Assembly (NCBI GenBank): GCA_045600105.1
Contig: JAZRXG010000049.1
Location: 304 to 64,303 of the forward strand
Source of the DNA: Eubacteriales bacterium
Lineage (GTDB): Bacteria > Bacillota > Clostridia > Oscillospirales > CAG-382
Length of the DNA stretch: 64,000 bases
Direction of reading: 5' to 3'
In this document: one piece after another, positions 1 through 64,000 of the stretch
Layout of the letters: every line of letters begins with the position of its first letter
How positions within the stretch are numbered: position 1 is the first letter of the stretch
Made by a program: the position numbers and the translations under genes
Notes under the pieces: generated by a model
The model's input: only the letters and a program-made list of their open reading frames with translations
What the model was told of the DNA's origin: nothing
Databases searched by the model: none

Positions 1-860
1 ACCTTTTCGTAATCCTTTATCTTCTGCTGTATCTGTTCGTTGGTGAGTTCTTTTTCGTAGCCCTTGAAATTCTCTTTGTTCTTCAGATGGTTATCGCTGG
101 AGCGCTTGAGTTCTTTTACGGTGGATTCGAGTTTTTCCTCGTTTATCGCGCTGAACTGCCATTCCTTGTCGCGTCCGCATACCTCGCACTTGTCGTACGA
201 AATGAGGTTCTTGTGGCCGCAGCAGCAAAGCCACGCGCTCTCGGTCTTTTCGGGAACGACGACGGTCGGATGGTACTGCTCAGCCTCCTGATATATGTTG
301 AGCCTGCTGTAAGCGTACTGCTTTTCGTCGTCGAAATCGGACATTCTCTTGCTCTTGTTGACGACTACGATATCAAGCCTTTCGGTCGTTCCGTCGTTGT
401 ATTCGACCGAAAGAAGCTCGAGCTCGATCTTTTTGAAATAGCTTTCGGGAAGGCTTATATACGTGGCGTTTCCGAAAAACTCGGTGGAACGTATATAGTC
501 CGGCTTTTTATTGCGCGAAAAGCGCTTCTTCACTTCCCCCGGAAGGTTCCGAATGCCGAGCGACGCGTTTTCCGCCGAATAGACGAACGGCACCTTGACG
601 TATGGGATGTTCATGTCACGGTAAAGCAGCAGTCTGATGTTCAGCGTCTTTATTTCTTTTTCGGAAAGGTTCTGAAAGGTGAAGCACGCGAATATCTCGT
701 GCGTTTCGGTGTCGGAAACGACGTAGCCGTTCTGCACCTGAACGGGAGAACCTTCGATTATGGAGGTGAATTCAAAATATTCGACTATTCTGAATATCCT
801 CTGCCGGTCACGGCGGAGCTTCTTTTTCTGTTCACGGGTATATCTGACCGTTTCTTCCAT
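1..860 (-). CDS. hypothetical protein, partial (3' end lies beyond the left edge); zinc-ribbon-like Cys cluster
   Basis: Hand translation of the minus strand from ATG at 858-860 stays open to position 1 (MEETVRYTREQKKKLRRDRQRIFRIVEYFEF...) and contains WLCCCGH-x9-CEVCG. It is absent from the ORF track only because it has no in-window stop. The listed + ORF 87-992 is its antisense shadow. Confidence 0.6.
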   Translation of the reverse strand, partial: MEETVRYTREQKKKLRRDRQRIFRIVEYFEFTSIIEGSPVQVQNGYVVSDTETHEIFACFTFQNLSEKEIKTLNIRLLLYRDMNIPYVKVPFVYSAENASLGIRNLPGEVKKRFSRNKKPDYIRSTEFFGNATYISLPESYFKKIELELLSVEYNDGTTERLDIVVVNKSKRMSDFDDEKQYAYSRLNIYQEAEQYHPTVVVPEKTESAWLCCCGHKNLISYDKCEVCGRDKEWQFSAINEEKLESTVKELKRSSDNHLKNKENFKGYEKELTNEQIQQKIKDYEK

Positions 861-873
861 AGGCACACGTCTT

Positions 874-1680
874 TCAGAAAATACGTTCGGGATCGTCGAG
901 CGTTCCCTTCACGGTATAGGCGTCGGTACGGACGAATCTGCTGCCGTCGCGTTGAACGAGACCGCACGATTCGGCGTATTCAATACGTTTGAATCTCACT
1001 TCGTATTCAAAGACGTCGTCAAAGACGTAAGGTTTATAAGTGTCTGCTTTCTTCGCGGCGTCAAGCGCTTTTTCGTAAATTTCACGGCAGACCTGCTTGG
1101 GATGGACGCAGACGCAGCTGTTCCACGCAAGCGCCTTTTTGGTGACGACGGTATTGATGCCGCCGAACGATGAAAGGGCTTGAGAGACGCATACGTCGTC
1201 TGACGACGCGAAAATGACGGGGCAGCCGTATTTGCCGGCAATGGCGGCGTCTATCTGCATTTCGCCGACGTCATTACCGTTTATCTTCTGATACTGATAG
1301 GTCATGGACGAATAAACGTGAGCAAGCACGGCGTTCACGGTGTCGTACGCGTGGTAGCCGATGAAAAGCACGCCGTCGAAACCGCTGTCAATATCGGGAA
1401 AACGCTTTTTGCTTCCGGCACCCATGACGATCTTCACTCTTTCGTCGAGCTCGTCGTAATTGAGGTTATACCCTTTTCCGTGGCAGTCCCAAACGTACAC
1501 CTCACGCGCACCGGCTTCAAAAAGAGCCTTTGCGGCGGAGTTCGCTTCTCTCGTTGCCTGCCTGCAGGCGTAAGCGTAGCCCGGCGTGTCGAACGCGAGT
1601 CCCTTGCCGTATTCGCCGATGGTGCAGGCAATGCCCTCAAGATCGACGCTTATATAAAATCTTCCGCCATTCTTAAACAT
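874..1680 (-). CDS. M55 family D-aminopeptidase (DppA-like)
   Basis: ORF 874-1716. FYISVDLEGI near the N-terminus and the overall pattern resemble the DppA/M55 family. Start moved to ATG 1678-1680, which has GGAGG about 8 nt upstream. Confidence 0.8.
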   Translation of the reverse strand: MFKNGGRFYISVDLEGIACTIGEYGKGLAFDTPGYAYACRQATREANSAAKALFEAGAREVYVWDCHGKGYNLNYDELDERVKIVMGAGSKKRFPDIDSGFDGVLFIGYHAYDTVNAVLAHVYSSMTYQYQKINGNDVGEMQIDAAIAGKYGCPVIFASSDDVCVSQALSSFGGINTVVTKKALAWNSCVCVHPKQVCREIYEKALDAAKKADTYKPYVFDDVFEYEVRFKRIEYAESCGLVQRDGSRFVRTDAYTVKGTLDDPERIF

Positions 1681-1811
1681 TAGTTTTATACCTCCGTTCG
1701 ATTTATATGATAACATATATACTTTGTTTTTTCAATATATTTGCGAATTTTGTTGCAATTTGCCGCGGATTATTATATAATAGGGCGTAAAAAACACAAA
1801 GGAGACCCGTA

Positions 1812-2597
1812 ATGAGCGGAAAACTTGCAAACAAAAAGCTTTTCGTCCTCGATATGGACGGAACCATCTATCTTGACGAAACTCCGATAGAAGGAGCGAT
1901 CGAATTCGTATCCTACTGCAAAAGCCACGGGATACGCATAATCTACTTCACCAACAACGCTTCCAGAAGCATAGATATGTACTACGAGCGTCTTCGCCGC
2001 ATAGGCTTCCCCGTTGACGACGGCGACGTGTATTCGTCCGCCGACGTGACGATCGATTATTTGCTTCGCAACCATCCGGGACAGAGCGTGTACCTCGTAG
2101 GCACTCCCCCGCTCGAGAAATCGTTCAGAGAAGCCGGCATCACGCTCACCGACGGTTCTTACGCCGACATCGTGGTGTCGTCGTTCGACACGACCTTAAC
2201 TTATGAAAAGCTCAACAACGCCTGCAGGCTCATCCGCGAAGGCGCGATATTCTACTCGACGCATCCCGATTTCAACTGCCCCGTAAAAGGCGGCTTCATC
2301 CCCGACAGCGGCGCGATATGTGCCCTCATCACCGCGTCCACCGGAAAAACGCCCAAGTATTTCGGCAAGCCGCATTACGAGACCGCCGAATACCTCGCCC
2401 GCAGCGTGGGAGTCGATTTTGATTCGACGGCAGTCGTAGGCGACAGGCTTTACACCGATATCGCGCTCGGCAAGAACCACGGCATCACCTCGATACTCGT
2501 GCTTTCCGGCGAGAGCACGCCCGACGATGTCAACGACGGAAACAGACCCGATTTTATTTATGAAAGCATCGGAAAAATAATTCCCGATTTACAGTAA
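1812..2597 (+). CDS. HAD-IIA family hydrolase (NagD/sugar-phosphatase-like)
   Basis: Motif I LDMDGT, FTNNASRS, and C-terminal GDRLYTDI; length 261 aa. Confidence 0.85.
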   Translation: MSGKLANKKLFVLDMDGTIYLDETPIEGAIEFVSYCKSHGIRIIYFTNNASRSIDMYYERLRRIGFPVDDGDVYSSADVTIDYLLRNHPGQSVYLVGTPPLEKSFREAGITLTDGSYADIVVSSFDTTLTYEKLNNACRLIREGAIFYSTHPDFNCPVKGGFIPDSGAICALITASTGKTPKYFGKPHYETAEYLARSVGVDFDSTAVVGDRLYTDIALGKNHGITSILVLSGESTPDDVNDGNRPDFIYESIGKIIPDLQ

Positions 2598-2606
2598 AAC
2601 ATACGT

Positions 2607-2646
2607 AAAACGCCTGACCGAAAACCGTTATTCGGGCAGGCGTTTT
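2607..2646. terminator. bidirectional intrinsic terminator between convergent genes
   Basis: AAAACGCCTG..CCGAA..TTCGG..CAGGCGTTTT hairpin with A-run and T-run flanks, between the stops at 2597 (+) and 2652 (-). Confidence 0.7.
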
Positions 2647-2651
2647 CATAT

Positions 2652-3389
2652 TCACAGTATCTTTTCGAGGCTGTTGTTGTATTTGAAAATGACGAGTGTG
2701 AAGCAAACGTAGGAAGCGGTCTCGAGGATGACGAGGATGAGGCTGTACGGGTCCGAAGTGCCGATAGACTGAATGATCATCGCAACGTCGGAAAGCGCCA
2801 TGACGATATACAGAACGGCGATGATAACGGGTATCTTTCCGCAGTTTCTGCCGTAACGAAGCGAATTGGCAAGTCTGGAGCACATCACGATGACGAAAGC
2901 GTAGCGCAGGACTATCAAGGCGGCAGCCACAAGAACTACGCCGAAGAGGACTCTCGGGTCAACTTCGAAGCCGACGAGCGCGTTCAGTTGTTCAATAAGC
3001 GGCATTATCATTTCGGAATACGCTTCGTCTTCGGCGAGGCTGCCGGCTGAAATCAGCAGATAAAGAGCGGAAGCCGCGACGATAGCGCCGGCGACGACCA
3101 TGATTATAGAATACGTTTTGAGTATGGTGAATCCCGATGTTCTGACTCCTGGGTATCTCGACGAGTTGCACGAAGTGACGATCATCATCATTGCCACGGC
3201 GCCCAGAAGCTGGAGTGGGTTGCTGCTCATCGGGGCGATCACAAACTGTATCAGCGGCAGCGCGATATATACCGCTGACGCGAAAAGGAACGTCTTCAGA
3301 CATCCAGTGTCTTTGATGTTGTTGATTATGGGATTGCCCGAAACGAGTTCGGGATTGGCATAGTTTTGGTTATTTTGTCCGCCGTTCAT
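2652..3389 (-). CDS. hypothetical polytopic membrane protein
   Basis: 245 aa ORF with several hydrophobic helices. Overlapping ORFs look like shadows. No family recognised. Confidence 0.6.
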   Translation of the reverse strand: MNGGQNNQNYANPELVSGNPIINNIKDTGCLKTFLFASAVYIALPLIQFVIAPMSSNPLQLLGAVAMMMIVTSCNSSRYPGVRTSGFTILKTYSIIMVVAGAIVAASALYLLISAGSLAEDEAYSEMIMPLIEQLNALVGFEVDPRVLFGVVLVAAALIVLRYAFVIVMCSRLANSLRYGRNCGKIPVIIAVLYIVMALSDVAMIIQSIGTSDPYSLILVILETASYVCFTLVIFKYNNSLEKIL

Positions 3390-3410
3390 ATTTTTCTCCT
3401 TGTGTTTGCT

Positions 3411-4874
3411 TCATTTTTTCAGCTCTTCCGCAGCATTTTCATAAAGCGGAAGCAGCTCTGATATTATATCTTCAAACGCTTTTTCCGACGTCAGCGAATA
3501 CGGGTAAACGCGTGCCGGCGAGGTGTCGCCCGACGACGCGTCGAGATAAAGTCCGCCGATATCGAACGAAAGGCCGTCCTGAATTATGGAAAGCATTTTC
3601 AGGTCGTCGTTTCCGAGCCGAAGCTTCTGCGCGATCTTTTCGTTGTATGCCTCCCTCACGTCGTGCCTGCCGTAATAGTCGAGCAGCTCGAGCGCGGCGC
3701 AGGCTTCGCGAAGGTTCGACGTGTTCGTTTTCGGTATCCCGACGACGGTCAGCGAATAGGTGTCGACGGGGGTAACATAGTCGGAGGAAACGTCTTTTTT
3801 CGGCATCGGAAGTATTCCGACGCTTTGCCCGAACGCCGCGTTTTCATTTGCGAGCGAAAGCGTGTACGGCATGAAAAGCGCTCTGCCTTCAAGGAATATC
3901 TCCTTTTCCCTTTCGTGCGTCGTTTTCCAAGTTCCCTGATTTTCGGCGATCACGGAACACGAATTATCAGAAAGGATCGACTTCAGCTTTTCAAAAAACG
4001 TCACGTTGGAAGGCGTTCCGATATTTATGACGGGGTATCCGTTCTGATCGGCAAAAGCGACGCATTCGCCGCACGACGTCATGAACGCGTTTGCGTCGTC
4101 GGTGCGTGAAACGATGCCGAAAACGGGGTCTTCGGAAGAGAAGGACATTTTTCCGTTCGACGTCTCCTTGGCAAACTCGTGCATTTTGTCGACCGTCCAT
4201 CCGCCCGAAAGAACGAGCGAATAAAGGTCTTCGAGGTATCCGGCGGCAAGCGCTTTGTCGTAAAAGACGGCGTAAGCCGAGTCAAACGACGAAAAGCAGG
4301 CGTCGCCCGTGACGAAATACACCTCTCCGCAGACCGAAAGTCTGTCGGCAAAGCCGAAATCGGCGTCAAATCCGTCGATCCCGTTCAGATCGTAATAAAG
4401 TCCCGAGGGAACGTGTTTCGCGAAAGACGAAGCGCCGTAAAGCACGAGATCGGTTTCGATCCCGCTTTCGGCGTAAGACGCGAGTTCGGTCGCGACGTCG
4501 TCGTTTTCGGCAACGACTCCGACCAAAAAAGTGATCCCGTGAACGGATTTTATTTTGTCAAGCCGTGCTCCGAGCGCGCTTTGGAGATCGCTTTCGGTCT
4601 CGCTGTCGGCGGAAAAATCCGATCTTCTCGATCCGTCGCCGACCAGCACCTTGAGCGCCGCGCCGTTAAAAACGTACGTCGGCACCGGTTCCTCGGAGCT
4701 TTCTTCGGTTTCTTTGCTCTCTTCGCCTTTTTCATCCGACACGTCAATGCTTTCGTCCCGCGGTTCTTCCGACGTTTCGGAAGAGCTTTGTTCTACGGGG
4801 TCCGAAGAACAGGCGCAAAGGAGCATGAAAAACGCGAGAAGGAGAGATATGAATATTATTGTCCGTCTATTCAT
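3411..4874 (-). CDS. putative lipoprotein of unknown function, with an acidic Ser/Glu-rich linker
   Basis: Signal peptide plus lipobox (LLCACSS), followed by a SSETSEEPRDESIDVSDEKGEESKETEESSEEP linker. 487 aa. Its start overlaps the upstream HAD gene by 8 nt. Confidence 0.7.
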   Translation of the reverse strand: MNRRTIIFISLLLAFFMLLCACSSDPVEQSSSETSEEPRDESIDVSDEKGEESKETEESSEEPVPTYVFNGAALKVLVGDGSRRSDFSADSETESDLQSALGARLDKIKSVHGITFLVGVVAENDDVATELASYAESGIETDLVLYGASSFAKHVPSGLYYDLNGIDGFDADFGFADRLSVCGEVYFVTGDACFSSFDSAYAVFYDKALAAGYLEDLYSLVLSGGWTVDKMHEFAKETSNGKMSFSSEDPVFGIVSRTDDANAFMTSCGECVAFADQNGYPVINIGTPSNVTFFEKLKSILSDNSCSVIAENQGTWKTTHEREKEIFLEGRALFMPYTLSLANENAAFGQSVGILPMPKKDVSSDYVTPVDTYSLTVVGIPKTNTSNLREACAALELLDYYGRHDVREAYNEKIAQKLRLGNDDLKMLSIIQDGLSFDIGGLYLDASSGDTSPARVYPYSLTSEKAFEDIISELLPLYENAAEELKK

Positions 4875-5514
4875 AAAGCAGCATACTCTTCAGTTCGGCA
4901 TAGGTCATAGCCATCGGGCAGCCGAAGGACCTCACGTATTCGAGCGGCTGATGTCCCCAACCGACCGTTATGCAGTCGATGCCGATTTCCTTTGCGGCTT
5001 TTATCTCCTGATCGGTGTCGCCGATTATGACACACTCCCCGGGAGCAAAGCCGTATTTTTTTATTATATCCGTCACCCTTTTCGCTTTCGGGGGCGCGTT
5101 TCTGTCGCCCGAGCCCGAAATTTCGGCAAAATAGCTTTCAACGTTCCACTTTTTCATAAGGCGGATGAGCTCCGTATGTTCGTAGCCCGAAACGACCACC
5201 TGCACCGCTCCCGCTTTGTCAAGCCCCTTCACGGTGTCTGCAAGCTCGGTCGGCACGGGAAGCTTTTCGGCGTAAGCGCGGTATATGCGGTAGTATTCGT
5301 CGGCAAGGGACGCGAAATCTTCTTTCGCAAGGTCGAAAGCCTTTTCATAAAAGCGGATTATGGGCGTGTCGATATAAGACAGGAACGTGGGCAGGTCAAG
5401 AGCAGGTTCGTTTCTTGCGGCAAGCATATCGTTGACCGCGCCGAAGGATATGTCGAGGTCATCGTAAAGCGTTCCGTTCCAATCCCATATCAGAAATTTG
5501 TATTTTGGTTTCAT
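4867..5514 (-). CDS. HAD-IA family hydrolase (phosphoglycolate-phosphatase-like)
   Basis: WDWNGTLYDD motif I and GDTDQEIKAAKEIG motif IV; 215 aa. Confidence 0.85.
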   Translation of the reverse strand: MKPKYKFLIWDWNGTLYDDLDISFGAVNDMLAARNEPALDLPTFLSYIDTPIIRFYEKAFDLAKEDFASLADEYYRIYRAYAEKLPVPTELADTVKGLDKAGAVQVVVSGYEHTELIRLMKKWNVESYFAEISGSGDRNAPPKAKRVTDIIKKYGFAPGECVIIGDTDQEIKAAKEIGIDCITVGWGHQPLEYVRSFGCPMAMTYAELKSMLLYE

Positions 5515-5523
5515 ATTATTCCT

Positions 5524-7362
5524 TTAACTGAAAATCGTATATATTCCGTTTATCGCAAGGCACATGACCGCACCGACAAGAGTCGGCAGAATGAACGAAA
5601 CGAGCGTCCACCTGACGCTTTTTGTTTCCTTTGCCACCGTGATGAGCGTCGTCGAGCACGGCCAATGGAAGAGCATCATTATCGTCACGCATAGCGGCGT
5701 TATCCCCGTCCAGCCGCAGTTCACAAGCAGGGCTTTGAGTTCTGCCGCGGGCGGTATCCGGCTCATGCCGCCCGACGCGGTATACGCCATAAGCATTATC
5801 GGCAGCACTATCTCGTTTGCCGGAAGTCCGAGAATGAATGCCGCGAGTATCACGCCGTCGATGCCGAAAAGTTTTGCAAACGGGTCGAGAAAGCCGGTAA
5901 AGCGTGCAAGAACGCTCATCCCTCCGACGCTGATATTGGAGCAAAGCCATATCACGATACCGGCAGGCGCGGCGACAGACGCGGCGCGCGCAAGTATGAA
6001 CAGAGTTCTGTCGAGCAGCGACCGCACGAGCATTTTGCATACGTCGGGTCTTCTGTAAGGCGGAAGCTCGATGACGAACGACGACGGAACGCCCGAAAGC
6101 AGCGTCCTTGAAAGTATTTTCGACGACGCGAGCGTCACGAGCACGCAGAACGTCAGTATTGCCGTGAGGTAAAGCGACGACGCGAGTTCACCCGCGGCGA
6201 ACGGAAAGAAAAGCGTGACGAGGAGCAGCAGCGTCGGGAATTTGCCGTTGCACGGCACGAGGCAGTTGGTGAGGATGGCGATAAGCCGCTCGCGCGGTGA
6301 ATCTATGATGCGGCAGCCGGTCACGCCGACCGAGCTGCATCCGAGCCCCATGCACATCGTAATCGCCTGCTTTCCGCAGGAGGTGCATTTTCTGAACGGT
6401 TTATCGAGATTATACGCGACTCGCGGAAGGTAGCCCGAATCCTCGAGAAGTGTGAACAGCGGAAAGAATATCGCCATGGGCGGCAGCATGACCGCCGTGA
6501 CCCAGGAAAGCGAACCATACATACCGTCGACGAACAGCGAGCGGCAGAATCCACCGACGCCGAAGTAAACGAGCGCCTTGTCAATGAGGTCTCCGAGACG
6601 GTCGAACAGTTTTGTAAGCAGTTCGGACGGATAATTCGCGAGCCGCACGGTGATATAGAGCAGCAGAGAAAGAAGAAGCACCATTATCGGGAAGCCGAAA
6701 ACACGGCTCGTTACGACGGAATCGATCTTCTTTTCCTTTTCGTTCACATCGCCGATGACGTTTACCGTTTTCAGTGCCGTTTCATGAGCGCGTGCGGAGC
6801 GCTCGTCGGCGTCAAGCGGCGGGATCGGGACGTTCTGCCGTTCCGACACGGTGAACGCGGCTTTTATAAGCTCGGCAAGTCCTTTTCCCTTTTTGCTTAT
6901 TATCGGTACGACGGGGATGCCGAGCTCTTTTTCAAGCGCTTCAAGGTCAAGGCTGATATGCCGCTTTTCTGCCTCGTCCATCATATTTACCCCGAGCACG
7001 ACTTTTGACGTGATCTCGAGGATCATGAATACAAGATAAAGATTGCGTTCAAGGCAGGTCGCGTCGGCGATGATGATGACGGCGTCGGAGCCGCCCGAGC
7101 AGATATAGTCGCGCGCAAGCTCTTCCTCGGGCGAACGCGACGACAGCGAATAGCAGCCCGGAAGGTCGCACAGTATATAATCGCCGTATTTTTTGCCTTT
7201 TCCGCTTAAAGTGTCCACCGTTTTGCCTGCCCAGTTGCCCGTGTGGTGCCTGAGCCCCGTGAGCGAATTGAAGACGGTGGATTTCCCCACGTTGGGGTTG
7301 CCGGACAAAGCGAAAACTTTTGTTTTTTCCTTTTTCGTGCACGTGTCGGGCTTACGCATCAA
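5524..7362 (-). CDS. feoB: ferrous iron transporter FeoB
   Basis: N-terminal G-domain GNPNVGKSTVFN followed by a long polytopic membrane domain; 4-nt overlap with feoA. Confidence 0.95.
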   Translation of the reverse strand: MMRKPDTCTKKEKTKVFALSGNPNVGKSTVFNSLTGLRHHTGNWAGKTVDTLSGKGKKYGDYILCDLPGCYSLSSRSPEEELARDYICSGGSDAVIIIADATCLERNLYLVFMILEITSKVVLGVNMMDEAEKRHISLDLEALEKELGIPVVPIISKKGKGLAELIKAAFTVSERQNVPIPPLDADERSARAHETALKTVNVIGDVNEKEKKIDSVVTSRVFGFPIMVLLLSLLLYITVRLANYPSELLTKLFDRLGDLIDKALVYFGVGGFCRSLFVDGMYGSLSWVTAVMLPPMAIFFPLFTLLEDSGYLPRVAYNLDKPFRKCTSCGKQAITMCMGLGCSSVGVTGCRIIDSPRERLIAILTNCLVPCNGKFPTLLLLVTLFFPFAAGELASSLYLTAILTFCVLVTLASSKILSRTLLSGVPSSFVIELPPYRRPDVCKMLVRSLLDRTLFILARAASVAAPAGIVIWLCSNISVGGMSVLARFTGFLDPFAKLFGIDGVILAAFILGLPANEIVLPIMLMAYTASGGMSRIPPAAELKALLVNCGWTGITPLCVTIMMLFHWPCSTTLITVAKETKSVRWTLVSFILPTLVGAVMCLAINGIYTIFS

Positions 7363-7595
7363 TCAGCCGTCACGCCGATACGCGACGCGTCTTCGTCACG
7401 CAAGGCGATGACCGCTCCGCGAACAAGGTAAGCCGACGGGTCTCCGAGCGGAGACGTGCCGATTTTTTCGACTGCCGTACCGACGGTAAAACCGAGGTCG
7501 TTCAGCCGGCGCTTTATTCCGATTTCATTATTTATTTCATATATGACCGCGCTTTCTCCTCGTGTGAGCTCGTGCAGCCGCATTTGACGGTACAA
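7359..7595 (-). CDS. feoA: FeoA family iron transport protein
   Basis: 78 aa SH3-like FeoA pattern (LTRGESAVI...RRLNDLGF..G). The TTG start at 7595 sits 7 nt from GGGAGGAG; the alternative ATG at 7583 has poorer spacing. Confidence 0.85.
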   Translation of the reverse strand: MYRQMRLHELTRGESAVIYEINNEIGIKRRLNDLGFTVGTAVEKIGTSPLGDPSAYLVRGAVIALRDEDASRIGVTAD

Positions 7596-7623
7596 ATATA
7601 TCTCCTCCCGAACGAGTCGTCAC

Positions 7624-7656
7624 TGTCATTATATGACAATATGCGACTTATGTCAT
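7624..7656 (-). promoter_or_regulatory. putative feoAB promoter with an embedded 6-3-6 palindrome
   Basis: On the minus strand, ATGACA (7651-7656), a 17 nt spacer, then TATAAT (7628-7633). TGTCAT-TAT-ATGACA (7624-7638) is a perfect inverted repeat spanning the -10. Confidence 0.5.
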
Positions 7657-7671
7657 TCGGAAGAAATGACG

Positions 7672-8307
7672 TCAGATGCTTTCGACGCCTCCGTCAAGGG
7701 ATTCGATATAGGCGACTATGGTCTTTACGGCGTTATCGATGCCGCTTTTGGACGTGTTGATAATGAGGTCGTAGTTCTCTGCGCTTCCCCATTTCTGCTG
7801 AGTGTGGGTGTTATGATAGTCGGAACGTATCTTGTCGGTCTTGCGGATGAGTTTGATCGCCTCGGATTCACTGATGTCGTAAAGCTTTTCGGCTCGTTTG
7901 ACTCTCGAATCCATATCGGCTCTTATAAACACTCGGACGACGTCTTTTCTGTCCTGAAGCAGGAAGTTGCCGCATCTTCCGACGATGACGCACGAATGCT
8001 CGGACGCGAGCTTCTTGACTGTCTCGAACTGAGCGTCGGCTATCTTTATGCCGATGGGAAGCATGAGCGACGGGTCGGAAGCGTACCACGACGAACCGTA
8101 CTGGAAGCCGTAAACGCCCCACATGCGCACGGGTTTTTCGTCGTATTTGCTGATGGTGTCGGGTGAACAGTTGAGCACCTCGGCGGTATGGTCGATGAAT
8201 TTTTTGTCGTAATACGGGATGCCGAGAGCGTCGGCGACTTTTTTGCCTATCTCGGCGCCGCCGCTGCAGAATTGACGTCCTATCGTGATGACGAATTTGT
8301 TTTTCAT
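7672..8307 (-). CDS. cytidylate kinase-like family protein
   Basis: N-terminus ITIGRQFCSGGAEIGKKVADALGIPYYDK is typical of the cytidylate-kinase-like family; 211 aa. Confidence 0.8.
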   Translation of the reverse strand: MKNKFVITIGRQFCSGGAEIGKKVADALGIPYYDKKFIDHTAEVLNCSPDTISKYDEKPVRMWGVYGFQYGSSWYASDPSLMLPIGIKIADAQFETVKKLASEHSCVIVGRCGNFLLQDRKDVVRVFIRADMDSRVKRAEKLYDISESEAIKLIRKTDKIRSDYHNTHTQQKWGSAENYDLIINTSKSGIDNAVKTIVAYIESLDGGVESI

Positions 8308-8355
8308 TTTTCTTCCCCCTTGGTCGGTCTTTGTAAACGCAAAACCTCGTTTGCG

Positions 8356-9045
8356 TTATTTGCCGCTTTTTTCGAGAATTGAATTTATGACTTCCCCCGC
8401 GAGTATTGTACCGGCGGCGGCAGTCACGCACGAAAGTGAGCCGACCGTTCTGCCTTCGCCGACCTTTGACGGCAGTTCGGAAGAACAGACGGTCTTTAGT
8501 TTTTTTACCCCTTCTTTGCGGAGCCTTTGTCTGAGCGCTTTTGCGAGCGGATCGTTTGACGTTGAGAATACGTCAACGACGTCGAAGCACTGCGGTTTGC
8601 GGCGGTTGCCCGCCCCCATCGACGATATGATACCGACGCCGAGCGACGTGCAGTTCTTTATGAGCAGCGTCTTGCAGTCGAGCGAATCGATGGCGTCGAC
8701 GACGTAATCGTAAGACGCAAGGTCAAATTCGCCCGCAGTTTCGGCGTTGTAGCGCATTGGGCGCGACACCGCGGCGCAGGACGGATTTATCGAGCGGATG
8801 CGTTCCGCCGCCACGTCGGTCTTGTGCCTTCCGATGGTATCAAGCGTTGCGTACAGCTGTCGGTTCAGGTTGGTTTCGGAGTAAACGTCGTCGTCGATCA
8901 GTTCGATCCTTCCGATGCCCGCTCTCGCAAGGCACTCGACGGCATACGATCCCACCCCGCCCACGCCGAAAACGGCAACGGTCGAGTTTTGAAGTATATT
9001 TACCGCGTTTTCGCCCAAAAGGGTCAAGGTTCTTTCATTCCACAT
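8356..9045 (-). CDS. tcdA: tRNA threonylcarbamoyladenosine dehydratase (ThiF/HesA family)
   Basis: VFGVGGVGSYAVECLARAGIGRIELIDDDVYSETNLNRQ Rossmann/E1-like motif; 229 aa. Confidence 0.85.
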   Translation of the reverse strand: MWNERTLTLLGENAVNILQNSTVAVFGVGGVGSYAVECLARAGIGRIELIDDDVYSETNLNRQLYATLDTIGRHKTDVAAERIRSINPSCAAVSRPMRYNAETAGEFDLASYDYVVDAIDSLDCKTLLIKNCTSLGVGIISSMGAGNRRKPQCFDVVDVFSTSNDPLAKALRQRLRKEGVKKLKTVCSSELPSKVGEGRTVGSLSCVTAAAGTILAGEVINSILEKSGK

Positions 9046-9067
9046 AATTTACCGTATAAAAAATCAT

Positions 9068-9097
9068 AAAGGGCCGCCGTAAAACGACAGCCCTTTT
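9068..9097 (-). terminator. possible weak terminator after the downstream ftsZ copy
   Basis: AAAGGGC..GCCCTTT stem followed by a T-rich tract on the minus strand, just past the stop at 9110. Confidence 0.4.
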
Positions 9098-9109
9098 ATT
9101 TTGCGTTTA

Positions 9110-10225
9110 TCAGTTATCGCTTCTTCTGTTATTGCTGAGCATGGAAATTATGCTGTCGATCTCATTGCCGGAAGCGTTTTTCTGAGGAGCAGACTGAGCA
9201 AAAGAAGTTGCCGCAGCGGGAGCGGAAGTGGTCGCTTCGGCTGCCTTTCTGTATTCGTACGAGCCTTTTTCTTCCTCAAAGCCGGTAGCGATGAGGGTGA
9301 TGTGCATTTCGTCCTCGAGCTGAGTATCGAACGCGACACCGAAGATAACGGTAGCGTCGGGATGTGCCTCGTTGGTGATGAGTGTGACGGCTTCGTCGAT
9401 CTCGTCAAGACCGATATCGGGAGACGAGGTGATGTTGACGATGATGCCCTTTGCTCCCGCGATGCTGGTTTCGAGAAGCGGAGAAGACATTGCCATCTTG
9501 GCTGCCTGCTCGGACTTGTCCTTGCCCTTCGCCGCGCCTACGCCCATGTGAGCAAGGCCCGCGTTGGTCATGACGGTGGAAACGTCGGCAAAGTCGAGGT
9601 TGATATAGCCGTTGGTGGTGATGAGTTCGCAGATGGACTGAACGCCCTTGCGGAGGATGTCGTCGGCTTCCTGGAAAGCGTTGAGGAAGGTAATCTTTTT
9701 ATCGGTGAGGAGCTTGAGTCTTTCGTTGGGGATAACGAGGAGAGAGTCAACGTACTGAGAAAGCTTTGCGATCCCCTCTTCGGCGTTGACCATTCTGTTT
9801 CTGCCTTCGAATTTGAAGGGCTTGGTAACGATGGCAACGGTGAGGATGCCGAGAGATCTTGCGACCTTAGCGACAACGGGAGCAGCGCCCGTTCCGGTTC
9901 CGCCGCCCATACCCGCGGTGATGAATACCATATTTGCGCCCTGGATCGCCTCGGTGATCTGTTCGAGGGATTCTTCGGCGGCTTTTTCACCGAGTTCGGG
10001 GTTGGCGCCTGCGCCGTGACCCTTGGTCACCTTGTCGCCGATGGCGATCTTGGTGGGAGCAAGAGACTTGACGAGGATCTGAGTATCGGTGTTGACGTTG
10101 ATATAATCAACGTTGTCGGCATTGATGTTCATGGAAACCATACGGTTGACCGCGTTTCCGCCGCCTCCGCCTACGCCGATGACTTTGATGCTTACGTTGG
10201 TGTTGTAGCCGTTTTCGTTAGACAT
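9110..10225 (-). CDS. ftsZ: cell division protein FtsZ, downstream paralogue
   Basis: GGGTGTG tubulin signature, IGVGGGGGNAVNRM, NLDFADV T7 loop, variable linker and a short C-terminal peptide (EIDSIISMLSN). GGAGG RBS. Starts 30 nt after the upstream ftsZ. Confidence 0.95.
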   Translation of the reverse strand: MSNENGYNTNVSIKVIGVGGGGGNAVNRMVSMNINADNVDYINVNTDTQILVKSLAPTKIAIGDKVTKGHGAGANPELGEKAAEESLEQITEAIQGANMVFITAGMGGGTGTGAAPVVAKVARSLGILTVAIVTKPFKFEGRNRMVNAEEGIAKLSQYVDSLLVIPNERLKLLTDKKITFLNAFQEADDILRKGVQSICELITTNGYINLDFADVSTVMTNAGLAHMGVGAAKGKDKSEQAAKMAMSSPLLETSIAGAKGIIVNITSSPDIGLDEIDEAVTLITNEAHPDATVIFGVAFDTQLEDEMHITLIATGFEEEKGSYEYRKAAEATTSAPAAATSFAQSAPQKNASGNEIDSIISMLSNNRRSDN

Positions 10226-10255
10226 TTATTATTCCTCCGATTTATTATCTATATT

Positions 10256-11317
10256 TTATCTTCTGTTGAGGAGATCAAAGATCTCGTTTATGTTCTGTTC
10301 CGCTTTGGGAGCTTCTTCGGTCTTGGAAGGCGCGGGTCTTTCGGGCATAGAAGGAGCCTGAACGGCTGATCTGCCGTTCTTTTCGAATCCGGTGGCGATG
10401 AGGGTTATGCGCATTTCGTCCTCGAGGGTGGGATCGAAAACGGTACCGAAGATGACGGTGGCATCGGGATGTGCTTCGTCGGTTATCATGGTAGCCGCCT
10501 GATCGATCTCGTCAAGGCTGATATCGGGCGACGCGGTGATGTTGACGATGATGCCCTTCGCGCCGTTGATGTTGGTCTCGAGAAGAGGAGAAGACATTGC
10601 CATCTTGGCAGCCTGCTCGGATTTGTCCTTGCCCTTTGCGGCGCCGACGCCCATGTGAGCAAGTCCCGCGTTGGTCATGACGGCGCATACGTCCGCGAAG
10701 TCGAGGTTGATGTAGCCTTCGTTGAGGATGAGCTCGGAAATGGAACGGACACCCTTGCGGAGTATGTCGTCGGCTTCCTGGAAAGCGTTGAGGAAGGTTA
10801 TCTTTTTATCGGTAAGGAGCTTGAGTCTTTCATTGGGGATGACGATGAGAGAATCGACGTATTCGGAAAGCGCGTCGATACCGGCTTCAGCCTGAGCCAT
10901 TCTGTGCTTGCCTTCGAAATTGAAGGGCTTGGTGACGATGGCAACGGTGAGGATGCCGAGTCCCTTGGCGATCTGGGCAACTACGGGAGCAGCGCCCGTG
11001 CCGGTGCCGCCGCCCATGCCGGCGGTGATGAATACCATATTCGCTCCCTTGAGAGCTTCTTTGATCTGTTCAACGGAATCCTCGGCGCTCTTTTTGCCGA
11101 GTTCGGGATTGGAGCCTGCGCCCTGACCTCTCGTGACTTTGTCGCCGATGGCGATCTTGGTAGCAGCGATAGTCTTGTAGAGTGACTGAGTATCGGTATT
11201 AACGTTGATATATTCAACGTTTTCAAGGTTATCGGCTATCATTCTGTCGACCGCGTTGCTTCCGCCGCCGCCTATGCCGATGACTTTGATTATTACGTTG
11301 CCGTCAAATGTTTCCAT
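10256..11317 (-). CDS. ftsZ: cell division protein FtsZ, upstream paralogue
   Basis: IGIGGGGSNAVDRM, GGGTGTG, NLDFADV; C-terminal peptide NEIFDLLNRR; 353 aa. Confidence 0.95.
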   Translation of the reverse strand: METFDGNVIIKVIGIGGGGSNAVDRMIADNLENVEYINVNTDTQSLYKTIAATKIAIGDKVTRGQGAGSNPELGKKSAEDSVEQIKEALKGANMVFITAGMGGGTGTGAAPVVAQIAKGLGILTVAIVTKPFNFEGKHRMAQAEAGIDALSEYVDSLIVIPNERLKLLTDKKITFLNAFQEADDILRKGVRSISELILNEGYINLDFADVCAVMTNAGLAHMGVGAAKGKDKSEQAAKMAMSSPLLETNINGAKGIIVNITASPDISLDEIDQAATMITDEAHPDATVIFGTVFDPTLEDEMRITLIATGFEKNGRSAVQAPSMPERPAPSKTEEAPKAEQNINEIFDLLNRR

Positions 11318-11366
11318 ATTTATTCCCTTTCCGACTTTATATGATTATTCTATATTACTTTATCGT

Positions 11367-11395
11367 AGTATAAAACAAATCCGTCGTTTTTTCAA
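11367..11395 (-). promoter_or_regulatory. putative sigma-A promoter upstream of the ftsZ pair
   Basis: On the minus strand, TTGAAA (11390-11395), a 17 nt spacer, then TATACT (11367-11372), in the 119 bp ftsQ-ftsZ gap. Confidence 0.5.
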
Positions 11396-11436
11396 TAGTT
11401 TTTTCGAAAAAATCGTTCATTTCCGCAGATTTTTTC

Positions 11437-12249
11437 TTAATTTTCGCCGCTTGGCGAGAATACCGCCTCTTTTTTGTCCGATATATCGAGCGTTCCCGTG
11501 TAATCGTCGTAAAGATGCTCCATTATCTTGATGAAAAAGCGTATCTTGTCCTCGCAGTCGTCGACACCGCCGAAATACACTCTGAGCCTTCCCTCGTAGC
11601 CGAAGCAAATATCGAATCTGTTCGGTGCCTCGATATAGTCGACCTTGTCGGTCAGCTCGTAGAGCTCGAGCATCTGCCAGAGCTCGTCCAGAGAGGTGAG
11701 CAGTTTTTCTTCGTTGAACGACAGTTTTTCACCGACGACGCATTCCCTGACGTATCCGGTCTTCAGCGGAAGCGCGTCCTCACTGTAAGCCATTTCGAGC
11801 ACGTCGAAATCCTCGGAAAGCAGGTATGTGTTGTTTTTGACGTCGATGCGGAAGCGAGCCTTTTCTTCCTTCACGTTGATGATGACCGTGGACGGCAGCT
11901 TTCGCGTAACGTCCGCGCTCTTTATGTACGGGAAGAGCGAGCATATCTCATCCTCGAGCGAGTCGGCGTCGAACGCATAAAGCGAGCCGCCTGTTTTGAG
12001 CGATATCGCCGCCTTTATCTCCTCGTCGGTGTACCTCGTGTTCCCTTTTACGGTTATCGTGTTTATCTTGAAAAACAGAGCTAAGACAACAGCGAAAAAA
12101 CTGACGGCCGCCGCCGCGATGATGACGAGATAAACTATCATCCGCATGCGGTTCTTTCTGCCGAGCGGTTTATCGAGGAGTTCCTCTTTTATTAAATTGT
12201 TCTCGGCAAGCCGAAGTTCTTCGTCGACGTTCTTATTTTTGTTTGACAA
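11437..12249 (-). CDS. ftsQ: cell division protein FtsQ/DivIB
   Basis: Single TM helix, then a POTRA-like segment (INTITVKGNTRYTDEEI). Located after murG in the dcw cluster. Confidence 0.8.
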   Translation of the reverse strand: MSNKNKNVDEELRLAENNLIKEELLDKPLGRKNRMRMIVYLVIIAAAAVSFFAVVLALFFKINTITVKGNTRYTDEEIKAAISLKTGGSLYAFDADSLEDEICSLFPYIKSADVTRKLPSTVIINVKEEKARFRIDVKNNTYLLSEDFDVLEMAYSEDALPLKTGYVRECVVGEKLSFNEEKLLTSLDELWQMLELYELTDKVDYIEAPNRFDICFGYEGRLRVYFGGVDDCEDKIRFFIKIMEHLYDDYTGTLDISDKKEAVFSPSGEN

Positions 12250-13342
12250 GCTTCATTACCTCGTCGGTTATTTTTTCGAGTGCGTCGGGTTTTCCGTATT
12301 CTTTCATTTTTGCTGCCATCTTCTCACGCTTTTCGCTGTCGGAAGCGAGAGACATGACACATTCGGCAAGCAGTTTGCCGTTCAGCTCGCTTTCGCGGAA
12401 TACCTCAGCGGCTCCCGCGTCCTTGAGGACGGCGGCGTTCTTGTACTGATGGTCCTCGGCGACGTTGGGCGACGGGATGAACACCGTTGCTCTGCCGAGG
12501 CAGGCGAGTTCGGAATAGGTCATCGCTCCCGCTCTGCATATCACTATATCGGCGGCTGCCTGTCTGAGCGGCATATCGTAGATATATTCCCTTATTTCAA
12601 AGCCTTCGCGTTTGTCAAGACCTTTTTCGTTTACTGCCTTGCTGAACTGTTCCCAGCCGATATGTCCGATGGCGTGGAGCTGCTTGATCCTCTTGTCATC
12701 CTTGTATATCTCCATCGCGTCGATGCAGTATTCGTTGACCTTGTCCGCTCCGAGGCTTCCGCCGTAGGACAGAACGTATATATCGTCGTCGGAAAGTCCG
12801 AGCTGTCTTCTCGCTTCACTGCGCGTGAAGGTGTTTTTCTTGACGGGGTTGCCGGCAAGAACGAGTTTGTTCTGAACGGACGGGTCGAAAAGCTTGTGGC
12901 TTTCGATAAAGCTGGTGCAGACGGTGTTGACGCATTTTGAAAGCTTTTTGGTCGTGACTCCCGGGTAGGCATTCTGTTCCTGGATGAGGGTGGGGATGCC
13001 GAGAGAAGACGCCGCTTTTACGCAGGGCCAGCTTGCGTAGCCGCCCGTGCCGATGACTATGTCGGGGGAGAACGCCTTGACGATCTTCTTGGCGTTTCTC
13101 ACCGAGGTGAGTGCCTTGTAGGCGACCTTGACGTTTTTGAGCGTAAACGAACGGTGGAAGCCGTAGACCTCGACCGTATTGAGCTTGTAGCCCGCTTCGG
13201 GAACGAGCTTGGTCTCGAGTCCGCGTTCGGTCCCGACGAATTCTATGACCGCGTCTTTATCGACGTTTTTGATAGACGAGGCAATGGCAAGAGCGGGGTT
13301 GATGTGTCCGCCGGTGCCGCCTCCGCAAAGTAGATATCTCAT
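12233..13342 (-). CDS. murG: UDP-N-acetylglucosamine--N-acetylmuramyl-(pentapeptide) pyrophosphoryl-undecaprenol GlcNAc transferase MurG
   Basis: GGTGGHINPALA N-terminal motif; 369 aa; dcw context. Confidence 0.95.
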   Translation of the reverse strand: MRYLLCGGGTGGHINPALAIASSIKNVDKDAVIEFVGTERGLETKLVPEAGYKLNTVEVYGFHRSFTLKNVKVAYKALTSVRNAKKIVKAFSPDIVIGTGGYASWPCVKAASSLGIPTLIQEQNAYPGVTTKKLSKCVNTVCTSFIESHKLFDPSVQNKLVLAGNPVKKNTFTRSEARRQLGLSDDDIYVLSYGGSLGADKVNEYCIDAMEIYKDDKRIKQLHAIGHIGWEQFSKAVNEKGLDKREGFEIREYIYDMPLRQAAADIVICRAGAMTYSELACLGRATVFIPSPNVAEDHQYKNAAVLKDAGAAEVFRESELNGKLLAECVMSLASDSEKREKMAAKMKEYGKPDALEKITDEVMKLVKQK

Positions 13343-14583
13343 TCTATCTCTCCTCTTTCGGTATAGGAATATTTGGATATTGAGAGCACGAGTCCCATCT
13401 CGGCAAGCGAAATGAGGAGCGCCGTTCCGCCGTAGCTGAAGAACGGGAGGCTTATGCCCGTTGAAGGGATCGTATTGGTGACGACCGCGATATTCAGTAT
13501 CACCTGAAGCGCGAGCTTGGTCATAAGTCCCGCGACGATGAGCTGACCGAATCTGTCTTTGCAGTTTTTGGCGATGATGAATCCGCGTATGATGAGGGCG
13601 GCGAAGAGCGCTATCGCGGCGAAAGCGCCGACGAATCCGAGTTCTTCACAAAGAATGGCAAAAATGTAGTCGTTCTGCGGTTCGGGCAGATAGCCGTGCT
13701 TCTGCATCGACTGTCCGAGTCCGACTCCCCAGAATCCGCCTGAGGAGATCGCGAAAAGTGACTGCGAAGGCTGCCAGCCTCCCCATCCCGTCGCTTCATC
13801 GCGCATATACTTTATGGGGTCCTGCCAGATAAGAAGACGCTTTGCGGCGTGTCCTATGTTTTCGCTTTTTGAAAGCAGGTCGATTATCTTCTGAATATGT
13901 GTGACGACGTAGGTCACGGCCGCTCCTCCGACTGCGCTGAGGAAGATGAGAAGCTTGCCGTTGGTGCCGCCGAGTATCATCATGCAGAAAACGAGGGTGA
14001 ATGTGATGATCGCCGCGGAAAGATGGTTCTGGAGTATGAGTATGCCGACGCTCACCGCCATCATGGCGGCAAACGGAAGGAATCCGTATCTGAACGTCCG
14101 CATCTTATCCTGTTTCAATGCCGCCCATCTCGCGCAGTAGACGACCGTCATTATCTTGAGTAATTCGGACGGCTGGAAGTTGACGCCGCCTATCACTATC
14201 CATCTTTTGGCACCGAGTCCGATATAACCGAACACGAGAACGGCGGCGTTCAGCAGGAGCACGGCGTAGTAGACTATCGGCGTGAGCTTCATTACAAGCT
14301 CGCGTTTGCCGAATTTGATGACGCACATCATCACGAGAAGTCCGAGAGCGATGAAAAATATCTGACTTTTGGAGAAATAATAACTGTCACCGAATTTGCT
14401 CTGCGCGTAAGCGTAGCTCGATGTGAATACCATGACCGTGCCGAAAGCAAGCAAAACGAGAAGCAGATAAAGGAACGGTCTGTCAACACCGCCCATCCAA
14501 CGGATGATGATGGTCTGCTTTTTGGCAGTTGTCTTATTTGCCGTCGGCTTTTTGACGGTTCTGCCGGTTTTTTCAGAATCCAT
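13339..14583 (-). CDS. ftsW: SEDS family peptidoglycan glycosyltransferase FtsW/SpoVE
   Basis: Polytopic membrane protein with PSELLK and GISLPFFSYGGT motifs; 4-nt overlap with murG. Confidence 0.9.
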   Translation of the reverse strand: MDSEKTGRTVKKPTANKTTAKKQTIIIRWMGGVDRPFLYLLLVLLAFGTVMVFTSSYAYAQSKFGDSYYFSKSQIFFIALGLLVMMCVIKFGKRELVMKLTPIVYYAVLLLNAAVLVFGYIGLGAKRWIVIGGVNFQPSELLKIMTVVYCARWAALKQDKMRTFRYGFLPFAAMMAVSVGILILQNHLSAAIITFTLVFCMMILGGTNGKLLIFLSAVGGAAVTYVVTHIQKIIDLLSKSENIGHAAKRLLIWQDPIKYMRDEATGWGGWQPSQSLFAISSGGFWGVGLGQSMQKHGYLPEPQNDYIFAILCEELGFVGAFAAIALFAALIIRGFIIAKNCKDRFGQLIVAGLMTKLALQVILNIAVVTNTIPSTGISLPFFSYGGTALLISLAEMGLVLSISKYSYTERGEIE

Positions 14584-14619
14584 GATTATCCTTTCCCGTT
14601 TGACGGTGTTTTATATTGT

Positions 14620-15609
14620 TCAGAGTTTGATTATTATCAGATACGACAATGCCGCGATCACCACGGTGAAGGCGAGGAACATTCCGACGATCTGCACTTC
14701 GGTAAGTCCGCAGAGCTCGAAGTGATGATGTATCGGCGCCATTTTGAAGAATCTCTTCTTCCCTTTCGTAAGCTTGAAAACCGCCACCTGGATCATTACC
14801 GAAATGCCTTCGAGAACGTAGACGAGACCGGCAAGGATCATGATGAGGGGACGTCCGACGCGCATCGCGCAGCAGACGAGCATCGATCCGAGGAAGAGGG
14901 AGCCCGTGTCGCCCATGAATATCTTTGCGGGATGGAAGTTGAAAATGAGGAACGCGGCAAGAGCGCCGAGAAGAGCCATTTCAACGAACGCCATATTGTG
15001 CAGCGATTCCCGGCAGGCGACGAAGAGGAACATTGCGGCAAGCACGAAAGCCACGCTTCCGGCAAGTCCGTCAAGTCCGTCGGTGAGGTTGGCGGTATTG
15101 ATTATATAAACCATCAGAACGCCGATGATTATGTAATAGAATACGCCGAGGTCGACCATCGAGGATGTGAACGGTATATTCACCGACGTGGTGATGAGTC
15201 CGCATTTCGCGAGAGCGAAAAGATAACCGGCTGCAGCCGCGGACTGAAGAACGAGCTTCTGTATCGCGGTGAGCCCCTGATTGCGTTTTTTGAAAAGCTT
15301 GACGTAGTCATCTATAAAACCGATGCCCGCGTTGAGAAGAGCGAAGCAAATATTGATGACGAAAAAACTGCTGCCCGCGTTGATGTCGCCTATGATCGCC
15401 ATGACGGCTATCGCGACCGCGCTGCCCGTGATGAAGAAGAGTCCGCCCATAACGGGGGTGCCCTCCTTGCACTTATGCCAGTTGGGTCCGATTTCGAGTA
15501 TTTTCTGACCGAGTTTCACTTTTCGAAGGAGCGGAATGAATACCTTGTAGAGCGCGAAAGAAACGGCAAACGACGTCAGAAAAGCTATAACGAGATGTAA
15601 TGTGTTCAT
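14620..15609 (-). CDS. mraY: phospho-N-acetylmuramoyl-pentapeptide transferase MraY
   Basis: NLTDGLDGLA, GDTGSLFLG and APIHHHFE motifs; 329 aa. Confidence 0.95.
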   Translation of the reverse strand: MNTLHLVIAFLTSFAVSFALYKVFIPLLRKVKLGQKILEIGPNWHKCKEGTPVMGGLFFITGSAVAIAVMAIIGDINAGSSFFVINICFALLNAGIGFIDDYVKLFKKRNQGLTAIQKLVLQSAAAAGYLFALAKCGLITTSVNIPFTSSMVDLGVFYYIIIGVLMVYIINTANLTDGLDGLAGSVAFVLAAMFLFVACRESLHNMAFVEMALLGALAAFLIFNFHPAKIFMGDTGSLFLGSMLVCCAMRVGRPLIMILAGLVYVLEGISVMIQVAVFKLTKGKKRFFKMAPIHHHFELCGLTEVQIVGMFLAFTVVIAALSYLIIIKL

Positions 15610-16943
15610 AATCCGGCTTCCTTTATTGTTTCATCAAGTCCCATGCGGTTGCTTCCCTTGAAAAGCATCACATCGCCGTTTTGAACGATGCTTCTGATAA
15701 AGGACGCCGCCTGACTTTTTTCTTCGATGCTGAAATAACGAGAAGTGCATTTTCTCGGTTTCTTTTCCCAATTCTCACCGACGAACAGAACGATATCGGC
15801 GATATCCGCCGCACAAGATGCCACTTCCTCGTGATAACGCCGCGTGTCTCCGCCGAGCTCGAGCATATCACCGAGAACTGCGATCCTGCGTCCCGTTTTG
15901 GAAGCGAGCACCGAAAGCGACGCTTTCATGGATTCGGGAGCGGCGTTATAGCAGTCGGCAATGACGGTGACTCCGTTCTTTTCGTAAATGCGCTGTCTGT
16001 TTCCGGTGGGAACGAAGTTTTCAAACGCTTTCGCCGCGTTTTCGGGGGAAATGCCGCAAAGGACGCCCGCCGCGAACGCGTAGAGCGAATCCTTGACGGT
16101 ATGAAGTCCCTCGGCAGGCAGGCTTACGCTTATCCTGCCGGACGGGTAAACTATGTCGTAATTGGTATTTCTGCCGTCAAAACCGATATTTTCGGCTTTG
16201 AAATCGCATCTTTCGGAAAAGCCGCAGAACATGACTTTCTGCTTCACCTTGTCACGCATAGCGTATTCGGCATCCGAATCGCCGTCGGTGACGAGATATC
16301 CGTCGTCTCTTTCGCCGACGGTTATATCGAATTTTTCGGCTCTGATGTTTTCCCTGCTGCCGAGATACTCCATGTGCGAAGTGCCGACGCAGGTGATGAC
16401 CGAAAGGTACGGCTTTGCCATATTCGAAAGGCGGGATATTTCGCCGCGAAGCGACATTCCCATTTCGAGTACGGCGTATTCGTATTCGTCTTTTTCAATG
16501 GAGCAGACGAGCATCGGAGAGCCGATGACGCTGTTTCTGTTTCCGCCCGAAACGAACGTCCTGTGCTCGGACGCGAACACGAGCCCGCACAGGTCCTTGG
16601 TCGTCGTTTTGCCGACGCTACCGGTGACGGCGATGACCTTCAGGTCGTAAAGTGCCTTTTCTTTCCAGTATCCGGCGATCTCGCACAGTGCCTTTTCGGT
16701 GTTTTCGACGAGGATATTGTTTTCGTTGAAATACTCTTCTTCCGAAACGACACAATGATATCCTTTGGCGTTTAGGTCGGGAACAAATTTGTGTCCGTCT
16801 ACCCTTTCACCTATCAGAGCGGAATAAAGTCCGCCGTCACACGGTGTGCGTGAATCGGTGAAAAGCCCTTTGACGACGGCTTTTCCGTCGCCTTTATATT
16901 TTCCGTGAGCGGCATTTGCCGCCTCTTCGAGCGTGATATACAT
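15606..16943 (-). CDS. murF: UDP-N-acetylmuramoyl-tripeptide--D-alanyl-D-alanine ligase MurF
   Basis: Mur ligase P-loop TGSVGKTTTK; 445 aa; overlaps mraY by 4 nt and shares one base with the pbp stop codon. Confidence 0.9.
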   Translation of the reverse strand: MYITLEEAANAAHGKYKGDGKAVVKGLFTDSRTPCDGGLYSALIGERVDGHKFVPDLNAKGYHCVVSEEEYFNENNILVENTEKALCEIAGYWKEKALYDLKVIAVTGSVGKTTTKDLCGLVFASEHRTFVSGGNRNSVIGSPMLVCSIEKDEYEYAVLEMGMSLRGEISRLSNMAKPYLSVITCVGTSHMEYLGSRENIRAEKFDITVGERDDGYLVTDGDSDAEYAMRDKVKQKVMFCGFSERCDFKAENIGFDGRNTNYDIVYPSGRISVSLPAEGLHTVKDSLYAFAAGVLCGISPENAAKAFENFVPTGNRQRIYEKNGVTVIADCYNAAPESMKASLSVLASKTGRRIAVLGDMLELGGDTRRYHEEVASCAADIADIVLFVGENWEKKPRKCTSRYFSIEEKSQAASFIRSIVQNGDVMLFKGSNRMGLDETIKEAGL

Positions 16944-19159
16944 TACTCTATATCCTCATCATAAATGAACGTGACTTCCATAATAGTGCCCACGGTGACT
17001 TCCGTGCCCGGTTCTATCGACTGGGAAAGCACGAAGCAGTTGTCGTATTCTTTGTTATAAACGCCTTCGACGATAACGTTGAGGTTGTTGTCGGTGATCC
17101 ATTTGAAGACCTGTTCGGGGGACATCTTGTTGAGGTTTCTTATCTTGACCTGCTGTTTTTCCATGCCGGATTCGGTATAGAGGATGACGGTGCCTTTTTC
17201 GGATATCGTGGTGCCGACTCTGGGAAGCTGGTCGACGACCTTACTGCCGTTGCCCTTGATGACGCATTTGATGCCCTTGCTTTCGATGTCGTATTTCGCT
17301 CTGTCAACGTCGGCGGTGATGTAGTCGCTGACCTTGTATTCCTTGAGAGCACCGTCGTGGGACGGATATATTTCAAGATAAGGGAGAACTTCGGAAAGCA
17401 CGTTTGCGACTACCGGAGCGGCGCACTGGCTGCCGTAGTATTTTCCGCCGGTAGGCTCGTCAACCACGATGAGTATGGCGATCTCGGGGTCTTCGGTGGG
17501 AGCGAACGAAACGCAGCTTGCGATGTAGTATTCTTCGTCGGGGAGCGCGTCTTTTCTGCCGAGCTTCTGGGACGTACCCGTTTTGGACGAAATATTATAA
17601 CCCGAAACGGACGCGTTTTTTGTCGAATTTTTGAGTGCGTCGAGAACCTGCTTCGCGGTGGAGGCGCTTATTACTGCGCGTTTCGACGAAAACTCTGTGC
17701 TTTCGGTGTAGTTGCCGTTGGGATCGACGAAGCCTTTGATAAGGTGAGGCGTCGTAAGATAACCGCCGTTGGCGATGCAGGAGACCGCCGCGATATGCTG
17801 CAGCATGGTGATGGACATAGACTGTCCGAACGCGCAGTTCGCGAGGTCGAGCTGATTCGCGAGGCTTTCGTAATATATGCTTCTCGCTTCGCCGAGTACG
17901 TCGGAACCCGTCTTGTCGGTATAGCCGAAGGCGTCGAAATATTTCATGAACATATCTCCGCCGATGTCAAGACCCATCTGAACGAACGCGGGGTTGCACG
18001 AATTGACGAGCGCCTGGGTGACCGTCTGATCGCCGTGCACGTTTCCGGTGTGGCAATGGATGGGAACGCCGAGAACGTTATAGACGCCGCTGCAGGTATA
18101 ATGCGAATCAAGCGTGAAAACGCCCTCTTCGATGCCTATGGCGGTGGTGATTATCTTGAAAGTGGAGCCCGGCTCGTAAAGCTCGGTCGCGACTTTGTTC
18201 TTCCACATTTCAAAGAGCAATTCGTTTTCGTAATTCTTCTTTTCTTCGTCGGTGCCCTCGAACGCTTCGTATTTTTCGAGATATTCGCCGGTGAGATGAC
18301 CGTAGGTGTTGAGGTCGAATTCATCGATGCTTGCCATCGCGAGTATTTCGCCGGTGTCGACCTGCAGCACGATGCCTCTCGCACCGAAGGTCGGTTTGTG
18401 TTCTTCGACCGCGTCCATGAGGTATTTGGTGAGTATCGACTGTATCGTTTTGTCGATGGTAAGCACGGCACTGTCGCCGTCCTTGGAGTCGATGTAGCTT
18501 TCGTACTGGAACGGGAGCTCGTTGCCCTGCCCGTCCTGACCCTGGATCGCTTTGCCGTTGATGCCGCTGAGGATGTCCTCGTAGGTCTTTTCGATGCCGT
18601 AAAGTCCCTTGTTTTCGCCGCCGACGAAGCCGATGATATGGCAGGCGAGGCTGTCGTAGGGATAATAGCGCTTGGTGGATTCTTCAAGGCATACCTGACG
18701 GTAGAGGTCGTTCTTTTCGATAAATTCGCGAACCGCGTTTTCTTCGCTTTCTTCGACGTTTTTCTTGATTATCTGATATTTCGAGTATTTTCTGCCGGCT
18801 CTTTCAAGAACGTCGGCTTTGTCGGCGCCGAGTATTCTCGCGAGCCCCGACGCGATAAGCTCCGCCTGAGCGTCGTCAACGATGTCGTACGGAGAAATAA
18901 AGACCGTCTGCACCGTGGAGCTCGTGGCGATTATTTTCATATTGCGGTCGTATATGTTTCCGCGTTTCGCGTATATGGTCAGTTCGGACGTATACTGATC
19001 GAGTGCGGCGTTTCTGTTGCTTTCGGCATCGATGAGCTGTAGGTCGGCAAGGCGGTATACGAGCGCACAAAGACATAGCAAGAGAAGCGTCATAACAACG
19101 CATCCTCTTGCTATTGTTGATTTTCCTGTTGTTTTGTTGAATGTATTATTCCTGTTCAA
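16943..19159 (-). CDS. class B penicillin-binding protein (FtsI/SpoVD/PBP2B type) with two C-terminal PASTA-like repeats
   Basis: SxxK (GSTFK), SxN (NSCN), KTG (SKTGTS); N-terminal membrane anchor; 738 aa. Confidence 0.9.
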   Translation of the reverse strand: MNRNNTFNKTTGKSTIARGCVVMTLLLLCLCALVYRLADLQLIDAESNRNAALDQYTSELTIYAKRGNIYDRNMKIIATSSTVQTVFISPYDIVDDAQAELIASGLARILGADKADVLERAGRKYSKYQIIKKNVEESEENAVREFIEKNDLYRQVCLEESTKRYYPYDSLACHIIGFVGGENKGLYGIEKTYEDILSGINGKAIQGQDGQGNELPFQYESYIDSKDGDSAVLTIDKTIQSILTKYLMDAVEEHKPTFGARGIVLQVDTGEILAMASIDEFDLNTYGHLTGEYLEKYEAFEGTDEEKKNYENELLFEMWKNKVATELYEPGSTFKIITTAIGIEEGVFTLDSHYTCSGVYNVLGVPIHCHTGNVHGDQTVTQALVNSCNPAFVQMGLDIGGDMFMKYFDAFGYTDKTGSDVLGEARSIYYESLANQLDLANCAFGQSMSITMLQHIAAVSCIANGGYLTTPHLIKGFVDPNGNYTESTEFSSKRAVISASTAKQVLDALKNSTKNASVSGYNISSKTGTSQKLGRKDALPDEEYYIASCVSFAPTEDPEIAILIVVDEPTGGKYYGSQCAAPVVANVLSEVLPYLEIYPSHDGALKEYKVSDYITADVDRAKYDIESKGIKCVIKGNGSKVVDQLPRVGTTISEKGTVILYTESGMEKQQVKIRNLNKMSPEQVFKWITDNNLNVIVEGVYNKEYDNCFVLSQSIEPGTEVTVGTIMEVTFIYDEDIE

Positions 19160-19225
19160 TTCCGACTCTCCCGACGATCGCCTTTCTTCCCTGCATTATA
19201 CTGCGTCAAAGGCGATAATATGTTA

Positions 19226-19735
19226 TCAATCGATGAAATTCTTGAAAACTTCGCCGAAGCCGCTGAGGAGAATACCGATACCGGATCTGTCGGAATCGTA
19301 TTTGTAAGTCGTTCCGCGGTCTTCGGGGAGCGCGGTGATATTTATGCGGGTGAGTCCGCCGGACTTGACCATGTCAAGCTCGTTCACGGCGTATTCTTCA
19401 AAGTCAACGAGGTCGTTCTTTTTGTCAAGTCTCTGTCCAAGCTTGACGGCGCTCTTCTGAAGCTCGGTGAGCTCGTCGCGGAGCTCGGCAATGTCACTGT
19501 TGTAATTGTCGATCTCGGCATAGTTCATTACCACGAACACGAGAAGGAGCGTGATGGTAACGACGGCGAAAAGAGCCCCTATGGAAATAGGAGTTTTGGG
19601 CTTTCTTTTGCTGTTGACGACGGTGACGCGGGTGGAAAGCGCGTTATCTTTTTTGGCGACGGCAAGTGCTTTATTCTGAGCGTTTGTCTCTTTTTTCGAC
19701 GCTGCATTTACGTTTTTTTCTGTTGTCTTTTTCAT
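19226..19735 (-). CDS. ftsL: FtsL-like cell division protein (single TM plus coiled coil)
   Basis: Located between rsmH and pbp. Basic N-terminus, one TM helix, then a heptad-like region (IAELRDELTELQKSAVKL). Confidence 0.65.
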   Translation of the reverse strand: MKKTTEKNVNAASKKETNAQNKALAVAKKDNALSTRVTVVNSKRKPKTPISIGALFAVVTITLLLVFVVMNYAEIDNYNSDIAELRDELTELQKSAVKLGQRLDKKNDLVDFEEYAVNELDMVKSGGLTRINITALPEDRGTTYKYDSDRSGIGILLSGFGEVFKNFID

Positions 19736-19770
19736 GTTCGTCCCTCTTTTCGATCATGTGCGGAAGTCTT

Positions 19771-20697
19771 TCAGAGTTTTTCCGCTATCCTTAGCTTAGC
19801 CGAATGTGAACGGCTGTTTTCTTCATTTTCCTTTTCAGAGCAGGTGACGGCCTTTCTGGTCAGCACCTTCACCACGGGTTTCTTTCCGCATACGCAGACG
19901 GGAAAGTTCTTGGGGCATTCGCAGGGGTTTTCGAGCTTTGCGAGCGTTGTCTTCGCTATTCTGTCTTCAAGCGAGTGGAACGTGATTATCGCGAGTCTTC
20001 CGCCGGGATTCAGCATATCGGCGGCGGTCCTGAAGGCATCCTCGAGGCAGTCAAGTTCTCCGTTCACGTATATGCGGAGCGCCTGAAAGCATCTTTTGGC
20101 GGGGTTGCCTTCTTTTTTATAAAACGCGGGGCAGGCGGAAGCGATGAGTGACGCAAGCTCCGACGTCGTTTCTATTTGCTTGGTTTCGCGGTAAGCGACT
20201 ATTTTTGCCGCTATCTTTTTTGAATACTTCTCTTCGCCGTATCTGAAAAATATGTCGGCAAGGTCGTATTCCGACATCGAATTTACCACGTCTTCGGCGG
20301 TCTCGCCCTTGGTGGTATCGAATCTCATGTCGAGCTTCGCGTCGCGTATATACGAGAATCCGCGTTCGGCGGTATCGATCTGATATGAGGAAACGCCGAG
20401 GTCGAACAGAACTCCGTCGACTTTTTCGAATCCGTATTCCGCGGCTGCCGTCCTCATTTCCTTGAAGTTGCCGTGCCACAGAAGAAGCCGAGGGTCCTTG
20501 ACCGTTTCCCTTGCGTTCGCGAGAGCGTCGTTATCGAGGTCAATGCCTATCACCCTGCCGTTTTCATTAAGCAGAGATAAGATCCTTTTGGTGTGACCGC
20601 ATCCGCCGAGGGTGCAGTCGATGTATACGCCGTCGGGTCTGACGTTGAGCCCTTCGAGCGTTTCGTCGGCCATGACCGAATAATGTCTGAATTCCAT
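19771..20697 (-). CDS. rsmH: 16S rRNA (cytosine1402-N4)-methyltransferase RsmH
   Basis: DCTLGGCGH and DLGVSSYQ motifs; 308 aa; starts 1 nt after the mraZ stop. Confidence 0.95.
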   Translation of the reverse strand: MEFRHYSVMADETLEGLNVRPDGVYIDCTLGGCGHTKRILSLLNENGRVIGIDLDNDALANARETVKDPRLLLWHGNFKEMRTAAAEYGFEKVDGVLFDLGVSSYQIDTAERGFSYIRDAKLDMRFDTTKGETAEDVVNSMSEYDLADIFFRYGEEKYSKKIAAKIVAYRETKQIETTSELASLIASACPAFYKKEGNPAKRCFQALRIYVNGELDCLEDAFRTAADMLNPGGRLAIITFHSLEDRIAKTTLAKLENPCECPKNFPVCVCGKKPVVKVLTRKAVTCSEKENEENSRSHSAKLRIAEKL

Positions 20698-20698
20698 A

Positions 20699-21118
20699 TC
20701 AGAATCCGCAGCTTATGAGGTCGTTCGTGACGTCCTCGGAGGTCATGAATTCCTGCTCGCTCTCCCAGACGGAGGCAGCCCATATCTCGATGTGGTTGTC
20801 GTTGCCGATTATGACGACGTCTTTTTCGAGAGAGGCGAACTGTTTGTAGGCGGGCGTGACGGTGATGCGTCCCTGAGCGTCGAGCACTCCGTCGACAGTT
20901 CCGGCGAAGAAGTAACGTCTCGCTCTTCTCTGGCTCGTTTCGGGAAGCGATTTGATCTTCTGCGCGAATTCTTCCCATTCGCCGAGCGGATAAATGTTGA
21001 CGCATTTGTCGAAGCCTTTGCATATCTTGAACTCGTCGCCGAGCAATTCGCGAAGCTTGGCAGGTACGGAGACACGGCCCTTGCTGTCCATGCTGTACCA
21101 ATATTCGCCTGTAAACAT
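20699..21118 (-). CDS. mraZ: division/cell wall cluster transcriptional regulator MraZ
   Basis: Two SpoVT/AbrB-like halves (DSKGRVSVP and DAQGRITV); 139 aa. Confidence 0.95.
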   Translation of the reverse strand: MFTGEYWYSMDSKGRVSVPAKLRELLGDEFKICKGFDKCVNIYPLGEWEEFAQKIKSLPETSQRRARRYFFAGTVDGVLDAQGRITVTPAYKQFASLEKDVVIIGNDNHIEIWAASVWESEQEFMTSEDVTNDLISCGF

Positions 21119-21227
21119 TGCCGTCTCCCCTTTCCTTAAAAATTATCGCAAGATCGCGTTTCGCTGTTTGGTTTTCTTTGCCCGACCTTGGTCTTGATTG
21201 TCGATTTTTGGGCGGCTGCCCGATTTT

Positions 21228-21303
21228 GTGGGAAAATTTGGAGTATTTTGCCACAATTCCCCACCGATAGGTCTATTATAATATAAGATTTCTCAAAATG
21301 CAA
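21228..21303 (-). promoter_or_regulatory. putative Pmra promoter with MraZ-box-like GTGG(G/C) repeats
   Basis: On the minus strand, TTGCAT (21298-21303), a 17 nt spacer, then TATAAT (21275-21280). Downstream are GTGGG (21260-21264) and GTGGC (21250-21254), 10 nt apart start to start, plus an inverted CCCAC (21228-21232). Confidence 0.5.
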
Positions 21304-21349
21304 TACCTTTTTAAGAATTTTTTCAAATAATTATGTATACTCAGTAAAC

Positions 21350-21384
21350 AAAAAAAGCCCCGTGTTCCCGTTATGGGAGCGCGG
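21350..21384 (-). terminator. possible terminator after the M23 peptidase gene
   Basis: On the minus strand, a CCGCGCTCCC-ATAAC-GGGAACACGG stem (8 of 10 paired) followed by GGCTTTTTTTG. Confidence 0.4.
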
Positions 21385-21410
21385 AGCGTTTTGCCATATC
21401 TTTTCAGTTT

Positions 21411-22520
21411 TTATTTATCGTCGAGAGGATATTCGTCGTAGCCGATGAGGTAGTCGGCAGGGTCAACGCAGTCGGTGTATTCCCCGTCGCTGCCCGGTAC
21501 GCGTATCTCAAAATGAATGTGCGCGCCATAGCTGTTGCCGGAGTTTCCGATGCGGCCTATGACGTCGCCCTGTTTCACGTAGTCGCCTACCTTGACGAGT
21601 ATCTTGCTCTGATGTCCGTAGTAAGTACGCAGACCGTTTGAATGTTCGATGACGACGTAATAGCCGTAGCTGCTGCCGTAGCCCGCAAACACGACCTTGC
21701 CGCTGCCCGCGGCGTGGATGTCGTCGCCGAAGCAGTCCGCGCGTTCTATCTTTCCGGTGCTGTTGTACTTCTGACGGTTGATCCCCGCGATATCGATGCC
21801 GCGGTGATTGGTGTATCCCATCAGATACCGTCCGCCGAACTGCGAAGTGATGCGTCCGTCGTACGGGAAGATGAATATCTGAGTTGACTTTTTATACTTC
21901 GTACCCTGCTCGATGACCTTGTCGACGGGGTAGGAAATGACTTTTTCGCCCGTTTTTTCGGTTTCGATCAGCTCGCCGTCGCGGTAAACGACGCGGTATA
22001 TCTCTTCGTTGACGCCGTCACTTCCGTTGGACCTGACTTTTTCGTATCCGATATATTCGTTTGCGTTATCGACATATTTCGTGGAGAACGGCACGCTGAC
22101 GCGCTTGACGCTCGTTGAATACACGTTGATCGAAAGCCGCGGCAAAGCGTTTTTTTCGCTCACAAGGAGCTCGTCCTCGGTCATCGTGACGTCATAAATG
22201 TCGTAAGTGCTGATTATATCGTAGCCGTCGTATTCGTCGTATTCGGCGCTGACCTGTCTGTAAGCGGCGTTCTCGACCGCCACCACCGCGTCATCAGCCG
22301 TGGGATAATAGCCGATGAATCCGCCGTCTACCGAAAGCGAAACGCAGTCGCGCCAAACGATCTCGGGCTCTTTGACTATCATTGCCGAATAATCGTTTTC
22401 GGGTACTTTCCCCGTGTTCTTCGGGGCATTTGAAGGAAGCATTGACGATACGGCAAAAGACGCCGCGAGAATACCGACGCACAATAACGTGCTGCCGCCC
22501 CTGCCGATCGACATCGCCAT
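21411..22520 (-). CDS. M23 family metallopeptidase with a G5-like domain
   Basis: HRGIDIAG and GNSGNSYGAHIHFEI M23 motifs. N-terminal signal/anchor. The central RVVYRDGELIETEKTGEKVISYPVDKVIEQGTKY resembles a G5 domain. Confidence 0.85.
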   Translation of the reverse strand: MAMSIGRGGSTLLCVGILAASFAVSSMLPSNAPKNTGKVPENDYSAMIVKEPEIVWRDCVSLSVDGGFIGYYPTADDAVVAVENAAYRQVSAEYDEYDGYDIISTYDIYDVTMTEDELLVSEKNALPRLSINVYSTSVKRVSVPFSTKYVDNANEYIGYEKVRSNGSDGVNEEIYRVVYRDGELIETEKTGEKVISYPVDKVIEQGTKYKKSTQIFIFPYDGRITSQFGGRYLMGYTNHRGIDIAGINRQKYNSTGKIERADCFGDDIHAAGSGKVVFAGYGSSYGYYVVIEHSNGLRTYYGHQSKILVKVGDYVKQGDVIGRIGNSGNSYGAHIHFEIRVPGSDGEYTDCVDPADYLIGYDEYPLDDK

Positions 22521-22637
22521 ATACCCCCTTATACTTTTCAGATGACATATTATGTTAACATAAAATCAAACGGATTTCAAGTACTTTTGAAAAATTTTAT
22601 CATTTTCGGCTTTTTTGAGTTTTTTTTGCCTAAACGG

Positions 22638-22666
22638 TTGAATTTTTGAAAGCAATGATTTATAAT
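22638..22666 (+). promoter_or_regulatory. putative sigma-A promoter of ilvE
   Basis: TTGAAT (22638-22643), a 17 nt spacer, then TATAAT (22661-22666), about 50 nt upstream of the start codon. Confidence 0.55.
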
Positions 22667-22714
22667 AAGTTAAATATTTTTATTGCACCATCAACAAATT
22701 CGGAGGTATTATCA

Positions 22715-23782
22715 ATGGAAATCAAAATCACCAGAACCACCGCTCCCAAAGCAAAGCCCACCGACACTTCCAAGCTCGGTTTCGGCAAAATTTTCACCGA
22801 CCATATGTTCGTATGCGACTATTCCGAAGACAAAGGCTGGCACGACGCGAGGATCGAGCCGTTCCACGATATAGCCCTTTCTCCTGCCTGCATGGTTTTC
22901 CACTATGCTCAGGAAATGTTCGAAGGACTCAAAGCTTACCGCGCTGCCGACGGCAGGGTTCTGCTTTTCCGCCCCGACAAGAACATCGAAAGAATGAACA
23001 ACACCAACGAACGTATGTGCATCCCTTATGTTGATCCCGATTTCGCTCTCGAAGCGATCAAGACCATCGTTAAGGTCGATGAGGACTGGATCCCCTCCGC
23101 TCCCAACACTTCCCTTTACATCCGTCCGTTCATCATCGCCACCGACCCGTTCCTCGGCGTTCATCCCTCTCACACCTACAAATTCATCATCATCCTTTCT
23201 CCGTCGGGATCCTACTACGCCGCGGGCCTCAATCCCGTCAAGATCGCCGTTGAAGACGAATACGTCAGAGCGGTCAGAGGCGGCACCGGCTTTGCGAAAG
23301 TCGGCGGAAACTACGCCGCTTCCCTCATCGGTCAAAAGAAAGCCGAAGAAAGCGGATACGCTCAGGTCCTCTGGCTTGACGGTATCTACCACAAATACAT
23401 CGACGAAGTCGGCGCGATGAACGTCTTCTTCAAGATCAACGGCGAGATCGTTACCCCGAGCCTTGAAGGCAACATCCTTCCCGGCGTTACCAGACGTTCC
23501 GCCATCGAGCTCCTCAGAGCCGAAGGCTACACCGTTACCGAACGCCGCGTTTCCATCGACGAAGTTTGGGAAGCTTCCCAGAACGGCACTCTTGAAGAAA
23601 TGTTCGGCACCGGCACCGCAGCCGTCGTTTCTCCCGTAGGCGAGCTCTATTGGGGCGACAGGAAGATGACCATCAACAATTTCGAGATCGGCGAGGTTTC
23701 CGGCAAGCTCTACAACGATCTTACTTCCATTCAGTGGGGCAAAGTCGAAGACAAATTCGGCTGGACTGTGGAGATCAAATAA
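22715..23782 (+). CDS. ilvE: branched-chain amino acid aminotransferase
   Basis: Class IV aminotransferase pattern (FEGLKAYR, GTGFAKVGGNYAASL). Start moved to ATG 22715, with GGAGG at 22702-22706. Confidence 0.93.
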   Translation: MEIKITRTTAPKAKPTDTSKLGFGKIFTDHMFVCDYSEDKGWHDARIEPFHDIALSPACMVFHYAQEMFEGLKAYRAADGRVLLFRPDKNIERMNNTNERMCIPYVDPDFALEAIKTIVKVDEDWIPSAPNTSLYIRPFIIATDPFLGVHPSHTYKFIIILSPSGSYYAAGLNPVKIAVEDEYVRAVRGGTGFAKVGGNYAASLIGQKKAEESGYAQVLWLDGIYHKYIDEVGAMNVFFKINGEIVTPSLEGNILPGVTRRSAIELLRAEGYTVTERRVSIDEVWEASQNGTLEEMFGTGTAAVVSPVGELYWGDRKMTINNFEIGEVSGKLYNDLTSIQWGKVEDKFGWTVEIK

Positions 23783-23797
23783 AAGCGGAGACTCAGA

Positions 23798-24946
23798 ATG
23801 GATCGTACGGAAAACACAAAGCGCGGCTTTTTCACAAGGCTGCGTGACCGCGGCGTTTTCAAGCCGTTTTATGTGACCTTATACGTCCTTTTCGGGCTCA
23901 GTCTCCTGGTTTACATAATCTCGCGTTTCTCTTCCCCGTTCGCGGAATTCTGGGCACGTTATCCCGGAAACGGCATAAGATATATTCTGTCGCTTCTCAC
24001 GACGTGGATTCCGTTTTCGCTCGCGGAATGTCTCATCGTTCTTATCCCGCTGTTTTTGTTCGCGGTCATCGCTTATACGGTCAGAGCGTGCAGGCGCAAA
24101 AGCGCCGAAAGCGCGAACCGCGTCGTGATGACGCTGCTGTCGCTCATCCTCTTTATTCTCACGACGTTCTTTTCGGCGTTCGCGCCTTCGTATTTCCGCT
24201 ATCCGCTTACGCAGAACATCGGGCTCACAGACGCGCCCGTATCGGGTGAAGCGCTGTACGAGACGGCTGTCTGGCTTTCTTTGCAGCTCGACGGCGTTCT
24301 CCCGGACGTTTCGTTTGCCGAAAGCGGCGAATCGCATCTGCCGATGACCTACGACGGACTTTGTGACGAGATCAACGACGCCTACGCAAGCCTCGCGCGT
24401 GATTACGACGTGATCCCCTCGTACCGTTCACGACCGAAACCCGTCGCGCTTTCGGAATACATGACCTACACTCACATTTCCGGTGTCTACACGTTTTTCA
24501 CCGGCGAAGCGAACGTCAACATCAACTACCCCGATTTTATTCTTCCCTACACGATGGCTCACGAGATGGCGCATCAGCGCGGTATCGCAAAAGAGGACGA
24601 AGCCAACTTCGTTGCTTTTCTCGTCTGCATACACAGCGATGAGCCATATATCGTTTACAGCGGCTATCTCAACGTGCTGCGTGAAGTCATGTCGGCACTG
24701 AACAAGTCCGACAAGGATTTGTACAAGCAGTTCGTCCGCGAGTATTACCCCGGCGTCATCGCGAACGAGATGTCGGCATATTCGCGTTTCTTTGACAAGT
24801 ACCGCGAATCGACCGCGGCAAAGGTCGTTTCCGCCACCAACAACGCTTACCTCACGTCGCAGAACGTGAAGGCGGGCGAAAAGAGTTACGGACTTGTGAC
24901 CGACCTCACCGTGGCATACTATTACACAAACGTCAAAGACAAATAA
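23798..24946 (+). CDS. membrane-anchored zinc-metalloprotease-like protein (DUF3810-like)
   Basis: N-terminal TM helices and a HEMAHQRG (HExxH) motif. The DUF3810 assignment is from memory of that family's architecture. Confidence 0.7.
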   Translation: MDRTENTKRGFFTRLRDRGVFKPFYVTLYVLFGLSLLVYIISRFSSPFAEFWARYPGNGIRYILSLLTTWIPFSLAECLIVLIPLFLFAVIAYTVRACRRKSAESANRVVMTLLSLILFILTTFFSAFAPSYFRYPLTQNIGLTDAPVSGEALYETAVWLSLQLDGVLPDVSFAESGESHLPMTYDGLCDEINDAYASLARDYDVIPSYRSRPKPVALSEYMTYTHISGVYTFFTGEANVNINYPDFILPYTMAHEMAHQRGIAKEDEANFVAFLVCIHSDEPYIVYSGYLNVLREVMSALNKSDKDLYKQFVREYYPGVIANEMSAYSRFFDKYRESTAAKVVSATNNAYLTSQNVKAGEKSYGLVTDLTVAYYYTNVKDK

Positions 24947-24966
24947 TGTCAAAGGCAAAAAATCCA

Positions 24967-25001
24967 GAAGCCTTCGCTTTAACGCGAAGGCTTCATTATT
25001 T
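24967..25001 (+). terminator. intrinsic terminator after the DUF3810-like gene
   Basis: 11 bp stem GAAGCCTTCGC/GCGAAGGCTTC (24967-24994) followed by ATTATTT. Confidence 0.65.
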
Positions 25002-25033
25002 AGATCATACCATCCGTAGTCATCAAAGGCATT

Positions 25034-25064
25034 AAAAAGGCACTCCAAGCGGAGTGCCTTTTTT
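25034..25064. terminator. bidirectional intrinsic terminator; ends the 12.6 kb minus-strand operon
   Basis: AAAAAGGCACTCC-AAGC-GGAGTGCCTTTTTT, 20 nt past the stop at 25084. Confidence 0.8.
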
Positions 25065-25083
25065 GATGAATTGTCGCTTTGTA

Positions 25084-26118
25084 TCAGCCGGTGATACCGC
25101 TGCGTTCGACGCCTTCGATGAGGGTTCTCTGAGCGAAGAGGTAAACGATAACGAGCGGGAGAAGGATCAGCAAGCCGCAGGTATTGCGGATAGCCGTTTC
25201 GTACAAGGTCTTTGCAGCGTATTCGGTATCGAGCGATTTCGGGATCGCAACGATATTCGGCAGAAGCTTGATCTTGTTGGTATCCTTGAAGAAGAGGCTG
25301 GTGTAGAAGGTATCGGTCCACTGCCACGAGAACGCGAACATGAAGATCGTTACCATCATAGGAACGGACATCGGAATGATTATTCTGACGAAGGTCTTGA
25401 AAACGCCTGCGCCGTCAACGTATGCGGCTTCTTCGAGTTCATCGGGAACGCCCTTGTAGTACTGACGCATAATGAAGATGAACAGACCGTTCTTGAATGC
25501 AAGACCGCAGAACGAAAGGATTCCGAGAGGCCAGTAGGTGTCAAGCAGGTTGGCGATCGCCGGAGTTGCCTCCGTGGACCCGAACAGCTTGGCAATGCCG
25601 CCGTAAATTCCCCAGATATCGAAATATCTGAATTTCATGAAGAGAGACATCTGAATCGACTGATGAGGGATTATCATGGTGATGATAACGAAGATAAAGA
25701 TGGTCTTCTTGAACTTGAAATTGAATTTGGCGAAGCCGTAACCGACTACGGACGCAATGAGCATCTGAACAACACCGCAGAGCACGGAAAGCGTGGTGGT
25801 GTTGAAAAGCGCCTGCCAATAGTGGTTGTCGTTGATGATCGCCTTGTAGGTATCGAGCGTAGGATAACGCGGGATAAGGTGGACGGATACGTCAACGAAG
25901 TCATCACGGCTCATGAACGAACCGGAGATCTTGGAAATGTACGGGAAGATGATGACGTAGGAAATACCTATGAGAAGTACCAGACGGAAGATGGTCCAAA
26001 GAACCTTTCCGAGGAAGTAGGTCGTAAGGTATTTATAACGCATCTTGACCCAAAACGGGGTCTTTTCGTCAAAGACGAGCATAGAGGGATCGCTTTTTTT
26101 GCTGTATGTTTTATCCAT
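25084..26118 (-). CDS. carbohydrate ABC transporter permease (MalG-like), pair 2
   Basis: EAA loop EAAYVDGAGVFKTFVRIIIP; six or more TM helices; 344 aa with an N-terminal extension. Confidence 0.9.
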   Translation of the reverse strand: MDKTYSKKSDPSMLVFDEKTPFWVKMRYKYLTTYFLGKVLWTIFRLVLLIGISYVIIFPYISKISGSFMSRDDFVDVSVHLIPRYPTLDTYKAIINDNHYWQALFNTTTLSVLCGVVQMLIASVVGYGFAKFNFKFKKTIFIFVIITMIIPHQSIQMSLFMKFRYFDIWGIYGGIAKLFGSTEATPAIANLLDTYWPLGILSFCGLAFKNGLFIFIMRQYYKGVPDELEEAAYVDGAGVFKTFVRIIIPMSVPMMVTIFMFAFSWQWTDTFYTSLFFKDTNKIKLLPNIVAIPKSLDTEYAAKTLYETAIRNTCGLLILLPLVIVYLFAQRTLIEGVERSGITG

Positions 26119-26130
26119 TGTATTCCCTCC

Positions 26131-27102
26131 TTAATCTCTTCTCTGATAGAAGATGTAAGCCGACAGGATACCTGCGACGAGCGCGAGTATCAATGCTACG
26201 AGCAGGAAGTATACCCAGCTCATTGCCGTGGCTCTTACCATACCGCCGGATCCGTTGAAGATGCCGTCGATGAATTTCATAACGGTGTTGGACTGAGACG
26301 TGAACGCGTCGATGACCGTATAGATAGTGTTGACGAGGATCATCGGAGAGATCATCGGGAAGGTTATCTTCCAGAAGGTTTCCCAAGCGCTGGCGCCTTC
26401 CATCTTACAGGATTCGTAGATGGCGGGTGAGATGGACTGAAGACCCGCAAGGAATATAAGCATCTGAACACCGGACTTATTGATTATATCGTAAACCGAG
26501 TTGACGATATCGACAACGTAATTGACGAGTTCCGTACCTACTTTCATGCTGCTGAAGAATCGCTGAACGTCCATTACGTTCAGTATCTGCTGTCCTGCGT
26601 TAGCGGCGTTTTCCATTACGTCCGAGTCCATATTCGTCATTGATTCCTGAACAGACGCGAGTGTGTTCTGGAGGTCGATGGATTCGACGATACCGGTGGA
26701 AACGATGACGGGGATGAAGAATATTGCTCTGAAGATCGCTCTGCCCTTCATTTTCTGGTTAAGAAGAACCGCCATGAAGAGCGAGAAAATAACGATCGCG
26801 GGAATGTTGAAGAGGAGCTCTTTAACACTCGTGATAAGCTTCTGAGTGAAGTCAGCGTTTTCGAGGAACGCGTATCTGAAGTTGTCAAGACCTACCCAGA
26901 TCTCCTCGTAACCGCCGCCTTTCATTGCTTTGGTTTCGATGAAGCAATACTTGATGGAGTCAAGTATCATGGGCATATAGATAAGCACGAAGCCGAGAAG
27001 GAAGGGTGCAATAAAGAACCAACCATAACGAGCTTTTTTCTTATCGAGGGATTTGCTCTTACGTTTCTTCGCCTTAACGGGCAATGTTTTTGCATTATCC
27101 AT
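26131..27102 (-). CDS. sugar ABC transporter permease (MalF-like), pair 2
   Basis: EAA loop ESCKMEGASAWETFWKITFP; 323 aa. Confidence 0.9.
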   Translation of the reverse strand: MDNAKTLPVKAKKRKSKSLDKKKARYGWFFIAPFLLGFVLIYMPMILDSIKYCFIETKAMKGGGYEEIWVGLDNFRYAFLENADFTQKLITSVKELLFNIPAIVIFSLFMAVLLNQKMKGRAIFRAIFFIPVIVSTGIVESIDLQNTLASVQESMTNMDSDVMENAANAGQQILNVMDVQRFFSSMKVGTELVNYVVDIVNSVYDIINKSGVQMLIFLAGLQSISPAIYESCKMEGASAWETFWKITFPMISPMILVNTIYTVIDAFTSQSNTVMKFIDGIFNGSGGMVRATAMSWVYFLLVALILALVAGILSAYIFYQRRD

Positions 27103-30100
27103 TTACGACTTCTCCTTTCTCTTCGGTATCTTCAACGGTGGTTTTAACGAAATCGTTTGCTTTGATCACGATCTCTTTGTCGCCGAAAGTTACTTCATAA
27201 TCGGTTTCGAGGTAGTTGATGAGGAATACCGTGCCGTTGTCGTAAGTTACCTTGACGACCTTCTTGTTGGGATCGAGGTACTCGTGACCTACGATGAGCG
27301 AATACTTGACATCCTTAAGAGCATTATTGAGGGTGTTGTAAGTATTCTTGATATCGTTGAACCAAATGGAATACTTGACGGAATAATACTTGGAAAGGAG
27401 GTAATTGCTGTTGTAGTTCTTGAGTTCGGAGGTATTTTCATAAGCGATCACGAAGAACGGATCCGCGCCGTTTTCGATCGTCTTGAGGAGCTGGTACTGA
27501 TAGTCGCCTGCGAGGTTGATCGCGGTGCCGGCGAAATCGATGTAGCCGTGGATGACCATTCCGTAGAAAGGAACGGATGCGCTGGTGTATTTGTAACGGG
27601 AGTCATCGAGAGGAACTTCAATGATATCCGTTACGTAGGGCCATACGTAGTAGTTACCGCCGGAAACAAGTACCTTGACATTGTCTTCTCTGATCTTCTT
27701 GATGAGTCTGGTAACGATCTTCTTGGAGTCTTCTCTGTTGAGAGGATCGTCTTCATTGAAGTCGGAGGAGAGGTACTGACCGAGGGTGGTGACCGCGATG
27801 CCGCCGATGTCGTACTTCTTATAATCCTTCATTGCCTTTTCGTAGAATTTTTCTACTACGTTGCTGGAGATTATACCAAGTCTGGCGTTGTTGTAGCCCT
27901 GATAGAGAGGATCGTAATAACGAAGTCCGGTAGAACGGTCATCGATGGTCTTCGCGAGATCGTCGCTGTCGAAGCCGTCGAACATTTCGTCTTTGGCTGC
28001 GAGAACGAAATCGAGGTTCGGGAAGAGCTGGATGTTTCCGTTTGCCTTATCGGCTGCGTAAGCAATGAGTTCTTTGAACTTCTTTTCGCCGCCGAGTGCG
28101 TCACAGATCTCGATTTCGGAAGGAACGAGCGGGATCATACCGTCGTTGCACCAGCCTTCCATAAGTACCTTCACGTTGGTGATGCCCGCCATTTCTTTGA
28201 GGTTGGTGAGTATCGTGATGGTATCTTCGAAGCTGGTAAGAGGAACACTCTTCGTTACGGGAACGCCGAGGAACGTCTTCTTGGTGTCGATGGCGCCGAG
28301 CGTCTGGATATAAAGAGGAATATCTTCCGAAGAATCGTTATCTTTTTCGAGTTTTGCGAAGTAGCCCTGATTTTCGAGGTAGTTTCTGTAGGTGTTTGCC
28401 ATACCTGCGATGGAAGCGTTTTCACCGTCGAGGATGAAAATTCTGAGTCCGTAGTCGCCGGTATATCTTCTCTTGGATTCAACGGTCCACATTGCGTCGG
28501 AGCCCGCGGAAATACCGCCGTTCAGTCTGTACGTGTCGCTGGGACGCGGGTTGAACGTGGTATACGCGGAAGCGTACATATGGAGCGAGCCGCCGTTGTT
28601 GACGGTGAGTTTTGCAAGAGAGTCGCCCGCGGTGAGCATTGCGAGATAACCGTAGTTGGTTTTGATGTCGCGGGTCTTTGTGATTTCGGTGACGATTTCT
28701 TCACCGGTTTCGGGGTCGATGACGACATCTTCGTCTGTGTATTCTTCATACGTTACGACGGTTTCGACCGCACCGAACGCAGGATATCTCACGACTTCCT
28801 TGCTGGCGCCCGAAATGGTGTGATACGCGAAGTCCGCACCGTAGATCTGGCTCGTAGTGGTGAACTGCTTGCCTGCGATATCCTTGAGTGAGAACATTGT
28901 ACCGGAACCGTCCGGAGAGAAGATGAAGCCTTCATCGTGGGTATCCACGGCGCCTGCATAAGGCAGGAAGGAAATGGACTGGAGAGTGTAGTTGGAAGAG
29001 TCGAATCTGATCTTGCCGGCGTTGAGTCTGATGTAAAGTCCGTTTTCGTCAAGCGTGTATTCAACCGCAAGCTTGAACAGAGCGGGGATCTTATCGTTTG
29101 CGGTGTACTCGGTTTCGGCATGGTCTTCTTCAAGACGTTCCTTGGAGTAGTCGGTATAAAGTTTGACGTACTGCTCGACCTTGCGGAGTTCGGCGGCCTT
29201 TGCGGTACCTTCGAATACCATTATCGCGAAGTTCTTGGTGCAGGGGAATTTTTCTTCGTTTTCCTTGAGGGTCTTATTGGATTTATCGCGCTGAGTGACT
29301 ACGTAGCTTTCGTAAACACCGGCGTAAATACCCCAGGCGCCCGGATCGGGAGGATTGGTCGCGAGGTAATCCTTCTTGGACTGGAAGAGATATTCCCAGG
29401 TAACGTCACTGATCGAATCTTTTCTGGTGGACTTGAAGGTGTCGCCCCAGGAAGTAAGCTGTTCTACGCTCGTAGCTCTGAGAGTGTAGTAAGCCATGAA
29501 GGTTCTGGTGACTTTGGATTTGGCGGAGTTCTCGGATATCTGAATGAGAAGCTCCATCCATTTGTCGAATCTGATCTGACGGGGAACGAGGTAGGTCGTT
29601 TCTTCACGTCCGATTGTGTATTCGACTCTGAGACCGCCGCGGATCTTCTTGCAGGTGATCTGATCGAAGAGAGCGGAGCTTGCGTAGGATTCAAGAGTGG
29701 TTTCGTTGGTGTTTTCCTGATATTTGATGACTATCTGGGAGAGGAGGGTCTTCTTGACGGAGACCGAAGTATCCTGCTCTTTTTCAACGGATTTACTCTG
29801 ACCTACCTTATAGGGGTTAGTGCAGTAGTAGCCGACGTATTTGTATACGCCGTTTTCATCCATTTCGTATTCGCCCTCGGCATTGGGAGGAGCGAGCTTG
29901 AGGCAGATGACTTCGCCGTTGAGGGGGTCGTTGTAAAGTGCGTAGCCTTCGTTTACGAGGATGAGCTCCATCTTTGCGATATTGGTGTCGCCGGCGATCC
30001 TTGCTTCAACGGAGTTGAACTCGGCGGAAGTATAGGCAGGATCGAGGGTGTCCCAGATATTGACGTTGGAGGAATCATCCGCTGCAAAAGAAACGGTGGA

Positions 30101-30169
30101 AAGGACGGACGGTGCAACGAACGTAAGTGCGAGGACAAGCACCAAAAGTGTTATAAGTGATTTTTTCAT
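27095..30169 (-). CDS. large secreted protein of unknown function, possibly glycoside-hydrolase-like (may correspond to DUF5696)
   Basis: Signal peptide MKKSLITLLVLVLALTFVAP...AADD; 1024 aa. The C-terminal half has alternating beta/alpha-like segments resembling a TIM-barrel glycosidase (EGWCNDG, VPFYGMVIHGY). The family name is from memory only. Confidence 0.75.
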   Translation of the reverse strand: MKKSLITLLVLVLALTFVAPSVLSTVSFAADDSSNVNIWDTLDPAYTSAEFNSVEARIAGDTNIAKMELILVNEGYALYNDPLNGEVICLKLAPPNAEGEYEMDENGVYKYVGYYCTNPYKVGQSKSVEKEQDTSVSVKKTLLSQIVIKYQENTNETTLESYASSALFDQITCKKIRGGLRVEYTIGREETTYLVPRQIRFDKWMELLIQISENSAKSKVTRTFMAYYTLRATSVEQLTSWGDTFKSTRKDSISDVTWEYLFQSKKDYLATNPPDPGAWGIYAGVYESYVVTQRDKSNKTLKENEEKFPCTKNFAIMVFEGTAKAAELRKVEQYVKLYTDYSKERLEEDHAETEYTANDKIPALFKLAVEYTLDENGLYIRLNAGKIRFDSSNYTLQSISFLPYAGAVDTHDEGFIFSPDGSGTMFSLKDIAGKQFTTTSQIYGADFAYHTISGASKEVVRYPAFGAVETVVTYEEYTDEDVVIDPETGEEIVTEITKTRDIKTNYGYLAMLTAGDSLAKLTVNNGGSLHMYASAYTTFNPRPSDTYRLNGGISAGSDAMWTVESKRRYTGDYGLRIFILDGENASIAGMANTYRNYLENQGYFAKLEKDNDSSEDIPLYIQTLGAIDTKKTFLGVPVTKSVPLTSFEDTITILTNLKEMAGITNVKVLMEGWCNDGMIPLVPSEIEICDALGGEKKFKELIAYAADKANGNIQLFPNLDFVLAAKDEMFDGFDSDDLAKTIDDRSTGLRYYDPLYQGYNNARLGIISSNVVEKFYEKAMKDYKKYDIGGIAVTTLGQYLSSDFNEDDPLNREDSKKIVTRLIKKIREDNVKVLVSGGNYYVWPYVTDIIEVPLDDSRYKYTSASVPFYGMVIHGYIDFAGTAINLAGDYQYQLLKTIENGADPFFVIAYENTSELKNYNSNYLLSKYYSVKYSIWFNDIKNTYNTLNNALKDVKYSLIVGHEYLDPNKKVVKVTYDNGTVFLINYLETDYEVTFGDKEIVIKANDFVKTTVEDTEEKGEVVNG

Positions 30170-30190
30170 AATACTTTTTCCTTCCTTTCT

Positions 30191-32392
30191 TTATGATACG
30201 CGGAACGAGATCTCGGCGTAAATGTTGTAGAAGAACGTGTAGACCTTGGTAAGAAGCGTACCGAAGAGGATTATGATGAACATAATGAACGCGGCGCCGA
30301 CTATCGTACCGATGGTCGTAAGAACGTTTTTACCGAGCGTGTAATCGTGAATGACCATCATTCCGAAGAACACGAGAAGTCCGAGCCAGAAGAACGCAAC
30401 GGAGTTGACGAGGGAAAGAATTCCCATTTCTTCAATAGTGACGATGTTGGAAAGCCAGATGGTGGGGAGAATGAGGAGAGGAAGCGGAGTCAGCGAATAG
30501 CAGGTCGCAATGTAGACGTCCTTATAGGTTCCTTCTCCGTCGAACAGAGTGGTAAGGCACCAGTTTGCGGTGACCCAGAGGAACAGAGGAAGCAGTACCG
30601 AAAGGATCTCGGTTACATAGCTTACGTTTGCTCCGTAGGGGTTATAGAGATAGCCGCGGCCCACTGCCTGGTAGATGAACACGAGTACCGTGGTGCAGAG
30701 AATGATGGTCGCACCGCGGACACCGCCGCGTTTTTCATGTTTCAGATCCCAGAAACCGTCGAACGGGTGGAATATGACATGGAACGCGTAAAGAAGTTCT
30801 TCTTTGATGGTTCTCTTCTCTTTGTAAACACGGCCCTGTGCGTTGACCTTGTTTGCCCATTTGAAGAGGAGGCTGACAGCCACGCAGAATACTATGACTA
30901 CGAGAGGAACGATAAGGATCCACTTCTCTACCCAGTCTTTTCTGTATTCGGCATAGGCTTTGGAGTAGTTTTCGGTATCGTACGCGCTCTTGTAATAAGT
31001 CATTGCTTCGGTGAATTTGCCGTTTCTGTAAAGGGTATCACCGATGCCGACGTACGCTTTGTCGTAGTTGTTGTTTCTCTGAAGGATGGACTTGTAGTAG
31101 TTGACTGCTTCGTCGTAGTTCTGATCTTCGGTATTCTGAAGAGCGGCTGCGAGAAGGTCGCCGTAGCTCGTACGTTTGAAAACTGTAACGGAGTTTGCGG
31201 TGGAGTCAACGAGAAGGAGATTGGTTCCCTGATATGCGATGGCGATGAGGTTCTGTACGAGACCGACCTGGTCGCCCTTGTCACCGAACGCGAAGAGGAG
31301 GTTGCCGTTGGAGTCGTAAGTGAATACGCGGCTTCTCTTCTGGTCGGCGATGGACCACATACCGTTGGGGCCGAGTGCTACGTCCACGATGGTGGAGCAG
31401 CCGTAGGAAGCATAGGAGGAGTCGGCATAGCTCGTAACGTCCACTTCGCCGGAAGGCGGATAGAAGCCGTTTCTCTGAAGAACGTCACTTCCGCTCGGGT
31501 TGAGCTTCTTGACGGGAGCTTTGTCGGAAAGTTTGGACTTGCCGTTGATGGCAGCCTGCTGTTCGCCTTCATCGATGGAAGAAAGCGTTACGTAGAGGAA
31601 GCCGTCGGGGTCTATCGTGATGTTGTTATATTCGGTAGGAACGTAACGGATAGAAGCGGCGAGCTGTTCCTGAGTCTTGAACTTTCTCCAGAAGAGGTCC
31701 AGAAGGCTGTAGGTAACCTTCTGAGGTCCGATGAATGCGTTGAAGGAACCGTCACGGTTCATGGAGATGACACCGTAGTTGGTGGTGGAAGATACGACGT
31801 AGATGGTTCCGGCAGAGTCGGTGGCAACGGCGATGGGCTTGTAAACGTCGCTGAAGAGGTCACCGGTAGGCTGAGGAACGATCATCTTGAAGTTACCGAT
31901 CTTATCGAAGATGACGATACGGGATTTTTCGGTATCGGCAACGATTATTTCGGTATCGGAAACGTAAACGCCGGAGGGAGAGGAAAGTGCGTCGGGAACG
32001 CCCATCTGGTTGACGAAAGTGCTGATTATCAGACGAAGATTGTAGTTTTCGTCAAGGCAGATGACTCGTCCGTTGGAGCCCGCGGCTCCTTTATCGACGA
32101 TGTAGATGTAGCCGAGACCGTCTACACAGATATCGGAAACGGCTTCGATGTCGGTCCAGGTCTCGGCGTAAAGCTGAGACGCCATTTCGTTGACCTTGGA
32201 CGCAAGGCCTTCCTGAATGGAAGCCGAGGTGATGACTTTGACGGGGACGTATGCGTCGGGACTGGTCTGCTTTTTGCCGTTGACGTCGTAGGTGTAGCTG
32301 ATATACGGGATAAGAGCGTTAGCAACGACACCGCCGAGCAGGATCATAAGGCAGACAGTCAGAAGCAATACTTTTGTAAATCTTGATTTCAT
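30191..32392 (-). CDS. membrane protein fusing an NHL-repeat beta-propeller, TPR repeats and a C-terminal Yip1-like polytopic domain
   Basis: N-terminal signal/anchor. About six NHL-like blades (e.g. GVYVSDTEIIVADTEKSRIVIFDKIGNF). TPR (YDEAVNYYKSILQRNNNYDKAYVGIGDTLYRNGKFTEAMTYYKSAY). Then roughly six hydrophobic helices. Confidence 0.8.
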   Translation of the reverse strand: MKSRFTKVLLLTVCLMILLGGVVANALIPYISYTYDVNGKKQTSPDAYVPVKVITSASIQEGLASKVNEMASQLYAETWTDIEAVSDICVDGLGYIYIVDKGAAGSNGRVICLDENYNLRLIISTFVNQMGVPDALSSPSGVYVSDTEIIVADTEKSRIVIFDKIGNFKMIVPQPTGDLFSDVYKPIAVATDSAGTIYVVSSTTNYGVISMNRDGSFNAFIGPQKVTYSLLDLFWRKFKTQEQLAASIRYVPTEYNNITIDPDGFLYVTLSSIDEGEQQAAINGKSKLSDKAPVKKLNPSGSDVLQRNGFYPPSGEVDVTSYADSSYASYGCSTIVDVALGPNGMWSIADQKRSRVFTYDSNGNLLFAFGDKGDQVGLVQNLIAIAYQGTNLLLVDSTANSVTVFKRTSYGDLLAAALQNTEDQNYDEAVNYYKSILQRNNNYDKAYVGIGDTLYRNGKFTEAMTYYKSAYDTENYSKAYAEYRKDWVEKWILIVPLVVIVFCVAVSLLFKWANKVNAQGRVYKEKRTIKEELLYAFHVIFHPFDGFWDLKHEKRGGVRGATIILCTTVLVFIYQAVGRGYLYNPYGANVSYVTEILSVLLPLFLWVTANWCLTTLFDGEGTYKDVYIATCYSLTPLPLLILPTIWLSNIVTIEEMGILSLVNSVAFFWLGLLVFFGMMVIHDYTLGKNVLTTIGTIVGAAFIMFIIILFGTLLTKVYTFFYNIYAEISFRVS

Positions 32393-32404
32393 TCGTATTC
32401 CTCC

Positions 32405-33295
32405 TTAGTCTTTCATGCCCGATGCAGACATTGTCTGAAGTATGTTGGATTGCGTGATGACGAATACCAGGATAGGTACGATCATCATTACAACGGTGGA
32501 AGCAGCGCTGACGCCGGTACGGGAAATACCGGAGTTGACGAGCTGGCTTATTGCGTAGTTGAAGGTCTTGAGCTGTTCGCTGTAGATGTAGGTACTCGAA
32601 CCGGTGTTCCACAGATCCTTGAACGCGAACACTATAAGAGTGAGCCACGCGGGTTTGACCATCGGCATTGCGATGACCCAGAAGATCTTGGTTTCGGAAG
32701 CACCGTCAAGTCGTGCGGATTCGAGGACCGCGTCGGTAACGGAGGTTTCCATGAACTGCTTCATGAGGAACAGACCGTAGGTCGTGCAGAACGCGGGGAT
32801 GATGATTGCGAAATAGGTATCTACCCAACCGAGCCAGGACATGAGGATGAAGTTGGTGATGCCGGCAACGGTGGAGTTGAACATGAGGGAGTAGGTGACC
32901 ATCTTGAAGAGGCCTTTTCTTCCGGGGAACGGGATCTTGGAAAGCGCGTAAGCCGCGTAGGAAGCAAGAAGAACGTTGCCCGCGGTACCAACCACGGAAA
33001 TGAGGATGGTATTGAAAATGTATCTGGAGAAAGGCACCCAGCTGTCGCCCATGAGTCTGAACAGGTCGGAGAAGTTCTTGAGGGTCGGGTTGGTAGGAAT
33101 AAGACGCGGCGGGAATACCCAGAACTCTTCAAGAGGCTTGAGCGACTGACCGATAGCGTAGATGAGAGGCAGTACCATCAATGCGCCGAATACGCCGAGT
33201 ATGATGTATATCGCGATATCGCCCTTGACGGAGCGGTTGACGGAACGTTTGAACTGTTCCTTCGGCTGTTTTGCTTTTTTGCTGAACAACGCCAT
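32405..33295 (-). CDS. carbohydrate ABC transporter permease (MalG-like), pair 1
   Basis: EAA loop ESARLDGASETKIFWVIAMP; 296 aa. Confidence 0.9.
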   Translation of the reverse strand: MALFSKKAKQPKEQFKRSVNRSVKGDIAIYIILGVFGALMVLPLIYAIGQSLKPLEEFWVFPPRLIPTNPTLKNFSDLFRLMGDSWVPFSRYIFNTILISVVGTAGNVLLASYAAYALSKIPFPGRKGLFKMVTYSLMFNSTVAGITNFILMSWLGWVDTYFAIIIPAFCTTYGLFLMKQFMETSVTDAVLESARLDGASETKIFWVIAMPMVKPAWLTLIVFAFKDLWNTGSSTYIYSEQLKTFNYAISQLVNSGISRTGVSAASTVVMMIVPILVFVITQSNILQTMSASGMKD

Positions 33296-33296
33296 A

Positions 33297-34241
33297 TCAT
33301 GTACCTACCTTTCTGAGGAGTTTATTGACAAGCATGTTGCAGCCTATCATCATTAGGAAGAGTATGGTAGCGATGGCGGAAGCGTAGCCCATTTCGAATC
33401 GTGTCCAGCCATAGTCGTCCAAATGGTGCATTATCGTGTGCGCGCAGTAGTTCGGGCTCGGGAAACCGACGAGTGCGGTAATGACTCCGCCGAAGCTGAA
33501 CGAACCGGTAATCGCGAGGATAGCGGAAAGGAGAAGCTGAGGACGCATATACGGAAGAGTGATGAACCAAAGTTCCTGCCAGCGGTTCTTGACACCGTCG
33601 ACTGCGCCTGCCTCGTAAAGCGACTTATCAACGACCTGGAAGCCGGCGATAAGGGTAAGGAACGAGGTGCCCAAGCTGGTCCAAAGAGCTATCGCTATGA
33701 TGAGAGGTACGATGTATTCCTCGTTGGAGAACCAGAGTATCGGTTTGTTGATGAAGCCGAGCTTCATGAGCCAGGCGTTTGCGAAACCGTACTGGTCGCC
33801 GGAGAAGAAGACCGTCCAGATGAGGTATACGTTGCCGGAGATGGAGGGTGCGTAGTAAAGAAGAGTAACGACTGCTCTTACCTTAGGTCTGAGTTCGTTG
33901 ATGAACCACGCGAAGAACAGGGACAGCAGATAGGAGCCCGGACCTGTTACGGACGCGAACACGAGGGTGTTCTTGATCGCGGTAAGGAATATTTCGTCGT
34001 CGAGGAAGAGTCGGATATAGTTATCGAGGAAAACGATATCGGGTGCTTCCAGAAGGTTGAAGGTTGTGAAACCGAGGAGGAACGAGAACACGACGGGAAG
34101 AACGGTGAACATGAAGAAGAGTATGAAGAAGGGGGCGATCATAAGATACGCGACCTTATATTTCTTCATTTCCCTGAGAGTCCACTTGAACTTCGACATG
34201 TCTTTTCGTATGACTACCTGGTCTTTTTCTTTCTTTGACAC
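33297..34241 (-). CDS. sugar ABC transporter permease (MalF-like), pair 1
   Basis: EAA loop EAGAVDGVKNRWQELWFITLP; 314 aa. Confidence 0.9.
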   Translation of the reverse strand: MSKKEKDQVVIRKDMSKFKWTLREMKKYKVAYLMIAPFFILFFMFTVLPVVFSFLLGFTTFNLLEAPDIVFLDNYIRLFLDDEIFLTAIKNTLVFASVTGPGSYLLSLFFAWFINELRPKVRAVVTLLYYAPSISGNVYLIWTVFFSGDQYGFANAWLMKLGFINKPILWFSNEEYIVPLIIAIALWTSLGTSFLTLIAGFQVVDKSLYEAGAVDGVKNRWQELWFITLPYMRPQLLLSAILAITGSFSFGGVITALVGFPSPNYCAHTIMHHLDDYGWTRFEMGYASAIATILFLMMIGCNMLVNKLLRKVGT

Positions 34242-34258
34242 TTTTATATCCTCCTCTC

Positions 34259-37200
34259 TCAGTTATTTTCCTTAGCAGAATCCGCGGCTCTGATATCCTC
34301 CTGAGTGGGAAGACCGAACTCTTTACGTTTTCTGGTAAGTTCGTTGTTTATATCTACTATATAGGAAAGCATTTCGGTAACGGGATCCGCGTTATCGTTG
34401 TAAACGTCGAGGAACGCGAAGTTGGTGTAACGTCCGATGATGTAGCTTCCCGGGAATTCGGGGGTACATTCAACGGCGTTGAACTGTGCCATGAGGTTAT
34501 CCATTTCATCCTTGGACCAGGACATCGTGGTGAGAGCTTCGATGTTTGCGGTCGCCTGTTTTGCGGACGGTCCGAGGAGGGCTTCCATTTCGTTGCCGAA
34601 GGCTGCCTGAACTTCCGCGTTCGTGAACCACTGCATGAAGATCCAAGCGGTGAACGCGTTTTCGTCGGTGACGGAACGCATGAGGATCATGGTGGAAACG
34701 GATGCCACCGTGGTATTGTCGATGGTCTTGCCGTCTTCAAGCACGGTGCCGGGAAGCGGAGTGAATTCCCACAGACCTGCGATCTCGGGAGCGAATACGA
34801 TCAGCGTGTTGTAGGTGCCGGAGTAATCCGCGACCGCAAGAGGCATCGTACCGTCTCTGAAACGGTCGGCAAACGTGTAGCTTACCGGGAAGTCGTACAT
34901 CGTGAAGTACTGGCAGACTTTCTTGAACGCGGAGAGCGATTCGTTGGAGTCGAGGTTGATCGTCATACCGTCGGTCTTCGGGCGGATCACTTCATTGCCC
35001 TCGTCGTCGACTACGGTGTAAACGTTCTTGGTGTATTCACCGGTCGCTTCGTCGTATCCGAAGAGCTCGGGATAATTCTCGAGGTAGTAATCGTAGTTGC
35101 CCATATCGTAGAGGGGTTCGCCGATCTGATACATGAGTATCATGGATCCGCCGGTGCCGGTCGGGAAGCCGATGTTGAGGTTGTTCGCCTGAAGCGCGGA
35201 AATGACCTCTTTGAACTGGTCCCAGGTATTAGGCACATTGAGTCCCATTTCTACGAATATGTCTTTGCGGTAGAAGAGCATCGGGAAGGACATCGTGACG
35301 GGGATCGCGTAGGTTTCACCGTAAAGAGTGATGGGCGTGATGGCCGCCGGAGCGAAACGCTTGAACGTCTCGTCAAATGTGTCAACGTAACCGGATTCTA
35401 TCGCCTGCTTATAAGCGGGGTTGTTCTCGAACTTGGAGAAGTCGTTGAAGTTGTAGCCCCTCTTGGGATCGTCCGTGTTGAGCGCGTATACCGCGGAACG
35501 GATGGCGTAGTTGACAGGTGTCGACTGGTCGATGTTCATCGCTATATCGGGTCCCGTGCCGGCAAGGGTCGCAGGCAGAAGCGTACTGCCTATAACGAGC
35601 TTGACGTTGACCGGAACGTTGTATTTTTCCATGAAGTCGTCATCTACGAGCTTTTTGATGATCTGAGCCTGGTCACGGCTGGAAGCGGTCCAGACTTCGA
35701 TTCCCGCTTTTTCGATCGCTTTGAGTTCTTCCTCAGTCAGGTTGCTGGTAGAGCTGATGGAGTTGTAGTCTGCAACGAAGGAAACGAAGAATTTCTTGAC
35801 TTCGTTGACGACCTTCTTCCAGAAGCCTGCTTCTGCCTTCGGGATCTTGGCGTCAACCGGCTGAACGAGGATGTAGTCGATCTCAAGCGGCTGGCTCTGC
35901 GTATCGGTGAGCCAGGAGCCGAGTGCCGCGAGGTAATCCTTCATCTGAGAAAGGAGAGCGGCGATCTTGTTGGGATGGGTACCCATTTCTTCGATGGTGG
36001 TCGCGACTCTTTCGAGAGTACCGTTGTTGCTTCCGCGGACGCCGGTAACTTCGGTAAGTCTCGCGGAAACGTCCTTCAGTTCCTGAGCGCTCTTCTTGAG
36101 GCCTTTGAGAACGTCGGGCATGATCTTCTCGAACTGATAGTCACGGTATTCATCGGGATCGGGACCGGTGAGCATCAATATCTTTCTGTAATACGCGTTG
36201 CAGTTGGTAAGCGTGTTTTCAACGCTGCTGAGGATCTCGGACATATCGCCGAGAACGACCTCGAATCTGACGGTGTTGACACCCTTCTCGAGATAGAACT
36301 TGAAGTCCTTTCTCTTGGTATCAAGCTCTGCTTTGCCGTCGTACATGCCGCCGGTCTGCCACGAGTCATCGTAGTTGAAACGGCAGTTGGCTGCCTCGGC
36401 AAACGGAACTTCACCGTTTATGTAGATCTTTCTCGAAACGTACATACCTTCCATGATGGACTGCTTGTATCTGAGAACGATGTTATAGAAGCCGTCTTCG
36501 GGGACGTCGATCTCGTATTCGATCCACTGACCGACGTAAGTCCACTTATCGCCGCCGATGCTGTTCAGTCTCTGGAGAGCCGCGTCCTGCGGTTCGCTGA
36601 TGGCGGAAGTTCTGTCGTTGAGCTGATAGATAGTCTTATCGGAAGTGAGGGTCGGGTATTCGCCCTGGACCTTGATCGCATTTCCGGAATAGTCGTTTGC
36701 GCCAGCGTGGCTTGCAAGATACTCGGCGTAAGTCGGAAGCGCGGCGGAGGGGCAAAGTCTGATGCTCTTTACCGCGACGGGCTCACGAATGGTCGAGAAG
36801 GTGATGACGTGCTCGCCTTTGGTAAGCGCGAAGCGGAGCGGATCGGGATAGTATCCGGCGGAATCGCAGAGATACTTGGTGTACCAGTTGTCGCGAAGCT
36901 CCTTGTTGGGCTTCATTTCGTTTCCGGCGTTATCGCGCTGGAAAATACGTACGTTGGCACTCTGATCTCTCGCGGCGTCGGTGAATCTCGAATCCGAAGT
37001 ATCGAAAGTGACTTTTCTTTCTTTTCCGTCGGCACCTTTTTCGTAAACGGCTTTGTAACCGTTATCCTTGTCAACGACGTTGTATACGTCGGTCCAGCTT
37101 CTCGTAAGAGAGATGGAACGCGCTTCCTTGTATGGAACGGCGCCGTCTATGAGGATGATCCTTTCGATGTCGGTGGATTTGCCTTCGATCACGGCTTCTC

Positions 37201-37648
37201 CCGATTCGTCGTTGATAACGATGTTGCCGGTCCAATATTCGAACTCGATGCAGTAGAACGCATCTTCGGGAACATTGACCTTGAACGATACCTTACCGTC
37301 GTCGCCCATAAGAAGGACTTTGCCGTCGGTACCGTACTTGCTGCCGTCATCAACAGCTACGGTCGCAGTCGTTTCGTCGGCGAAATACTTGGTAACGTCG
37401 ACGTCAAGGCTTGATTTCGCATTTCCGAAAACCTCGGCGTTTTCTTCAATGTAGTCGGCATAACTCTTTGAAGTCAGAACGCTTTTGATTTCCGAGAGCG
37501 AGGTTCTTACCAGCGAATCCGACCCGTTTACGCTTTCAACGAGTGCATTCGCCGAGATGTCGGCCACGGTGAGGCAGCTTGTCAGTACGAACAAGAATGC
37601 CAGACAGAAACCGAGCATCCGCTTGAGTGGATTTTTCAGTTTGCTCAT
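34259..37648 (-). CDS. giant lipoprotein: two CBM-like modules plus a helical region plus a family-1 extracellular solute-binding domain
   Basis: Start set to ATG 37648, with AGGAGG 6 nt upstream. Lipobox LTSC. Two beta-sandwich-like modules (DAFYCIEFEYWTGN.., DGFYNIVLRYKQS..). C-terminal SBP-like region (GPDIAMNID, TWDQFKEVISALQ). 1129 aa. Confidence 0.85.
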   Translation of the reverse strand: MSKLKNPLKRMLGFCLAFLFVLTSCLTVADISANALVESVNGSDSLVRTSLSEIKSVLTSKSYADYIEENAEVFGNAKSSLDVDVTKYFADETTATVAVDDGSKYGTDGKVLLMGDDGKVSFKVNVPEDAFYCIEFEYWTGNIVINDESGEAVIEGKSTDIERIILIDGAVPYKEARSISLTRSWTDVYNVVDKDNGYKAVYEKGADGKERKVTFDTSDSRFTDAARDQSANVRIFQRDNAGNEMKPNKELRDNWYTKYLCDSAGYYPDPLRFALTKGEHVITFSTIREPVAVKSIRLCPSAALPTYAEYLASHAGANDYSGNAIKVQGEYPTLTSDKTIYQLNDRTSAISEPQDAALQRLNSIGGDKWTYVGQWIEYEIDVPEDGFYNIVLRYKQSIMEGMYVSRKIYINGEVPFAEAANCRFNYDDSWQTGGMYDGKAELDTKRKDFKFYLEKGVNTVRFEVVLGDMSEILSSVENTLTNCNAYYRKILMLTGPDPDEYRDYQFEKIMPDVLKGLKKSAQELKDVSARLTEVTGVRGSNNGTLERVATTIEEMGTHPNKIAALLSQMKDYLAALGSWLTDTQSQPLEIDYILVQPVDAKIPKAEAGFWKKVVNEVKKFFVSFVADYNSISSTSNLTEEELKAIEKAGIEVWTASSRDQAQIIKKLVDDDFMEKYNVPVNVKLVIGSTLLPATLAGTGPDIAMNIDQSTPVNYAIRSAVYALNTDDPKRGYNFNDFSKFENNPAYKQAIESGYVDTFDETFKRFAPAAITPITLYGETYAIPVTMSFPMLFYRKDIFVEMGLNVPNTWDQFKEVISALQANNLNIGFPTGTGGSMILMYQIGEPLYDMGNYDYYLENYPELFGYDEATGEYTKNVYTVVDDEGNEVIRPKTDGMTINLDSNESLSAFKKVCQYFTMYDFPVSYTFADRFRDGTMPLAVADYSGTYNTLIVFAPEIAGLWEFTPLPGTVLEDGKTIDNTTVASVSTMILMRSVTDENAFTAWIFMQWFTNAEVQAAFGNEMEALLGPSAKQATANIEALTTMSWSKDEMDNLMAQFNAVECTPEFPGSYIIGRYTNFAFLDVYNDNADPVTEMLSYIVDINNELTRKRKEFGLPTQEDIRAADSAKENN

Positions 37649-37732
37649 AGTGATCCTCCTGCGTGAGATTTGGCAGTAAAACGGCGCATTTTCCGTCACG
37701 GATATGCAATACACCGAATTTAATTACGCTAA

Positions 37733-37761
37733 ATTATACCCTGCGTCAGTCATTTTGTCAA
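37733..37761 (-). promoter_or_regulatory. consensus sigma-A promoter of the 7-gene ABC/NHL-Yip1 operon
   Basis: On the minus strand, TTGACA (37756-37761), a 17 nt spacer, then TATAAT (37733-37738), giving a leader of about 75 nt. Confidence 0.7.
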
Positions 37762-38051
37762 GTGTGCATATAATATATGAGGCTTTTTTAGGCACTTTAA
37801 CTTGATTCGGTCCCGTTTCGGCGGTCTCTTCCCTTTTCGGGCAAAAAAGACGGTATGTGCAATTTGACATTGTCAAAATCGCCACACTTTTGCGTCTGTA
37901 TTTTCCAACCCGAAAAATGCCGTACGGCTCCCCGTATTTTCCGCCCCGAAAAGTCCTTGAAATATGGGAACGCAAACGTATTATTATATAAATATCATAT
38001 CCGAATTTGACGGTGCGGGCCGCGGTTGATAAATTTCGTTAAATTTTAATT

Positions 38052-38105
38052 TTAGACAAAAATATACAACCCCGTTTCAGACGGAGTTGTATGTGAATTT
38101 TTTTA
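38052..38105. terminator. bidirectional intrinsic terminator downstream of the VanY-like gene
   Basis: ATACAACCCCGT-TTCAG-ACGGAGTTGTAT stem (one mismatch) flanked by A-run and T-run. Confidence 0.6.
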
Positions 38106-38211
38106 TTTGATTTTTTGTCCGAATCCGTCGATTTTCGTGGTAATGTTGCACAAAAATCGCGGAGATATTTCTACCTATCCAAAATTTCAACAAAACATTT
38201 GTTCACGGTGC

Positions 38212-38265
38212 TTTTTTGCACGTTTTTTGTCATTTTTGACACGTTTTGCCGTTTTGCGCGATTTT
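38212..38265. repeat. six helically phased T-tracts (predicted intrinsically curved DNA)
   Basis: T4-T6 runs begin at 38212, 38223, 38233, 38244, 38252 and 38262 (spacing 8-11 bp, mean about 10), immediately 3' of the stop at 38275. Confidence 0.7.
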
Positions 38266-38274
38266 GCGGTCTTA

Positions 38275-39300
38275 TCAGTCGTTGACGAGTCCTGCCATAA
38301 CGGTCACGATAAAGCCTTCGGAATTGTCGCCCGAGATGGTGTAATCGCAGTTTTCGGGTATCTTGATCTCGGTATCTCCGGACGTATTCGCCTTTACGTA
38401 ATAGATGTAATAGCGTTTTCCTTCGGAGTTTATCGAATAATAATTGTCGTAAGTAAAGCGTTTGCAGAAGTCGATGTATTCTTCAAGGCACTGGTTGTTG
38501 AGCTTCATAAGGAAGGCGTGCGGTCTGCCGACGTATCTGAAAAGCGAATCAGAACCGTCGTGAAGAGTAAGTGATTTTCTGCCGTTGGGGTATCTGAGGA
38601 TAAAGCCGTATTTGCTGCAGTTCTCGGCAAGCCAAGTGAATTTTCCGTCGCTCAGACTTCCCTCTTCAGCCGGGTAGACGGTGCACATGAACGAAAGACC
38701 GGTATTGAGGTCGCTGCCGCCCGCCATATCGGAATCTTTTCCCGACGAATAGCGTTCAGCCTGATCGGATTCGCTCCTGAAACCGTAGGTGACGGTGAGC
38801 GCGTTGCTTCCGGTATAGGAATTGAGCGCCGCCATCATCGAATTGAGGGACGGAAGAACATCGAAAGATATCTGCAGTTCGAGGTCGCGGAGCTTGAAGA
38901 CCTTGCTCGTGTACTCGGAATAATTGCTGAATTTCATCAGCTTGGGGGTATTTGCGAAATCGAATTTCCGGTCGTTGTTGACAACGATGAGGTCGCCCTT
39001 GTGGATATCGGAGTACGGGACCTTGACGGTATCGTACTTCAGCACGGGTTTTGGCGCGTCGCCGGAAGTTTCGGCGGGAAAAGATTCTTCGGACGTGTCG
39101 CCGAACGGTTCCGACGTATCGGAAGACGTTTCGGAGGACTTTTCCGCTTGTTCGGAAACGTCACTGCTGTCTTCCTCGACCGATTTTTCAAACATGAAAT
39201 TCGCGAGTAATACCGACAGTATTACGACGATGACGCCGAAGCAGGCGACTACCGCTATAAGGTTTATGAAGCTGTAACTGTTTTTTGCCTGTTTGCCCAT
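38275..39300 (-). CDS. VanY/LdcB-like (M15B) D,D-carboxypeptidase family protein, probably catalytically inactive
   Basis: Membrane anchor, acidic S/E/D-rich linker, then a VanY-like core (YGFRSESDQ, GFILRYP, FRYVG). Start set to ATG 39300, with AAAGGAA 8 nt upstream; the ORF-track start is 39318. Confidence 0.75.
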   Translation of the reverse strand: MGKQAKNSYSFINLIAVVACFGVIVVILSVLLANFMFEKSVEEDSSDVSEQAEKSSETSSDTSEPFGDTSEESFPAETSGDAPKPVLKYDTVKVPYSDIHKGDLIVVNNDRKFDFANTPKLMKFSNYSEYTSKVFKLRDLELQISFDVLPSLNSMMAALNSYTGSNALTVTYGFRSESDQAERYSSGKDSDMAGGSDLNTGLSFMCTVYPAEEGSLSDGKFTWLAENCSKYGFILRYPNGRKSLTLHDGSDSLFRYVGRPHAFLMKLNNQCLEEYIDFCKRFTYDNYYSINSEGKRYYIYYVKANTSGDTEIKIPENCDYTISGDNSEGFIVTVMAGLVND

Positions 39301-39384
39301 TGGTGACGTTCCTTTCATATATAATAATGATACGTGAATAAATCACCGCCGCGCCAAGCGCGGCGGTGATTACCGAAACCGGGA

Positions 39385-42300
39385 TCAGTTCTGTTCGGAA
39401 AGCTTCTTGAGTTTGAGATATTTCTCTTTCGCTTCGATCTCTGCTCTGTCGAAGAGGACTTTCGCTCTTTCGGGGAAGAAGAGGTTGAGGGAAGAATATC
39501 TGGACTCGGTGTTGATGAATTCCTTGTAATCGTTGGTCGGTTCCTTGGAATCAAGGGTGAACGGGTTCTTGCCTTCAGCGGTAAGACGAGGATCGTAACG
39601 GAAGGTGTGCCAGTAACCCGCGGCAACTGCTGCCTTGGTTTCGAGCATGGAGGTTCCGAGGCCCTTCTTGATACCGTGGTTGATACAAGGAGCGTAACCG
39701 ATGACGATGGAAGGTCCGTGATAGCTTTCGGCTTCGCTGATGGCCTTGACGCACTGGTTGTAATCGGCGCCCATAGCCACCTGTGCGACGTAAACATAGC
39801 CGTAGCTCATTGCGATACCCGCGAGGTCCTTCTTCTTGACGGCTTTGCCGGCTGCAGCGAACTGAGCAACGGAGCCGGTAGGAGTGGACTTGGAAGCCTG
39901 TCCGCCGGTGTTAGAGTAAACCTCGGTATCGAAGACGAATACGTTGACGTCTTCGCCGGAAGCGAGAACGTGGTCGAGACCGCCGAAGCCTATATCATAA
40001 GCCCAGCCGTCGCCGCCGAAGATCCACATGGACTTCTTGACGAAGAGATCCTTCATCGCGAGTGCCTGCTTGTAAGCGGCGTCACCGTTATCGGCGTTCT
40101 TGATAGCTTCTTCGAGAGCAGCGGAAGCGGCAACGGAAGCCTTTCCGTCGTCCTTGACTTCGAGCCAAGCCTTGGAAGCAGCTGCGAGAGCTTCGTTATC
40201 GGAAGCGGCAAAGCCTTCGACGAGCTCGATGAGTTTGGCACGGCGCTGTTTGACGGCGGTAGCCATACCGAGACCGTATTCGGCGTTGTCTTCAAAGAGG
40301 GAGTTAGCCCAAGCGGGTCCTTTGCCTTCCTTGTTGACCGTGTAAGGAGTGGAAGGAGCGGAGCCGCCCCAGATGGAAGAGCATCCGGTAGCGTTGGCGA
40401 TGAACATTCTGTCGCCGAAGAGCTGGGTTATGAGTTTTGCGTAAGGAGTTTCGCCGCAGCCTGCGCATGCGCCCGAGAACTCGAGCAGCGGCTGTTTGAA
40501 CTGCGAACCCTTGACGGAGTCGGGTTTGAATTTTGCAAGCACTTCGGGGTCATCGGCATATTTATAGCTGAGTTCGAAGTACTTCTGTTCTTCCTGCTGG
40601 CCTGCCGCGGGCTGCATGGAAAGAGCCTTTTCGCCCTTCTTGCCCGGGCAGATCTGTACGCAGCTGCCGCATCCGAGGCAGTCGAGTACGGAAACGGTAA
40701 CGCCGAACTTATATCCGGGCATAGCCGTCATGGGAAGAAGCTTCATTTCGGGATATTTTGCGGCGTCTTCGTCTTTCATCGCAACGGGACGGATGGTAGC
40801 GTGCGGGCAGACGAGAGAGCAGAAGTTGCACTGAATGCAGTTTTCGGGGTTCCAGACGGGAACGTCGACCGCGACACCGCGTTTTTCATAAGCGGCAGTG
40901 CCCTGAGGAGAAGTACCGTCGGCTCTGTCGAGGAAGGTGGAAACGGGAAGGTTGTCACCCTTCTGAGCGGTAACGGGTTTGAGGATGTTATCGACGAAGT
41001 TGACTACGTCGGCTCTGCCTTCGGTAGCTTTGACTTCGACTTTTTCGTCAACGGCGTCAGCCCAGGATGCGGGGATCTCGACCTTGACGGCTGCGTTTGC
41101 GCCTTCTTCGATTGCGGCGTAGTTCATGTCAACGACTGCCTGCCCCTTCTTGATGAAGGACTTGTAAGCAGCTTTCTTCATATATTCTATGGCGTCGTCA
41201 GCGGGGATGATGTTGGCGAGCTTGAAGAACGCGGACTGGAGAACGGTGTTGGTTCTGCCGCCGAGACCGAGCTTCTTGGCGATGGAGATGGCGTCAACGA
41301 TGTAGAAGTTGACTTTCTTCTTTGCGAGGTCGCGTTTTGCCTTTGCGGGGAGGACGGAATCGAGTTCGTCCGCGCTCCACTGGCAGTTGAGGAGGAACGT
41401 GCCGCCTTCCTTGATGTCGGCGGTGATGTCATACATGTGGATGTATGCGGGGTTGTGGCAGGCTACGAAGTTCGCATTTGAAACGAGGTAGGTGGAACGG
41501 ATGGGGGTGTCGCCGAATCTGAGGTGAGATACGGTGATGCCGCCGGACTTCTTGGAGTCGTATGCGAAATAAGCCTGAATATATTTATCGGTATGGTCGC
41601 CGATGATCTTGATGGAGTTCTTGTTCGCACCAACGGTACCGTCGGAGCCGAGACCCCAGAACTTGCAGGATACGGTGTCCGCGGGAGCGGTGTCGGGTTC
41701 CTCTTCGATGGGAAGAGAAAGGTTGGTGACGTCGTCGGTGATGGAAAGGGTGAAACCGTTGACGGGTTTCGCTGCGTCGAGGTTCTTGTATACGGAAACG
41801 ACTGCGCCGGGAGTGGTGTCCTTGGAGCCGAGGCCGTATCTGCCGCCTACGATGAGAGCCTTTTCGAAGATGGTGCCGCGGACCGCGGAAACAACGTCGA
41901 GGTAGAGAGGCTCGCCGAGAGCGCCCGGTTCCTTGGTGCGGTCAAGGACCGCGATCTTGGTAACGGTCTCGGGGATGGCGGAGATGAAATGCTTGACGGA
42001 GAAAGGTCTGTAAAGTCTGACTTTGAGAAGACCGACTTTTTCGCCTTTTGCCATAAGGTAGTCGATGGTTTCTTCGGCGGTGTCGCAGATGGAGCCCATG
42101 GCGACGATGAGCTTGTCGGCCTTGGGATCGCCGTAGTAGTTGAAGAGCTTGTAATCGGTGCCGATCTTTTCGTTGATCTTTGCCATGTAATCTTCAACGA
42201 TGGCGGGAACCGCATTATAATAACTATTGGAAGCTTCTCTTGCCTGGAAGAAGATGTCGGGGTTCTGAGCGGTGCCGCGGAGAACGGGATGATCGGGGTT

Positions 42301-42927
42301 GAGGGATCTTTCGCGGAAAGCCTTTACGGCGTCCATATCGACGAGATCTCTGAGGTCCTCATAGTCCCAGGTCTCGACTTTCTGGATCTCGTGAGAGGTC
42401 CTGAAGCCGTCGAAGAAGTGCATGAAAGGAACTCTGCCTTTGATGGCGGAGAGATGTGCGACCGCGCCGAGGTCCATGACTTCCTGGACATTGGAGGAGC
42501 AGAGCATTGCGAAGCCGGTCTGACGGCACGCCATGACGTCGCTGTGATCGCCGAAAATGGAGAGGGCGTGGGAAGCGATGGCACGTGCGGTGACGTGGAT
42601 GACGCCGGGGAGAAGCTCGCCGGCGATCTTGTACATATTGGGGATCATGAGGAGAAGACCCTGGGAAGCAGTATAGGTGGTGGTGAGGGCGCCTGCGGAA
42701 AGCGAGCCGTGAACGGTGCCGGAAGCGCCGCCTTCGGACTGCATTTCAACTACCTTGACGGTCTGACCGAAAAGGTTCTTACGTCCTTCTGCCGCCCATT
42801 TGTCGGTATACTCCGCCATCGGGGACGACGGCGTTATGGGGTAAATACCGGCAACTTCGGTGAAAGCATAGGATACATGAGCGGCAGCGTTGTTGCCGTC
42901 CATGGAAATCTTTTTTCTTGTTACCAT
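39385..42927 (-). CDS. nifJ: pyruvate:ferredoxin (flavodoxin) oxidoreductase
   Basis: 1180 aa single-chain PFOR. Ferredoxin-like CIQCNFCSLVCPHA and CLGCGSCVQICP; TPP motif GGDGWAYDIG. Confidence 0.97.
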   Translation of the reverse strand: MVTRKKISMDGNNAAAHVSYAFTEVAGIYPITPSSPMAEYTDKWAAEGRKNLFGQTVKVVEMQSEGGASGTVHGSLSAGALTTTYTASQGLLLMIPNMYKIAGELLPGVIHVTARAIASHALSIFGDHSDVMACRQTGFAMLCSSNVQEVMDLGAVAHLSAIKGRVPFMHFFDGFRTSHEIQKVETWDYEDLRDLVDMDAVKAFRERSLNPDHPVLRGTAQNPDIFFQAREASNSYYNAVPAIVEDYMAKINEKIGTDYKLFNYYGDPKADKLIVAMGSICDTAEETIDYLMAKGEKVGLLKVRLYRPFSVKHFISAIPETVTKIAVLDRTKEPGALGEPLYLDVVSAVRGTIFEKALIVGGRYGLGSKDTTPGAVVSVYKNLDAAKPVNGFTLSITDDVTNLSLPIEEEPDTAPADTVSCKFWGLGSDGTVGANKNSIKIIGDHTDKYIQAYFAYDSKKSGGITVSHLRFGDTPIRSTYLVSNANFVACHNPAYIHMYDITADIKEGGTFLLNCQWSADELDSVLPAKAKRDLAKKKVNFYIVDAISIAKKLGLGGRTNTVLQSAFFKLANIIPADDAIEYMKKAAYKSFIKKGQAVVDMNYAAIEEGANAAVKVEIPASWADAVDEKVEVKATEGRADVVNFVDNILKPVTAQKGDNLPVSTFLDRADGTSPQGTAAYEKRGVAVDVPVWNPENCIQCNFCSLVCPHATIRPVAMKDEDAAKYPEMKLLPMTAMPGYKFGVTVSVLDCLGCGSCVQICPGKKGEKALSMQPAAGQQEEQKYFELSYKYADDPEVLAKFKPDSVKGSQFKQPLLEFSGACAGCGETPYAKLITQLFGDRMFIANATGCSSIWGGSAPSTPYTVNKEGKGPAWANSLFEDNAEYGLGMATAVKQRRAKLIELVEGFAASDNEALAAASKAWLEVKDDGKASVAASAALEEAIKNADNGDAAYKQALAMKDLFVKKSMWIFGGDGWAYDIGFGGLDHVLASGEDVNVFVFDTEVYSNTGGQASKSTPTGSVAQFAAAGKAVKKKDLAGIAMSYGYVYVAQVAMGADYNQCVKAISEAESYHGPSIVIGYAPCINHGIKKGLGTSMLETKAAVAAGYWHTFRYDPRLTAEGKNPFTLDSKEPTNDYKEFINTESRYSSLNLFFPERAKVLFDRAEIEAKEKYLKLKKLSEQN

Positions 42928-42961
42928 AAAAACAATACCTCCGTTTTTTTCATTGCCATTT

Positions 42962-42990
42962 ATTCTATCACAACTTTTTCAATATGTAAA
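42962..42990 (-). promoter_or_regulatory. putative promoter of the PFOR gene
   Basis: On the minus strand, TTTACA (42985-42990), a 17 nt spacer, then TGaTAGAAT extended -10 (42962-42967). Confidence 0.55.
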
Positions 42991-43093
42991 TATGCTTTTA
43001 CAAATTTTTCCCGATATTTTTATTTTATTTGCGTTTTCCGCGGCGCGGCGCACTCTTTTTTTGTCACAATGACATTTTTTGTTTCAAAAAGAC

Positions 43094-43122
43094 TTGAAAA
43101 ATGGATATTCTTGTGGTATTAT
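43094..43122 (+). promoter_or_regulatory. putative promoter of yifB/comM
   Basis: TTGAAA (43094-43099), a 17 nt spacer, then TGgTATTAT extended -10 (43117-43122). Confidence 0.5.
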
Positions 43123-43191
43123 CATTGTGTATCGTTATAAATTGCATTAATTTGCGTTTGAAAAAGCGTATTTTCCGTACCGGAGGAAGCC

Positions 43192-44721
43192 ATGGTAAGA
43201 GTGATAACCACGTTTGCCCTTAACGGAATAGACGGCATCCCCGTGTTCGTCGAGGCGACCTCGTTCAAATCGAGCGACCCGAAAATCACGCTTATCGGTC
43301 TTCCCGACACCGCCGTCAAAGAATCGCTCGAACGCGTCCACGGCGCCGCCGTCGCATCGGGCATCAAGCTCAGGACGGGGCACGTCACGGTCAACCTCGC
43401 TCCCGCCGACGTGAGAAAAGAGGGCTCGTCGTTCGACCTGCCCATCCTCCTTTCGATGCTGGACGAGTCGATATCCGAACGTTTCGACACGGCGGGAAAA
43501 GCGTTTGCCGGTGAGCTTTCGCTGACGGGTGAACTGCGCCCCATAAACGGAGCGCTTTCGATGGCGATAGCCGCCCGTGACAGCGGGATAAAAGAAATAT
43601 ATCTTCCCGACGCCAACGCCGCCGAGGCGTCCGCCGCGGAAGGGATAGACGTATTCCCCGTTTCAAGCGTGAATCAGCTCTGCCGTCATCTGACCGGTGA
43701 CGAGAAAATCGCAAAGACCGTCTTCTCGGAAGAGGCGTTCACGCGCGAAGCGTTCCTGTCGGCGCTCGATTACCGCGACGTGAAGGGTCAGGACACGGCG
43801 AAAAAAGCGATCGAGCTCGCCGCTGCCGGTAGCCACAACCTGCTTATGATCGGGCCTCCGGGCTCGGGCAAAAGCATGCTCGCCTCCCGCATACCGTCGA
43901 TACTTCCGCCGATAACGCTCAAGGAAGCGATCGAAACCACGAGGATACACTCGATAGCCGGCGCTCTCGGAAACGGAGTGTCGCTCATCTCCTCCCGTCC
44001 CTTCCGTTCGCCGCATCACACGATGTCGACCGCGGGGCTTGCCGGAGGCGGAAAGAATCCGAAGCCGGGCGAGATCTCGCTCGCTCATCACGGAGTGCTT
44101 TTCCTTGACGAATTCCCCGAGTTCGACAAAAGCGCGATGGAGGTGCTGCGTCAGCCGCTCGAGGAACGCCTTATAAATATAACGAGAGTAAGCGGAACGG
44201 TGTCGTATCCGGCGTCGTTCATACTCGTCTGCGCCATGAACCCGTGCAAATGCGGCTGGTTCGGTCATCCCACCCACCCGTGCACCTGCTCGGAAATATC
44301 GCGCAAGGCCTATGTTTCGAAAATTTCGGGCCCGCTTCTCGACAGGATAGACATCCAGGTCGAGGTACCGTCGCTCGACTACGCCGGCGTTTCGATGACG
44401 AAGGAATCGGAGCCGAGCGAAGAAATAAGAAAAAGAGTCGTTGCCGCCCGTCTTTTCGCGGCGGAACGCTTCGGCGACCCCGCAATGGCGAACGGACTCA
44501 TGACGCCCTCGCAGATACGTAAATTCTGCGTCGTCGACGACGGCGGGAACGAGCTGCTCAAAAAAGCGTACACGACGATGTCGCTTTCGGCGCGAAGCTA
44601 CGACAGACTGCTCAAGGTAGCGCGCACGGCAGCCGATTTCGACAGATCGGACGACATAAAGAAGCGTCACATAGCGCTTGCGCTTCAGCTCCGCACGCTT
44701 GACAAAAAATACTTCGGTTGA
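43192..44721 (+). CDS. comM: YifB/ComM family Mg-chelatase-like AAA+ ATPase
   Basis: Lon-protease-like N-domain, Walker A GPPGSGKSMLA, Walker B LFLDEFPEF, C-terminal Mg-chelatase domain; 509 aa. Confidence 0.92.
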   Translation: MVRVITTFALNGIDGIPVFVEATSFKSSDPKITLIGLPDTAVKESLERVHGAAVASGIKLRTGHVTVNLAPADVRKEGSSFDLPILLSMLDESISERFDTAGKAFAGELSLTGELRPINGALSMAIAARDSGIKEIYLPDANAAEASAAEGIDVFPVSSVNQLCRHLTGDEKIAKTVFSEEAFTREAFLSALDYRDVKGQDTAKKAIELAAAGSHNLLMIGPPGSGKSMLASRIPSILPPITLKEAIETTRIHSIAGALGNGVSLISSRPFRSPHHTMSTAGLAGGGKNPKPGEISLAHHGVLFLDEFPEFDKSAMEVLRQPLEERLINITRVSGTVSYPASFILVCAMNPCKCGWFGHPTHPCTCSEISRKAYVSKISGPLLDRIDIQVEVPSLDYAGVSMTKESEPSEEIRKRVVAARLFAAERFGDPAMANGLMTPSQIRKFCVVDDGGNELLKKAYTTMSLSARSYDRLLKVARTAADFDRSDDIKKRHIALALQLRTLDKKYFG

Positions 44722-44781
44722 CGGTTATCCTTCACAACTTAACATAATCCGCCGGATTTTTCCCCTATTCCGGCTCACGGA

Positions 44782-44868
44782 TGTGGATAACTATGTGGAT
44801 TATGTTGATAACTCCCGCGATTTTCAATAGTTTTCCACATACCGGGCGATTTTCCGGCGTGTGGATAA
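44782..44868. promoter_or_regulatory. cluster of five DnaA-box 9-mers
   Basis: TGTGGATAA (44782-44790, perfect), TGTGGATTA (44794-44802), TGTTGATAA (44803-44811), TTTTCCACA (44831-44839), TGTGGATAA (44860-44868, perfect). Compared with the TTATCCACA consensus: two perfect, three with one mismatch. Confidence 0.7.
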
Positions 44869-45026
44869 CCGATTTCATAATGTCCGGAAGCACGTTATTA
44901 TGTCAACACGGCGTTACCGGTCCGTTCTTTTTGAAGGATACGGAAGGTCGTCCGTATGAATAAACAACACGTTTTGACCCCTTAACGCGGTTTTGCGTTT
45001 GCCCCCTTACGAAAGGAAGCGATTAC

Positions 45027-45857
45027 ATGGATTTCGACGGAAACGAGCTCCCCGAGGAAATACCCGCGGAGCGTCCGCCGCAGAATAAAGTGACGAAAAT
45101 AATAAAAAAGGTCCTCAAATATACCTTCATAGCCATCGTGACGGCGGTCTGGGTCTTCATCCTGCTTTCGATATTCCTTCGCCGCGACGACGCGATACTC
45201 GAAACTCCCATCCTTTCCGAAAGCGCGAGGAACGCTTTCAAGGAAGACAAAAAAGGCTTCACGACCTACGAAGTCCACACCAAGGAGCACATGAACTACG
45301 ACGGCACGTTCCAGCTCGCCGGAAACGTCTACGCCGAAAAGGCGAACGAGCTTGAGGTGGGGCTGAGGATAGCGTGGACGCAGCTGAGGTACTGCGAGGA
45401 ATGCGGCAGGCTTTACACCACCGAGCAGCTCGACAGTCAGAAGGCTGACGACAAGCCCGATAAAGGCATACTCGCGAGCTGCGAAGCCAAAGGTCACCAT
45501 GTCGTGAGGGCTCCCGAGTCCGACAGAGGCATCGTGTGGACGCTCACCGACTCAGACGGAAACGTCTATGAAAAGGTGAACGAAAAAGGAAAGACCAAGA
45601 ACCTCAATTTCGGTTTCTTCAAGATCAGGTACGAATATATCCGCAGCTGCTTCGGCAAGGTATATTTTGACATCGAGAACAATATAATCAATACGGTAGG
45701 CAAAGAAGTCACAGATCAAGGCAAAGGTACCCTTTACTATTTCCGCATATACGACGAGGTTACCGGCGACACGCTGTTTTCAACGTGTCTGTACGATAAC
45801 CAGACCTATATCGAGGAGTTCGAGTACGAGCTTCCCGACAAGGACTATATCAGTTGA
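45027..45857 (+). CDS. hypothetical single-pass membrane protein
   Basis: 276 aa ORF with one TM helix (YTFIAIVTAVWVFILLSIF) and a CxxC..C motif (YCEECG). No family recognised. Confidence 0.65.
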   Translation: MDFDGNELPEEIPAERPPQNKVTKIIKKVLKYTFIAIVTAVWVFILLSIFLRRDDAILETPILSESARNAFKEDKKGFTTYEVHTKEHMNYDGTFQLAGNVYAEKANELEVGLRIAWTQLRYCEECGRLYTTEQLDSQKADDKPDKGILASCEAKGHHVVRAPESDRGIVWTLTDSDGNVYEKVNEKGKTKNLNFGFFKIRYEYIRSCFGKVYFDIENNIINTVGKEVTDQGKGTLYYFRIYDEVTGDTLFSTCLYDNQTYIEEFEYELPDKDYIS

Positions 45858-45878
45858 ATTCTGAAAGGACGCGCCAAA

Positions 45879-46811
45879 ATGACTTATAACATTTTTCAAA
45901 AAATGATGTACGTGATACTCGCCGTCACGGTAGCGTGCGCGGTAGGTGTCGCCAACTACATCTATCTGCCCTCGGATTCCCGTATGCCGAATACGAAGAA
46001 GACCGCCGCTTTTCTCGACAGGTACTATGAAACGAACGAGAAGGTGCTGAAGGAGCTCTTCCCTTACGAAGAACCCCAGTACACCCTCGAGGTCCCGTAC
46101 AATATGTCGTACACGACCGCCGAGTTCCAGCAGTTCGTCGGTACCTATCTCACCAAGACCGACGAAAAGAGAGCCACGAGCTACATGAAGAACATCTGCT
46201 TCTGCGGCGACTCGCTCAGCTGGCACATGACCTGGGCGGGAAACAAGCCTCTTGAGAATTACGACGTCGTGGGTATGATGGGTCTTTCGGTCGGCGACTA
46301 CGCGACGTGGCTCGACCCTCAGAATCACTATTCGAGCTATAACCACTCCGACGATACGTCCAAGACCACGCTTTACTGGATCAAGAAGCTTCAGCCGCGC
46401 ATGATATACATAATGCTCGGCACGAACGGCGTCAACTATTACGACAACGACACCCATATAAGACTTTACAACGAGCTTCTCAACAAGATCACCGCCGCTT
46501 CCCCCAACTCCATAGTCGTCATCTGCGCGGTTTCTCCGTGGAACAAGCTCTGCGGCGAATCGATCTCGACCGTGTCGGCTCTCAACAACAAGATCGACCA
46601 CTTCAACATGATGCTCCTTGAGCTCGCGAAGAAGAGGGGACATTATTTCCTCAACGTCGCCGAGGATCTTCAGGCCCGCAAGACGAGCGGAAACGAGATC
46701 GCGGGACATCTCAAATACGACTTTACCGTAGGCGACGGTTACCACTGGAGCGATGCGGCGAGAAGCGCATACATCAATTACGTTCTCACTCATCCCGTCC
46801 CCGGTTTTTGA
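45879..46811 (+). CDS. membrane-anchored SGNH/GDSL family hydrolase
   Basis: Block I FCGDSLS, block III GTNG, block V DGYHW; N-terminal TM anchor. Confidence 0.8.
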   Translation: MTYNIFQKMMYVILAVTVACAVGVANYIYLPSDSRMPNTKKTAAFLDRYYETNEKVLKELFPYEEPQYTLEVPYNMSYTTAEFQQFVGTYLTKTDEKRATSYMKNICFCGDSLSWHMTWAGNKPLENYDVVGMMGLSVGDYATWLDPQNHYSSYNHSDDTSKTTLYWIKKLQPRMIYIMLGTNGVNYYDNDTHIRLYNELLNKITAASPNSIVVICAVSPWNKLCGESISTVSALNNKIDHFNMMLLELAKKRGHYFLNVAEDLQARKTSGNEIAGHLKYDFTVGDGYHWSDAARSAYINYVLTHPVPGF

Positions 46812-46859
46812 TAAACAGTCAGATGCCGTCCGATAAACGGACGGCATAATTGATATTAT

Positions 46860-47813
46860 ATGAAGGAAGACGCAAAAATGGATAATACTAAAGAAAAAGG
46901 AAACGAAATTTTCAGGATAAAGAAAAGCAGGAATCTGACGCCGCTGCTCGCGTTTTTCGCGCTGCTTCTGGCGTGTGCCTCGGGATATCTCCTTTATCTG
47001 TACTTCACGCTCGACCTCAAAATGCCGTTCGAGATACTCTTCCTCGTGGTAGGCGGCGTCGGCGCGGTATATTTCACCGTGTGTTTCTTCAATCTCCTTT
47101 ATCAGGTGATCTCTCCCAAGAACGCGCTGCTCATTTCGGAAGACGGTTTTCTTGACCTCATCAACGGCGACGCGGGCGCGGGATTCGTGAGCTGGACGAA
47201 CGTCAGCAGAGTGGAAATGCTCGGAGACGACAAGCCCTATATCGGCATCGGTCTGCTTTCGGTGTCTAATCTTGAAGAAAGTCCCACTAAAAAACTCACG
47301 TCACAGATGGAAGAAAGAGCATCGAAAGGGCTTCCCGAGCTCGTCATCCGTCCGTTTGAGATCGCGTGCGGTCTTGAAGAAGCGTTTTCGGCGCTGCGCG
47401 ATTTCCGCAACAGATATTACAGCCACCTCGACGCGGGCGACACCAACGTATTCGATGCCCGCAAGATACCCGGTCTTGAATCGCTGAACGAATTCGACGG
47501 TCTGTTCAAAGAAAAGGAAAATGAAAACGACGAAGATATCGAAAGCGGCGAAAAAAGCGGCGGCATTGCCGGCGCGATAGGGACCGACGAGGATACGCCC
47601 CTTGCCGACGACGACATAAAGATCGCCGAAAGCACCGACGTCGATGTTCCCGCCGAGAAAACCGACGACACCAAAAAATCGATAGACGAGCTGCTTGCCG
47701 AGCTTTCGGAAACCATAGGCAAAAAACGTGAGGAAACGTCTGAAAGCAGCACCGACAAAGCGGTGAACGACGGCATCGAGGAGCTTATAAAGCTTTTGAA
47801 AGAGAAAAAATGA
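46860..47813 (+). CDS. membrane protein with a PH-like domain and an acidic disordered tail (STM3941-like, tentative)
   Basis: Two TM helices, then ALLISEDGFLDL...WTNVSRVE (bacterial PH-like pattern), then a D/E-rich C-terminus. An alternative start is the in-frame ATG at 46878. Confidence 0.65.
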   Translation: MKEDAKMDNTKEKGNEIFRIKKSRNLTPLLAFFALLLACASGYLLYLYFTLDLKMPFEILFLVVGGVGAVYFTVCFFNLLYQVISPKNALLISEDGFLDLINGDAGAGFVSWTNVSRVEMLGDDKPYIGIGLLSVSNLEESPTKKLTSQMEERASKGLPELVIRPFEIACGLEEAFSALRDFRNRYYSHLDAGDTNVFDARKIPGLESLNEFDGLFKEKENENDEDIESGEKSGGIAGAIGTDEDTPLADDDIKIAESTDVDVPAEKTDDTKKSIDELLAELSETIGKKREETSESSTDKAVNDGIEELIKLLKEKK

Positions 47814-48565
47814 AAAGAATAACGGGAACATTCCTTGCCTTTTCCCTTCTCGTTCTTATGTTTTCCTGCGGTGAAAACGAAAACGTGTCAGGCGTTCCAA
47901 GCGTTCCGACCGTGTCGGAAATATCGGTCCCGTCTGTTTCCGAAGAGATATCGGAGGAATTTTCCGCCGACTTTTCTGCCGAAGAAACGAGCGATGTATC
48001 CGAAGAAACGTCTTTTTACGACGACCCGACATTACCCGTTTACGGAAAATACGGAAAAAAATATTTTGAACTGATCGATGGCGGAACGTATTGCCGCAGA
48101 ACGGTCGAGAGCCGCACCATCGGCGGCGAAGCCGTGCCTTACACGGTCACGGTGTACCGCAGTCCGGAAGCAGTCAACGTCGTGATCGAGGAAAGCTACG
48201 GAATGAAAACGACGTATATCATCCGCGACGGCAGGCTGATAACTCTCGACGGGTTTCAAAAGAAAGCGTATATCACCGAATACGACGGCACGGTATACGA
48301 AAAGCCGCTCTGGAACGGCGTGATAAAGCTGAAAAGCGAAGGAACGCAGACTCTGTTCCAGCGCAATTATCAGTACGAAACGTACAGAGATTCCGACGGA
48401 TTCGAGTTCACGGTGTTTTATTCCGAAGGCGTTCCCGAAAGATACCGCAGCTTCGACAAGGACAAGCTCGACACCATCGTGATAGATTTCACGGTAAGTG
48501 ACGATATGTCGGGAGCCGTGTTCGACATTCCCGAAAATTACAGTATCGCAGACTATACGAAATAA
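47810..48565 (+). CDS. putative lipoprotein of unknown function
   Basis: Signal peptide plus lipobox (LMFSCGEN) followed by a Ser/Glu-rich linker; 4-nt overlap with the preceding gene. Confidence 0.7.
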   Translation: MKRITGTFLAFSLLVLMFSCGENENVSGVPSVPTVSEISVPSVSEEISEEFSADFSAEETSDVSEETSFYDDPTLPVYGKYGKKYFELIDGGTYCRRTVESRTIGGEAVPYTVTVYRSPEAVNVVIEESYGMKTTYIIRDGRLITLDGFQKKAYITEYDGTVYEKPLWNGVIKLKSEGTQTLFQRNYQYETYRDSDGFEFTVFYSEGVPERYRSFDKDKLDTIVIDFTVSDDMSGAVFDIPENYSIADYTK

Positions 48566-48584
48566 GCCTGTTTTAAGGACAGTT

Positions 48585-49277
48585 ATGAAAAATAAGTTCA
48601 AAAAACTCATTGATTTTGTCATTGATTTTCTCAAAGCGCGTCCGTACAGCGCCATCCTGCTTTTCTGGATACTTGAATGGATATGGTACGGGATCCTCAA
48701 TCACCTGCAGACCGCCGAGACGAGCCACATAATGCATACCGCTCTCGACGACAGTATACCGTTCTGCGAATGGTTCATAATCCCCTACTGGATGTGGTAT
48801 TTCTACATAGCGGGCGCTACCCTCTACACGCTTTACAAATCCAAAAAAGATTTTCTGCGCACGGTAACGATGATATACCTCGGTATGTTCGGCAGCATGA
48901 TGATCTGCACGTTCTACCCGAGCTGGCATCTGCTCCGGCCCGAGACGATGCCCGACAACATCCTGTCGTGGTGGGTGCAGTTCACCTACACGCTTGACAA
49001 CCCCGCCGTCATATTCCCGTCCATGCACGTTCTCGTGGCGTTCCTCATAACGATCTCGCTGACTTTCGCCGACTGCATGAAGGGCAAAACGCGGACGAAA
49101 GTGCTGTGCTGGATATACGCGGTCGTCGTTTCGGCATCCACCGTGTTCGTAAAACAGCACTCGATAAAAGACGTATGGTTCGCGCTCGTATTCATCATCC
49201 CCTACACGCTGCTGACCTACTTCGTGATATGGCCCGCAAAGAGATTCAAAAAAGAAGATCAGGCAATTACCAAATAA
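48585..49277 (+). CDS. PAP2 superfamily membrane phosphatase/phosphotransferase-like protein
   Basis: Polytopic, with FPSMHV and KQHSIKDV (PAP2 motifs C2/C3). Start set to ATG 48585, because the longer ORF-track start overlaps the previous gene. Confidence 0.7.
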   Translation: MKNKFKKLIDFVIDFLKARPYSAILLFWILEWIWYGILNHLQTAETSHIMHTALDDSIPFCEWFIIPYWMWYFYIAGATLYTLYKSKKDFLRTVTMIYLGMFGSMMICTFYPSWHLLRPETMPDNILSWWVQFTYTLDNPAVIFPSMHVLVAFLITISLTFADCMKGKTRTKVLCWIYAVVVSASTVFVKQHSIKDVWFALVFIIPYTLLTYFVIWPAKRFKKEDQAITK

Positions 49278-49407
49278 AGCAAAAGAGAGGCTCGTCCTCT
49301 CTTTTTTGATAAAAAATATGATAAAAACGAAAAATTTTCCGTTTTCATGTCCGTTTTTCGCGATGTGAAACGTATTATAAGCAGAAGACCGAAAGGAAGT
49401 GAATGCC

Positions 49408-49941
49408 GTGAACAAGCTGATATGCGAAAAAAGGTGCAAAGCCGCGCTTGAAGGTATAGCGTCGGGCGACAAAACGAAGCTCACCGTCATATACGACTGT
49501 CTCGGACGTCAGATATTCACGCTTTCACTGTCCATCCTCGGGTCGGCAAGCGACGCGGAAGACGCGATGCAGGATACCTTTCTTAAAGTGCTTAGTCACA
49601 TCGACACCTACCGCAAAGACGGCAGCGCAGCGTCGTGGGTGCTTTCCATCGCACGGAATTCATCACTCGACATCATGAGAAAAAGAAGGTACGATCTTGA
49701 CGTAGACGAGCTTCCCGTTTCGGACGAACCGTCGTACACCGACGGAGGACCCGACGTGAGCGACATGCTCGCGTGTCTTGACGAAGCCGACAGAGAGATA
49801 GTGACACTCAAAACAGTCTCGGGGATGAAGTACAGGGAAATCGCATCCGTCACGGGGCTCTCGGTCTCCGCTGTCCAGAAACGCCATCAGCGCGCTCTGG
49901 AAAAACTTCGCGAATACAACAGAAAGGAAAACAGAAAATGA
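49408..49941 (+). CDS. ECF-type RNA polymerase sigma-70 family factor
   Basis: Region 2 (DAEDAMQDTFLKV) and region 4 HTH (MKYREIASVTGLSVSAVQKRHQRALEKL). GTG 49408 is 8 nt from AAAGGAAG; the ORF-track start is GTG 49399. Confidence 0.8.
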   Translation: MNKLICEKRCKAALEGIASGDKTKLTVIYDCLGRQIFTLSLSILGSASDAEDAMQDTFLKVLSHIDTYRKDGSAASWVLSIARNSSLDIMRKRRYDLDVDELPVSDEPSYTDGGPDVSDMLACLDEADREIVTLKTVSGMKYREIASVTGLSVSAVQKRHQRALEKLREYNRKENRK

Positions 49942-51656
49942 AAGCAGAAAAGCAAATAAAAAAGTATCTGAAATCCGTTCCGCTTCCTTCTCAGAACAGC
50001 GTGCTGCCCGACGAAGCGTTTGAAGTCAAAGAGATCGCGCGCCCCGCAAAGAAAAGCAGCGTGAGCAGACGCGTCGTCAACGGAATCGCCTACGCGGCGG
50101 TCGCTCTCACCCTCACGGCGGTCATCGCAGCCGCCATCTTCATTCCGTCCGTGACGACCAACACGGTCACGCCCGGTGACGGGACGGATGGATCCAAAGA
50201 AGCGGTGGCGGAAAAAAGCGGATCGGAAAGCACCCCTGCCTGGAGCTGCTGGCTTCGAAAGACCGGCGAGGAAACGGTCGACGGACTCACCTATAACTTC
50301 GACAAGCTCGACTCCGGCATCCTCAATATGACTGCCAACGAAAACGGCAAGCGTTACGTACAGGTCTTCCGTTTCAACAGCGACGATGAGATAATCGGAA
50401 ACAACGAATTCCACACCGATAAAGAACTTTCGGCGCTGTCTTTTGACGAAAAAGTCGCGGCGATCGTTCCGGCTTTCTGGCAGTACAACGTGGTCTCGGC
50501 AGACGACACAAAAAGGCTCTGCATAATCGACCCGCTTGCGGGATATGATATTCCCGCGGAAGCCGAAAAGTATTTGTCAGAATACTCCGCGCCTCCTGTC
50601 GTGACCGAACAGAACGAGGACATTTACCTTGACGGCATACCCGCTTCGTTTTCGACAATGCTCGCCCTGCTTGAAGCGTACGGTATCGACGACGCCGACT
50701 ACGTGGGCGCGTACGAATACGCTCCGCTTTTAGGAAGCCATCCCGAAAACGGCACGCGCTGGCTTGGCTACTTTATGATCTACGCCGACGAAGACCTCGT
50801 GAAGACTCTGCTCGCGGACGGCCGTCTCGTCGCAAGACTCGATCCCCTTCCCAAACCGGCGTCACAGATCGGCTATCTCTATACACCGGCGGAAGAAATC
50901 AAATTTGCCGAAAAGGATCCGCCGGCAGACGATATCGATTCCCTTAAAAGCAAGATAGCACACGATTATTACGGTTTCTTAGGCGACTGCAAGCTCCTTT
51001 ATCCGATCGTCGAAGAAGACGGCATTTACGTGCAGAAATATTTCGGCACATTCAACGGAAGCTCCATCGTATTCATGGGCGGCGACTGGCTGGCTGTCAC
51101 CGAGGCTTACCGCGACGTGACTCTCGGAGAACACACCATTACCTTCCCCGACGGGCAGATATGCTGGGTATACAACGACGGCAATTTCCGCAGACTTGAG
51201 GAAGCATACGAAATCGGCCTTATCACCGACGCCGACGTCGAGGTATTCGGTCCCGAGGTCGGGATCGCGTTCGACGGTGTTGAAAAATACGCCGATCAAC
51301 AACTCGTTCCCAAGCATCCGCTTGACACCGAGGATATAGACAAAGCTCTCGCGTCCGATATAAAATACTACTATCGCGAAGCGTTCCGCAGTTCGTGCGA
51401 TATTACGACCATGTATATCCCCGTATATTATGAGACGGAACAAGGTGATTCGGTCGTTCTTGTCTGCGGTGAAGATTGGGTGCACGATGATGTGTTCATA
51501 ACACAACATCTCTGTGGGCATGATCTTTATTTCCCTAACGGCTACGTTCCGGATTTTTACTGCGGCGGTTCGTTTATGAGTCTTAAAGAAGCATACGACA
51601 AGGGACTTCTTACCGAAAACGACTTTGCGAATCTCGAAATGATTTTCCACGAATAA
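49938..51656 (+). CDS. single-pass membrane protein coupled to the ECF sigma factor (putative anti-sigma/sensor) with an internally duplicated extracytoplasmic domain
   Basis: 4-nt overlap with the sigma gene. TM helix at about aa 50-70. Two repeats of about 100 aa (nt 50929-51250 and 51331-51645). Confidence 0.7.
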   Translation: MKAEKQIKKYLKSVPLPSQNSVLPDEAFEVKEIARPAKKSSVSRRVVNGIAYAAVALTLTAVIAAAIFIPSVTTNTVTPGDGTDGSKEAVAEKSGSESTPAWSCWLRKTGEETVDGLTYNFDKLDSGILNMTANENGKRYVQVFRFNSDDEIIGNNEFHTDKELSALSFDEKVAAIVPAFWQYNVVSADDTKRLCIIDPLAGYDIPAEAEKYLSEYSAPPVVTEQNEDIYLDGIPASFSTMLALLEAYGIDDADYVGAYEYAPLLGSHPENGTRWLGYFMIYADEDLVKTLLADGRLVARLDPLPKPASQIGYLYTPAEEIKFAEKDPPADDIDSLKSKIAHDYYGFLGDCKLLYPIVEEDGIYVQKYFGTFNGSSIVFMGGDWLAVTEAYRDVTLGEHTITFPDGQICWVYNDGNFRRLEEAYEIGLITDADVEVFGPEVGIAFDGVEKYADQQLVPKHPLDTEDIDKALASDIKYYYREAFRSSCDITTMYIPVYYETEQGDSVVLVCGEDWVHDDVFITQHLCGHDLYFPNGYVPDFYCGGSFMSLKEAYDKGLLTENDFANLEMIFHE

Positions 51657-51663
51657 TAACAGC

Positions 51664-51697
51664 AACCCGGGTCTGCGCAGCGCAGACCCGGGTTTTT
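51664..51697 (+). terminator. strong intrinsic terminator
   Basis: 14 bp perfect stem AACCCGGGTCTGCG/CGCAGACCCGGGTT, a 3 nt loop, then TTTTT. Confidence 0.9.
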
Positions 51698-51785
51698 AAT
51701 GGCAAATTGAAAATTGATGAAGATTTCCGCGCGAAAAGCGCGGAAAGTCGACCTTAACGCAAGCGATATTCCACAGCCCTAAAGA

Positions 51786-51981
51786 TTATTTCATCATTCG
51801 TTTACGGGACGTCGAGGACGCCGTCCCCTACAAGGCACGAATTCTGCCGTCATTATCTCTGTAAACCGAAGCTGTCAGACAGAAGGCTCCACTTGGTAAG
51901 GGGAGCTGGCGCCGACAGGCGACTGAGAGGTTTGTAGATGAAGGCAAAAGCCAAAACGAAGGTTCGCGGATGATGAAATAT
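51786..51981. other. structured intergenic element closed by 14 bp inverted repeats (ncRNA or MITE-like candidate)
   Basis: 51787-51800 (TATTTCATCATTCG) pairs with 51967-51980 (CGGATGATGAAATA; 13 Watson-Crick pairs plus one G-T). Internal GC-rich hairpins such as GGGACG..CGTCCC (51806-51827). Lies between convergent genes. Confidence 0.35.
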
Positions 51982-51982
51982 C

Positions 51983-52020
51983 AAATTAAAAGGATTTCCG
52001 CAAAAAAGCGGAAATCCTTT
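51983..52020 (-). terminator. intrinsic terminator of pepT
   Basis: 13 bp stem AAAGGATTTCCGC/GCGGAAATCCTTT followed by a T-rich tract on the minus strand. Confidence 0.8.
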
Positions 52021-52044
52021 CCTATTCGCTTAAGGCTTGATGCT

Positions 52045-53253
52045 TTATTTTACAACGCACATTTCGAAAATGATGTCCGACACCTTTTCGAGTCTTTCGA
52101 CGGTGACGAATTCGTATTTGCCGTGGAAGTTCTCGCCGCCGGTGCAGATATTCGGGCAAAGGAGCCCCATGTACGAAAGTCTCGCGCCGTCCGTGCCGCC
52201 TCTGATGGGGACGATGATGGGCTCGACGTCAACGGCTTTCATCGCGTCGATGATGCGCTCGACGATGAAATACGACGGCTCGATGAGCTCGCGCATATTA
52301 TAATAGCTGTCGCGCAGCGTGAGAGCGACGATGTTTCTGCCGTACTTTTCGTTGATGAAATCGCAGGCGGCCTGCATCTGCTTTTTCTTTGCTTCGAACA
52401 GAGCCTTGTCGTGGTCGCGGATGATGTACTTCATCTTCGCGGATTCAACTCCGCCCTCAATGTTGTTGAGGTGGAAAAATCCTTCGCGCTTTTCGGTGTG
52501 TTCGGGACGCTGCCACGCCGGAAGCAGCGAGTTGAGCTCGAACGCGATCTGGCAGGCGTTTATCATCTTGTCCTTGGCGCTGCCCGGATGGATGGAGCTG
52601 CCCGAAATGGTGATGGAAGCCGAAGCAGCGTTGAAGTTTTCGTATTCTATTTCGCCGAGCATACCGCCGTCAACGGTGTACGCGTAGTCGGCGCCGAAGT
52701 TTTCGACGTCGAACAGGTCGGCGCCTCTGCCTATCTCCTCGTCGGGAGTGAAGCCGATGAGGATGTCGCCGTGCTCTTTGCCCGATTCCTTGAGACGGAT
52801 GACGGCGTCCATTATCTCGGCGACGCCCGCTTTGTCGTCGGCTCCGAGGAGGGTCGTGCCGTCGGTGGTTATCATCGTTTCGCCGACGTAGTTCGCAAGG
52901 TTCGGGTAATCGGCAGCGGTCATTTTTATGCCGAGCTCTTCATTCAGCGTGATATCTCCGCCTTCATAAACGAATACCTTGGGGTTTATATTTTTGTCGG
53001 ACATATCGGGAGACGTGTCGACGTGAGCGATAAAGCCTATCTTCGGGCATTTTTTGTCGGTATTGGCGGGCAGCTTTGCGTAGACGTAGCCGCGTCCGTC
53101 GCTTCTGACATCGGAAAGTCCCGCTTCCTTCAGCTGCTTTTCGAGCAGTTCGGTGACGTCAAGCTGCTTTGAAGTGGAAGGAGCCGACTCGGAGTATTCA
53201 TCGGAATTGCTTGAAATACGGGCGTATTCGAGGAATCTGTCTTTTATGTTCAT
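52045..53253 (-). CDS. pepT: peptidase T (M20B tripeptide aminopeptidase)
   Basis: HVDTSPD, GADDKAG and PDEEIG motifs. Start set to ATG 53253 (MNIKDRFLEYARI), preceded by AAAGGAAAA. Confidence 0.9.
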   Translation of the reverse strand: MNIKDRFLEYARISSNSDEYSESAPSTSKQLDVTELLEKQLKEAGLSDVRSDGRGYVYAKLPANTDKKCPKIGFIAHVDTSPDMSDKNINPKVFVYEGGDITLNEELGIKMTAADYPNLANYVGETMITTDGTTLLGADDKAGVAEIMDAVIRLKESGKEHGDILIGFTPDEEIGRGADLFDVENFGADYAYTVDGGMLGEIEYENFNAASASITISGSSIHPGSAKDKMINACQIAFELNSLLPAWQRPEHTEKREGFFHLNNIEGGVESAKMKYIIRDHDKALFEAKKKQMQAACDFINEKYGRNIVALTLRDSYYNMRELIEPSYFIVERIIDAMKAVDVEPIIVPIRGGTDGARLSYMGLLCPNICTGGENFHGKYEFVTVERLEKVSDIIFEMCVVK

Positions 53254-53405
53254 TTTCTTTTTTCCTTTCGTTATACTTGATTCGTTTGCCGTGACTTCAT
53301 TATAAACGTCTTTCAATCATTTTGCAAGATTTTTTCGCTTTTGCTTGCATTTTTTGTAAAAATAAAGTATAATGCAGAAGAACTAAAAACAACGGAGGTT
53401 TTATC

Positions 53406-54374
53406 ATGATCAAAAAGATAACCGGTACCTGGTTTGAATTCACCCATCACAACGTTCCCGAAGGCAAATACTGGAACCCCATCTGCCGCCACTTCTCCGC
53501 CGAGCAATGGCGCGAAAAGGTAAGGGAGATCAAAAGCCTCGATATGAAATATATCGTCCTCATGTGTACGTCGCTCGTATACGAGGACAAGGCAGAAGCG
53601 TACTTCAAGACCGATATCTACCCCGCTCCCGTGGATTTCGCCTGCGAAGACCCCATCGAAGCCCTGCTTTCCGAAGCCGACAAGTGTGATATCAAGGTAT
53701 TCGTTTCCACCGGCTTCTACGGCGTATGGACCCATACGATGGAAAATATGACGAGCGACGAAGTCACCAAACGCGCTTTCAAGGCGATGGAACAGCTCTA
53801 TGCCCTTTACGGACAGCATAAGTCGTTCTACGGCTGGTACTACCCCGACGAGACCTGCATCAGCGGTCACTTCCACCCCGATTTCATCACTTACTGCAAC
53901 AGATACACCGAATTCGCACGCACCATCGACAAAACGAAAAAAGCCCTCATCGCTCCCTACGGAACCAACATACTCAAAGCCGACGACGAATACGTCCGTC
54001 AGCTCGAATCGCTCGACGTTGATATCGTGGCGTATCAGGACGAGATCGGCGTGAGAAAGTCGACCTACGACCAGACCGGCGCTTATTACGCCGCTCTCCG
54101 CAAGGCGCACGACAAAGCAGGCAGAAGCGCTCTGTGGGCAGACATGGAGATCTTCGAGTTCGAAGGCGACGTTTACCGCTCCGCGCTCATTCCGGCAGCC
54201 GTCACGAGAGTTGAAAAGCAGCTCGAAGCGATCTCGGAATACTGCGACGAAATCCTCTGCTATCAGTACCTCGGTATGATGAACAAGCCCGGCACGATCG
54301 CGTTCTGCGGACATCCCGGCTCGATCGAATACTACCGCGGCTACAAAAAGATGATCGACGAAAAGGTGAAATGA
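53406..54374 (+). CDS. DUF4434-like protein (glycoside-hydrolase-like TIM barrel, function unknown)
   Basis: ITGTWFEFTHHN...KYIVLM N-terminal pattern recalled from DUF4434; 322 aa; GGAGG RBS. Confidence 0.7.
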   Translation: MIKKITGTWFEFTHHNVPEGKYWNPICRHFSAEQWREKVREIKSLDMKYIVLMCTSLVYEDKAEAYFKTDIYPAPVDFACEDPIEALLSEADKCDIKVFVSTGFYGVWTHTMENMTSDEVTKRAFKAMEQLYALYGQHKSFYGWYYPDETCISGHFHPDFITYCNRYTEFARTIDKTKKALIAPYGTNILKADDEYVRQLESLDVDIVAYQDEIGVRKSTYDQTGAYYAALRKAHDKAGRSALWADMEIFEFEGDVYRSALIPAAVTRVEKQLEAISEYCDEILCYQYLGMMNKPGTIAFCGHPGSIEYYRGYKKMIDEKVK

Positions 54375-54375
54375 C

Positions 54376-55263
54376 ATGGAGACCGAAAACAGCGTGAACG
54401 TAAACGATATCCCCATGATGGAGCGCATCAGCAAATACGCCGAAAACTGCTCCAAGGGTCACAAAAAGATAGCGAAATTCATTTCCGAAAGCTACGTTTC
54501 CGCGTCGTATATGACCGCGTCAAAGCTCGCGAGCGAGGTCGGCGTTTCGGAATCCACCGTGGTCAGATTCGCGATGGAGCTCGGCTTCGAGGGCTACCCC
54601 GAGCTTCAGGCATCCCTCAGAAGCATGCTCAAGAACAAGCTGACTTCCATTGAAAGGATCGAGATCGCCACCGAAAGAATGGGCAACGACGTTCTGTTCG
54701 CCACCCTTTCCGCCGAGATCGACAACCTCCGCGCAACGCTCGCAAACACCGACAAGGACAATTTCGAGTCCATCGTCGATATGATAATGTACGCCAAAAA
54801 CGTATACATCGTGGGCAACCGTTCCTCGACGTCGCTCGCAAACTTCATGTATTTCTATATGTCGCTCATTTTCGACAAGGCGCGTCTCGTCCAGTCCGTC
54901 AGCGGCAGCGACATTTTTGAGCAGATGTTCCGCATCGGCGAAGGCGACGTCGTCATCGGCATCACGTTCCCGCGTTATTCCAAGCGCACCGTCGACGCCA
55001 TGACCTTTGCTCACAAGAGCGGCGCTTTCACCGTGGCGATAACCGACTCGCCCTCCTCCCCCGTCGTACCCATCGCCGACAAGGTGCTTTACGCCAAGAA
55101 CGAAGTCTCGTCGTTCGTCGATTCGCTGGTAGCCCCGATGGCGCTCATCAACGCGCTCGTTTCGGCGCTCTGCCAGAAGAAAAACAAAGAAGTCGTCAAA
55201 AACTTTGAAAAGCTCGAGAGTATCTGGGATGAATACAGTATCTACGACAAAAACGCAAAATAA
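54376..55263 (+). CDS. MurR/RpiR family transcriptional regulator (HTH plus SIS domain)
   Basis: HTH MTASKLASEVGVSESTVVRFAMELGFEGY; SIS domain VYIVGNRSS. Confidence 0.9.
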   Translation: METENSVNVNDIPMMERISKYAENCSKGHKKIAKFISESYVSASYMTASKLASEVGVSESTVVRFAMELGFEGYPELQASLRSMLKNKLTSIERIEIATERMGNDVLFATLSAEIDNLRATLANTDKDNFESIVDMIMYAKNVYIVGNRSSTSLANFMYFYMSLIFDKARLVQSVSGSDIFEQMFRIGEGDVVIGITFPRYSKRTVDAMTFAHKSGAFTVAITDSPSSPVVPIADKVLYAKNEVSSFVDSLVAPMALINALVSALCQKKNKEVVKNFEKLESIWDEYSIYDKNAK

Positions 55264-56485
55264 CATTGTCATCATAGGTGGCGGCGCGGCAGGAATGCTC
55301 GCCGCCGTTTCCGCGTCCGGCGGAGACTGCGACGTCGTCGTCATCGAAAAGAACGACCTCCCCGGCAAAAAAATAAATATCACCGGCAAAGGCAGATGCA
55401 ACGTCACCAACAACTGCACCGAGCAGGAATACCTCGCGAACGTCGTTTCGAACCCCAAGTTCCTGCTTAAAGCCATTTACCGCTTCCCTCCCGCAAAGAC
55501 GATGGAGTTCTTCGAGTCGAACGGCGTTCCTCTCAAAACGGAACGCGGCAGACGAGTCTTTCCCGTCAGCGACAAGGCGGTGGATATAACGAGCACGCTC
55601 CGCAAAGCAGTTGAGAAAAGCGGCGGCAGATTCGTCCACGGCACGGTATTTGACATTGAAAAAGACGAAAACGGTGTAAAAAGCGTGCTTTACCGCACTC
55701 CGAACGGCGTAAAGAAGATAGACGCCCACGCCGTCATACTCGCGACCGGAGGCAAAAGCTATCCGCTCACGGGCTCGACCGGAGACGGCTACCCCATTGC
55801 CGAAAAGCTCGGCCACACCGTGACTCCGCTGCGTCCGTCGCTCGTGCCGCTCCTCGCCGAGGAAAGCTGGTGCAAGACGCTTACGGGGCTCTCGCTCAAG
55901 AACGTCAGCGTGTCGCTCGAAAGCGGCGGCAAGACCGTATATTCCGATCAGGGCGAAATGCTGTTCACGCATTTCGGCGTGACGGGTCCGCTCATACTCG
56001 CGGGCTCCGCGTATATCAAGTCGTTCCCGTGCAGAATGTTCATCGACATGAAGCCCGCACTCTCGTTCGAAACGCTCGACGCGAGACTTTTGTCGGATTT
56101 TGAAGAATTCAAAAACAAAGATTTCATCAACTCGCTCGAAAAACTGCTGCCCAAAGCGATGATACCCGTTTTCGCGTCGCTTTCCGGCATCGACGTCCAC
56201 AAAAAGACGAATTCGATAACCAAGGAAGAACGTCACAGACTCGTGAGCCTTCTCAAGGCGATACCGCTGACGATAACGGGGACCCGCCCCATCGAGGAAG
56301 CCGTAGTCACCGCCGGCGGAATAAACGTCAAAGAGATAAATCCGTCCACGATGGAGTCGAAGATAGTCCCGAATCTTTACTTCGCGGGCGAGATAATCGA
56401 CGTCGACTGCTACACGGGCGGCTACAGCCTGCAGGAAGCGTTCTGCACCGGCTACCTCGCGGGCGACAGCGCAAAACAAAAATGA
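55229..56485 (+). CDS. HI0933-like NAD(P)/FAD-dependent oxidoreductase
   Basis: IVIIGGGAAGMLAA dinucleotide fold and GKGRCNVTN. Start at ATG 55229 overlaps rpiR by 35 nt; the ORF-track start is 55205. Confidence 0.85.
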   Translation: MNTVSTTKTQNNIVIIGGGAAGMLAAVSASGGDCDVVVIEKNDLPGKKINITGKGRCNVTNNCTEQEYLANVVSNPKFLLKAIYRFPPAKTMEFFESNGVPLKTERGRRVFPVSDKAVDITSTLRKAVEKSGGRFVHGTVFDIEKDENGVKSVLYRTPNGVKKIDAHAVILATGGKSYPLTGSTGDGYPIAEKLGHTVTPLRPSLVPLLAEESWCKTLTGLSLKNVSVSLESGGKTVYSDQGEMLFTHFGVTGPLILAGSAYIKSFPCRMFIDMKPALSFETLDARLLSDFEEFKNKDFINSLEKLLPKAMIPVFASLSGIDVHKKTNSITKEERHRLVSLLKAIPLTITGTRPIEEAVVTAGGINVKEINPSTMESKIVPNLYFAGEIIDVDCYTGGYSLQEAFCTGYLAGDSAKQK

Positions 56486-56503
56486 AATATTTTGAATTTC
56501 CTC

Positions 56504-56532
56504 TTGCATTTTTGCTCATAATGTGATATAGT
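56504..56532 (+). promoter_or_regulatory. putative promoter of gdhA
   Basis: TTGCAT (56504-56509), a 17 nt spacer, then TGaTATAGT extended -10 (56527-56532). Confidence 0.55.
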
Positions 56533-56540
56533 TTGTATAA

Positions 56541-57917
<1,377 letters not shown>

Positions 57918-57975
57918 GTGACGCGTTCATTCGGCGAAGACCACACGAAAAAGGATCATTATATATCTTTTCGGA

Positions 57976-58012
57976 AGAAAGAGTGCTGAAAAGCACTCTT
58001 TCTATTATTTTT
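57976..58012 (+). terminator. intrinsic terminator of gdhA
   Basis: AGAAAGAGTGC-TGAAAA-GCACTCTTTCT stem followed by ATTATTTTT. Confidence 0.8.
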
Positions 58013-58120
58013 GGTGTTTTCGTATTTCGAACGAACCGTCCCTCTCGCAGTACCTTTGTACAGCTTCGACCGATCTTCATCCGAATGCTCCGTGCCCTTA
58101 TGCTCTCGGCATTATGTAAA

Positions 58121-58148
58121 CAAAAAAGAACTTCCGTGAGGAAGTCCT
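58121..58148 (-). terminator. intrinsic terminator of the nfnAB-cysK operon
   Basis: On the minus strand, a GGACTTCC-TCAC-GGAAGTTC stem (one mismatch) followed by TTTTTTG. Confidence 0.6.
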
Positions 58149-58179
58149 TTTTCATTAGTTATCAGTTATTGGTTTACTC

Positions 58180-59109
58180 TCATTCTTCGAACAGAGGAGT
58201 GGAGAAATAGCGTTCGGCGGTATCGGGAAGGACGGTCACGACGGTCTTGCCCTTGCCGAGTTTTTTGGCAAGCTTAATCGCCGCCGCCACGTTGGTGCCG
58301 CTCGAAATGCCGCACATTATGCCTTCCTTGGACGCGAGTTCCTTCGAAACGCGGATGGCTTCGTCATCCTTGACGATGCAGATATCGTCGTAAATATTCT
58401 GATTGAGGATGACGGGGATGACGCCGTCACCGATGCCCATCTGAATATGCGTGCCGATCGAGCCGCCGGAGAGTATCGCCGCGTTCTCTGGTTCGACCGC
58501 CCAGATGGTCATATCGGGGTTCGCTTCCTTGAGCACTTCGCCGATGCCGGTAATGGTGCCGCCGGTGCCGATGCCGGAGCAGAAGCCGTGGATGGGACCG
58601 TCGACCTGCTCGAGTATCTCGCGCGCGGTCTGCGAACGCTGGATATCGGGATTCGCGGGGTTTTCGAACTGCTGAGGAACGAACACGTTGGGGTCTTCGT
58701 CACGCATTCTCAGCGCGAGATTCAGACATTCCTCGATACATTCGCCGATATTGCCCGCGTCGTGGACGAGGATGACCTCGGCGCCGTAGTGGTTGACGAG
58801 CTTTCGCCTTTCCTCGCTGACCGAGTCGGGCATGATTATTTTGGTTTTGTAGCCGCGCACCGCGCCGACCAGCGCAAGTCCGATGCCCTGGTTGCCGCTC
58901 GTGGGCTCAACGATGACGGTATCCCTGCCGATGAGTCCTTTTCGTTCGGCGTCGAGTATCATATTGTAAGCCGTGCGCGTCTTGATCGAGCCGCCGACGT
59001 TGAGCCCCTCGAATTTGACGAGTATTTGGGCGCTGTCGGGCTCGCATATACGGTTGAGACGGATGATGGGCGTGTTGCCCATCGCGTCGAGTATGTTTGA
59101 GCAGATCAT
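58180..59109 (-). CDS. cysK: cysteine synthase A (O-acetylserine sulfhydrylase)
   Basis: GNTPIIRL, GGSIKTR (PLP lysine region) and EPTSGNQGIGLA; 309 aa. Confidence 0.92.
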   Translation of the reverse strand: MICSNILDAMGNTPIIRLNRICEPDSAQILVKFEGLNVGGSIKTRTAYNMILDAERKGLIGRDTVIVEPTSGNQGIGLALVGAVRGYKTKIIMPDSVSEERRKLVNHYGAEVILVHDAGNIGECIEECLNLALRMRDEDPNVFVPQQFENPANPDIQRSQTAREILEQVDGPIHGFCSGIGTGGTITGIGEVLKEANPDMTIWAVEPENAAILSGGSIGTHIQMGIGDGVIPVILNQNIYDDICIVKDDEAIRVSKELASKEGIMCGISSGTNVAAAIKLAKKLGKGKTVVTVLPDTAERYFSTPLFEE

Positions 59110-59111
59110 TT

Positions 59112-60491
59112 TTATTTGTTATATTTAGCGTCGATGACTTCAGCTGCTTTTTTGCCCGCGCCCATGGCAAGTATGACGGTTGCCGCACCCGTTACGGCGT
59201 CGCCGCCGGCGTAAACGTTTTCACGGCTGGTCATGCCGTTTTCGTCAACGATGATGCCGCCCCATTTTTCGGTATCGAGTCCTTCGGTGGTGGACTTGAT
59301 GAGGGGGTTGGGGTTGTTGCCGAGCGCCATGATGACGCCGTCGACCTCGATGGTATGTTCGCTTCCCTCTTTGACGATGGGGCGTCTTCTGCCGGAAGCG
59401 TCGGGCTCGCCGAGTTCCATCTCGACGCACACGATGCCGTTAACGAATTTCTTATCGTCGCCGGTGATCTCGACGGGGTTGGTGAGGAACTTGAAGACGA
59501 TGCCTTCTTCCTTTGCGTGTTCGATCTCTTCACGGCGCGCGGGAAGCTCGGCTTCGCTTCTGCGGTAGATTATGTAAACCTCGTCCGCTCCCATGCGCTT
59601 TGCGCATCTGGCAGCGTCCATAGCGACGTTGCCGCCGCCGACGACAGCGACCTTTTTGCATTTGAGGATGGGGGTATCGGAATCGCGGTATGCTTTCATG
59701 AGGTTGATGCGGGTGAGATATTCGTTGGCGGAATAAACGCCGCTGAGGTTTTCGCCCTTGATGTTCATAAACTTGGGAAGACCCGCGCCGCTTCCGACGA
59801 AAATGGCTTCGTAGCCTTCGTCAAGCAGCTCGTCGACCGTGACGGTCTTGCCGATTATTACGTTGGTCTCGATCTTTACGCCGAGTTCCTTGAGGATCTC
59901 GATCTCTTTTGCGACGATGGTCTTGGGAAGACGGAATTCGGGAATGCCGTAAACGAGAACGCCGCCGGGAACGTGGAGCGCCTCGAAGACGGTGACGTCC
60001 CAGCCTTTGGAGGCAAGTCCGCCGGCGCAGGCGAGTCCGGAAGGACCGGAGCCGATGACCGCGGCTTTATGTCCGTTGGAAGCCGGCTTTTCGGCTTTTG
60101 CGGAAGTATTTGCATTGTGCCAGTCGGCAACGAAACGTTCGAGTCTGCCGATTCCGACAGGTTCGCCGTTTTTGCCTCTGACGCACTTGGATTCGCACTG
60201 GGTCTCCTGAGGGCAGACGCGTCCGCAGACCGCAGGAAGCGCGTTGTTCTGCTTGATTATGGAATACGCGCCCTCGTAATCACCGTCAACGATGGCTTTG
60301 ATGAACGAGGGGATGTTTACGTTTACGGGGCAGCCGGTGACGCAGAGCGGATTTTTGCAGTTGAGGCATCTTGCCGCTTCGTCAAGCGCGATTACTTCGG
60401 GATAGCCGAAAGCGACCTCATTGAAATTGGTGCATCTTATCTCCGGCTTTTCGCTCGGCATGGGGTTTTTGGTCTTTTTAAGGTTTGCCAT
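59112..60491 (-). CDS. nfnB: NfnB/SudA/GltD-type NADPH-dependent iron-sulfur flavoprotein (large subunit)
   Basis: Two N-terminal Cys clusters (CLNCKNPLCVTGCP, CGRVCPQETQCESKC) and two dinucleotide folds (VIGSGPSGLA, VVGGGNVAMD); 459 aa. Confidence 0.88.
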   Translation of the reverse strand: MANLKKTKNPMPSEKPEIRCTNFNEVAFGYPEVIALDEAARCLNCKNPLCVTGCPVNVNIPSFIKAIVDGDYEGAYSIIKQNNALPAVCGRVCPQETQCESKCVRGKNGEPVGIGRLERFVADWHNANTSAKAEKPASNGHKAAVIGSGPSGLACAGGLASKGWDVTVFEALHVPGGVLVYGIPEFRLPKTIVAKEIEILKELGVKIETNVIIGKTVTVDELLDEGYEAIFVGSGAGLPKFMNIKGENLSGVYSANEYLTRINLMKAYRDSDTPILKCKKVAVVGGGNVAMDAARCAKRMGADEVYIIYRRSEAELPARREEIEHAKEEGIVFKFLTNPVEITGDDKKFVNGIVCVEMELGEPDASGRRRPIVKEGSEHTIEVDGVIMALGNNPNPLIKSTTEGLDTEKWGGIIVDENGMTSRENVYAGGDAVTGAATVILAMGAGKKAAEVIDAKYNK

Positions 60492-60492
60492 T

Positions 60493-61335
60493 TTATTTTA
60501 CCTCCTGCTTGAAGAGATTGCAGGTGTCTTCGTGAGCCTTGCGTTCAAAGGGCTTATAGATCGCGCCTCTTGAAAGCGCTTCGTCGAAGTCGACCTCGTG
60601 ACCGTCGAAATCGGGACCGTCAACGCAGGCGAATTTTGTTTTGCCGCCGACGGTAAGTCTGCAGCCGCCGCACATTCCGGTGCCGTCGATCATTATGGGG
60701 TTCATCGAAACGATGGTCTTCACGTCGTACTGCCTGGTGAGCAGGCAGACGAATTTCATCATGATGAGCGGTCCGATGGTGATGACGCAGTCGAATTTTT
60801 CGCCTTCGTCAAGCAGCTTCTTAAGAGCGTCGGTAACGAGTCCCTTTTCGCCCACGCTGCCGTCGTCGGACATGAGGACGTATTTGTCGGAAACGGATAC
60901 GAATTCGTCCTTGAGGATGACGAGGTCTTTGTTTCTGAAGCCGACTATTGAGGTGACTTCGCAGCCCTGCTCGTGGAGCTTTTTGGCTACGGGGAACGCG
61001 ATGGCGCAGCCGACGCCGCCGCCGATGACGGCGACCTTCCTCAGTCCATCGGTCTCGGTCGGTTTGCCGAGAGGTCCCGCGAAATCGTGGATGTAATCGC
61101 CTTCTTCAAGACGGTTGAGCTTTTCGGTAGTCGCGCCGACTATCTGGAAAATGATCGTTACCGTGCCGGCGTTTCTGTCGTAATCGGCAATGGTGAGCGG
61201 GATGCGTTCGCCGTCGGCATCAACGCGGAGGATGATGAACTGACCGGGTTCCGCTTTTTTCGCGATGAGGGGGGCTTCCACCTTCATCAGAGTGACGGTG
61301 GGATTGAGAGATTCTTTGTAAATAATTTTATTCAT
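60493..61335 (-). CDS. nfnA: NfnA/SudB-type FAD/NAD-binding ferredoxin-reductase-like small subunit
   Basis: PyrK-like fold with a C-terminal 2Fe-2S motif CGGCRLTVGGKTKFACVDGP. Start set to ATG 61335 (MNKIIYKE). Confidence 0.85.
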   Translation of the reverse strand: MNKIIYKESLNPTVTLMKVEAPLIAKKAEPGQFIILRVDADGERIPLTIADYDRNAGTVTIIFQIVGATTEKLNRLEEGDYIHDFAGPLGKPTETDGLRKVAVIGGGVGCAIAFPVAKKLHEQGCEVTSIVGFRNKDLVILKDEFVSVSDKYVLMSDDGSVGEKGLVTDALKKLLDEGEKFDCVITIGPLIMMKFVCLLTRQYDVKTIVSMNPIMIDGTGMCGGCRLTVGGKTKFACVDGPDFDGHEVDFDEALSRGAIYKPFERKAHEDTCNLFKQEVK

Positions 61336-61470
61336 GAAAATCACCAAATCAAAAAATTCATTTTTATGCATTATATCACCGTTTATTCCTTTTGTAAATA
61401 GTTATTTTGAAAAAATGCACTATCATAATGCCCATTTTTTGTTATAAGCAAGACGTTATTTACACAAATA

Positions 61471-61499
61471 TTGACAAATGCCCCGTTTTGGTATATAAT
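61471..61499 (+). promoter_or_regulatory. putative promoter of trkAH
   Basis: TTGACA (61471-61476), a 17 nt spacer, then TATAAT (61494-61499). Confidence 0.6.
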
Positions 61500-61548
61500 A
61501 AATCAATGTTTGCAAAATCCCCTTCTTGAAACGGAGGAATATATAAGT

Positions 61549-62925
61549 ATGAAAATCGTAATTATCGGCTGCGGGAAAGTCGGCTTTACCCTTGCCGAGC
61601 AGCTCTCGCGCGAGGATCACGACATCGTCGTGGTGGACGAAAACCACAGATATCTTGAAGAAGCTCAGGACACGCTCGACATCATGACCGTCGAAGGCAA
61701 CGGCGCATCGCTCGAGGTTCTCCGCGATGCCGGCACCGCCGACGCGGACGTTCTAATCGCGACCACGAGCGCCGACGAGATCAACCTGCTTTGCTGCATT
61801 TCGGCGAAGAAGCTCGGCTGCCGTCACACCATCGCAAGGGTCAGGAATCCTCAGTACACCCAGCAGATCGCTTTCCTCAAGGACGAGCTCGGTCTTTCGC
61901 TGTCGGTCAACCCGGAGCAGGCTGCCGCTCAGGAAATATTCAAAATAATACAGATACCCTCTTTCCTCAAGCGCGACTCGTTCTACAAAGGACGCGTGGA
62001 GCTCGTTGAGCTCAAGCTTGCGGAAGGCGGAAAGCTCGACGGCAAACGCATAATGGACGCCGCGAAGCTGCTCGGGCTCCGCGTGCTTATATGCGCCGTG
62101 GATCGTGACGGCAAGGTATTCATCCCCAACGGACGTTTCGAGCTCAAGGGCGGCGACAGGATAACCGTTACCGCCGCGAGAAGTCTGCTCGCCAAGCTCA
62201 TCCACAACCTCGACCTCGAGCATCAGAAGATACGCGGCGTCATGATAATCGGCTGCAGCCGTGTCGCCGAATATCTCGCCGAGGAGCTCATCAAGAGCGG
62301 CGTTGACGTGAAGCTCATTGAAAAAGACGCCGAAAAATGCCGTCAGTTCTCGATAAACTTCCCCGAAGCCGTCGTCATCAACGGCGACGCTTCCGAAAGA
62401 GGCTTCCTTGAAGCCCAGGGGCTTGAGATGGCAGACGCGGTCATCACCCTCACCGGCAACGACGAAGAAAACCTCATCACCTCGATATACGCCAACCACC
62501 TCGGCGTCACCAAGACCGTCACAAAGGTGGACAGAAACGAATACGCCCGCCTTTTCGACGACCGTATCGGCAGTATCGTATGCCCCAAAGACCTGACGTC
62601 AAACGAAATACTCCGTTACATAAGAGCAATGGGCAACAGAGGCGACGGAACGGTCAAGGCTCTCCACCGCATAGTCGACGGAAAAGCCGAGGCGCTTGAG
62701 TTCGCGGCGTCGACGCCCGCAGCATACCTCGGCGTGCCTCTCGCAAAGCTCAACATCAAGCCCAACACGCTCATCGCCTGCATCTGCCGCAGCAACCAGA
62801 TAATCATTCCCAAAGGCGACGACGAGATCAGGCTCGGCGACACCCTCATCGTGGTAACCGGTGCCGAGCAGTCGTACAGCGATCTCAACGACATATTTGA
62901 AAAGGAAGCGGTAAAACAACAATGA
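61549..62925 (+). CDS. trkA: Trk system potassium uptake protein TrkA (two RCK/NAD-binding modules)
   Basis: MKIVIIGCGKVGFTLA and a second IIGCSRVAEYLA Rossmann fold. Start ATG 61549, with GGAGG upstream. Confidence 0.93.
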   Translation: MKIVIIGCGKVGFTLAEQLSREDHDIVVVDENHRYLEEAQDTLDIMTVEGNGASLEVLRDAGTADADVLIATTSADEINLLCCISAKKLGCRHTIARVRNPQYTQQIAFLKDELGLSLSVNPEQAAAQEIFKIIQIPSFLKRDSFYKGRVELVELKLAEGGKLDGKRIMDAAKLLGLRVLICAVDRDGKVFIPNGRFELKGGDRITVTAARSLLAKLIHNLDLEHQKIRGVMIIGCSRVAEYLAEELIKSGVDVKLIEKDAEKCRQFSINFPEAVVINGDASERGFLEAQGLEMADAVITLTGNDEENLITSIYANHLGVTKTVTKVDRNEYARLFDDRIGSIVCPKDLTSNEILRYIRAMGNRGDGTVKALHRIVDGKAEALEFAASTPAAYLGVPLAKLNIKPNTLIACICRSNQIIIPKGDDEIRLGDTLIVVTGAEQSYSDLNDIFEKEAVKQQ

Positions 62926-64000
62926 ACCTGCGACTTACGGGAAACTTTCTCGGAAAGATACTGCTTCTCGAATGTGCCGCGATGGTGCCGTCGCTGATAC
63001 TCTCGATCTGTGAAACGAATTGGAGCTCGGTCACGGCTTTCCTCATCACGATGGCGGCGCTTTCCGCTTTCGGGGGCATGCTTTCCCTGATAAAAGCCAA
63101 AAAACAAAAACTTTACGCCCGCGAAGGCTTCGTCATAGTTGCGCTTTCGTGGATACTCATTTCGCTTTTCGGTGCGCTTCCGTACACGATTAGCGGCTAT
63201 ATCCCGTCCTACGTCGATTCCCTGTTCGAGACGGTATCGGGCTTCACGACCACCGGCTCGTCCATACTCTCGGACATCGAAGCGCTTCCGATGGGGCTTC
63301 TGCTCTGGCGAAGCATAACCATCTGGCTCGGCGGTATGGGCGTGCTCGTGTTCATACTCGCGCTCGCTCCGCGCGGCAACGGCAACGGCATGAATCTTCA
63401 CATAATGAAAGCCGAAAGCCCGGGGCCCGTCGTGGGCAAGATAGCGCCCAAGCTTCATTCGACAGCGCGCATCCTTTATTCGATGTACATCGCGCTGACA
63501 ATACTTGAATTCATCTTCCTCATCTGCGGAGGGATGCCGCTTTTCGACTCGGTCAACACCGCCCTTTCGACGGCAGGCACCGGCGGATTCGCCATAAGGA
63601 ACGCGGGCATCGCCGCGTATTCGGCGTACAGCCAGGTAGTCATCGCGATATTCATGATGCTGTTCGGCGTGAACTTCAGCATCTATTATCTGCTCCTCAT
63701 CCGTGATTTCCGCAGTATATGGAAAAACGGCGAAGTCAAGGTCTATTTCTCGATAGTCATCATCGCCACCGCGGTCATCGCGTTCAACACCGCGAGTCTT
63801 TTCTCGAACGCGGGAGAGACGATAAGACACTCGTTCTTCCAGGTAAACGCCATAATCACGACGACGGGATTTTCGACGGTCGACTTCAATATGTGGCCCG
63901 TCTTCTCGCAGACGATACTCGTGGGCCTTATGTTCATAGGCGGCTGCGCGGGTTCCACCGCGGGCGGTCTCAAGGTCACGCGCGTCATCATTCTCCTCAA
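62922..64000 (+). CDS. trkH: Trk/Ktr family potassium transporter TrkH, partial (continues past the right edge)
   Basis: ATGA start/stop overlap with trkA. Hand translation MNLRLTGNFLGKILLLECAAM...FETVSGFTTTG...MKAESPGP stays open to 64000. Not in the ORF track because it has no in-window stop. Confidence 0.9.
   Translation, partial: MNLRLTGNFLGKILLLECAAMVPSLILSICETNWSSVTAFLITMAALSAFGGMLSLIKAKKQKLYAREGFVIVALSWILISLFGALPYTISGYIPSYVDSLFETVSGFTTTGSSILSDIEALPMGLLLWRSITIWLGGMGVLVFILALAPRGNGNGMNLHIMKAESPGPVVGKIAPKLHSTARILYSMYIALTILEFIFLICGGMPLFDSVNTALSTAGTGGFAIRNAGIAAYSAYSQVVIAIFMMLFGVNFSIYYLLLIRDFRSIWKNGEVKVYFSIVIIATAVIAFNTASLFSNAGETIRHSFFQVNAIITTTGFSTVDFNMWPVFSQTILVGLMFIGGCAGSTAGGLKVTRVIILL

What the first reader, a model, noticed from the sequence alone, without database searches (positions are those of the whole stretch)
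9110..11436. Two tandem, apparently intact ftsZ paralogues and no ftsA at the end of the dcw cluster
Two full-length FtsZ genes (353 and 371 aa) lie head to tail, 30 nt apart, each with its own GGAGG RBS. By eye they are roughly three-quarters identical over the GTPase core. Both keep the GGGTGTG signature and the NLDFADV T7 loop, so both should polymerise and hydrolyse GTP. They differ in the N-terminal tail, the linker and the C-terminal peptide (..NEIFDLLNRR versus ..EIDSIISMLSNNRRSDN). That peptide is the region that normally docks FtsA, SepF, ZapA and similar partners. The usual ftsA between ftsQ and ftsZ is missing. Most bacteria carry a single ftsZ. Two co-expressed copies with different partner-binding tails suggest heteropolymers or division of labour, for example vegetative versus asymmetric or sporulation septa.
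Basis: partly seen in the sequence, partly recalled or inferred. Interest (0 to 1): 0.62.

Follow-up and report, generated by a model that had tools for sequence, protein, structure and literature searches.

The report
Conserved tandem pair of ftsZ genes
An uncultured gut Clostridia bacterium carries two intact, adjacent copies of the cell-division gene ftsZ, made by one old duplication that a whole group of relatives has kept; this is an uncommon but not unprecedented arrangement, and the two proteins most likely work together in one division ring.

Summary
Two full-length ftsZ genes lie head to tail on the minus strand at the end of the dcw cluster: ZA (10256-11317, 353 aa) and ZB (9110-10225, 371 aa), 30 nt apart. 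They are 79% identical over the core, and both keep every universally invariant FtsZ residue.

It is not an assembly artefact. Contigs from two other metagenomes span the junction, and the same ftsQ-ZA-ZB arrangement occurs in at least 8 lineages of uncultured Clostridia/Eubacteriales. Upstream copies group with upstream copies. A maximum-likelihood test favours one tandem duplication inside this lineage.

ZB kept the ancestral sequence. ZA evolves about 1.3-2.4 times faster. Both are under strong purifying selection.

- Both C-terminal peptides are variants of one clade-specific motif, and they are nearly identical in deep two-copy lineages.
- ftsA is also missing between ftsQ and ftsZ in three single-copy relatives, so its absence is ancestral and unrelated to the duplication.

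The layout is operon-like, with one promoter-like site, no terminator in the spacer and one terminator after ZB. This favours co-expression and mixed polymers over a vegetative/sporulation split. Whether ftsA or sepF lie elsewhere in the genome could not be tested.

The parts
11437..12249 (-). ftsQ/divIB (270 aa), the last dcw gene before the ftsZ pair
   Evidence: Pfam POTRA_1, E 9.5e-18
11318..11436 (-). 119-nt ftsQ-ZA intergenic region; there is no room for ftsA
   Evidence: Sequence and ORF list
11367..11395 (-). Sigma-70-like promoter candidate, TTGAAA-17-TATACT, upstream of ZA
   Evidence: 10 of 12 matches; a consensus match only
11324..11332 (-). ZA Shine-Dalgarno-like GGAAAGGGA (not GGAGG)
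   Evidence: GGAA(A/G)GGGA is conserved upstream of ZA in 7 of 8 loci (L010 has TAGGAGAA)
10256..11317 (-). ftsZ-A (ZA, 353 aa): the upstream, faster-evolving paralogue
10259..10288 (-). ZA C-terminal peptide NEIFDLLNRR (derived crown-group variant of the clade motif); predicted helix
10226..10255 (-). 30-nt ZA-ZB spacer with the ZB GGAGG at 10234-10238; no promoter-like or terminator-like site on this strand
9110..10225 (-). ftsZ-B (ZB, 371 aa): the downstream, conservative, ancestral-like paralogue
9113..9166 (-). ZB C-terminal peptide NEIDSIISMLSNNRRSDN (ancestral-type motif); predicted helix
9068..9096 (-). Intrinsic-terminator-like hairpin (13 bp, 7 GC) plus T-run, directly after the ZB stop codon
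8356..9045 (-). ThiF-family gene. Not part of the division unit, but its position after ZB is conserved in window, L001, L002, L010, L015 and L017

Best explanation
The region holds two intact paralogous ftsZ genes, produced by a single old tandem duplication of the last gene of the dcw cluster in a lineage of uncultured gut and rumen Clostridia (Eubacteriales).

Shown:
- Both copies keep all GTP-binding, T7-loop and fold determinants, a disordered linker and a helical C-terminal peptide.
- Both are under strong purifying selection.
- The pair is conserved in the same order in at least 8 lineages.
- ZB kept the ancestral sequence. ZA took a burst of change after the duplication and still evolves about twice as fast.

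Inferred:
- The two genes are transcribed together, from the dcw read-through and/or a promoter in the ftsQ-ZA gap, and terminate after ZB.
- They are therefore present together and co-assemble into mixed protofilaments in one Z ring. ZB would act as the conservative scaffold and ZA as a subunit that tunes filament properties or regulator sensitivity.
- Since ftsA is not next to ftsZ in this whole group, the ring is probably tethered through the shared C-terminal peptide by SepF or a similar anchor encoded elsewhere.
For: Identity and integrity:
- Pfam Tubulin plus FtsZ_C in both copies.
- Best PDB match is B. subtilis FtsZ 2VAM, E 6e-110.
- Window ZA and ZB keep 87 of 87 columns that are invariant across 25 reference FtsZ proteins from Clostridia, Bacilli and Proteobacteria.
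- AlphaFold models give the FtsZ secondary-structure order, a low-confidence linker and a C-terminal helix.

Not an artefact:
- The paralogues differ at about 20% of positions.
- DNA contigs of independent runs X1 (10127-10487) and X2 (9919-10476) span the junction.
- The same tandem occurs in L001, L002, L010, L011/L012, L013/L014, L015 and L016.
- NCBI accession numbers of the two proteins are consecutive in several MAGs.

Single internal duplication:
- Upstream copies are monophyletic in 95% of NJ bootstraps.
- ML favours ((ZA,ZB),single-copy relatives) by 14 lnL (RELL 0.945), and by 31 lnL over any deeper placement of ZA.

Asymmetry:
- All 10 fixed ZA/ZB differences are ZA-derived.
- ZA stem is 0.098 versus ZB 0.027 substitutions per site.
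- dN is 1.3-2.4 times higher in ZA. dN/dS is 0.044-0.062 for ZA and 0.026-0.046 for ZB.

Co-expression:
- A promoter-like site lies only upstream of ZA, a terminator only after ZB, and the spacer is 30-32 nt in 5 of 8 lineages.
- Metatranscriptome contigs X9 and X10 cover parts of both genes.

Precedent for co-polymers of FtsZ paralogues: A. tumefaciens FtsZ_AT and FtsZ_1 (10.1101/2025.09.29.679267).
Against: - No experiment or read-level RNA evidence shows one transcript. No RNA contig spans the spacer, and raw metatranscriptome reads gave zero hits.
- Co-assembly is inferred only from conserved interfaces.
- L002, L010 and L016 have longer spacers (57-115 nt), which could hold their own signals.
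- NJ distance trees recover ZA+ZB as an exclusive clade in only 14-38% of replicates. The KH-type z score for ML is 1.56, so an older duplication followed by loss in relatives is not formally excluded.
- The ML model was a home-made BLOSUM62-derived matrix on 18 taxa.
- Whether SepF or FtsA exist in the genome is unknown.
Confidence: 0.6

Rival explanations
1. The duplicates are redundant or serve gene dosage: either FtsZ can build the ring alone, and the pair persists for dosage or robustness, as reported for the two full-length FtsZ proteins of Segatella copri.
For: Both copies are fully intact with the same C-terminal motif class. In S. copri, only knocking down both ftsZ mRNAs caused filamentation (10.64898/2026.04.17.719208).
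Against: Pure redundancy rarely survives this long. The pair is kept in at least 8 diverged lineages (dS saturated between them), with dN/dS below 0.07 in both copies and a consistent set of 10 paralogue-specific residues.
Confidence: 0.18
2. Temporal or spatial division of labour: one paralogue builds vegetative septa and the other builds asymmetric or sporulation septa, or another structure.
For: The N-terminal peptides and linker starts differ consistently. Crown-group ZB has a K-K-S-Y-E-Y-R-K-A segment, predicted helical at low confidence, that ZA lacks. L010 and L016 have long spacers that could hold a second promoter.
Against: The layout is operon-like, with no promoter or terminator signal in the 30-nt spacer. 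The C-terminal peptides are nearly identical in deep lineages. No sporulation gene was seen next to the pair or in the window. Both genes are represented in the same gut metatranscriptomes.
Confidence: 0.1
3. ZA is mainly a regulator (brake or poison subunit) of the ZB ring, like the accessory alphaproteobacterial FtsZ paralogues whose overexpression blocks division.
For: ZA is the fast-evolving copy. In deep lineages it breaks otherwise invariant residues: L010_ZA has A71T and P75V in the T3 loop plus A114I, P115S and R143K; L013/L015 ZA has G68R. ZA has the weaker Shine-Dalgarno sequence. A. tumefaciens FtsZ_1 is a precedent.
Against: In the window and the crown group, ZA keeps all invariant residues and a full linker and C-terminal peptide. 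It sits first in the transcription unit. The known regulatory paralogues are truncated; this one is not.
Confidence: 0.1
4. Assembly artefact: a falsely duplicated ftsZ, or two strains collapsed into one contig.
For: One public contig (L017) carries a ZA/ZB chimera. This shows that k=31 assemblers can mis-join the two genes at a shared 35-nt stretch.
Against: The copies are only 79-81% identical. The junction is seen in independent runs and in 8 lineages, with orthologous grouping by position.
Confidence: 0.01

Closest known systems
Canonical bacterial FtsZ (e.g. B. subtilis FtsZ, PDB 2VAM; S. aureus FtsZ 3VOA)
   Same: Both ZA and ZB have the GTPase domain, FtsZ_C domain, G-box, T7 loop, disordered linker, C-terminal peptide, and a position at the 3' end of the dcw cluster.
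   Different: There are two copies in tandem instead of one. The C-terminal peptide lacks the usual D-I-P-x-F-L core and instead reads [DE]-I-x-x-I-I-x-M-L-N-[KR], as in the single-copy relatives of this Clostridia group.
Plastid FtsZ1/FtsZ2 (FtsZB/FtsZA) and archaeal FtsZ1/FtsZ2 dual-ring systems
   Same: Two full GTPase-competent paralogues are kept over long evolutionary time. One is conservative and one faster-evolving. A likely working analogy is a stable scaffold subunit plus a dynamics-tuning subunit that co-assemble (PMC12343686 abstract; 10.1101/2020.06.04.133736 abstract).
   Different: The origin is independent: the duplication lies inside Clostridia. Both copies keep the C-terminal peptide, whereas, from general knowledge, plastid FtsZ1 lacks it. 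The genes are adjacent and probably co-transcribed.
Alphaproteobacterial accessory FtsZ paralogues (A. tumefaciens FtsZ_1/FtsZ_3, S. meliloti FtsZ2, Magnetospirillum FtsZm)
   Same: A bacterial ftsZ duplication retained in a clade. Co-polymerisation with the main FtsZ is documented for FtsZ_1.
   Different: Those paralogues are usually truncated (no linker or C-terminal peptide) and are not described as a tandem pair in the dcw cluster. Here both copies are full length and tandem.
Segatella copri DSM 18205 two full-length FtsZ proteins (bioRxiv 10.64898/2026.04.17.719208)
   Same: A gut bacterium with two full-length FtsZ proteins that each keep the core and the C-terminal region.
   Different: It is in a different phylum and is an independent event, reported as redundant within a species or genus. 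Here the pair is old, clade-wide, asymmetrically diverged and tandem within the dcw cluster.
Second ftsZ copies noted in a survey of FtsZ/tubulin evolution (e.g. 'Bipolaricuta' as the survey spells it, i.e. Bipolaricaulota; PMC9871819)
   Same: A rare bacterial lineage with two ftsZ genes.
   Different: That survey states that the additional copy lies outside the dcw cluster. Here both copies are inside it, adjacent to each other.

Membership tests
FtsZ (bacterial cell-division tubulin homologue): both ZA and ZB | Tubulin/FtsZ GTPase domain plus FtsZ C-terminal domain | tested here: met
   PF00091 (163 and 171 bits) and PF12327 (119 and 111 bits), all far above the gathering thresholds. PDB FtsZ hits reach E 6e-110.
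FtsZ (bacterial cell-division tubulin homologue): both ZA and ZB | Nucleotide-binding and catalytic signature residues: T1 GGGG, T3 GAG, T4 GGGTGTG, T5 E/R, T6 N, T7 NxDxxD | tested here: met
   Window ZA and ZB keep 87 of 87 columns invariant in 25 reference FtsZ proteins, including all of these residues.
FtsZ (bacterial cell-division tubulin homologue): both ZA and ZB | Disordered C-terminal linker followed by a short conserved C-terminal peptide | tested here: met
   Tails of 42 aa (ZA) and 55 aa (ZB). pLDDT is below 50 over 314-337 (ZA) and 319-354 (ZB). Terminal helices are predicted at 339-352 and 353-365. The motif is conserved across orthologues.
FtsZ (bacterial cell-division tubulin homologue): both ZA and ZB | Position at the distal end of the dcw cluster | tested here: met
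   The order is mraZ-rsmH-ftsL-PBP-mur ligase-mraY-ftsW-murG-ftsQ-ZA-ZB.
FtsZ (bacterial cell-division tubulin homologue): both ZA and ZB | GTP-dependent polymerisation and Z-ring formation | not testable with these tools
   This needs biochemistry or imaging.
Archaeal FtsZ1/FtsZ2 or plastid FtsZ1/FtsZ2 families (orthology) | Descent from those ancient duplications | tested here: not met
   ZA and ZB are each other's closest relatives, nested among single-copy Clostridia FtsZ. Deeper placements are 31 lnL worse.
Truncated accessory FtsZ paralogues (alphaproteobacterial type) | Loss of the linker and/or C-terminal peptide, or a remodelled GTPase domain | tested here: not met
   Both copies are full length with intact signatures in the window. 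Some deep-lineage ZA copies show T3-loop changes.
FtsA-dependent Z-ring tethering (canonical ftsQ-ftsA-ftsZ arrangement) | ftsA immediately upstream of ftsZ | tested here: not met
   The gap is 119 nt. There is no FtsA/SHS2_FTSA hit in the window. ftsA is absent at the same place in L003, L018 and L019.
FtsA-dependent Z-ring tethering (canonical ftsQ-ftsA-ftsZ arrangement) | ftsA (or sepF, zapA, ezrA) anywhere in the genome | not testable with these tools
   Only 64 kb of the genome and about 20-kb flanks of relatives could be read.

The most novel reading that the evidence does not exclude
This Clostridia lineage has independently evolved an obligate two-subunit Z ring. In this reading ZB is the membrane-tethered scaffold and ZA is a specialised co-subunit that sets filament turnover or regulator (e.g. 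MinC) sensitivity, and neither is sufficient alone. That would be a bacterial counterpart of the plastid FtsZ1/FtsZ2 and archaeal FtsZ1/FtsZ2 systems, encoded as a two-gene operon.
Probability: 0.3. Interest if true: 0.7.

Novelty: new member of a known kind. Interest (0 to 1): 0.5.

Why it matters
Bacterial ftsZ duplications are rare, and the described ones are mostly truncated or lie outside the dcw cluster. I found no description of a tandem, full-length, clade-wide and asymmetrically diverged pair in the searchable literature, although the proteins sit in public databases labelled simply 'FtsZ'.

One lineage, labelled 'Ruminococcus sp.', is common: its ZA-type protein occurs on 463 contigs.

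The pair is a natural experiment on how a homopolymer-forming cytoskeletal protein becomes a two-subunit system. That is the same transition that produced plastid and archaeal dual FtsZ rings and alpha/beta-tubulin. The sequences are small and easy to express, so co-assembly can be tested in vitro.

The pair also matters for annotation and for marker-gene work. ftsZ is not single-copy in these gut taxa, and short-k-mer assemblers can fuse the two genes, as in L017.

Tried and rejected
(1) First NJ tree, rooted on the most distant hits P0048 and P0057. It placed ZA outside ZB plus all relatives. This was rejected once those 'outgroups' proved to be upstream copies of further tandem pairs. Re-rooting on Bacilli and Proteobacteria put ZA next to ZB.

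(2) Dating from synonymous divergence. pS between paralogues in one genome (0.41 in the window) is lower than between orthologues of diverged genomes (about 0.7). But pS to the single-copy L003 is equally low (0.49-0.51). So pS tracks shared codon usage rather than time. No clear gene-conversion tract was found.

(3) The C-terminal peptide as the basis for retaining the pair. Rejected, because the ZA-type peptide is confined to the crown group and also occurs in a single-copy relative.

(4) The C-terminal peptide as a direct membrane-binding helix that replaces FtsA. This is weak evidence and was not pursued.

(5) Read-level evidence of co-transcription. Raw metatranscriptome runs X39, X41 and X45 gave zero reads. 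The Logan RNA contigs do not span the spacer.

(6) Rfam and tRNA scans of the window found nothing.

(7) The first full ML run timed out. It was rerun with 18 taxa and site patterns.

(8) Genome-wide search for ftsA and sepF was not possible.
Full report
**What is there**

On the minus strand the window carries a complete dcw cluster:

| Gene | Coordinates |
|---|---|
| mraZ | 20699-21118 |
| rsmH | 19771-20697 |
| ftsL-like | 19226-19735 |
| PASTA-containing PBP | 16943-19159 |
| Mur ligase | 15606-16943 |
| mraY | 14620-15609 |
| ftsW | 13339-14583 |
| murG | 12233-13342 |
| ftsQ/divIB | 11437-12249 |

Two ftsZ ORFs follow ftsQ. ZA is 10256-11317 (353 aa). ZB is 9110-10225 (371 aa). They are 30 nt apart.

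- Both match Pfam Tubulin/FtsZ and FtsZ_C far above threshold.
- ZA, the copy queried, matches solved FtsZ structures, with B. subtilis 2VAM at E 6e-110.
- They are 79% identical over 312 aa by BLASTP, and 80.7% over the trimmed core.
- One detail needed correction. Only ZB is preceded by GGAGG. ZA has GGAAAGGGA, and this difference is conserved in relatives.

**Integrity**

I aligned the pair with 25 reference FtsZ proteins: single-copy Clostridia, B. subtilis, a staphylococcal FtsZ (PDB 4M8I) and two Proteobacteria. Eighty-seven columns are invariant in the references. These include the T1 GGGG, T3 GAG, T4 GGGTGTG, E139/R143, N166 and the T7 N208/D210/D213 (B. subtilis numbering). Window ZA and ZB keep all 87.

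AlphaFold2 models (mean pLDDT 73 and 69) show the expected order of FtsZ strands and helices, a low-confidence linker and a terminal helix over the C-terminal peptide. So the refuting condition 'one copy carries inactivating changes in GTP-contact residues' is not met.

**Not an artefact**

- The copies differ at about one position in five, so this is not a repeated assembly of one gene.
- Logan contigs of two independent DNA runs cross the ZA/ZB spacer: X1 at 10127-10487 and X2 at 9919-10476, the latter with only 4 differences.
- The same ftsQ-ftsZ-ftsZ arrangement is present in seven other lineages:

| Locus | Copy sizes (aa) | Note |
|---|---|---|
| L001 | 354+373 | |
| L002 | 363+369 | |
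| L010 | 356+365 | Eubacteriales bacterium OttesenSCG-928-G02 |
| L011/L012 | 357+369 | |
| L013/L014 | 372+369 | |
| L015 | 365+364 | |
| L016 | 365 + a copy cut by the contig end | |

- Several NCBI MAGs give the two proteins consecutive accession numbers.
- The L013-type upstream protein occurs on 463 contigs, labelled 'Ruminococcus sp.'.

**Origin**

Homologue searches split cleanly into a ZA group and a ZB group.

My first NJ tree put ZA outside everything. However, the sequences I had used as the root (P0048, P0057) turned out to be the upstream genes of further tandem pairs. With Bacilli and Proteobacteria as outgroups, ZA-type and ZB-type sequences sit together, nested among single-copy Clostridia FtsZ.

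- Upstream copies are monophyletic in 95% of bootstraps, and downstream copies in 50-58%.
- An exclusive ZA+ZB clade appears in only 14% of NJ replicates with Poisson distances. This rises to 38% with gamma distances, the behaviour expected from long-branch attraction.
- I therefore wrote a maximum-likelihood comparison: BLOSUM62-derived exchangeabilities, empirical frequencies, four gamma categories, 18 taxa and 302 sites.
  - ((ZA,ZB),O) beats (ZA,(ZB,O)) by 14.0 lnL and ((ZA,O),ZB) by 16.8 lnL. RELL supports are 0.945, 0.054 and 0.001. The KH-type z score is 1.56.
  - Placing ZA deeper, outside the basal Clostridia lineages or with Bacilli, costs about 31 lnL.

The best reading is one tandem duplication in the stem of this group. 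It is not a horizontally acquired second ftsZ. An older duplication followed by one loss is not formally excluded.

**Asymmetric divergence**

- Across 12 ZA and 11 ZB sequences there are ten core positions where each paralogue is at least 80% conserved in a different state. At all ten, ZB has the state of the single-copy relatives.
- These ten positions fall in helix H1 (2), H2 (1), the loop before T3 (1), the start of H3 (2), H7 (2), H10 (1) and strand S9 (1), judged on the ZA model.
- The ML stem of ZA is 0.098 substitutions per site against 0.027 for ZB. Mean path length from the duplication node is 0.32 against 0.18.
- Between orthologues, dN is 1.3-2.4 times higher in ZA. Both copies are strongly constrained: dN/dS is 0.044-0.062 for ZA and 0.026-0.046 for ZB.
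- In deep lineages ZA even breaks invariant residues. L010_ZA has A71T and P75V in the T3 loop, plus A114I, P115S and R143K. L013/L015 ZA has G68R. ZB copies show only three conservative deviations.

**The tails**

All FtsZ proteins of this Clostridia group, single-copy or not, end in [DE]-[DE]-I-[ND]-x-I-I-x-[MI]-L-N-[RK]-x-R rather than the textbook D-I-P-x-F-L.

- ZB keeps this motif.
- The ZA variant F-N-E-I-F-D-L-L-N-R-[KR] aligns in register with it.
- The ZA variant is restricted to the crown group (window, L001, L002, L011, P0002-P0016).
- It also occurs in a single-copy relative (P0029, ..NEIFDILNRSRR).
- In L010, L013, L015 and L016 the two paralogues have nearly the same peptide, for example DDDINNIIEMLNKSRNV versus DDDINNIIAMLNNNRKNDF.

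Divergent docking peptides therefore cannot be why the pair was kept, though they may add specialisation in the window's own lineage.

Other differences are the N-terminal peptides and a K-K-S-Y-E-Y-R-K-A segment at the start of the crown ZB linker. That segment is predicted helical at low confidence and is absent from ZA.

**ftsA**

- The ftsQ-ZA gap is 119 nt.
- No ORF of the window matches FtsA, SepF, ZapA or EzrA, including 59 leftover ORFs of at least 55 aa.
- Three single-copy relatives (L003, L018, L019) have the same cluster, with ftsQ directly followed by their one ftsZ.
- So the missing ftsA predates the duplication and is unrelated to it.
- C. difficile is a documented Clostridia member without FtsA, EzrA or GpsB that relies on SepF and ZapA (PMC13584725).
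- Whether these genomes encode FtsA or SepF elsewhere could not be tested with the sequence available.

**Expression**

- The only sigma-70-like site on the coding strand near the pair is TTGAAA-17-TATACT at 11395-11367, upstream of ZA.
- The only strong terminator-like hairpin is at 9096-9068, right after ZB.
- The spacer has neither signal.
- Spacers are 30-32 nt in five of eight lineages, and 57, 96 and 115 nt in L002, L010 and L016.
- Contigs from two gut metatranscriptomes (X9, X10) cover parts of both genes at similar low depth, but none crosses the spacer.
- Three raw-read metatranscriptomes gave no reads.
- Co-transcription is therefore inferred, not shown.

**Mechanism**

The two proteins have identical nucleotide pockets and T7 loops, about 81% core identity and probably a shared transcript. 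Given this, the most likely behaviour is co-assembly into mixed filaments in one Z ring. ZB would be the conservative scaffold, and ZA a subunit that changes filament or regulator properties.

Co-polymers of FtsZ paralogues are documented in A. tumefaciens. Two-FtsZ rings with a stable subunit and a dynamic subunit are the rule in plastids (PMC12343686 abstract). In archaea the two FtsZ proteins act in ring assembly and in constriction (10.1101/2020.06.04.133736 abstract).

The rival explanations are pure redundancy or dosage (as reported for Segatella copri), a developmental split, and a regulatory 'brake' role for ZA. None is excluded. Long retention with asymmetric but constrained divergence argues against simple redundancy. 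The operon layout argues against a developmental split.

**Novelty**

The literature I could search describes bacterial ftsZ duplications as few ('at least five independent'), often truncated, or with the extra copy outside the dcw cluster. One preprint reports two full-length copies in S. copri. I found no paper on a tandem full-length pair in Clostridia.

This is a new, independent and unusually well-conserved example of a known phenomenon, not a new kind of system.

Noticed in passing
L017 1-1867 (Logan ERR6088238); related to window 9110-11317: This contig carries the ftsQ C-terminus, one chimeric ftsZ (P0017: aa 1 to about 150 ZA-like, aa about 160 to 368 ZB-like) and a thiF-like gene. 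The crossover coincides with the longest exact ZA/ZB match, 35 nt in the window, which is longer than Logan's k=31. It is either an assembler collapse or a real unequal crossover that restores a single gene.
   Followed up: partly
L010 7167-8237 (ZA of OttesenSCG-928-G02); L013 8001-9119; L015 3377-4474: ZA copies of deep lineages change residues that are invariant in all reference FtsZ proteins. L010_ZA has A71T and P75V in the T3 loop, plus A114I, P115S and R143K. L013/L015 ZA has G68R. These changes could alter GTP sensing or turnover in those lineages.
   Followed up: partly
window 10256-11317 versus 9110-10225 (ten core codons): All ten fixed ZA/ZB differences are ZA-derived. Six or seven of them coincide with the state found in Bacilli FtsZ (N24, R67, K79, S198, A279, V297, B. 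subtilis numbering). These apparent reversals or convergences helped to mislead the distance trees.
   Followed up: partly
window 14620-19159, and the same region in L010, L011, L013, L018, L019: The dcw clusters of this whole group hold only one Mur ligase gene between the PBP and mraY, and none between mraY and ftsW. This is fewer than the canonical murE-murF...murD layout. L010 has a further Mur ligase gene about 5 kb downstream on the other strand.
   Followed up: no
window 8356-9045; L001 7138-7866; L002 7122-7841; L010 9506-10216; L015 5601-6311; L017 1543-1866: A ThiF-family (E1-like) gene directly follows ZB in most two-copy lineages. It is replaced by other genes in L011 and L013. No functional link to division is evident.
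   Followed up: no
window 9113-9270 (ZB linker start, aa 319-333): Crown-group ZB linkers begin with a conserved K-K-S-Y-E-Y-R-K-A segment, predicted helical at low confidence. Single-copy relatives have D-[VA]-[KR]-R-Q at the same place, and ZA has nothing comparable. This may be an unrecognised short linear motif in the FtsZ linker of this group.
   Followed up: no
window 44722-52044 and 53313-56509: This stretch of ORFs mostly lacks Pfam matches. Scattered among the leftover ORFs are an ECF-type sigma factor, DUF4434, PAP2 and an HI0933-like flavoprotein. I did not work out which ORF gives which hit.
   Followed up: no
window 10903-11039: Read and contig depth spikes 30- to 100-fold here in every run. 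This is the GGGTGTG-coding stretch of ZA, which recruits ftsZ fragments from unrelated taxa. It warns against reading coverage over ftsZ as copy number.
   Followed up: yes
window 27095-37714: There is a large sugar-uptake-like block: a 1151-aa protein with a solute-binding domain, four ABC permease genes, a 1024-aa DUF5696 protein, and a 733-aa Yip1/NHL/TPR protein.
   Followed up: no

Follow-up and report, generated by a model that had tools for sequence, protein, structure and literature searches.

What is the role of an operon that encodes two complete sugar-type permease pairs, a single recognizable solute-binding domain, a large secreted enzyme-like protein and a propeller-bearing membrane protein, and yet has no ATPase gene of its own? 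We address this question for seven closely packed genes (g1 to g7) on the minus strand of a 64-kb window, i.e., the whole stretch of DNA that was analyzed. An initial annotation had interpreted these genes as a machine for the surface capture, processing, and import of a complex glycan or an envelope polymer. Here, we combine sequence searches, structure prediction, and the comparison of related loci to ask which parts of this interpretation hold. The coordinates of all features are collected in Table 1.

The seven genes form a single operon

All seven open reading frames (25084-37648) match the coordinates of the initial annotation. From g1 to g7, the genes are spaced by 17, 1, 12, and 21 nt, followed by an 8-nt overlap (g5/g6) and a further 12 nt. 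The promoter preceding g1 is the sole 12/12 consensus match in a 15-kb scan, and its −35 and −10 boxes, together with an upstream TATATGCAC motif, are kept in the related loci L002-L010. For the 5′ leader, RNAalifold returned no conserved structure and Rfam no match. The hairpin that follows g7 has a folding energy of −20.9 kcal/mol (z = −6.4 relative to shuffled sequences, with 0/200 shuffles equally stable); the consensus scan missed this terminator because A/U pairs consume its T run. Within the operon, the scan gave only weak promoter-like and terminator-like matches, no more than chance would produce. Altogether, the seven-gene operon is real, with the single near-consensus promoter and the strong terminator that had been proposed for it.

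Table 1. Coordinates of the operon, its protein domains, and associated features in the window
Feature	Position	Strand	Evidence
Promoter, sigma-70-type, TTGACA-17-TATAAT	37733..37761	−	12/12 consensus match
5′ leader with AGGAGGA ribosome-binding site	37649..37732	−	Sequence
g1, 1129-aa lipoprotein: two CBM35-like modules, helical bundle, CUT1-type solute-binding domain	34259..37648	−	Pfam, AlphaFold, Foldseek
g1 beta-sandwich module 1, CBM35/CBM6-like	36749..37366 (about aa 95-300)	−	Beta-strands in model
g1 beta-sandwich module 2, CBM35-like	36254..36691 (about aa 320-465)	−	Profile vs PDB
g1 four-helix bundle	35903..36244 (aa 469-582)	−	Helices 469-493, 500-535, 540-557, 559-582 in model
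g1 solute-binding domain	34304..35731 (about aa 640-1115)	−	Pfam, PDB sequence matches, Foldseek
g2, permease F1, MalF/UgpA-like, 314 aa	33297..34241	−	BPD_transp_1 (Pfam); best NCBIfam UgpA
g3, permease G1, MalG/UgpE-like, 296 aa	32405..33295	−	BPD_transp_1 (Pfam); best NCBIfam UgpE
g4, 733-aa membrane protein	30191..32392	−	Pfam NHL, TPR, Yip1
g4 NHL beta-propeller, extracytoplasmic, after TM1	31163-32215	−	Pfam
g4 TPR, then TM2	30941-31159	−	Pfam
g4 five-TM Yip1 domain	30272-30784	−	Pfam E = 5e-14, hydropathy scan
g5, secreted 1024-aa DUF5696 protein, GH129/GH101-like fold	27095..30169	−	Pfam PF18952, AlphaFold, Foldseek
g6, permease F2, divergent MalF-like, 323 aa	26131..27102	−	BPD_transp_1 over aa 214-320 only
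g7, permease G2, MalG-like, 344 aa	25084..26118	−	BPD_transp_1 E = 2e-14; best NCBIfam MalG
Intrinsic terminator hairpin, then T run	25034..25064	−	13-bp hairpin, folding
Second, bidirectional terminator, common to convergent DUF3810 gene	24967..24994	.	11-bp stem on both strands
Orphan SBP-like lipoprotein, 487 aa, possible distant partner	3411..4874	−	Lipobox LLCAC; 20 kb from operon

Two divergent permease pairs are encoded with no ATPase gene

The membrane subunits that define a CUT1 importer, i.e., one MalF/UgpA-like and one MalG/UgpE-like protein, were found twice (F1G1 and F2G2). In alignments, the two pairs are mutually 22% and 25% identical, which rules out an assembly duplicate and bears out the view that they are clearly divergent. 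The EAA-type cytoplasmic loop, which docks the ABC ATPase, was recognized by inspection in each permease (LYEAGAVDG in g2, LESARLDGAS in g3, YESCKMEGAS in g6, and LEEAAYVDGAG in g7). In addition, alignment with g2 and a hydropathy scan reveal a hydrophilic insertion of ~70 aa between TM3 and TM4 of g6.

No open reading frame in the 64-kb window combines a Walker A motif with LSGGQ, and none does so on the same strand as the operon in 80 related loci. Likewise, neither the operon and its immediate surroundings nor the 80 close loci contained a regulator; for the operon, the absence of both genes had been noted initially. In Paenibacillus cellulosilyticus, a ugpC gene for a UgpC/MsmX-type ATPase lies directly upstream of the corresponding genes on the same strand. 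This arrangement was seen only once, and it supports the earlier suggestion of a borrowed MsmK/MsmX-type ATPase.

The lipoprotein g1 joins predicted glycan-binding modules to a sugar-binding domain

g1 starts at an ATG behind the AGGAGGA site and carries the lipobox LTSC; it is thus a lipoprotein here, whereas its counterparts in distant loci have an ordinary signal peptide. Its C-terminal part matches SBP_bac_8 in Pfam (E = 1e-16, aa 742-1034), and its sequence matches in the PDB are sugar-binding proteins. With the AlphaFold model (mean pLDDT 77.9), the best Foldseek matches are the oligosaccharide-binding proteins 9xf5, MalE, and 5yse, at target-normalized TM-scores of 0.72-0.79 for this domain, which identifies a maltose-binding-protein-type oligosaccharide-binding fold of the sugar (cluster B) type.

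The two N-terminal beta-sandwich modules are homologous and form an internal repeat (BLASTP E = 7e-7). Searching the PDB with a sequence profile (A3) returned the CBM35 of cycloisomaltooligosaccharide glucanotransferase (5x7g, E = 7e-6), followed by the CsxA CBM35 (2vzp, E = 0.017) and CBM6 entries (E < 1); Pfam gave no CBM family match for these modules. They are CBM35/CBM6-like, and carbohydrate binding is predicted for them. The helical bundle gave only weak coiled-coil/syntaxin sequence matches. Both the CBM-like N-terminus and the helical segment had been anticipated from the initial annotation.

The same annotation had counted one recognizable solute-binding domain. This count holds for the operon but needs a qualification for the window, since the divergent orphan SBP-like lipoprotein at 3411-4874 is 27% identical (E = 2e-20) to a binding protein encoded directly after the homologous genes in locus L071 and is also where the extra binding proteins of distant loci find their tblastn matches. 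Pfam gave no SBP match for this protein. Judged from these similarities, it is a possible partner of the operon.

g4 and g5 lie between the permease pairs

The protein g4 proved to be the propeller/TPR/Yip1 membrane protein that had been described. Its match to Yip1 (PF04893) scores 53 bits (cut-off 28.6) over aa 537-707, a region with about five hydrophobic segments, and its sequence matches in the PDB are NHL propellers, including the sensor domain of PknD. In Lachnospiraceae and most Paenibacillaceae, two distinct genes encode the NHL and Yip1 parts of g4. The occurrence of these parts as one protein in some lineages and as two in others speaks for a joint function.

The TIM-barrel-like protein g5 belongs to DUF5696 (E = 1e-142, 477 bits, cut-off 25.6) and folds like GH129 and GH101 glycosidases. 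In the AlphaFold model (pLDDT 82.5, pTM 0.75), a TIM barrel (about nt 27380-28327) stands between an N-terminal and a C-terminal beta-sandwich, and Foldseek matches this model to 5opq (E = 3e-25, target-normalized TM-score 0.69), 5wzp (E = 5e-20), and GH101 (E about 1e-13). At the sequence level, phmmer gave no PDB match, the best PDB match of a profile search (NagBb, E = 0.86) is not significant, and no GH family in Pfam matches at E ≤ 10; a weak motif match to NagBb occurs at barrel strand 2.

Across 47 DUF5696 sequences from three bacterial families, D420, D446, D803, R812, N839, N885, and E899 are invariant, and the position of D855 is mostly Asp/Glu. D803 and E899 are candidate catalytic residues by conservation and spacing, as opposed to superposition on Asp435/Glu478 of NagBb or Asp486/Glu517 of DagB. 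Altogether, the modeled fold and these residues make g5 a putative extracytoplasmic glycosidase.

Gene order is fixed across complete related loci

Of 80 related loci, 62 are complete, and every one of these has the order S-F1-G1-Y-D-F2-G2 (g1 to g7), even where DUF5696 identity falls to 36%; the remaining 18 are interrupted by contig ends or frameshifts, and what is present of them agrees with this order. The same cassette occurs at 24-35% DUF5696 identity in Lachnospiraceae and Paenibacillaceae; full-length orthologs of all seven proteins are present in Butyrivibrio, Roseburia, Acetatifactor, Paenibacillus, and Cohnella. The DUF5696/YIP1/permease neighborhoods that the initial annotation mentioned for Clostridia and Paenibacillus exist. 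In this sample, every DUF5696 gene whose contig permits the check lies within a cassette (92/92 loci). Conservation is highest for the permeases, with g2 sharing 53-59% identity with F1 of distant cassettes. The cassette is ancient and widespread in Firmicutes. Our literature search found no study of the cassette and no paper mentioning DUF5696 or PF18952, in agreement with the initial statement that no characterized example was known.

The genomic company of the cassette differs among lineages. In the genera named above, its neighbors include GH43, GH53, GH26, GH113, GH16+GH3, GH35/GH42, and GH9 genes, LacI/AraC/YesM-type regulators, and extra binding lipoproteins, one or two of which, of normal size, nearly always adjoin the cassette. 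In the clade of the window, no glycanase, regulator, sugar-catabolic gene, or ATPase gene was found nearby, and the flanks are housekeeping genes; in the window, the only candidate for a polysaccharide-degrading CAZyme is the GH-fold DUF5696 protein. Sequence identity of DUF5696, of g1, and of the extra binding protein tracks taxonomy and not the flanking glycanase family, a poor match for an enzyme or binder dedicated to one substrate.

A proposed mechanism and its alternatives

With moderate confidence, we propose that this operon represents a conserved core, of seven to eight components, of Bacillota carbohydrate-uptake loci, for which we infer the following mechanism. The lipid-anchored g1 would hold a glycan chain at the cell surface through its two CBM35-like modules, and g5, as an extracytoplasmic glycosidase of the GH129/GH101-type fold, would trim or cut this chain. 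The NHL-propeller/TPR ectodomain of g4 probably keeps g5 at the membrane, and the Yip1 domain may serve as a transporter assembly subunit, as YknW does for YknXYZ. The solute-binding domain of g1 would then pass an oligosaccharide to the F1G1 pair. The more divergent F2G2 pair would act as a second translocator, to which either g1 or a binding lipoprotein of normal size would deliver the substrate; the gene for the latter would lie elsewhere here and adjoins the cassette in most relatives. A shared MsmX/UgpC-type ATPase, with its gene outside the window, would energize both translocators. Points that weigh against this reading are the ordinary signal peptide of the g1 counterparts in distant cassettes, the housekeeping flanks in the clade of the window, the lack of significant sequence similarity between DUF5696 and any glycosidase family, and the identities that track taxonomy.

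The same gene content could instead reflect two ordinary, independent sugar ABC importers that share an operon with two passenger genes and form no supercomplex. One importer would consist of g1 and F1G1, the other of F2G2 and a separate, normal-sized binding protein; the DUF5696 protein would simply be a glycosidase that the cell secretes, and the NHL/Yip1 protein would have some unrelated surface or sensory function. Such an arrangement would suit the extra binding lipoproteins of the relatives, which raise the number of binders to at least two for the two permease pairs, as well as the orphan binding-type protein of the window and the ancient divergence of the pairs. However, the position of Y and D between the pairs and their translational coupling are kept across Oscillospirales, Lachnospiraceae, and Paenibacillaceae, which is unexpected for passengers, and the confinement of DUF5696 to the cassette also speaks against them. 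We consider two independent importers unlikely.

We find it quite improbable that the cassette acts on the cell's own envelope glycopolymer, recycling wall material or opening a path through it. In that case, the DUF5696 protein would cut a self polymer, for instance a wall polymer containing alpha-linked HexNAc, whose fragments the transporters would take back up, independently of the nutrient glycan targeted by neighboring genes. Cell-wall genes do occur alongside the housekeeping genes that flank the cassette in the clade of the window, where a VanY-like peptidase gene lies directly upstream on the same strand in 37/80 loci; the near-consensus promoter is conserved with no regulator, neither the identity nor the invariant residues of DUF5696 track the flanking glycanase family, and the nearest folds, GH129 and GH101, are alpha-N-acetylgalactosaminidases. 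Yet the VanY-like gene is separated from the operon here by its own terminator and is absent in the other two families, where the cassette lies within loci of plant-glycan hydrolases and sugar-responsive regulators, and CBM35-like modules with a maltose-binding-protein-type binder are typical of nutrient capture. Because the context of the relatives (glycanases and LacI/AraC/YesM-type regulators) favors it, we prefer a nutrient glycan as the predicted substrate over an envelope polymer, the initial annotation having left both in place. A further view, that the cassette is mainly a sensor in which an importer-like complex signals extracellular glycan to regulators in place of bulk nutrient import, draws on the resemblance of the NHL propeller to the extracellular sensor domain of the kinase PknD and on the YesM-type histidine kinase gene beside the cassette in Lachnospiraceae. 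It appears highly improbable, given that the surroundings of the cassette in the 80 Oscillospirales loci contain neither a kinase nor a regulator, that the permeases are the best conserved components with their ATPase-docking loops kept, and that the regulators in Paenibacillaceae are LacI-type, sensing imported sugars. Our preferred reading thus remains a conserved core of Gram-positive polysaccharide-uptake loci, with its ATPase encoded elsewhere, that is used as a fixed unit beside different glycanase families.

Comparison with known systems

A Gram-positive polysaccharide utilization locus co-locates a degrading enzyme, a transporter, and a regulator. The cassette resembles such loci in that genes for predicted glycan capture at the surface, for a putative extracellular enzyme, and for a transporter lie together, and differs from them in that the window has no regulator and, besides the GH-fold DUF5696 protein, no candidate CAZy enzyme. 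By analogy, a core found beside different glycanase families also recalls the SusC/SusD core of Bacteroidetes, although the cassette would import by ABC transporter, not by a TonB-dependent one, and its core has seven proteins. In the Escherichia coli MalFGK2-MalE system, the P2 loop of MalF docks the binding protein. The enlarged extracytoplasmic TM3-TM4 loop of F2 occupies the position of P2, but it is only about 70 aa long and unrelated in sequence.

The closest known transporters are the CUT1 importers that share MsmX/MsmK, such as AraNPQ, GanSPQ, YesOPQ, and YtcQP-YteP of Bacillus subtilis, where MsmX serves sugar importers without an ATPase of their own (PMC7658222, PMC5730181). Common to these importers and the cassette are MalF/MalG-type permeases with EAA loops, a cluster-B sugar-type binding domain, and an operon without an ATPase gene, and a UgpC/MsmX-type ATPase gene adjoins the cassette of one relative. 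In contrast, the cassette has two permease pairs in fixed order, a binding domain that shares one polypeptide with two CBM35-like modules and a helical bundle, and obligatory NHL/TPR/Yip1 and DUF5696 components between the pairs.

For g4, the nearest parallel is YknWXYZ of Bacillus, in which the Yip1-family protein YknW modulates ABC transporter assembly (PMC4887032). In both systems, a five-TM Yip1-domain protein is encoded with ABC membrane subunits, and an assembly role is presumed for that of the cassette. YknYZ, however, belongs to the MacB-type exporters and YknW lacks an ectodomain, whereas in the cassette the Yip1 domain comes with an NHL propeller and a TPR, either fused or coupled, and its partners are importer-type permeases. 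Finally, g5 shares its three-domain architecture (N-terminal beta-sandwich, (beta/alpha)8 barrel, and C-terminal beta-sandwich) with GH129 (NagBb and the GH129-like DagB/ZGAL_3152) and GH101 (EngBF and SpGH101). DagB requires a barrel Asp/Glu pair plus an Asp of the N-terminal domain (PMC5698469), and DUF5696 likewise has invariant barrel carboxylates and N-domain Asp residues. Unlike these enzymes, to which its sequence similarity is not significant, g5 carries ~350 extra residues as insertions, and DUF5696 is always encoded inside a transporter operon.

Operon architecture and genomic setting

Inspection of the ORF table confirmed the seven minus-strand genes of the operon, which encode a giant binding lipoprotein (g1, or S), a permease pair (g2/g3, F1/G1), an NHL/TPR/Yip1 protein (g4, Y), a DUF5696 protein (g5, D) and a second permease pair (g6/g7, F2/G2). 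The gaps between successive genes measure 17, 1, 12 and 21 nt, followed by an 8-nt overlap and a last gap of 12 nt. The ATG of g1 is preceded by an AGGAGGA ribosome-binding site, and its product carries an LTSC lipobox. The single near-consensus promoter of the initial annotation was recovered as the sole perfect (12/12) match in a 15-kb scan, and promoter- and terminator-like matches inside the operon were weak only, with their number at or near the shuffled expectation. The strong terminator placed behind the operon was also confirmed: with a folding energy of -20.9 kcal/mol (z = -6.4), its hairpin is more stable than every one of 200 shuffles. A consensus terminator scan missed this hairpin because paired flanking A/U runs lengthen the stem, leaving no free T tail. 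A second terminator lies beyond it.

Features of the window and their coordinates
Feature	Position	Strand	Remarks
Orphan lipoprotein	3411-4874	-	487 aa; lipobox LLCAC, acidic linker
Standard dcw cell-division/cell-wall cluster	9110-20697	-	
FtsZ	9110-10225	-	
PASTA-domain penicillin-binding protein	16943-19159	-	
MraW	19771-20697	-	
Second terminator	24967-24994		bidirectional
Operon terminator	25034-25064		13-bp hairpin and T residues
Seven-gene operon	25084-37648	-	g1 start codon (ATG) at 37648
Operon promoter	37761-37733		TTGACA-17-TATAAT
TATATGCAC(A/T)C motif	~37762-37775		abuts -35 box
Terminator of VanY-like gene	38064-38092		
VanY-like (M15 peptidase) gene	38275-39318	-	directly upstream of operon
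ORF without Pfam match	46860-47813	+	
ORF without Pfam match	47810-48565	+	
ORF without Pfam match	48573-49490	-	
ORF without Pfam match	49938-51656	+	
ORF without Pfam match	51970-53172	+	
DUF4434 protein, RpiR/SIS-type regulator	53406-55263	+	adjacent pair

The operon promoter is conserved in closer relatives, with an extended TATATGCAC motif 5' of the -35 box. The form TATATGCAC(A/T)C abuts the -35 box both in the window and upstream of the related loci L002-L010, which come from several genomes; this motif may serve as an UP element or bind a regulator whose gene lies elsewhere. A riboswitch or leader RNA 5' of g1 was considered and dropped, given that Rfam returned no RNA family anywhere in the window and that RNAalifold on eight leaders gave only 3 invariant pairs, no covariation and hence no conserved structure.

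Housekeeping genes flank the operon. On the upstream side are pyruvate:ferredoxin oxidoreductase and the VanY-like peptidase; on the downstream side, DUF3810 is accompanied by an aminotransferase, an M23 peptidase and the dcw cluster. Since the dcw cluster lies in the same window, the operon sits in the core chromosome. We found no ORF combining Walker A with LSGGQ in the entire 64-kb window, in agreement with the earlier claim that an ATPase gene is missing. As judged from sequence, the orphan lipoprotein is the sole candidate for a normal-sized binding protein in the window. Pfam gives it no SBP match. The binding protein encoded directly after the cassette in the related locus L071 shares 27% identity with it (E=2e-20), and the extra binding proteins of distant cassettes match it as well. 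It may represent the second binding protein that is otherwise missing. Elsewhere, five sizeable ORFs without a Pfam match occupy 46860-53172, and a DUF4434 gene is directly followed by one for an RpiR/SIS-type regulator. DUF4434 is a glycosidase-like family, and the pair may form a small unit concerned with sugars and independent of the operon.

Gene order is invariant among close relatives

One narrow pattern scan of species-representative genomes gave 454 relatives of g5, and the loci of the best 80 of these were analysed with the seven window proteins as queries against six-frame ORFs. All 62 complete loci show the identical order S-F1-G1-Y-D-F2-G2 on one strand, and the remaining 18, cut by contig ends or frameshifts, were consistent with it. 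Identity falls to 36% for DUF5696 in these 80 loci and ranges from 47 to 88% for the permeases. Their flanks are again housekeeping genes, the sole recurrent neighbours being the VanY-like gene upstream on the same strand (37 loci) and, beyond it, pyruvate:ferredoxin oxidoreductase (31 loci). We rejected a functional tie to the VanY-like gene, which is syntenic in only those 37 of 80 loci, is missing at distant cassettes and is separated from the operon by a terminator; such a tie would support a minor rival reading alone. An ABC-ATPase-like ORF occurs within ~8 kb of only 3 of the 80 loci, always on the opposite strand. A few close relatives (L071, L045) encode a normal-sized binding lipoprotein immediately after the cassette.

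Gene lengths and identities coincide between a contig labelled 'Candidatus Margulisbacteria GWF2_35_9' (L018) and a Clostridiales UBA12491 contig (L017). The two probably represent the same organism, and one taxonomic label is likely a binning error.

Permeases and the Yip1 fusion protein

BPD_transp_1 was found in g2, g3, g6 and g7, and each pair has MalF/UgpA-like and MalG/UgpE-like best matches. The two pairs are indeed divergent, with 22% identity between F1 and F2 and 25% between G1 and G2; this divergence, together with the retention of both pairs as separate orthologues in all relatives, excludes one pair as an assembly duplicate. All four permeases retain the EAA-type loop, which docks the ATPase, and F2 has a hydrophilic insertion of ~70 residues between TM3 and TM4, in the position of the MalF P2 loop.

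Pfam and NCBIfam identify NHL, TPR and Yip1 domains in g4. The protein starts with a transmembrane helix and continues with the NHL propeller and TPR, which are extracytoplasmic; another transmembrane helix then leads into a Yip1 domain of five helices. The Yip1 protein YknW organises assembly of the YknXYZ ABC transporter (PMC4887032). YknW was the sole precedent for the YIP1 family in the literature searched, which gave no link between Yip1 and polysaccharide utilisation.

A binding protein with CBM35-like modules

Pfam and NCBIfam confine SBP_bac_8 to the C-terminal third of g1, and the N-terminal 640 aa gave no Pfam match even at E<=10. The protein, modelled with a mean pLDDT of 77.9, comprises two mutually homologous beta-sandwich modules (E=7e-7), a four-helix bundle (aa 469-582) and a C-terminal maltose-binding-protein-type domain, for which the best Foldseek matches are oligosaccharide-binding proteins; the full-length model returned binding-domain matches only. 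A profile of the N-terminal region searched against the PDB matched the CBM35 of cycloisomaltooligosaccharide glucanotransferase (CITase; E=7e-6) and other CBM35/CBM6 modules. The literature searched held nothing relevant on a solute-binding protein combined with CBM35.

Matches to the CITase CBM35, to a cycloisomaltooligosaccharide-binding protein and, weakly, to GH66 hinted at an alpha-1,6-glucan substrate. We did not adopt this substrate because the matches are generic and at the fold level, and because the glycanases flanking the relatives point elsewhere and mutually disagree.

DUF5696 has a glycosidase fold

The g5 product matches Pfam DUF5696 (E=1e-142). In a model built from a 36-sequence alignment (mean pLDDT 82.5, pTM 0.75), a (beta/alpha)8 barrel (about aa 615-930) lies between two beta-sandwiches, the N-terminal one of which has helical insertions. 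Its best Foldseek match in the PDB is the GH129-like 3,6-anhydro-D-galactosidase DagB (5opq; E=3e-25, target-normalised TM-score 0.69), with 5wzp (E=5e-20), GH101 endo-alpha-N-acetylgalactosaminidases (E ~1e-13) and then GH36, GH31, GH13 and GH66 enzymes following. By sequence, phmmer found nothing in the PDB, and a g5 profile gave no significant match, the best being the GH129 enzyme NagBb (E=0.86), which aligns at a GW..G motif of barrel strand 2. Since the fold is shared and the sequence signature is absent, we do not file g5 in GH129 or GH101.

An alignment of 47 DUF5696 proteins drawn from Oscillospirales, Lachnospiraceae and Paenibacillaceae shows the following polar residues to be invariant: in the sandwich D420 and D446; in the barrel D803, R812, N839, N885 and E899; and also H962 and N985. 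Because DagB requires a barrel Asp and Glu plus an Asp from its N-terminal domain (PMC5698469), this pattern tentatively looks like a live active site. Among representatives of 50%-identity clusters, the family counts 5,519 members at E<=1e-3 and 3,311 at E<=1e-30. Neither DUF5696 nor PF18952 was mentioned in the literature searched.

Long DUF5696 proteins of 1430-1460 aa occur in five related loci (L054, L065, L066, L075, L080), family members reach ~2,500 residues, and the extra C-terminal region has no Pfam match.

Distant copies are accompanied by glycanases

When plasmid records were searched with tblastn, two carriers of the cassette emerged (DUF5696 identity 24-26%): Butyrivibrio fibrisolvens D1, on pNP243 (WAA20_RS20510-20550), and Paenibacillus cellulosilyticus (HUB94_RS00490-00525). 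A homologue search seeded with the Butyrivibrio DUF5696, followed by lookup of the encoding contigs, added nine more contexts. All seven window proteins align full length to the distant copies, at 34% identity for S (26% in P. cellulosilyticus), 53-59% for F1, 52-54% for G1, 39-41% for F2, 38-42% for G2, 29-31% for the NHL part, 38-42% for the Yip1 part and 26-28% for DUF5696. NHL and Yip1 are encoded by separate overlapping genes in Lachnospiraceae and most Paenibacillaceae, and are fused in the window and in P. cellulosilyticus.

Genes accompanying the distant cassettes
Locus	Neighbouring genes
L081 (Butyrivibrio), L083 (Acetatifactor), L092	histidine kinase, GH43, two extra binding proteins; L081 also response regulator
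L082 (P. cellulosilyticus)	ugpC ATPase gene directly upstream, same strand
L084 (Roseburia sp.)	LacI, GH53, binding protein, second GH53
L085	two LacI, binding protein, GH113, GH2
L086, L087	LacI, binding protein, GH26; L087 also GH113
L088	GH43, binding protein, GH35/GH42, LacI, GH42
L089	AraC, GH16, binding protein, GH3
L090	GH9, binding protein, GH26
L091	LacI and binding protein, without GH

These neighbours place the cassette in carbohydrate uptake, and their variety makes the core a constant unit paired with different glycanases. A normal-sized binding lipoprotein is nearly always present in the Lachnospiraceae and Paenibacillaceae cassettes. How similar S, DUF5696 and the extra binding proteins are from one Lachnospiraceae locus to another tracks host relatedness and not the family of the flanking glycanase. 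The idea of a borrowed ATPase is supported by the company of the distant loci, since ugpC adjoins the cassette in P. cellulosilyticus; MsmX-type multitask ATPases are established for such sugar importers (PMC7658222, PMC5730181).

A lipobox is present in the giant binding protein only within the window's clade; the Lachnospiraceae and Paenibacillaceae versions carry an ordinary signal peptide that can be cleaved. Over the first 40 residues, examined in L081-L092, the Paenibacillaceae DUF5696 proteins show an apparently uncleaved N-terminal membrane anchor.

Discussion

Gut and rumen Firmicutes perform much of the breakdown of dietary fibre, and the routes by which they bind and take up large glycans are much less well known than those of the Sus-like systems in Bacteroidetes. 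The best-supported reading of the cassette is a surface capture, processing and import machine. The genes and their domains, the folds, the conservation and the genomic surroundings are observed directly; the substrate, catalysis, physical complex and ATPase partner are inferred, as follows. The CBM35-like modules of g1 would hold a polymer that DUF5696 would cut or trim; the propeller/TPR ectodomain and the Yip1 membrane domain would organise the assembly, as YknW does for YknXYZ (PMC4887032); and the two MalFG-type translocators would import the products, energised by a shared MsmX/UgpC-type ATPase.

Against this reading, the sequence and invariant residues of DUF5696 are independent of which glycanase flanks the cassette, the window's clade lacks any nearby gene for a glycanase, a regulator or catabolism, g1 is a lipoprotein here and elsewhere has just a signal peptide, and the need for two permease pairs is without explanation. 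It is conceivable, and on balance doubtful, that the NHL/TPR/Yip1 protein, DUF5696 and both pairs form one membrane supercomplex, a substrate-independent glycan uptake core of Gram-positives that functionally corresponds to SusCD and in which the glycosidase-fold protein, its active site invariant across the family, is coupled mechanically to transport. In such a supercomplex, DUF5696 might pass its product directly to the F2G2 channel, replacing a binding protein. Its task might instead be a step required for every imported glycan, whichever glycanases flank the cassette; threading, trimming of ends and opening a way through the wall are examples. A role in recycling or remodelling an envelope polymer of the cell itself would suit the housekeeping context in the window and the alpha-HexNAc-ases among the fold relatives, yet the context elsewhere is one of plant glycans. 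A view of the locus as two independent importers with passenger genes is opposed by the invariant internal gene order, and a sensing role by the high conservation of the permeases and the absence of kinases in the window's clade.

If the capture, processing and import model is true, DUF5696 would constitute a new glycoside hydrolase family, the giant binding protein with its CBM35 modules would couple polymer capture to an ABC importer in a new manner, and the fixed double-permease/Yip1/propeller core would be a reusable uptake chassis that each lineage combines with varied glycanases. Cultivable carriers (Butyrivibrio fibrisolvens D1, Paenibacillus cellulosilyticus and Cohnella nanjingensis) make a direct test possible.

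With respect to known systems, DUF5696 has the fold of GH129 and GH101 and not their sequence signature. Having no regulator and no recognised CAZyme, the window locus is not a Gram-positive polysaccharide utilisation locus by the usual definition, which the distant copies do satisfy. The transporter parts show every feature of CUT1 type I ABC importers except a locus-encoded ATPase. The cassette is a sugar ABC importer extended in a conserved, as yet unstudied way; three of its seven proteins are without a known role.

Follow-up and report, generated by a model that had tools for sequence, protein, structure and literature searches.

We analyzed a window of 64,000 nucleotides (the whole stretch of DNA under study) and identified in it a seven-gene cassette on the minus strand, in which a gene for a membrane protein with NHL, TPR, and Yip1 domains (hereafter NHL-TPR-Yip1) lies between two pairs of ABC permease genes. 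Listed from the 5' end of the operon, the genes and their flanking signals are:

37733..37761, minus strand: promoter-like TTGACA-17-TATAAT element (12/12) ahead of the SBP gene, found by consensus scan
34259..37714, minus strand: giant solute-binding lipoprotein (SBP), operon gene 1, with SBP_bac_8 at residues 764-1056 of 1151 amino acids
33297..34241, minus strand: permease A1 (UgpA/MalF-like), with BPD_transp_1 and NCBIfam UgpA and GlcT
32405..33295, minus strand: permease B1 (UgpE/MalG-like), with BPD_transp_1 and NCBIfam UgpE and MalG
30191..32392, minus strand: NHL-TPR-Yip1 membrane protein gene, an uninterrupted ORF of 733 amino acids plus stop
27095..30169, minus strand: DUF5696 exoprotein of 1024 amino acids with a Sec-type N-terminus, matching PF18952 at E 1e-142
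26131..27102, minus strand: permease A2, overlapping the DUF5696 stop by 8 nt, with BPD_transp_1 and NCBIfam UgpA
25084..26118, minus strand: permease B2 (MalG-like), with BPD_transp_1 and NCBIfam MalG and UgpE
24967..24994, minus strand: terminator-like hairpin past permease B2, an 11-bp stem plus T run

Judging from the sequence, the true start of the SBP is likely the ATG at 37648, which would give the protein an LTSC lipobox. The DUF5696 gene starts 21 nt past the stop of the NHL-TPR-Yip1 gene. Contigs of two gut metatranscriptome runs, 95-98% identical to this DNA, span 25046-37705; they stop near 37705 and at approximately 25046, while a DNA run continues upstream of 37705. The operon contributes one giant SBP and two permease pairs (four BPD_transp_1 permeases) of a CUT1-type importer, in agreement with an initial annotation of this DNA that had placed the NHL-TPR-Yip1 gene inside an ABC importer operon. 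A tblastn search with the UgpC protein of Paenibacillus detected no ABC ATPase in the 64-kb window or in loci L001-L082, and we assume that the ATPase is encoded elsewhere as an orphan of the shared type. No CAZyme gene adjoins the cassette within the window.

Distribution and gene order of the cassette

Homology searches returned more than 2370 full-length homologues of the 733-amino acid protein, and at least 592 stretches of a species-genome collection matched the gene. In a library clustered at 50% identity, 1339 clusters matched at E<=1e-30, most of them over the full length. The fusion described in the initial annotation is not unusual: the fused form proved to be the commonest in this very large family. 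The order SBP-permA1-permB1-NHL-TPR-Yip1-DUF5696-permA2-permB2 was kept in 80 of the 80 loci fetched, as far as their contigs reach, and every cassette part was present at >=80% coverage in 50 loci. The co-occurrence with the neighboring permeases that the initial annotation had proposed to check was observed throughout these 80 loci, where the gene is always flanked by the same two permease pairs.

The same layout was found at 56%, 45%, 33% (Butyrivibrio), and 26% identity (Paenibacillus), and in the relatives at 26-33% identity (Paenibacillus, Butyrivibrio, and other Lachnospiraceae) the gene still lies between the permease pairs. Across the window, the 80 loci, and distant examples of both fused and split form, a giant SBP usually heads the cassette. 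In Paenibacillus (26% identity), where RefSeq names the copy "YIP1 family protein," ugpC is located directly upstream of the cassette. The cassettes of relatives are adjoined by GH43, GH5, and GH3 genes; for example, at a locus of 31% identity the permease, Yip1-fusion, and DUF5696 genes are succeeded by GH5, GH3, and GH5 genes. At loci with visible regulation, the cassette is flanked by HK/RR or LacI genes of their own. The NHL-TPR-Yip1 gene is a fixed part of a seven-gene sugar-uptake cassette common in gut and soil Firmicutes, and the gene in the window is one ordinary copy of this widespread system. Literature searches found no paper describing the cassette, and none that links NHL repeats, ABC transporters, and polysaccharide utilization; the name "YIP1 family protein" led to eukaryotic, bacteriocin, and YknW papers only.

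A second gene arrangement was identified in Lachnospiraceae, in which an NHL/TPR gene and a separate, overlapping Yip1 gene of 206-213 amino acids occupy the position of the fusion. In each of the three split loci examined, the NHL/TPR gene (491-501 amino acids) precedes the Yip1 gene with a 22-nt overlap, and in Butyrivibrio the split point corresponds to the cytoplasmic loop just past the second transmembrane helix. Stand-alone Yip1 proteins of 206-213 amino acids make up at least 512 clusters, and one exact sequence of this kind is listed in 1032 blocks of an assembly collection. These genuine stand-alone forms appeared only when the Yip1 protein of Butyrivibrio was used as query: with the excised Yip1 domain, the top 120 matches all came from the same long family, as fragments or with frameshifts, and two candidates located on long contigs (L083 and L084) turned out to be disrupted versions of this cassette. 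The presence of fused genes in some lineages and split genes in others argues that the two halves work together.

Architecture of the NHL-TPR-Yip1 protein

Pfam NHL, TPR_19, and Yip1 models all scored above their cut-offs in the 733-amino acid product, and its elements follow one another in this order along the full-length AF2 model, which is of moderate confidence only (pLDDT 71.5):

32312..32383, minus strand, residues 4-27: TM1, N-terminal anchor behind a short K/R-bearing cytoplasmic tip (hydropathy peak 2.49; AF2 helix 4-19)
31169..32311, minus strand, residues 28-408: six-bladed NHL beta-propeller, extracytoplasmic (PDB profile matches, Foldseek, AF2 strands)
30920..31168, minus strand, residues 409-491: about 2.5 TPR repeats in five helices (TPR_19, consensus-TPR PDB matches, AF2 helices)
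30845..30919, minus strand, residues 492-516: TM2, which takes the chain back to the cytoplasm (hydropathy peak 3.23; AF2 helix 494-519)
30722..30844, minus strand, residues 517-557: cytoplasmic segment that opens the Yip1 domain and contains the invariant motif HPFDGFWDLKHEKRG (8 K/R in 41 residues)
30194..30721, minus strand, residues 558-733: five-helix Yip1 membrane bundle (Pfam Yip1, AF2)

Six hydrophobic helices follow the TPR stretch, namely TM2 and the five of the Yip1 domain. Hydropathy combined with the K/R pattern assigned K/R-containing loops to the cytoplasm and loops without any K/R to the outside, and the predicted topology is that of a seven-helix membrane protein. In this topology, the propeller and the TPR repeats are extracytoplasmic and are kept close to the membrane by TM1, the least conserved part of the protein (0.44), and TM2. 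The initial annotation had read the product as a 733-amino acid protein with an N-terminal anchor, about six NHL-like blades with a repeated pattern, a TPR stretch behind them, and roughly six hydrophobic helices with a Yip1-like first cytoplasmic loop, the propeller and TPR stretch being extracytoplasmic, and had proposed Pfam searches for the three domains. This reading was borne out by the ORF and TM1, by the three Pfam models, and by the agreement of Pfam, hydropathy and charge, and AF2 on the extracytoplasmic architecture; the strand, which the annotation did not give, is the minus strand.

The NHL model (PF01436) matched residues 136-162 (E 1.2e-7; 31.8 bits against a cut-off of 20). When the family profile was compared with the PDB, it matched the Pizza designs (1e-36) and the PknD sensor (1rwi; 9e-14), as well as Brat and TRIM71, and the matches to Pizza6, Brat, TRIM71, and PknD fell in 3-5 stretches. 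Foldseek aligned the propeller with the NHL domain of TRIM71 at E 4e-14 (TM-score (target) 0.76). Six repeats could be read by eye (IVD..GRVICL, VAD..SRIVIF, YVVS..YGVISM, YVT..PVKKL, IAD..SRVFTY, and LVD..NSVTVF), the AF2 model of the propeller has six blades, and the N-terminal strands 32-54 probably close the ring. Conservation reaches 0.78-0.80 in blade 4b and blade 5. The propeller also carries two conserved non-canonical inserts (residues 222-257 and 292-316), which are modeled poorly in AF2 (223-256 and 306-329). In the adjoining TPR stretch, TPR_19 matched residues 422-468 (27.4 bits against a cut-off of 25), the other TPR models of Pfam staying below their own cut-offs, and in the PDB comparison with the family profile, residues 422-473 matched consensus-TPR proteins. 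The last of the five AF2 helices between residues 409 and 491 continues into TM2.

The Yip1 model (PF04893) matched residues 537-707 over almost its whole length (profile positions 1-172 of 173; E 4.6e-14; 53.1 bits against a cut-off of 28.6), and the predicted topology places a cytoplasmic segment ahead of five transmembrane helices. Modeled alone, the domain reached a pLDDT of 87 and a pTM of 0.81, with helices at residues 558-577, 592-617, 623-647, 653-682, and 686 onward. The motif HPFDGFWDLKHEKRG sits in a K/R-rich loop that is predicted to be cytoplasmic, within the segment of highest conservation in the protein (0.88; among 80 sequences, 12 of its 24 positions never vary); P-x-DGF is retained down to 26% identity. 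Further invariant stretches are found in the cytoplasmic loops of the bundle, NWCLTTLF-x-GEG..KD (610-625) and HDY (682-684), where conservation is 0.81-0.85. The invariant cytoplasmic residues include D545, G546, N610, G619, E620, G621, D625, H682, and Y684. Mean conservation is 0.81-0.88 in the cytoplasmic segments 534-557, 618-625, and 682-689 and 0.47-0.48 in the outside loops; by this comparison of sequences, no part of the protein is more conserved than the predicted cytoplasmic face of its Yip1 domain. A Foldseek search of the PDB with the Yip1-domain model gave no fold match (best E 0.64, TM-score <0.3), and the whole-family profile found no solved Yip1 relative there.

DUF5696 and rate covariation within the cassette

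The gene downstream of NHL-TPR-Yip1 encodes a DUF5696 protein, a family on which our literature search found no paper. A DUF5696 family profile built from 18 sequences matched the GH129 enzyme NagBb (5wzn; E 2e-7) and DagB (5opq; 6e-4) in the PDB, while phmmer with a single DUF5696 sequence gave no PDB match; the profile matches suggest that DUF5696 is a distant GH129 relative. In Paenibacillus and in locus L087, DUF5696 carries its own N-terminal helix anchor and could do without a docking partner.

We also analyzed evolutionary-rate covariation between the cassette proteins in 51 taxa. The ectodomain covaried most with DUF5696 (partial r 0.71), compared with 0.36 for the Yip1 domain of the same gene and 0.15 for the adjacent permease B1, values derived from distance matrices that are phylogenetically non-independent and could be inflated by the shared recombination history of neighbors. 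The C-terminal half of DUF5696 covaried with every part of the fusion (0.43-0.52), blades 1-3 covaried with the SBP (r 0.40-0.46), and the SBP and permeases A1 and B1 formed a separate module. Adjacency of the genes, which may contribute to the signal, leaves unexplained why 0.71 exceeds both the 0.36 within one gene and the 0.15 for adjacent permease B1. These values point to DUF5696, rather than the permeases, as the closest partner of the ectodomain.

Known relatives and candidate functions

Parts of this arrangement resemble known systems. YknW is a Yip1 protein reported to modulate the assembly of the ABC transporter YknXYZ and not to transport anything itself (PMC4887032), and in Bacillus YknWXYZ, as in the cassette, a five-helix Yip1 protein shares one operon with ABC membrane components; such co-encoding was seen at every locus, although the type of transporter differs from that of YknW. 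YknW stands alone at approximately 200 amino acids and acts together with a membrane-fusion protein and an exporter of the MacB type, whereas NHL-TPR-Yip1 has, or in split forms is paired with, a 460-amino acid NHL/TPR ectodomain and is encoded in the cassette of a type I (MalFG-like) importer that includes a GH129-like partner. Yip1 genes also adjoin HlyD/ABC genes in bacteriocin clusters (PMC10707071). Eukaryotic YIPF proteins start with a cytoplasmic segment, behind which come five transmembrane helices (PMC6682643). NHL-TPR-Yip1 shares this layout and the Pfam Yip1 domain with the YIPF/Yip1p Golgi proteins, but it is only distantly related to them in sequence, is fused to a propeller, and is tied to an ABC importer; no Rab/Ypt partners are known in bacteria.

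CUT1 (TC 3.A.1.1) importers that use a shared MsmX/MsmK/UgpC-type ATPase resemble the cassette in their SBP lipoprotein, MalF/MalG-like permeases, and operon devoid of an ATPase gene. Unlike the described CUT1 systems, the cassette has two permease pairs, an SBP of approximately 1000-1150 amino acids, and two or three constant extra genes (NHL/TPR, Yip1, and DUF5696) between the pairs. PknD of Mycobacterium tuberculosis (1rwi) likewise has a transmembrane anchor that displays a six-bladed NHL propeller outside the membrane; the two propellers matched in Foldseek at E 3.8e-9 with a TM-score (target) of 0.71, and the Pizza designs were derived from that of PknD. The propeller of PknD is coupled to a cytoplasmic Ser/Thr kinase, whereas that of NHL-TPR-Yip1 carries a pair of long conserved inserts, is fastened by two helices, and has a Yip1 bundle on the cytoplasmic side. 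Assignment to a family of PknD-like receptors was rejected because Pfam and NCBIfam identified no kinase or other output domain.

On balance, we consider it probable that NHL-TPR-Yip1 is a fixed accessory subunit of a twin ABC sugar importer, and we infer that it serves as a scaffold or adaptor tying DUF5696, and perhaps the SBP, to the translocators. The ectodomain would hold the DUF5696 enzyme, and possibly the SBP via blades 1-3, at the cell surface above the translocators, and glycan cleavage would thereby be coupled to uptake. The Yip1 bundle would anchor this unit in the membrane beside a translocator, where the cytoplasmic motifs P-x-DGF, N-W...G-x-G..D, and H-x-Y-T may contact a cytoplasmic partner, either a shared MsmX/UgpC-type ATPase or the coupling loops of the permeases. 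Such a contact would resemble the modulation of YknXYZ assembly by YknW, a loose analogy since the partner of YknW is a MacB-type exporter and not a type I importer. Since no relative of the Yip1 fold has been solved, structures offer no mechanism to borrow, and the scaffold role is not structurally favored over a channel role.

The initial annotation had proposed a substrate-presenting, gating, or sensing subunit rather than a classical transporter part. The accessory-subunit element of this proposal is supported by the position of the gene in all 80 loci. Ligand binding by the propeller, gating, and sensing would be conjecture, and the protein has no recognizable output domain. DUF5696, the constant neighbor, had been left unweighed. 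A sensor or gate, in which the ectodomain would bind glycan or loaded SBP and the Yip1 domain would switch the ATPase or translocators allosterically, is in our view unlikely. Among bacterial structures, the extracellular sensor domain of PknD is indeed the nearest relative of the propeller, conservation peaks where the Yip1 domain faces the cytoplasm, which is what a conserved intracellular contact would produce, and the covariation of blades 1-3 with the SBP (r 0.40-0.46) fits such a role. However, Pfam and NCBIfam identified no kinase, HTH, or cyclase output domain, the visible regulation is encoded by separate HK/RR or LacI genes beside the cassette, and the ectodomain covaries most with DUF5696 and not with the SBP or the permeases.

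It is still less likely that the propeller is a surface enzyme (a lyase, lactonase, or esterase comparable to Vgb lyase, PAL, or SMP-30/gluconolactonase) for which the Yip1 domain is a mere anchor. Foldseek also matched virginiamycin B lyase and PAL (E 1e-8 to 1e-7), but with target TM-scores of 0.58-0.61, against 0.70-0.79 for the best matches, which are non-catalytic binding propellers. A weak tblastn match to an SMP-30/gluconolactonase-family protein and weak SGL Pfam matches on split homologues are consistent with an enzyme, as are the many invariant Asp, Asn, and Glu residues of the blades; yet most of the invariant acidic residues occupy structural VAD or F-D positions of the NHL repeats, the ectodomain has no invariant His or Cys, and the highly conserved cytoplasmic face would be superfluous for a plain anchor.

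Least probable of all, and only marginally credible to us, is a Yip1 domain that forms its own channel or secondary transporter for a cleavage product or an ion, with the propeller as external filter and a merely metabolic link to the ABC importer, since the arguments of a YIPF review that the polar five-helix bundles of these proteins might act as channels or transporters, and its mention of profile similarities between Yip1-clan families and permeases (PMC6682643), together with the invariant polar residues N610, C612, T614, T615, E655, and H682 inside or ending helices, are opposed by conserved residues that cluster on the cytoplasmic surface and not along a membrane-spanning path, by five helices being few for a transporter, by the Foldseek search that gave no transporter-like fold (best E 0.64, TM-score <0.3), and by the two complete translocators already in the cassette.

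ABC importers are the main route by which Firmicutes of the gut and rumen acquire plant and host glycans, but their surface organization is far less understood than that of the Sus systems of Bacteroidota. The cassette is very common and contains three constant proteins of undescribed function, and a 2019 review listed bacterial Yip1 domains as lacking any reported function. An understanding of NHL-TPR-Yip1 would offer a testable function for these domains and would also explain how extracellular cleavage is coupled to uptake. Cultured carriers suitable for genetics are Paenibacillus cellulosilyticus KACC 14175, with the fused gene HUB94_RS00505, and Butyrivibrio fibrisolvens D1, with the split genes WAA20_RS20530 and WAA20_RS20525. 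A bolder form of the scaffold reading, which we regard as possible but doubtful, would make NHL-TPR-Yip1 the hub of a cleave-and-import machine in monoderms that docks DUF5696, as a new GH129-related glycosidase family, and the giant CBM-bearing SBP over two ABC translocators, its Yip1 face coupling to the shared ATPase. If this were true, a prokaryotic Yip1 domain would for the first time have a mechanistic role in an importer, and the cassette would parallel the Sus-like systems of Bacteroidota in function.

Domain architecture and predicted topology of the NHL-TPR-Yip1 protein

The gene under study is a single uninterrupted ORF of 733 codons, running from 32392 down to 30191 on the minus strand. 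Analysis of its product identified three Pfam matches above curated cut-offs, including: NHL (residues 136-162, 31.8 bits, cut-off 20); TPR_19 (residues 422-468, 27.4 bits, cut-off 25); and Yip1 (residues 537-707, profile positions 1-172/173, E = 4.6e-14, 53.1 bits, cut-off 28.6). Against the PDB, a profile of 23 family members aligned in several segments with six-bladed NHL propellers of known structure: the Pizza designs (1e-36), 1rwi, which is the sensor domain of M. tuberculosis PknD (9e-14), and Brat and TRIM71 (~1e-14). It also matched consensus TPR proteins over residues 422-473, while its Yip1 part matched no solved structure. In the full-length AF2 model (pLDDT 71.5), six blades of four strands each lie within residues 85-407, residues 409-491 form five TPR helices, and six long helices follow; the N-terminal strands 32-54 probably close the propeller ring. 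Foldseek related the model to the TRIM71, Brat, Thin, and PknD propellers (E down to 4e-14, TM-score (target) 0.70-0.79). On this evidence, the initial annotation was correct in describing an NHL propeller and TPR repeats joined to a Yip1 domain.

Hydropathy and charge analysis predicted seven membrane helices:

Predicted segments of the protein (residues)
4-27: TM1, preceded by a short K/R-bearing N-terminus
Between TM1 and TM2: propeller and TPR, 466 residues without a hydrophobic stretch
492-516: TM2
After TM2: loop of 41 residues with eight K/R, followed by five further helices

Loops 581-591 and 648-654 carry zero K/R and are assigned outside, while 618-625 and 682-689 bear K/R and are assigned inside. 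Under the positive-inside rule, this K/R distribution predicts an extracytoplasmic propeller and TPR and a cytoplasmic position for the motif HPFDGFWDLKHEKRG. The first strand begins just four residues after TM1, and TM2 directly continues the last TPR helix; the propeller-TPR ectodomain, fixed to the membrane at both ends, is thus predicted to sit near its outer face. Some family members of 778-780 aa (L011:11450-12334, P0076, P0078, and P0080) carry a C-terminal tail of ~45 extra residues with an additional hydrophobic helix after Yip1, which would return the C-terminus to the cytoplasm.

In an alignment of 80 sequences, the best conserved stretches are the three cytoplasmic-face segments of Yip1: 534-557 (conservation 0.88, 12 invariant positions), 618-625 (0.85), and 682-689 (0.81). 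The two outside loops (0.47-0.48) and TM1 (0.44) score lower. The motif core (P-x-DGF; N-[WY] at the TM4 end; G-x-G..D; H-x-Y-T) is kept down to 26% identity. Ectodomain conservation peaks at blade 5 (0.80) and at a non-canonical blade 4 stretch, APVKKLNP..R.G..PPSGE (0.78), which is modelled in part only; pLDDT is below 50 at residues 306-329 and likewise in much of the insert 222-257. Inserts that are conserved yet escape modelling typically serve as partner-binding surfaces, and we infer that those of this protein may do so.

The Yip1 domain alone was modelled with confidence from 49 sequences (pLDDT 87, pTM 0.81), and Foldseek found no neighbor for this model in the PDB (best E = 0.64, TM-score <0.3). 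Its layout, a cytoplasmic N-segment and five helices, is that described for eukaryotic YIPF proteins; a 2019 review of these proteins stated that prokaryotic members had no known function (PMC6682643).

Operon organization and transcription

The gene is the fourth of seven on its strand, spaced by 1-21 nt or overlapping:

Features of the operon (all on the minus strand)
37761-37733: promoter-like sigma-70 consensus, TTGACA-17-TATAAT (12/12), before the SBP gene
37714 (GTG of the mechanical ORF) or 37648 (likely ATG, followed by a lipobox, ..FLFVLTSC): start of gene 1, a 1151-codon SBP ORF with an SBP_bac_8 domain in its C-terminal part
Genes 2-3: UgpA/MalF-like permease (A1) and UgpE/MalG-like permease (B1)
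Gene 4: NHL-TPR-Yip1 protein
Gene 5: DUF5696 protein, 1024 aa (E = 1e-142), with a Sec-type N-terminus
Genes 6-7: second UgpA-like permease (A2) and second MalG-like permease (B2, 25084-26118)
24994-24967: hairpin and T run

Since the ATG at 37648 leads into a typical lipoprotein signal, the real product of the giant SBP gene is probably a 1129-aa lipoprotein. No ABC ATPase gene was found anywhere in the 64-kb window.

Two gut metatranscriptome runs yielded contigs 95-98% identical to the span 25046-37705 and ending there, with essentially zero contig coverage of 37763-38200, a region that a DNA run covers and extends upstream. This difference is consistent with a transcript starting at the 37761-37733 promoter and with in vivo transcription of the seven genes from it; the evidence is at the contig level, comes from a related strain, and may include DNA carry-over.

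No CAZyme or regulator gene flanks the window copy of the cassette, so its context does not indicate a substrate. Directly upstream (38275-42927) lie PFOR and VanY-like genes, also present in most relatives of at least 54% identity where the contig reaches (loci L001, L004-L012, L014-L017, L020, and L023) and absent in more distant ones.

A widespread family in fused and split forms

A word-indexed search with the protein returned 2370 matches, the best 120 of which are all 626-780 aa long (55-98% identity), with NHL plus Yip1 in almost all. An exhaustive search of 50%-identity representatives gave 5290 clusters at E<=1e-3, of which 1339 reach E<=1e-30; among the best 150 clusters, 135 are 665-998 aa long and most cover nearly the entire query, down to 31% identity. 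At least 592 stretches of the species-representative genome collection encode a relative, and the 80 best all belong to uncultured gut members of the Clostridia, Oscillospiraceae, or 'Eubacteriales'. With these numbers, the NHL-Yip1 fusion is the normal architecture in a large family and not a rarity.

We compared nine window proteins with all fetched loci by tblastn. The initial annotation had placed the gene within an ABC importer operon, and rather than occurring independently of ABC permeases it keeps the order SBP, A1, B1, fusion protein, DUF5696, A2, B2 wherever the contig reaches, down to 47% identity of the fusion protein, with every part at >=80% coverage in 50 loci. Beyond the clade, the same layout surrounds a 998-aa variant (45% identity) and, in Paenibacillus cellulosilyticus, a fused 719-aa copy (26% identity; 'YIP1 family protein' in RefSeq) with ugpC directly upstream. 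In locus L087 (1243-10273), a fused copy (31% identity) and DUF5696 are directly followed by GH5, GH3, and GH5 genes in place of the second permease pair, the contig ending before any such pair; this variant of the cassette is linked to the breakdown of beta-glucan or cellulose. In a plasmid collection, DUF5696 occurs only in two records, both with an adjoining Yip1 gene.

In Lachnospiraceae the protein is split. In Butyrivibrio fibrisolvens D1, HK, RR, and GH43 are followed by a giant SBP, two permeases, and separate NHL (498 aa) and YIP1 (206 aa) proteins, after which come DUF5696, two more permeases, and two more SBPs. All three split loci examined have an NHL/TPR gene (491-501 aa) that overlaps the Yip1 gene after it by 22 nt, with DUF5696 next in line and a permease pair on each side of the group; GH43 and giant SBP genes lie upstream. 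A three-way alignment places the split in the cytoplasmic loop immediately past TM2, leaving a two-anchor ectoprotein and a Yip1 protein that starts at the conserved cytoplasmic helix. With the Butyrivibrio Yip1 as query, proteins of a uniform 206-213 aa were recovered in at least 512 clusters, and one exact stand-alone sequence occurs in 1032 blocks of an assembly collection. Fused and split forms sharing one operon position are a classic sign that two halves work as a single physical unit. One MAG (L084:5944-8073) has its break elsewhere: a 322-aa piece with NHL and a 330-aa piece with TPR and Yip1 are separated by 168 nt, probably through a frameshift or an error of assembly and not as a third natural form.

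Candidate partners and role in sugar uptake

A single-sequence search of the PDB with DUF5696 gave no match. An 18-sequence profile matched the GH129 alpha-N-acetylgalactosaminidase NagBb (5wzn, E = 2e-7, profile 492-623, chain 220-360) and, more weakly, the GH129-like 3,6-anhydro-D-galactosidase DagB (5opq, 6e-4). Together with the GH43, GH5, and GH3 neighbors in relatives, this supports a putative role of the cassette in glycan processing and uptake. DUF5696 is enlarged to 1498 and 1978 aa in two loci (L060:12172-16665 and L073:12162-18095), compared with 940-1080 aa elsewhere, which points to additional modules in these exoproteins.

Kimura distances for each cassette protein in 51 taxa, correlated as residuals after removal of the common signal, gave two modules as leads, as these matrix correlations ignore phylogenetic dependence and their Mantel p (0.001) are not true probabilities. 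The first comprises SBP, A1, and B1 (partial r 0.61-0.74). In the second, the ectodomain correlates with DUF5696 (0.71), A2 (0.47), and Yip1 (0.36), and Yip1 with DUF5696 (0.46), while the ectodomain reaches just 0.15 with the adjoining B1. Adjacency alone does not explain why the ectodomain follows DUF5696 more closely than Yip1 within its own gene. When the permeases serve as background, blades 4-6 (0.52), blades 1-3 (0.46), TPR (0.44), and Yip1 (0.43) all correlate with the C-terminal, GH129-like half of DUF5696; blades 1-3 do so with the SBP as well (0.40-0.46). Distances of permease B2 and its orthologues in 50 loci correlate poorly with those of all the remaining cassette proteins (raw r 0.12-0.27, vs 0.5-0.85 among the others), which may reflect either different constraints or exchange between cassettes.

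The analysis establishes the domain architecture, the predicted topology, the strict membership of the operon, the fused and split forms, and the pattern of conservation. Beyond these, we lean toward a scaffold or adaptor, in which the ectodomain would keep DUF5696 (and perhaps also the SBP) positioned above the translocators, and the Yip1 domain would anchor the unit beside a translocator and contact a cytoplasmic partner. A ligand-dependent gate or sensor seems unlikely; a catalytic propeller is more doubtful, and a channel formed by Yip1 is the least probable.

A link between Yip1 and ABC machinery recurs: YknW, the only studied bacterial Yip1 case, modulates assembly of the YknXYZ ABC exporter (PMC4887032), and bacteriocin clusters contain Yip1 genes alongside HlyD/ABC genes (PMC10707071), whereas here the partner is a type I importer. 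Our literature search found no mention of DUF5696 and no NHL/Yip1 component described for sugar ABC systems. The window thus carries one ordinary copy of an accessory module of CUT1 sugar importers that is widespread and has no described function.
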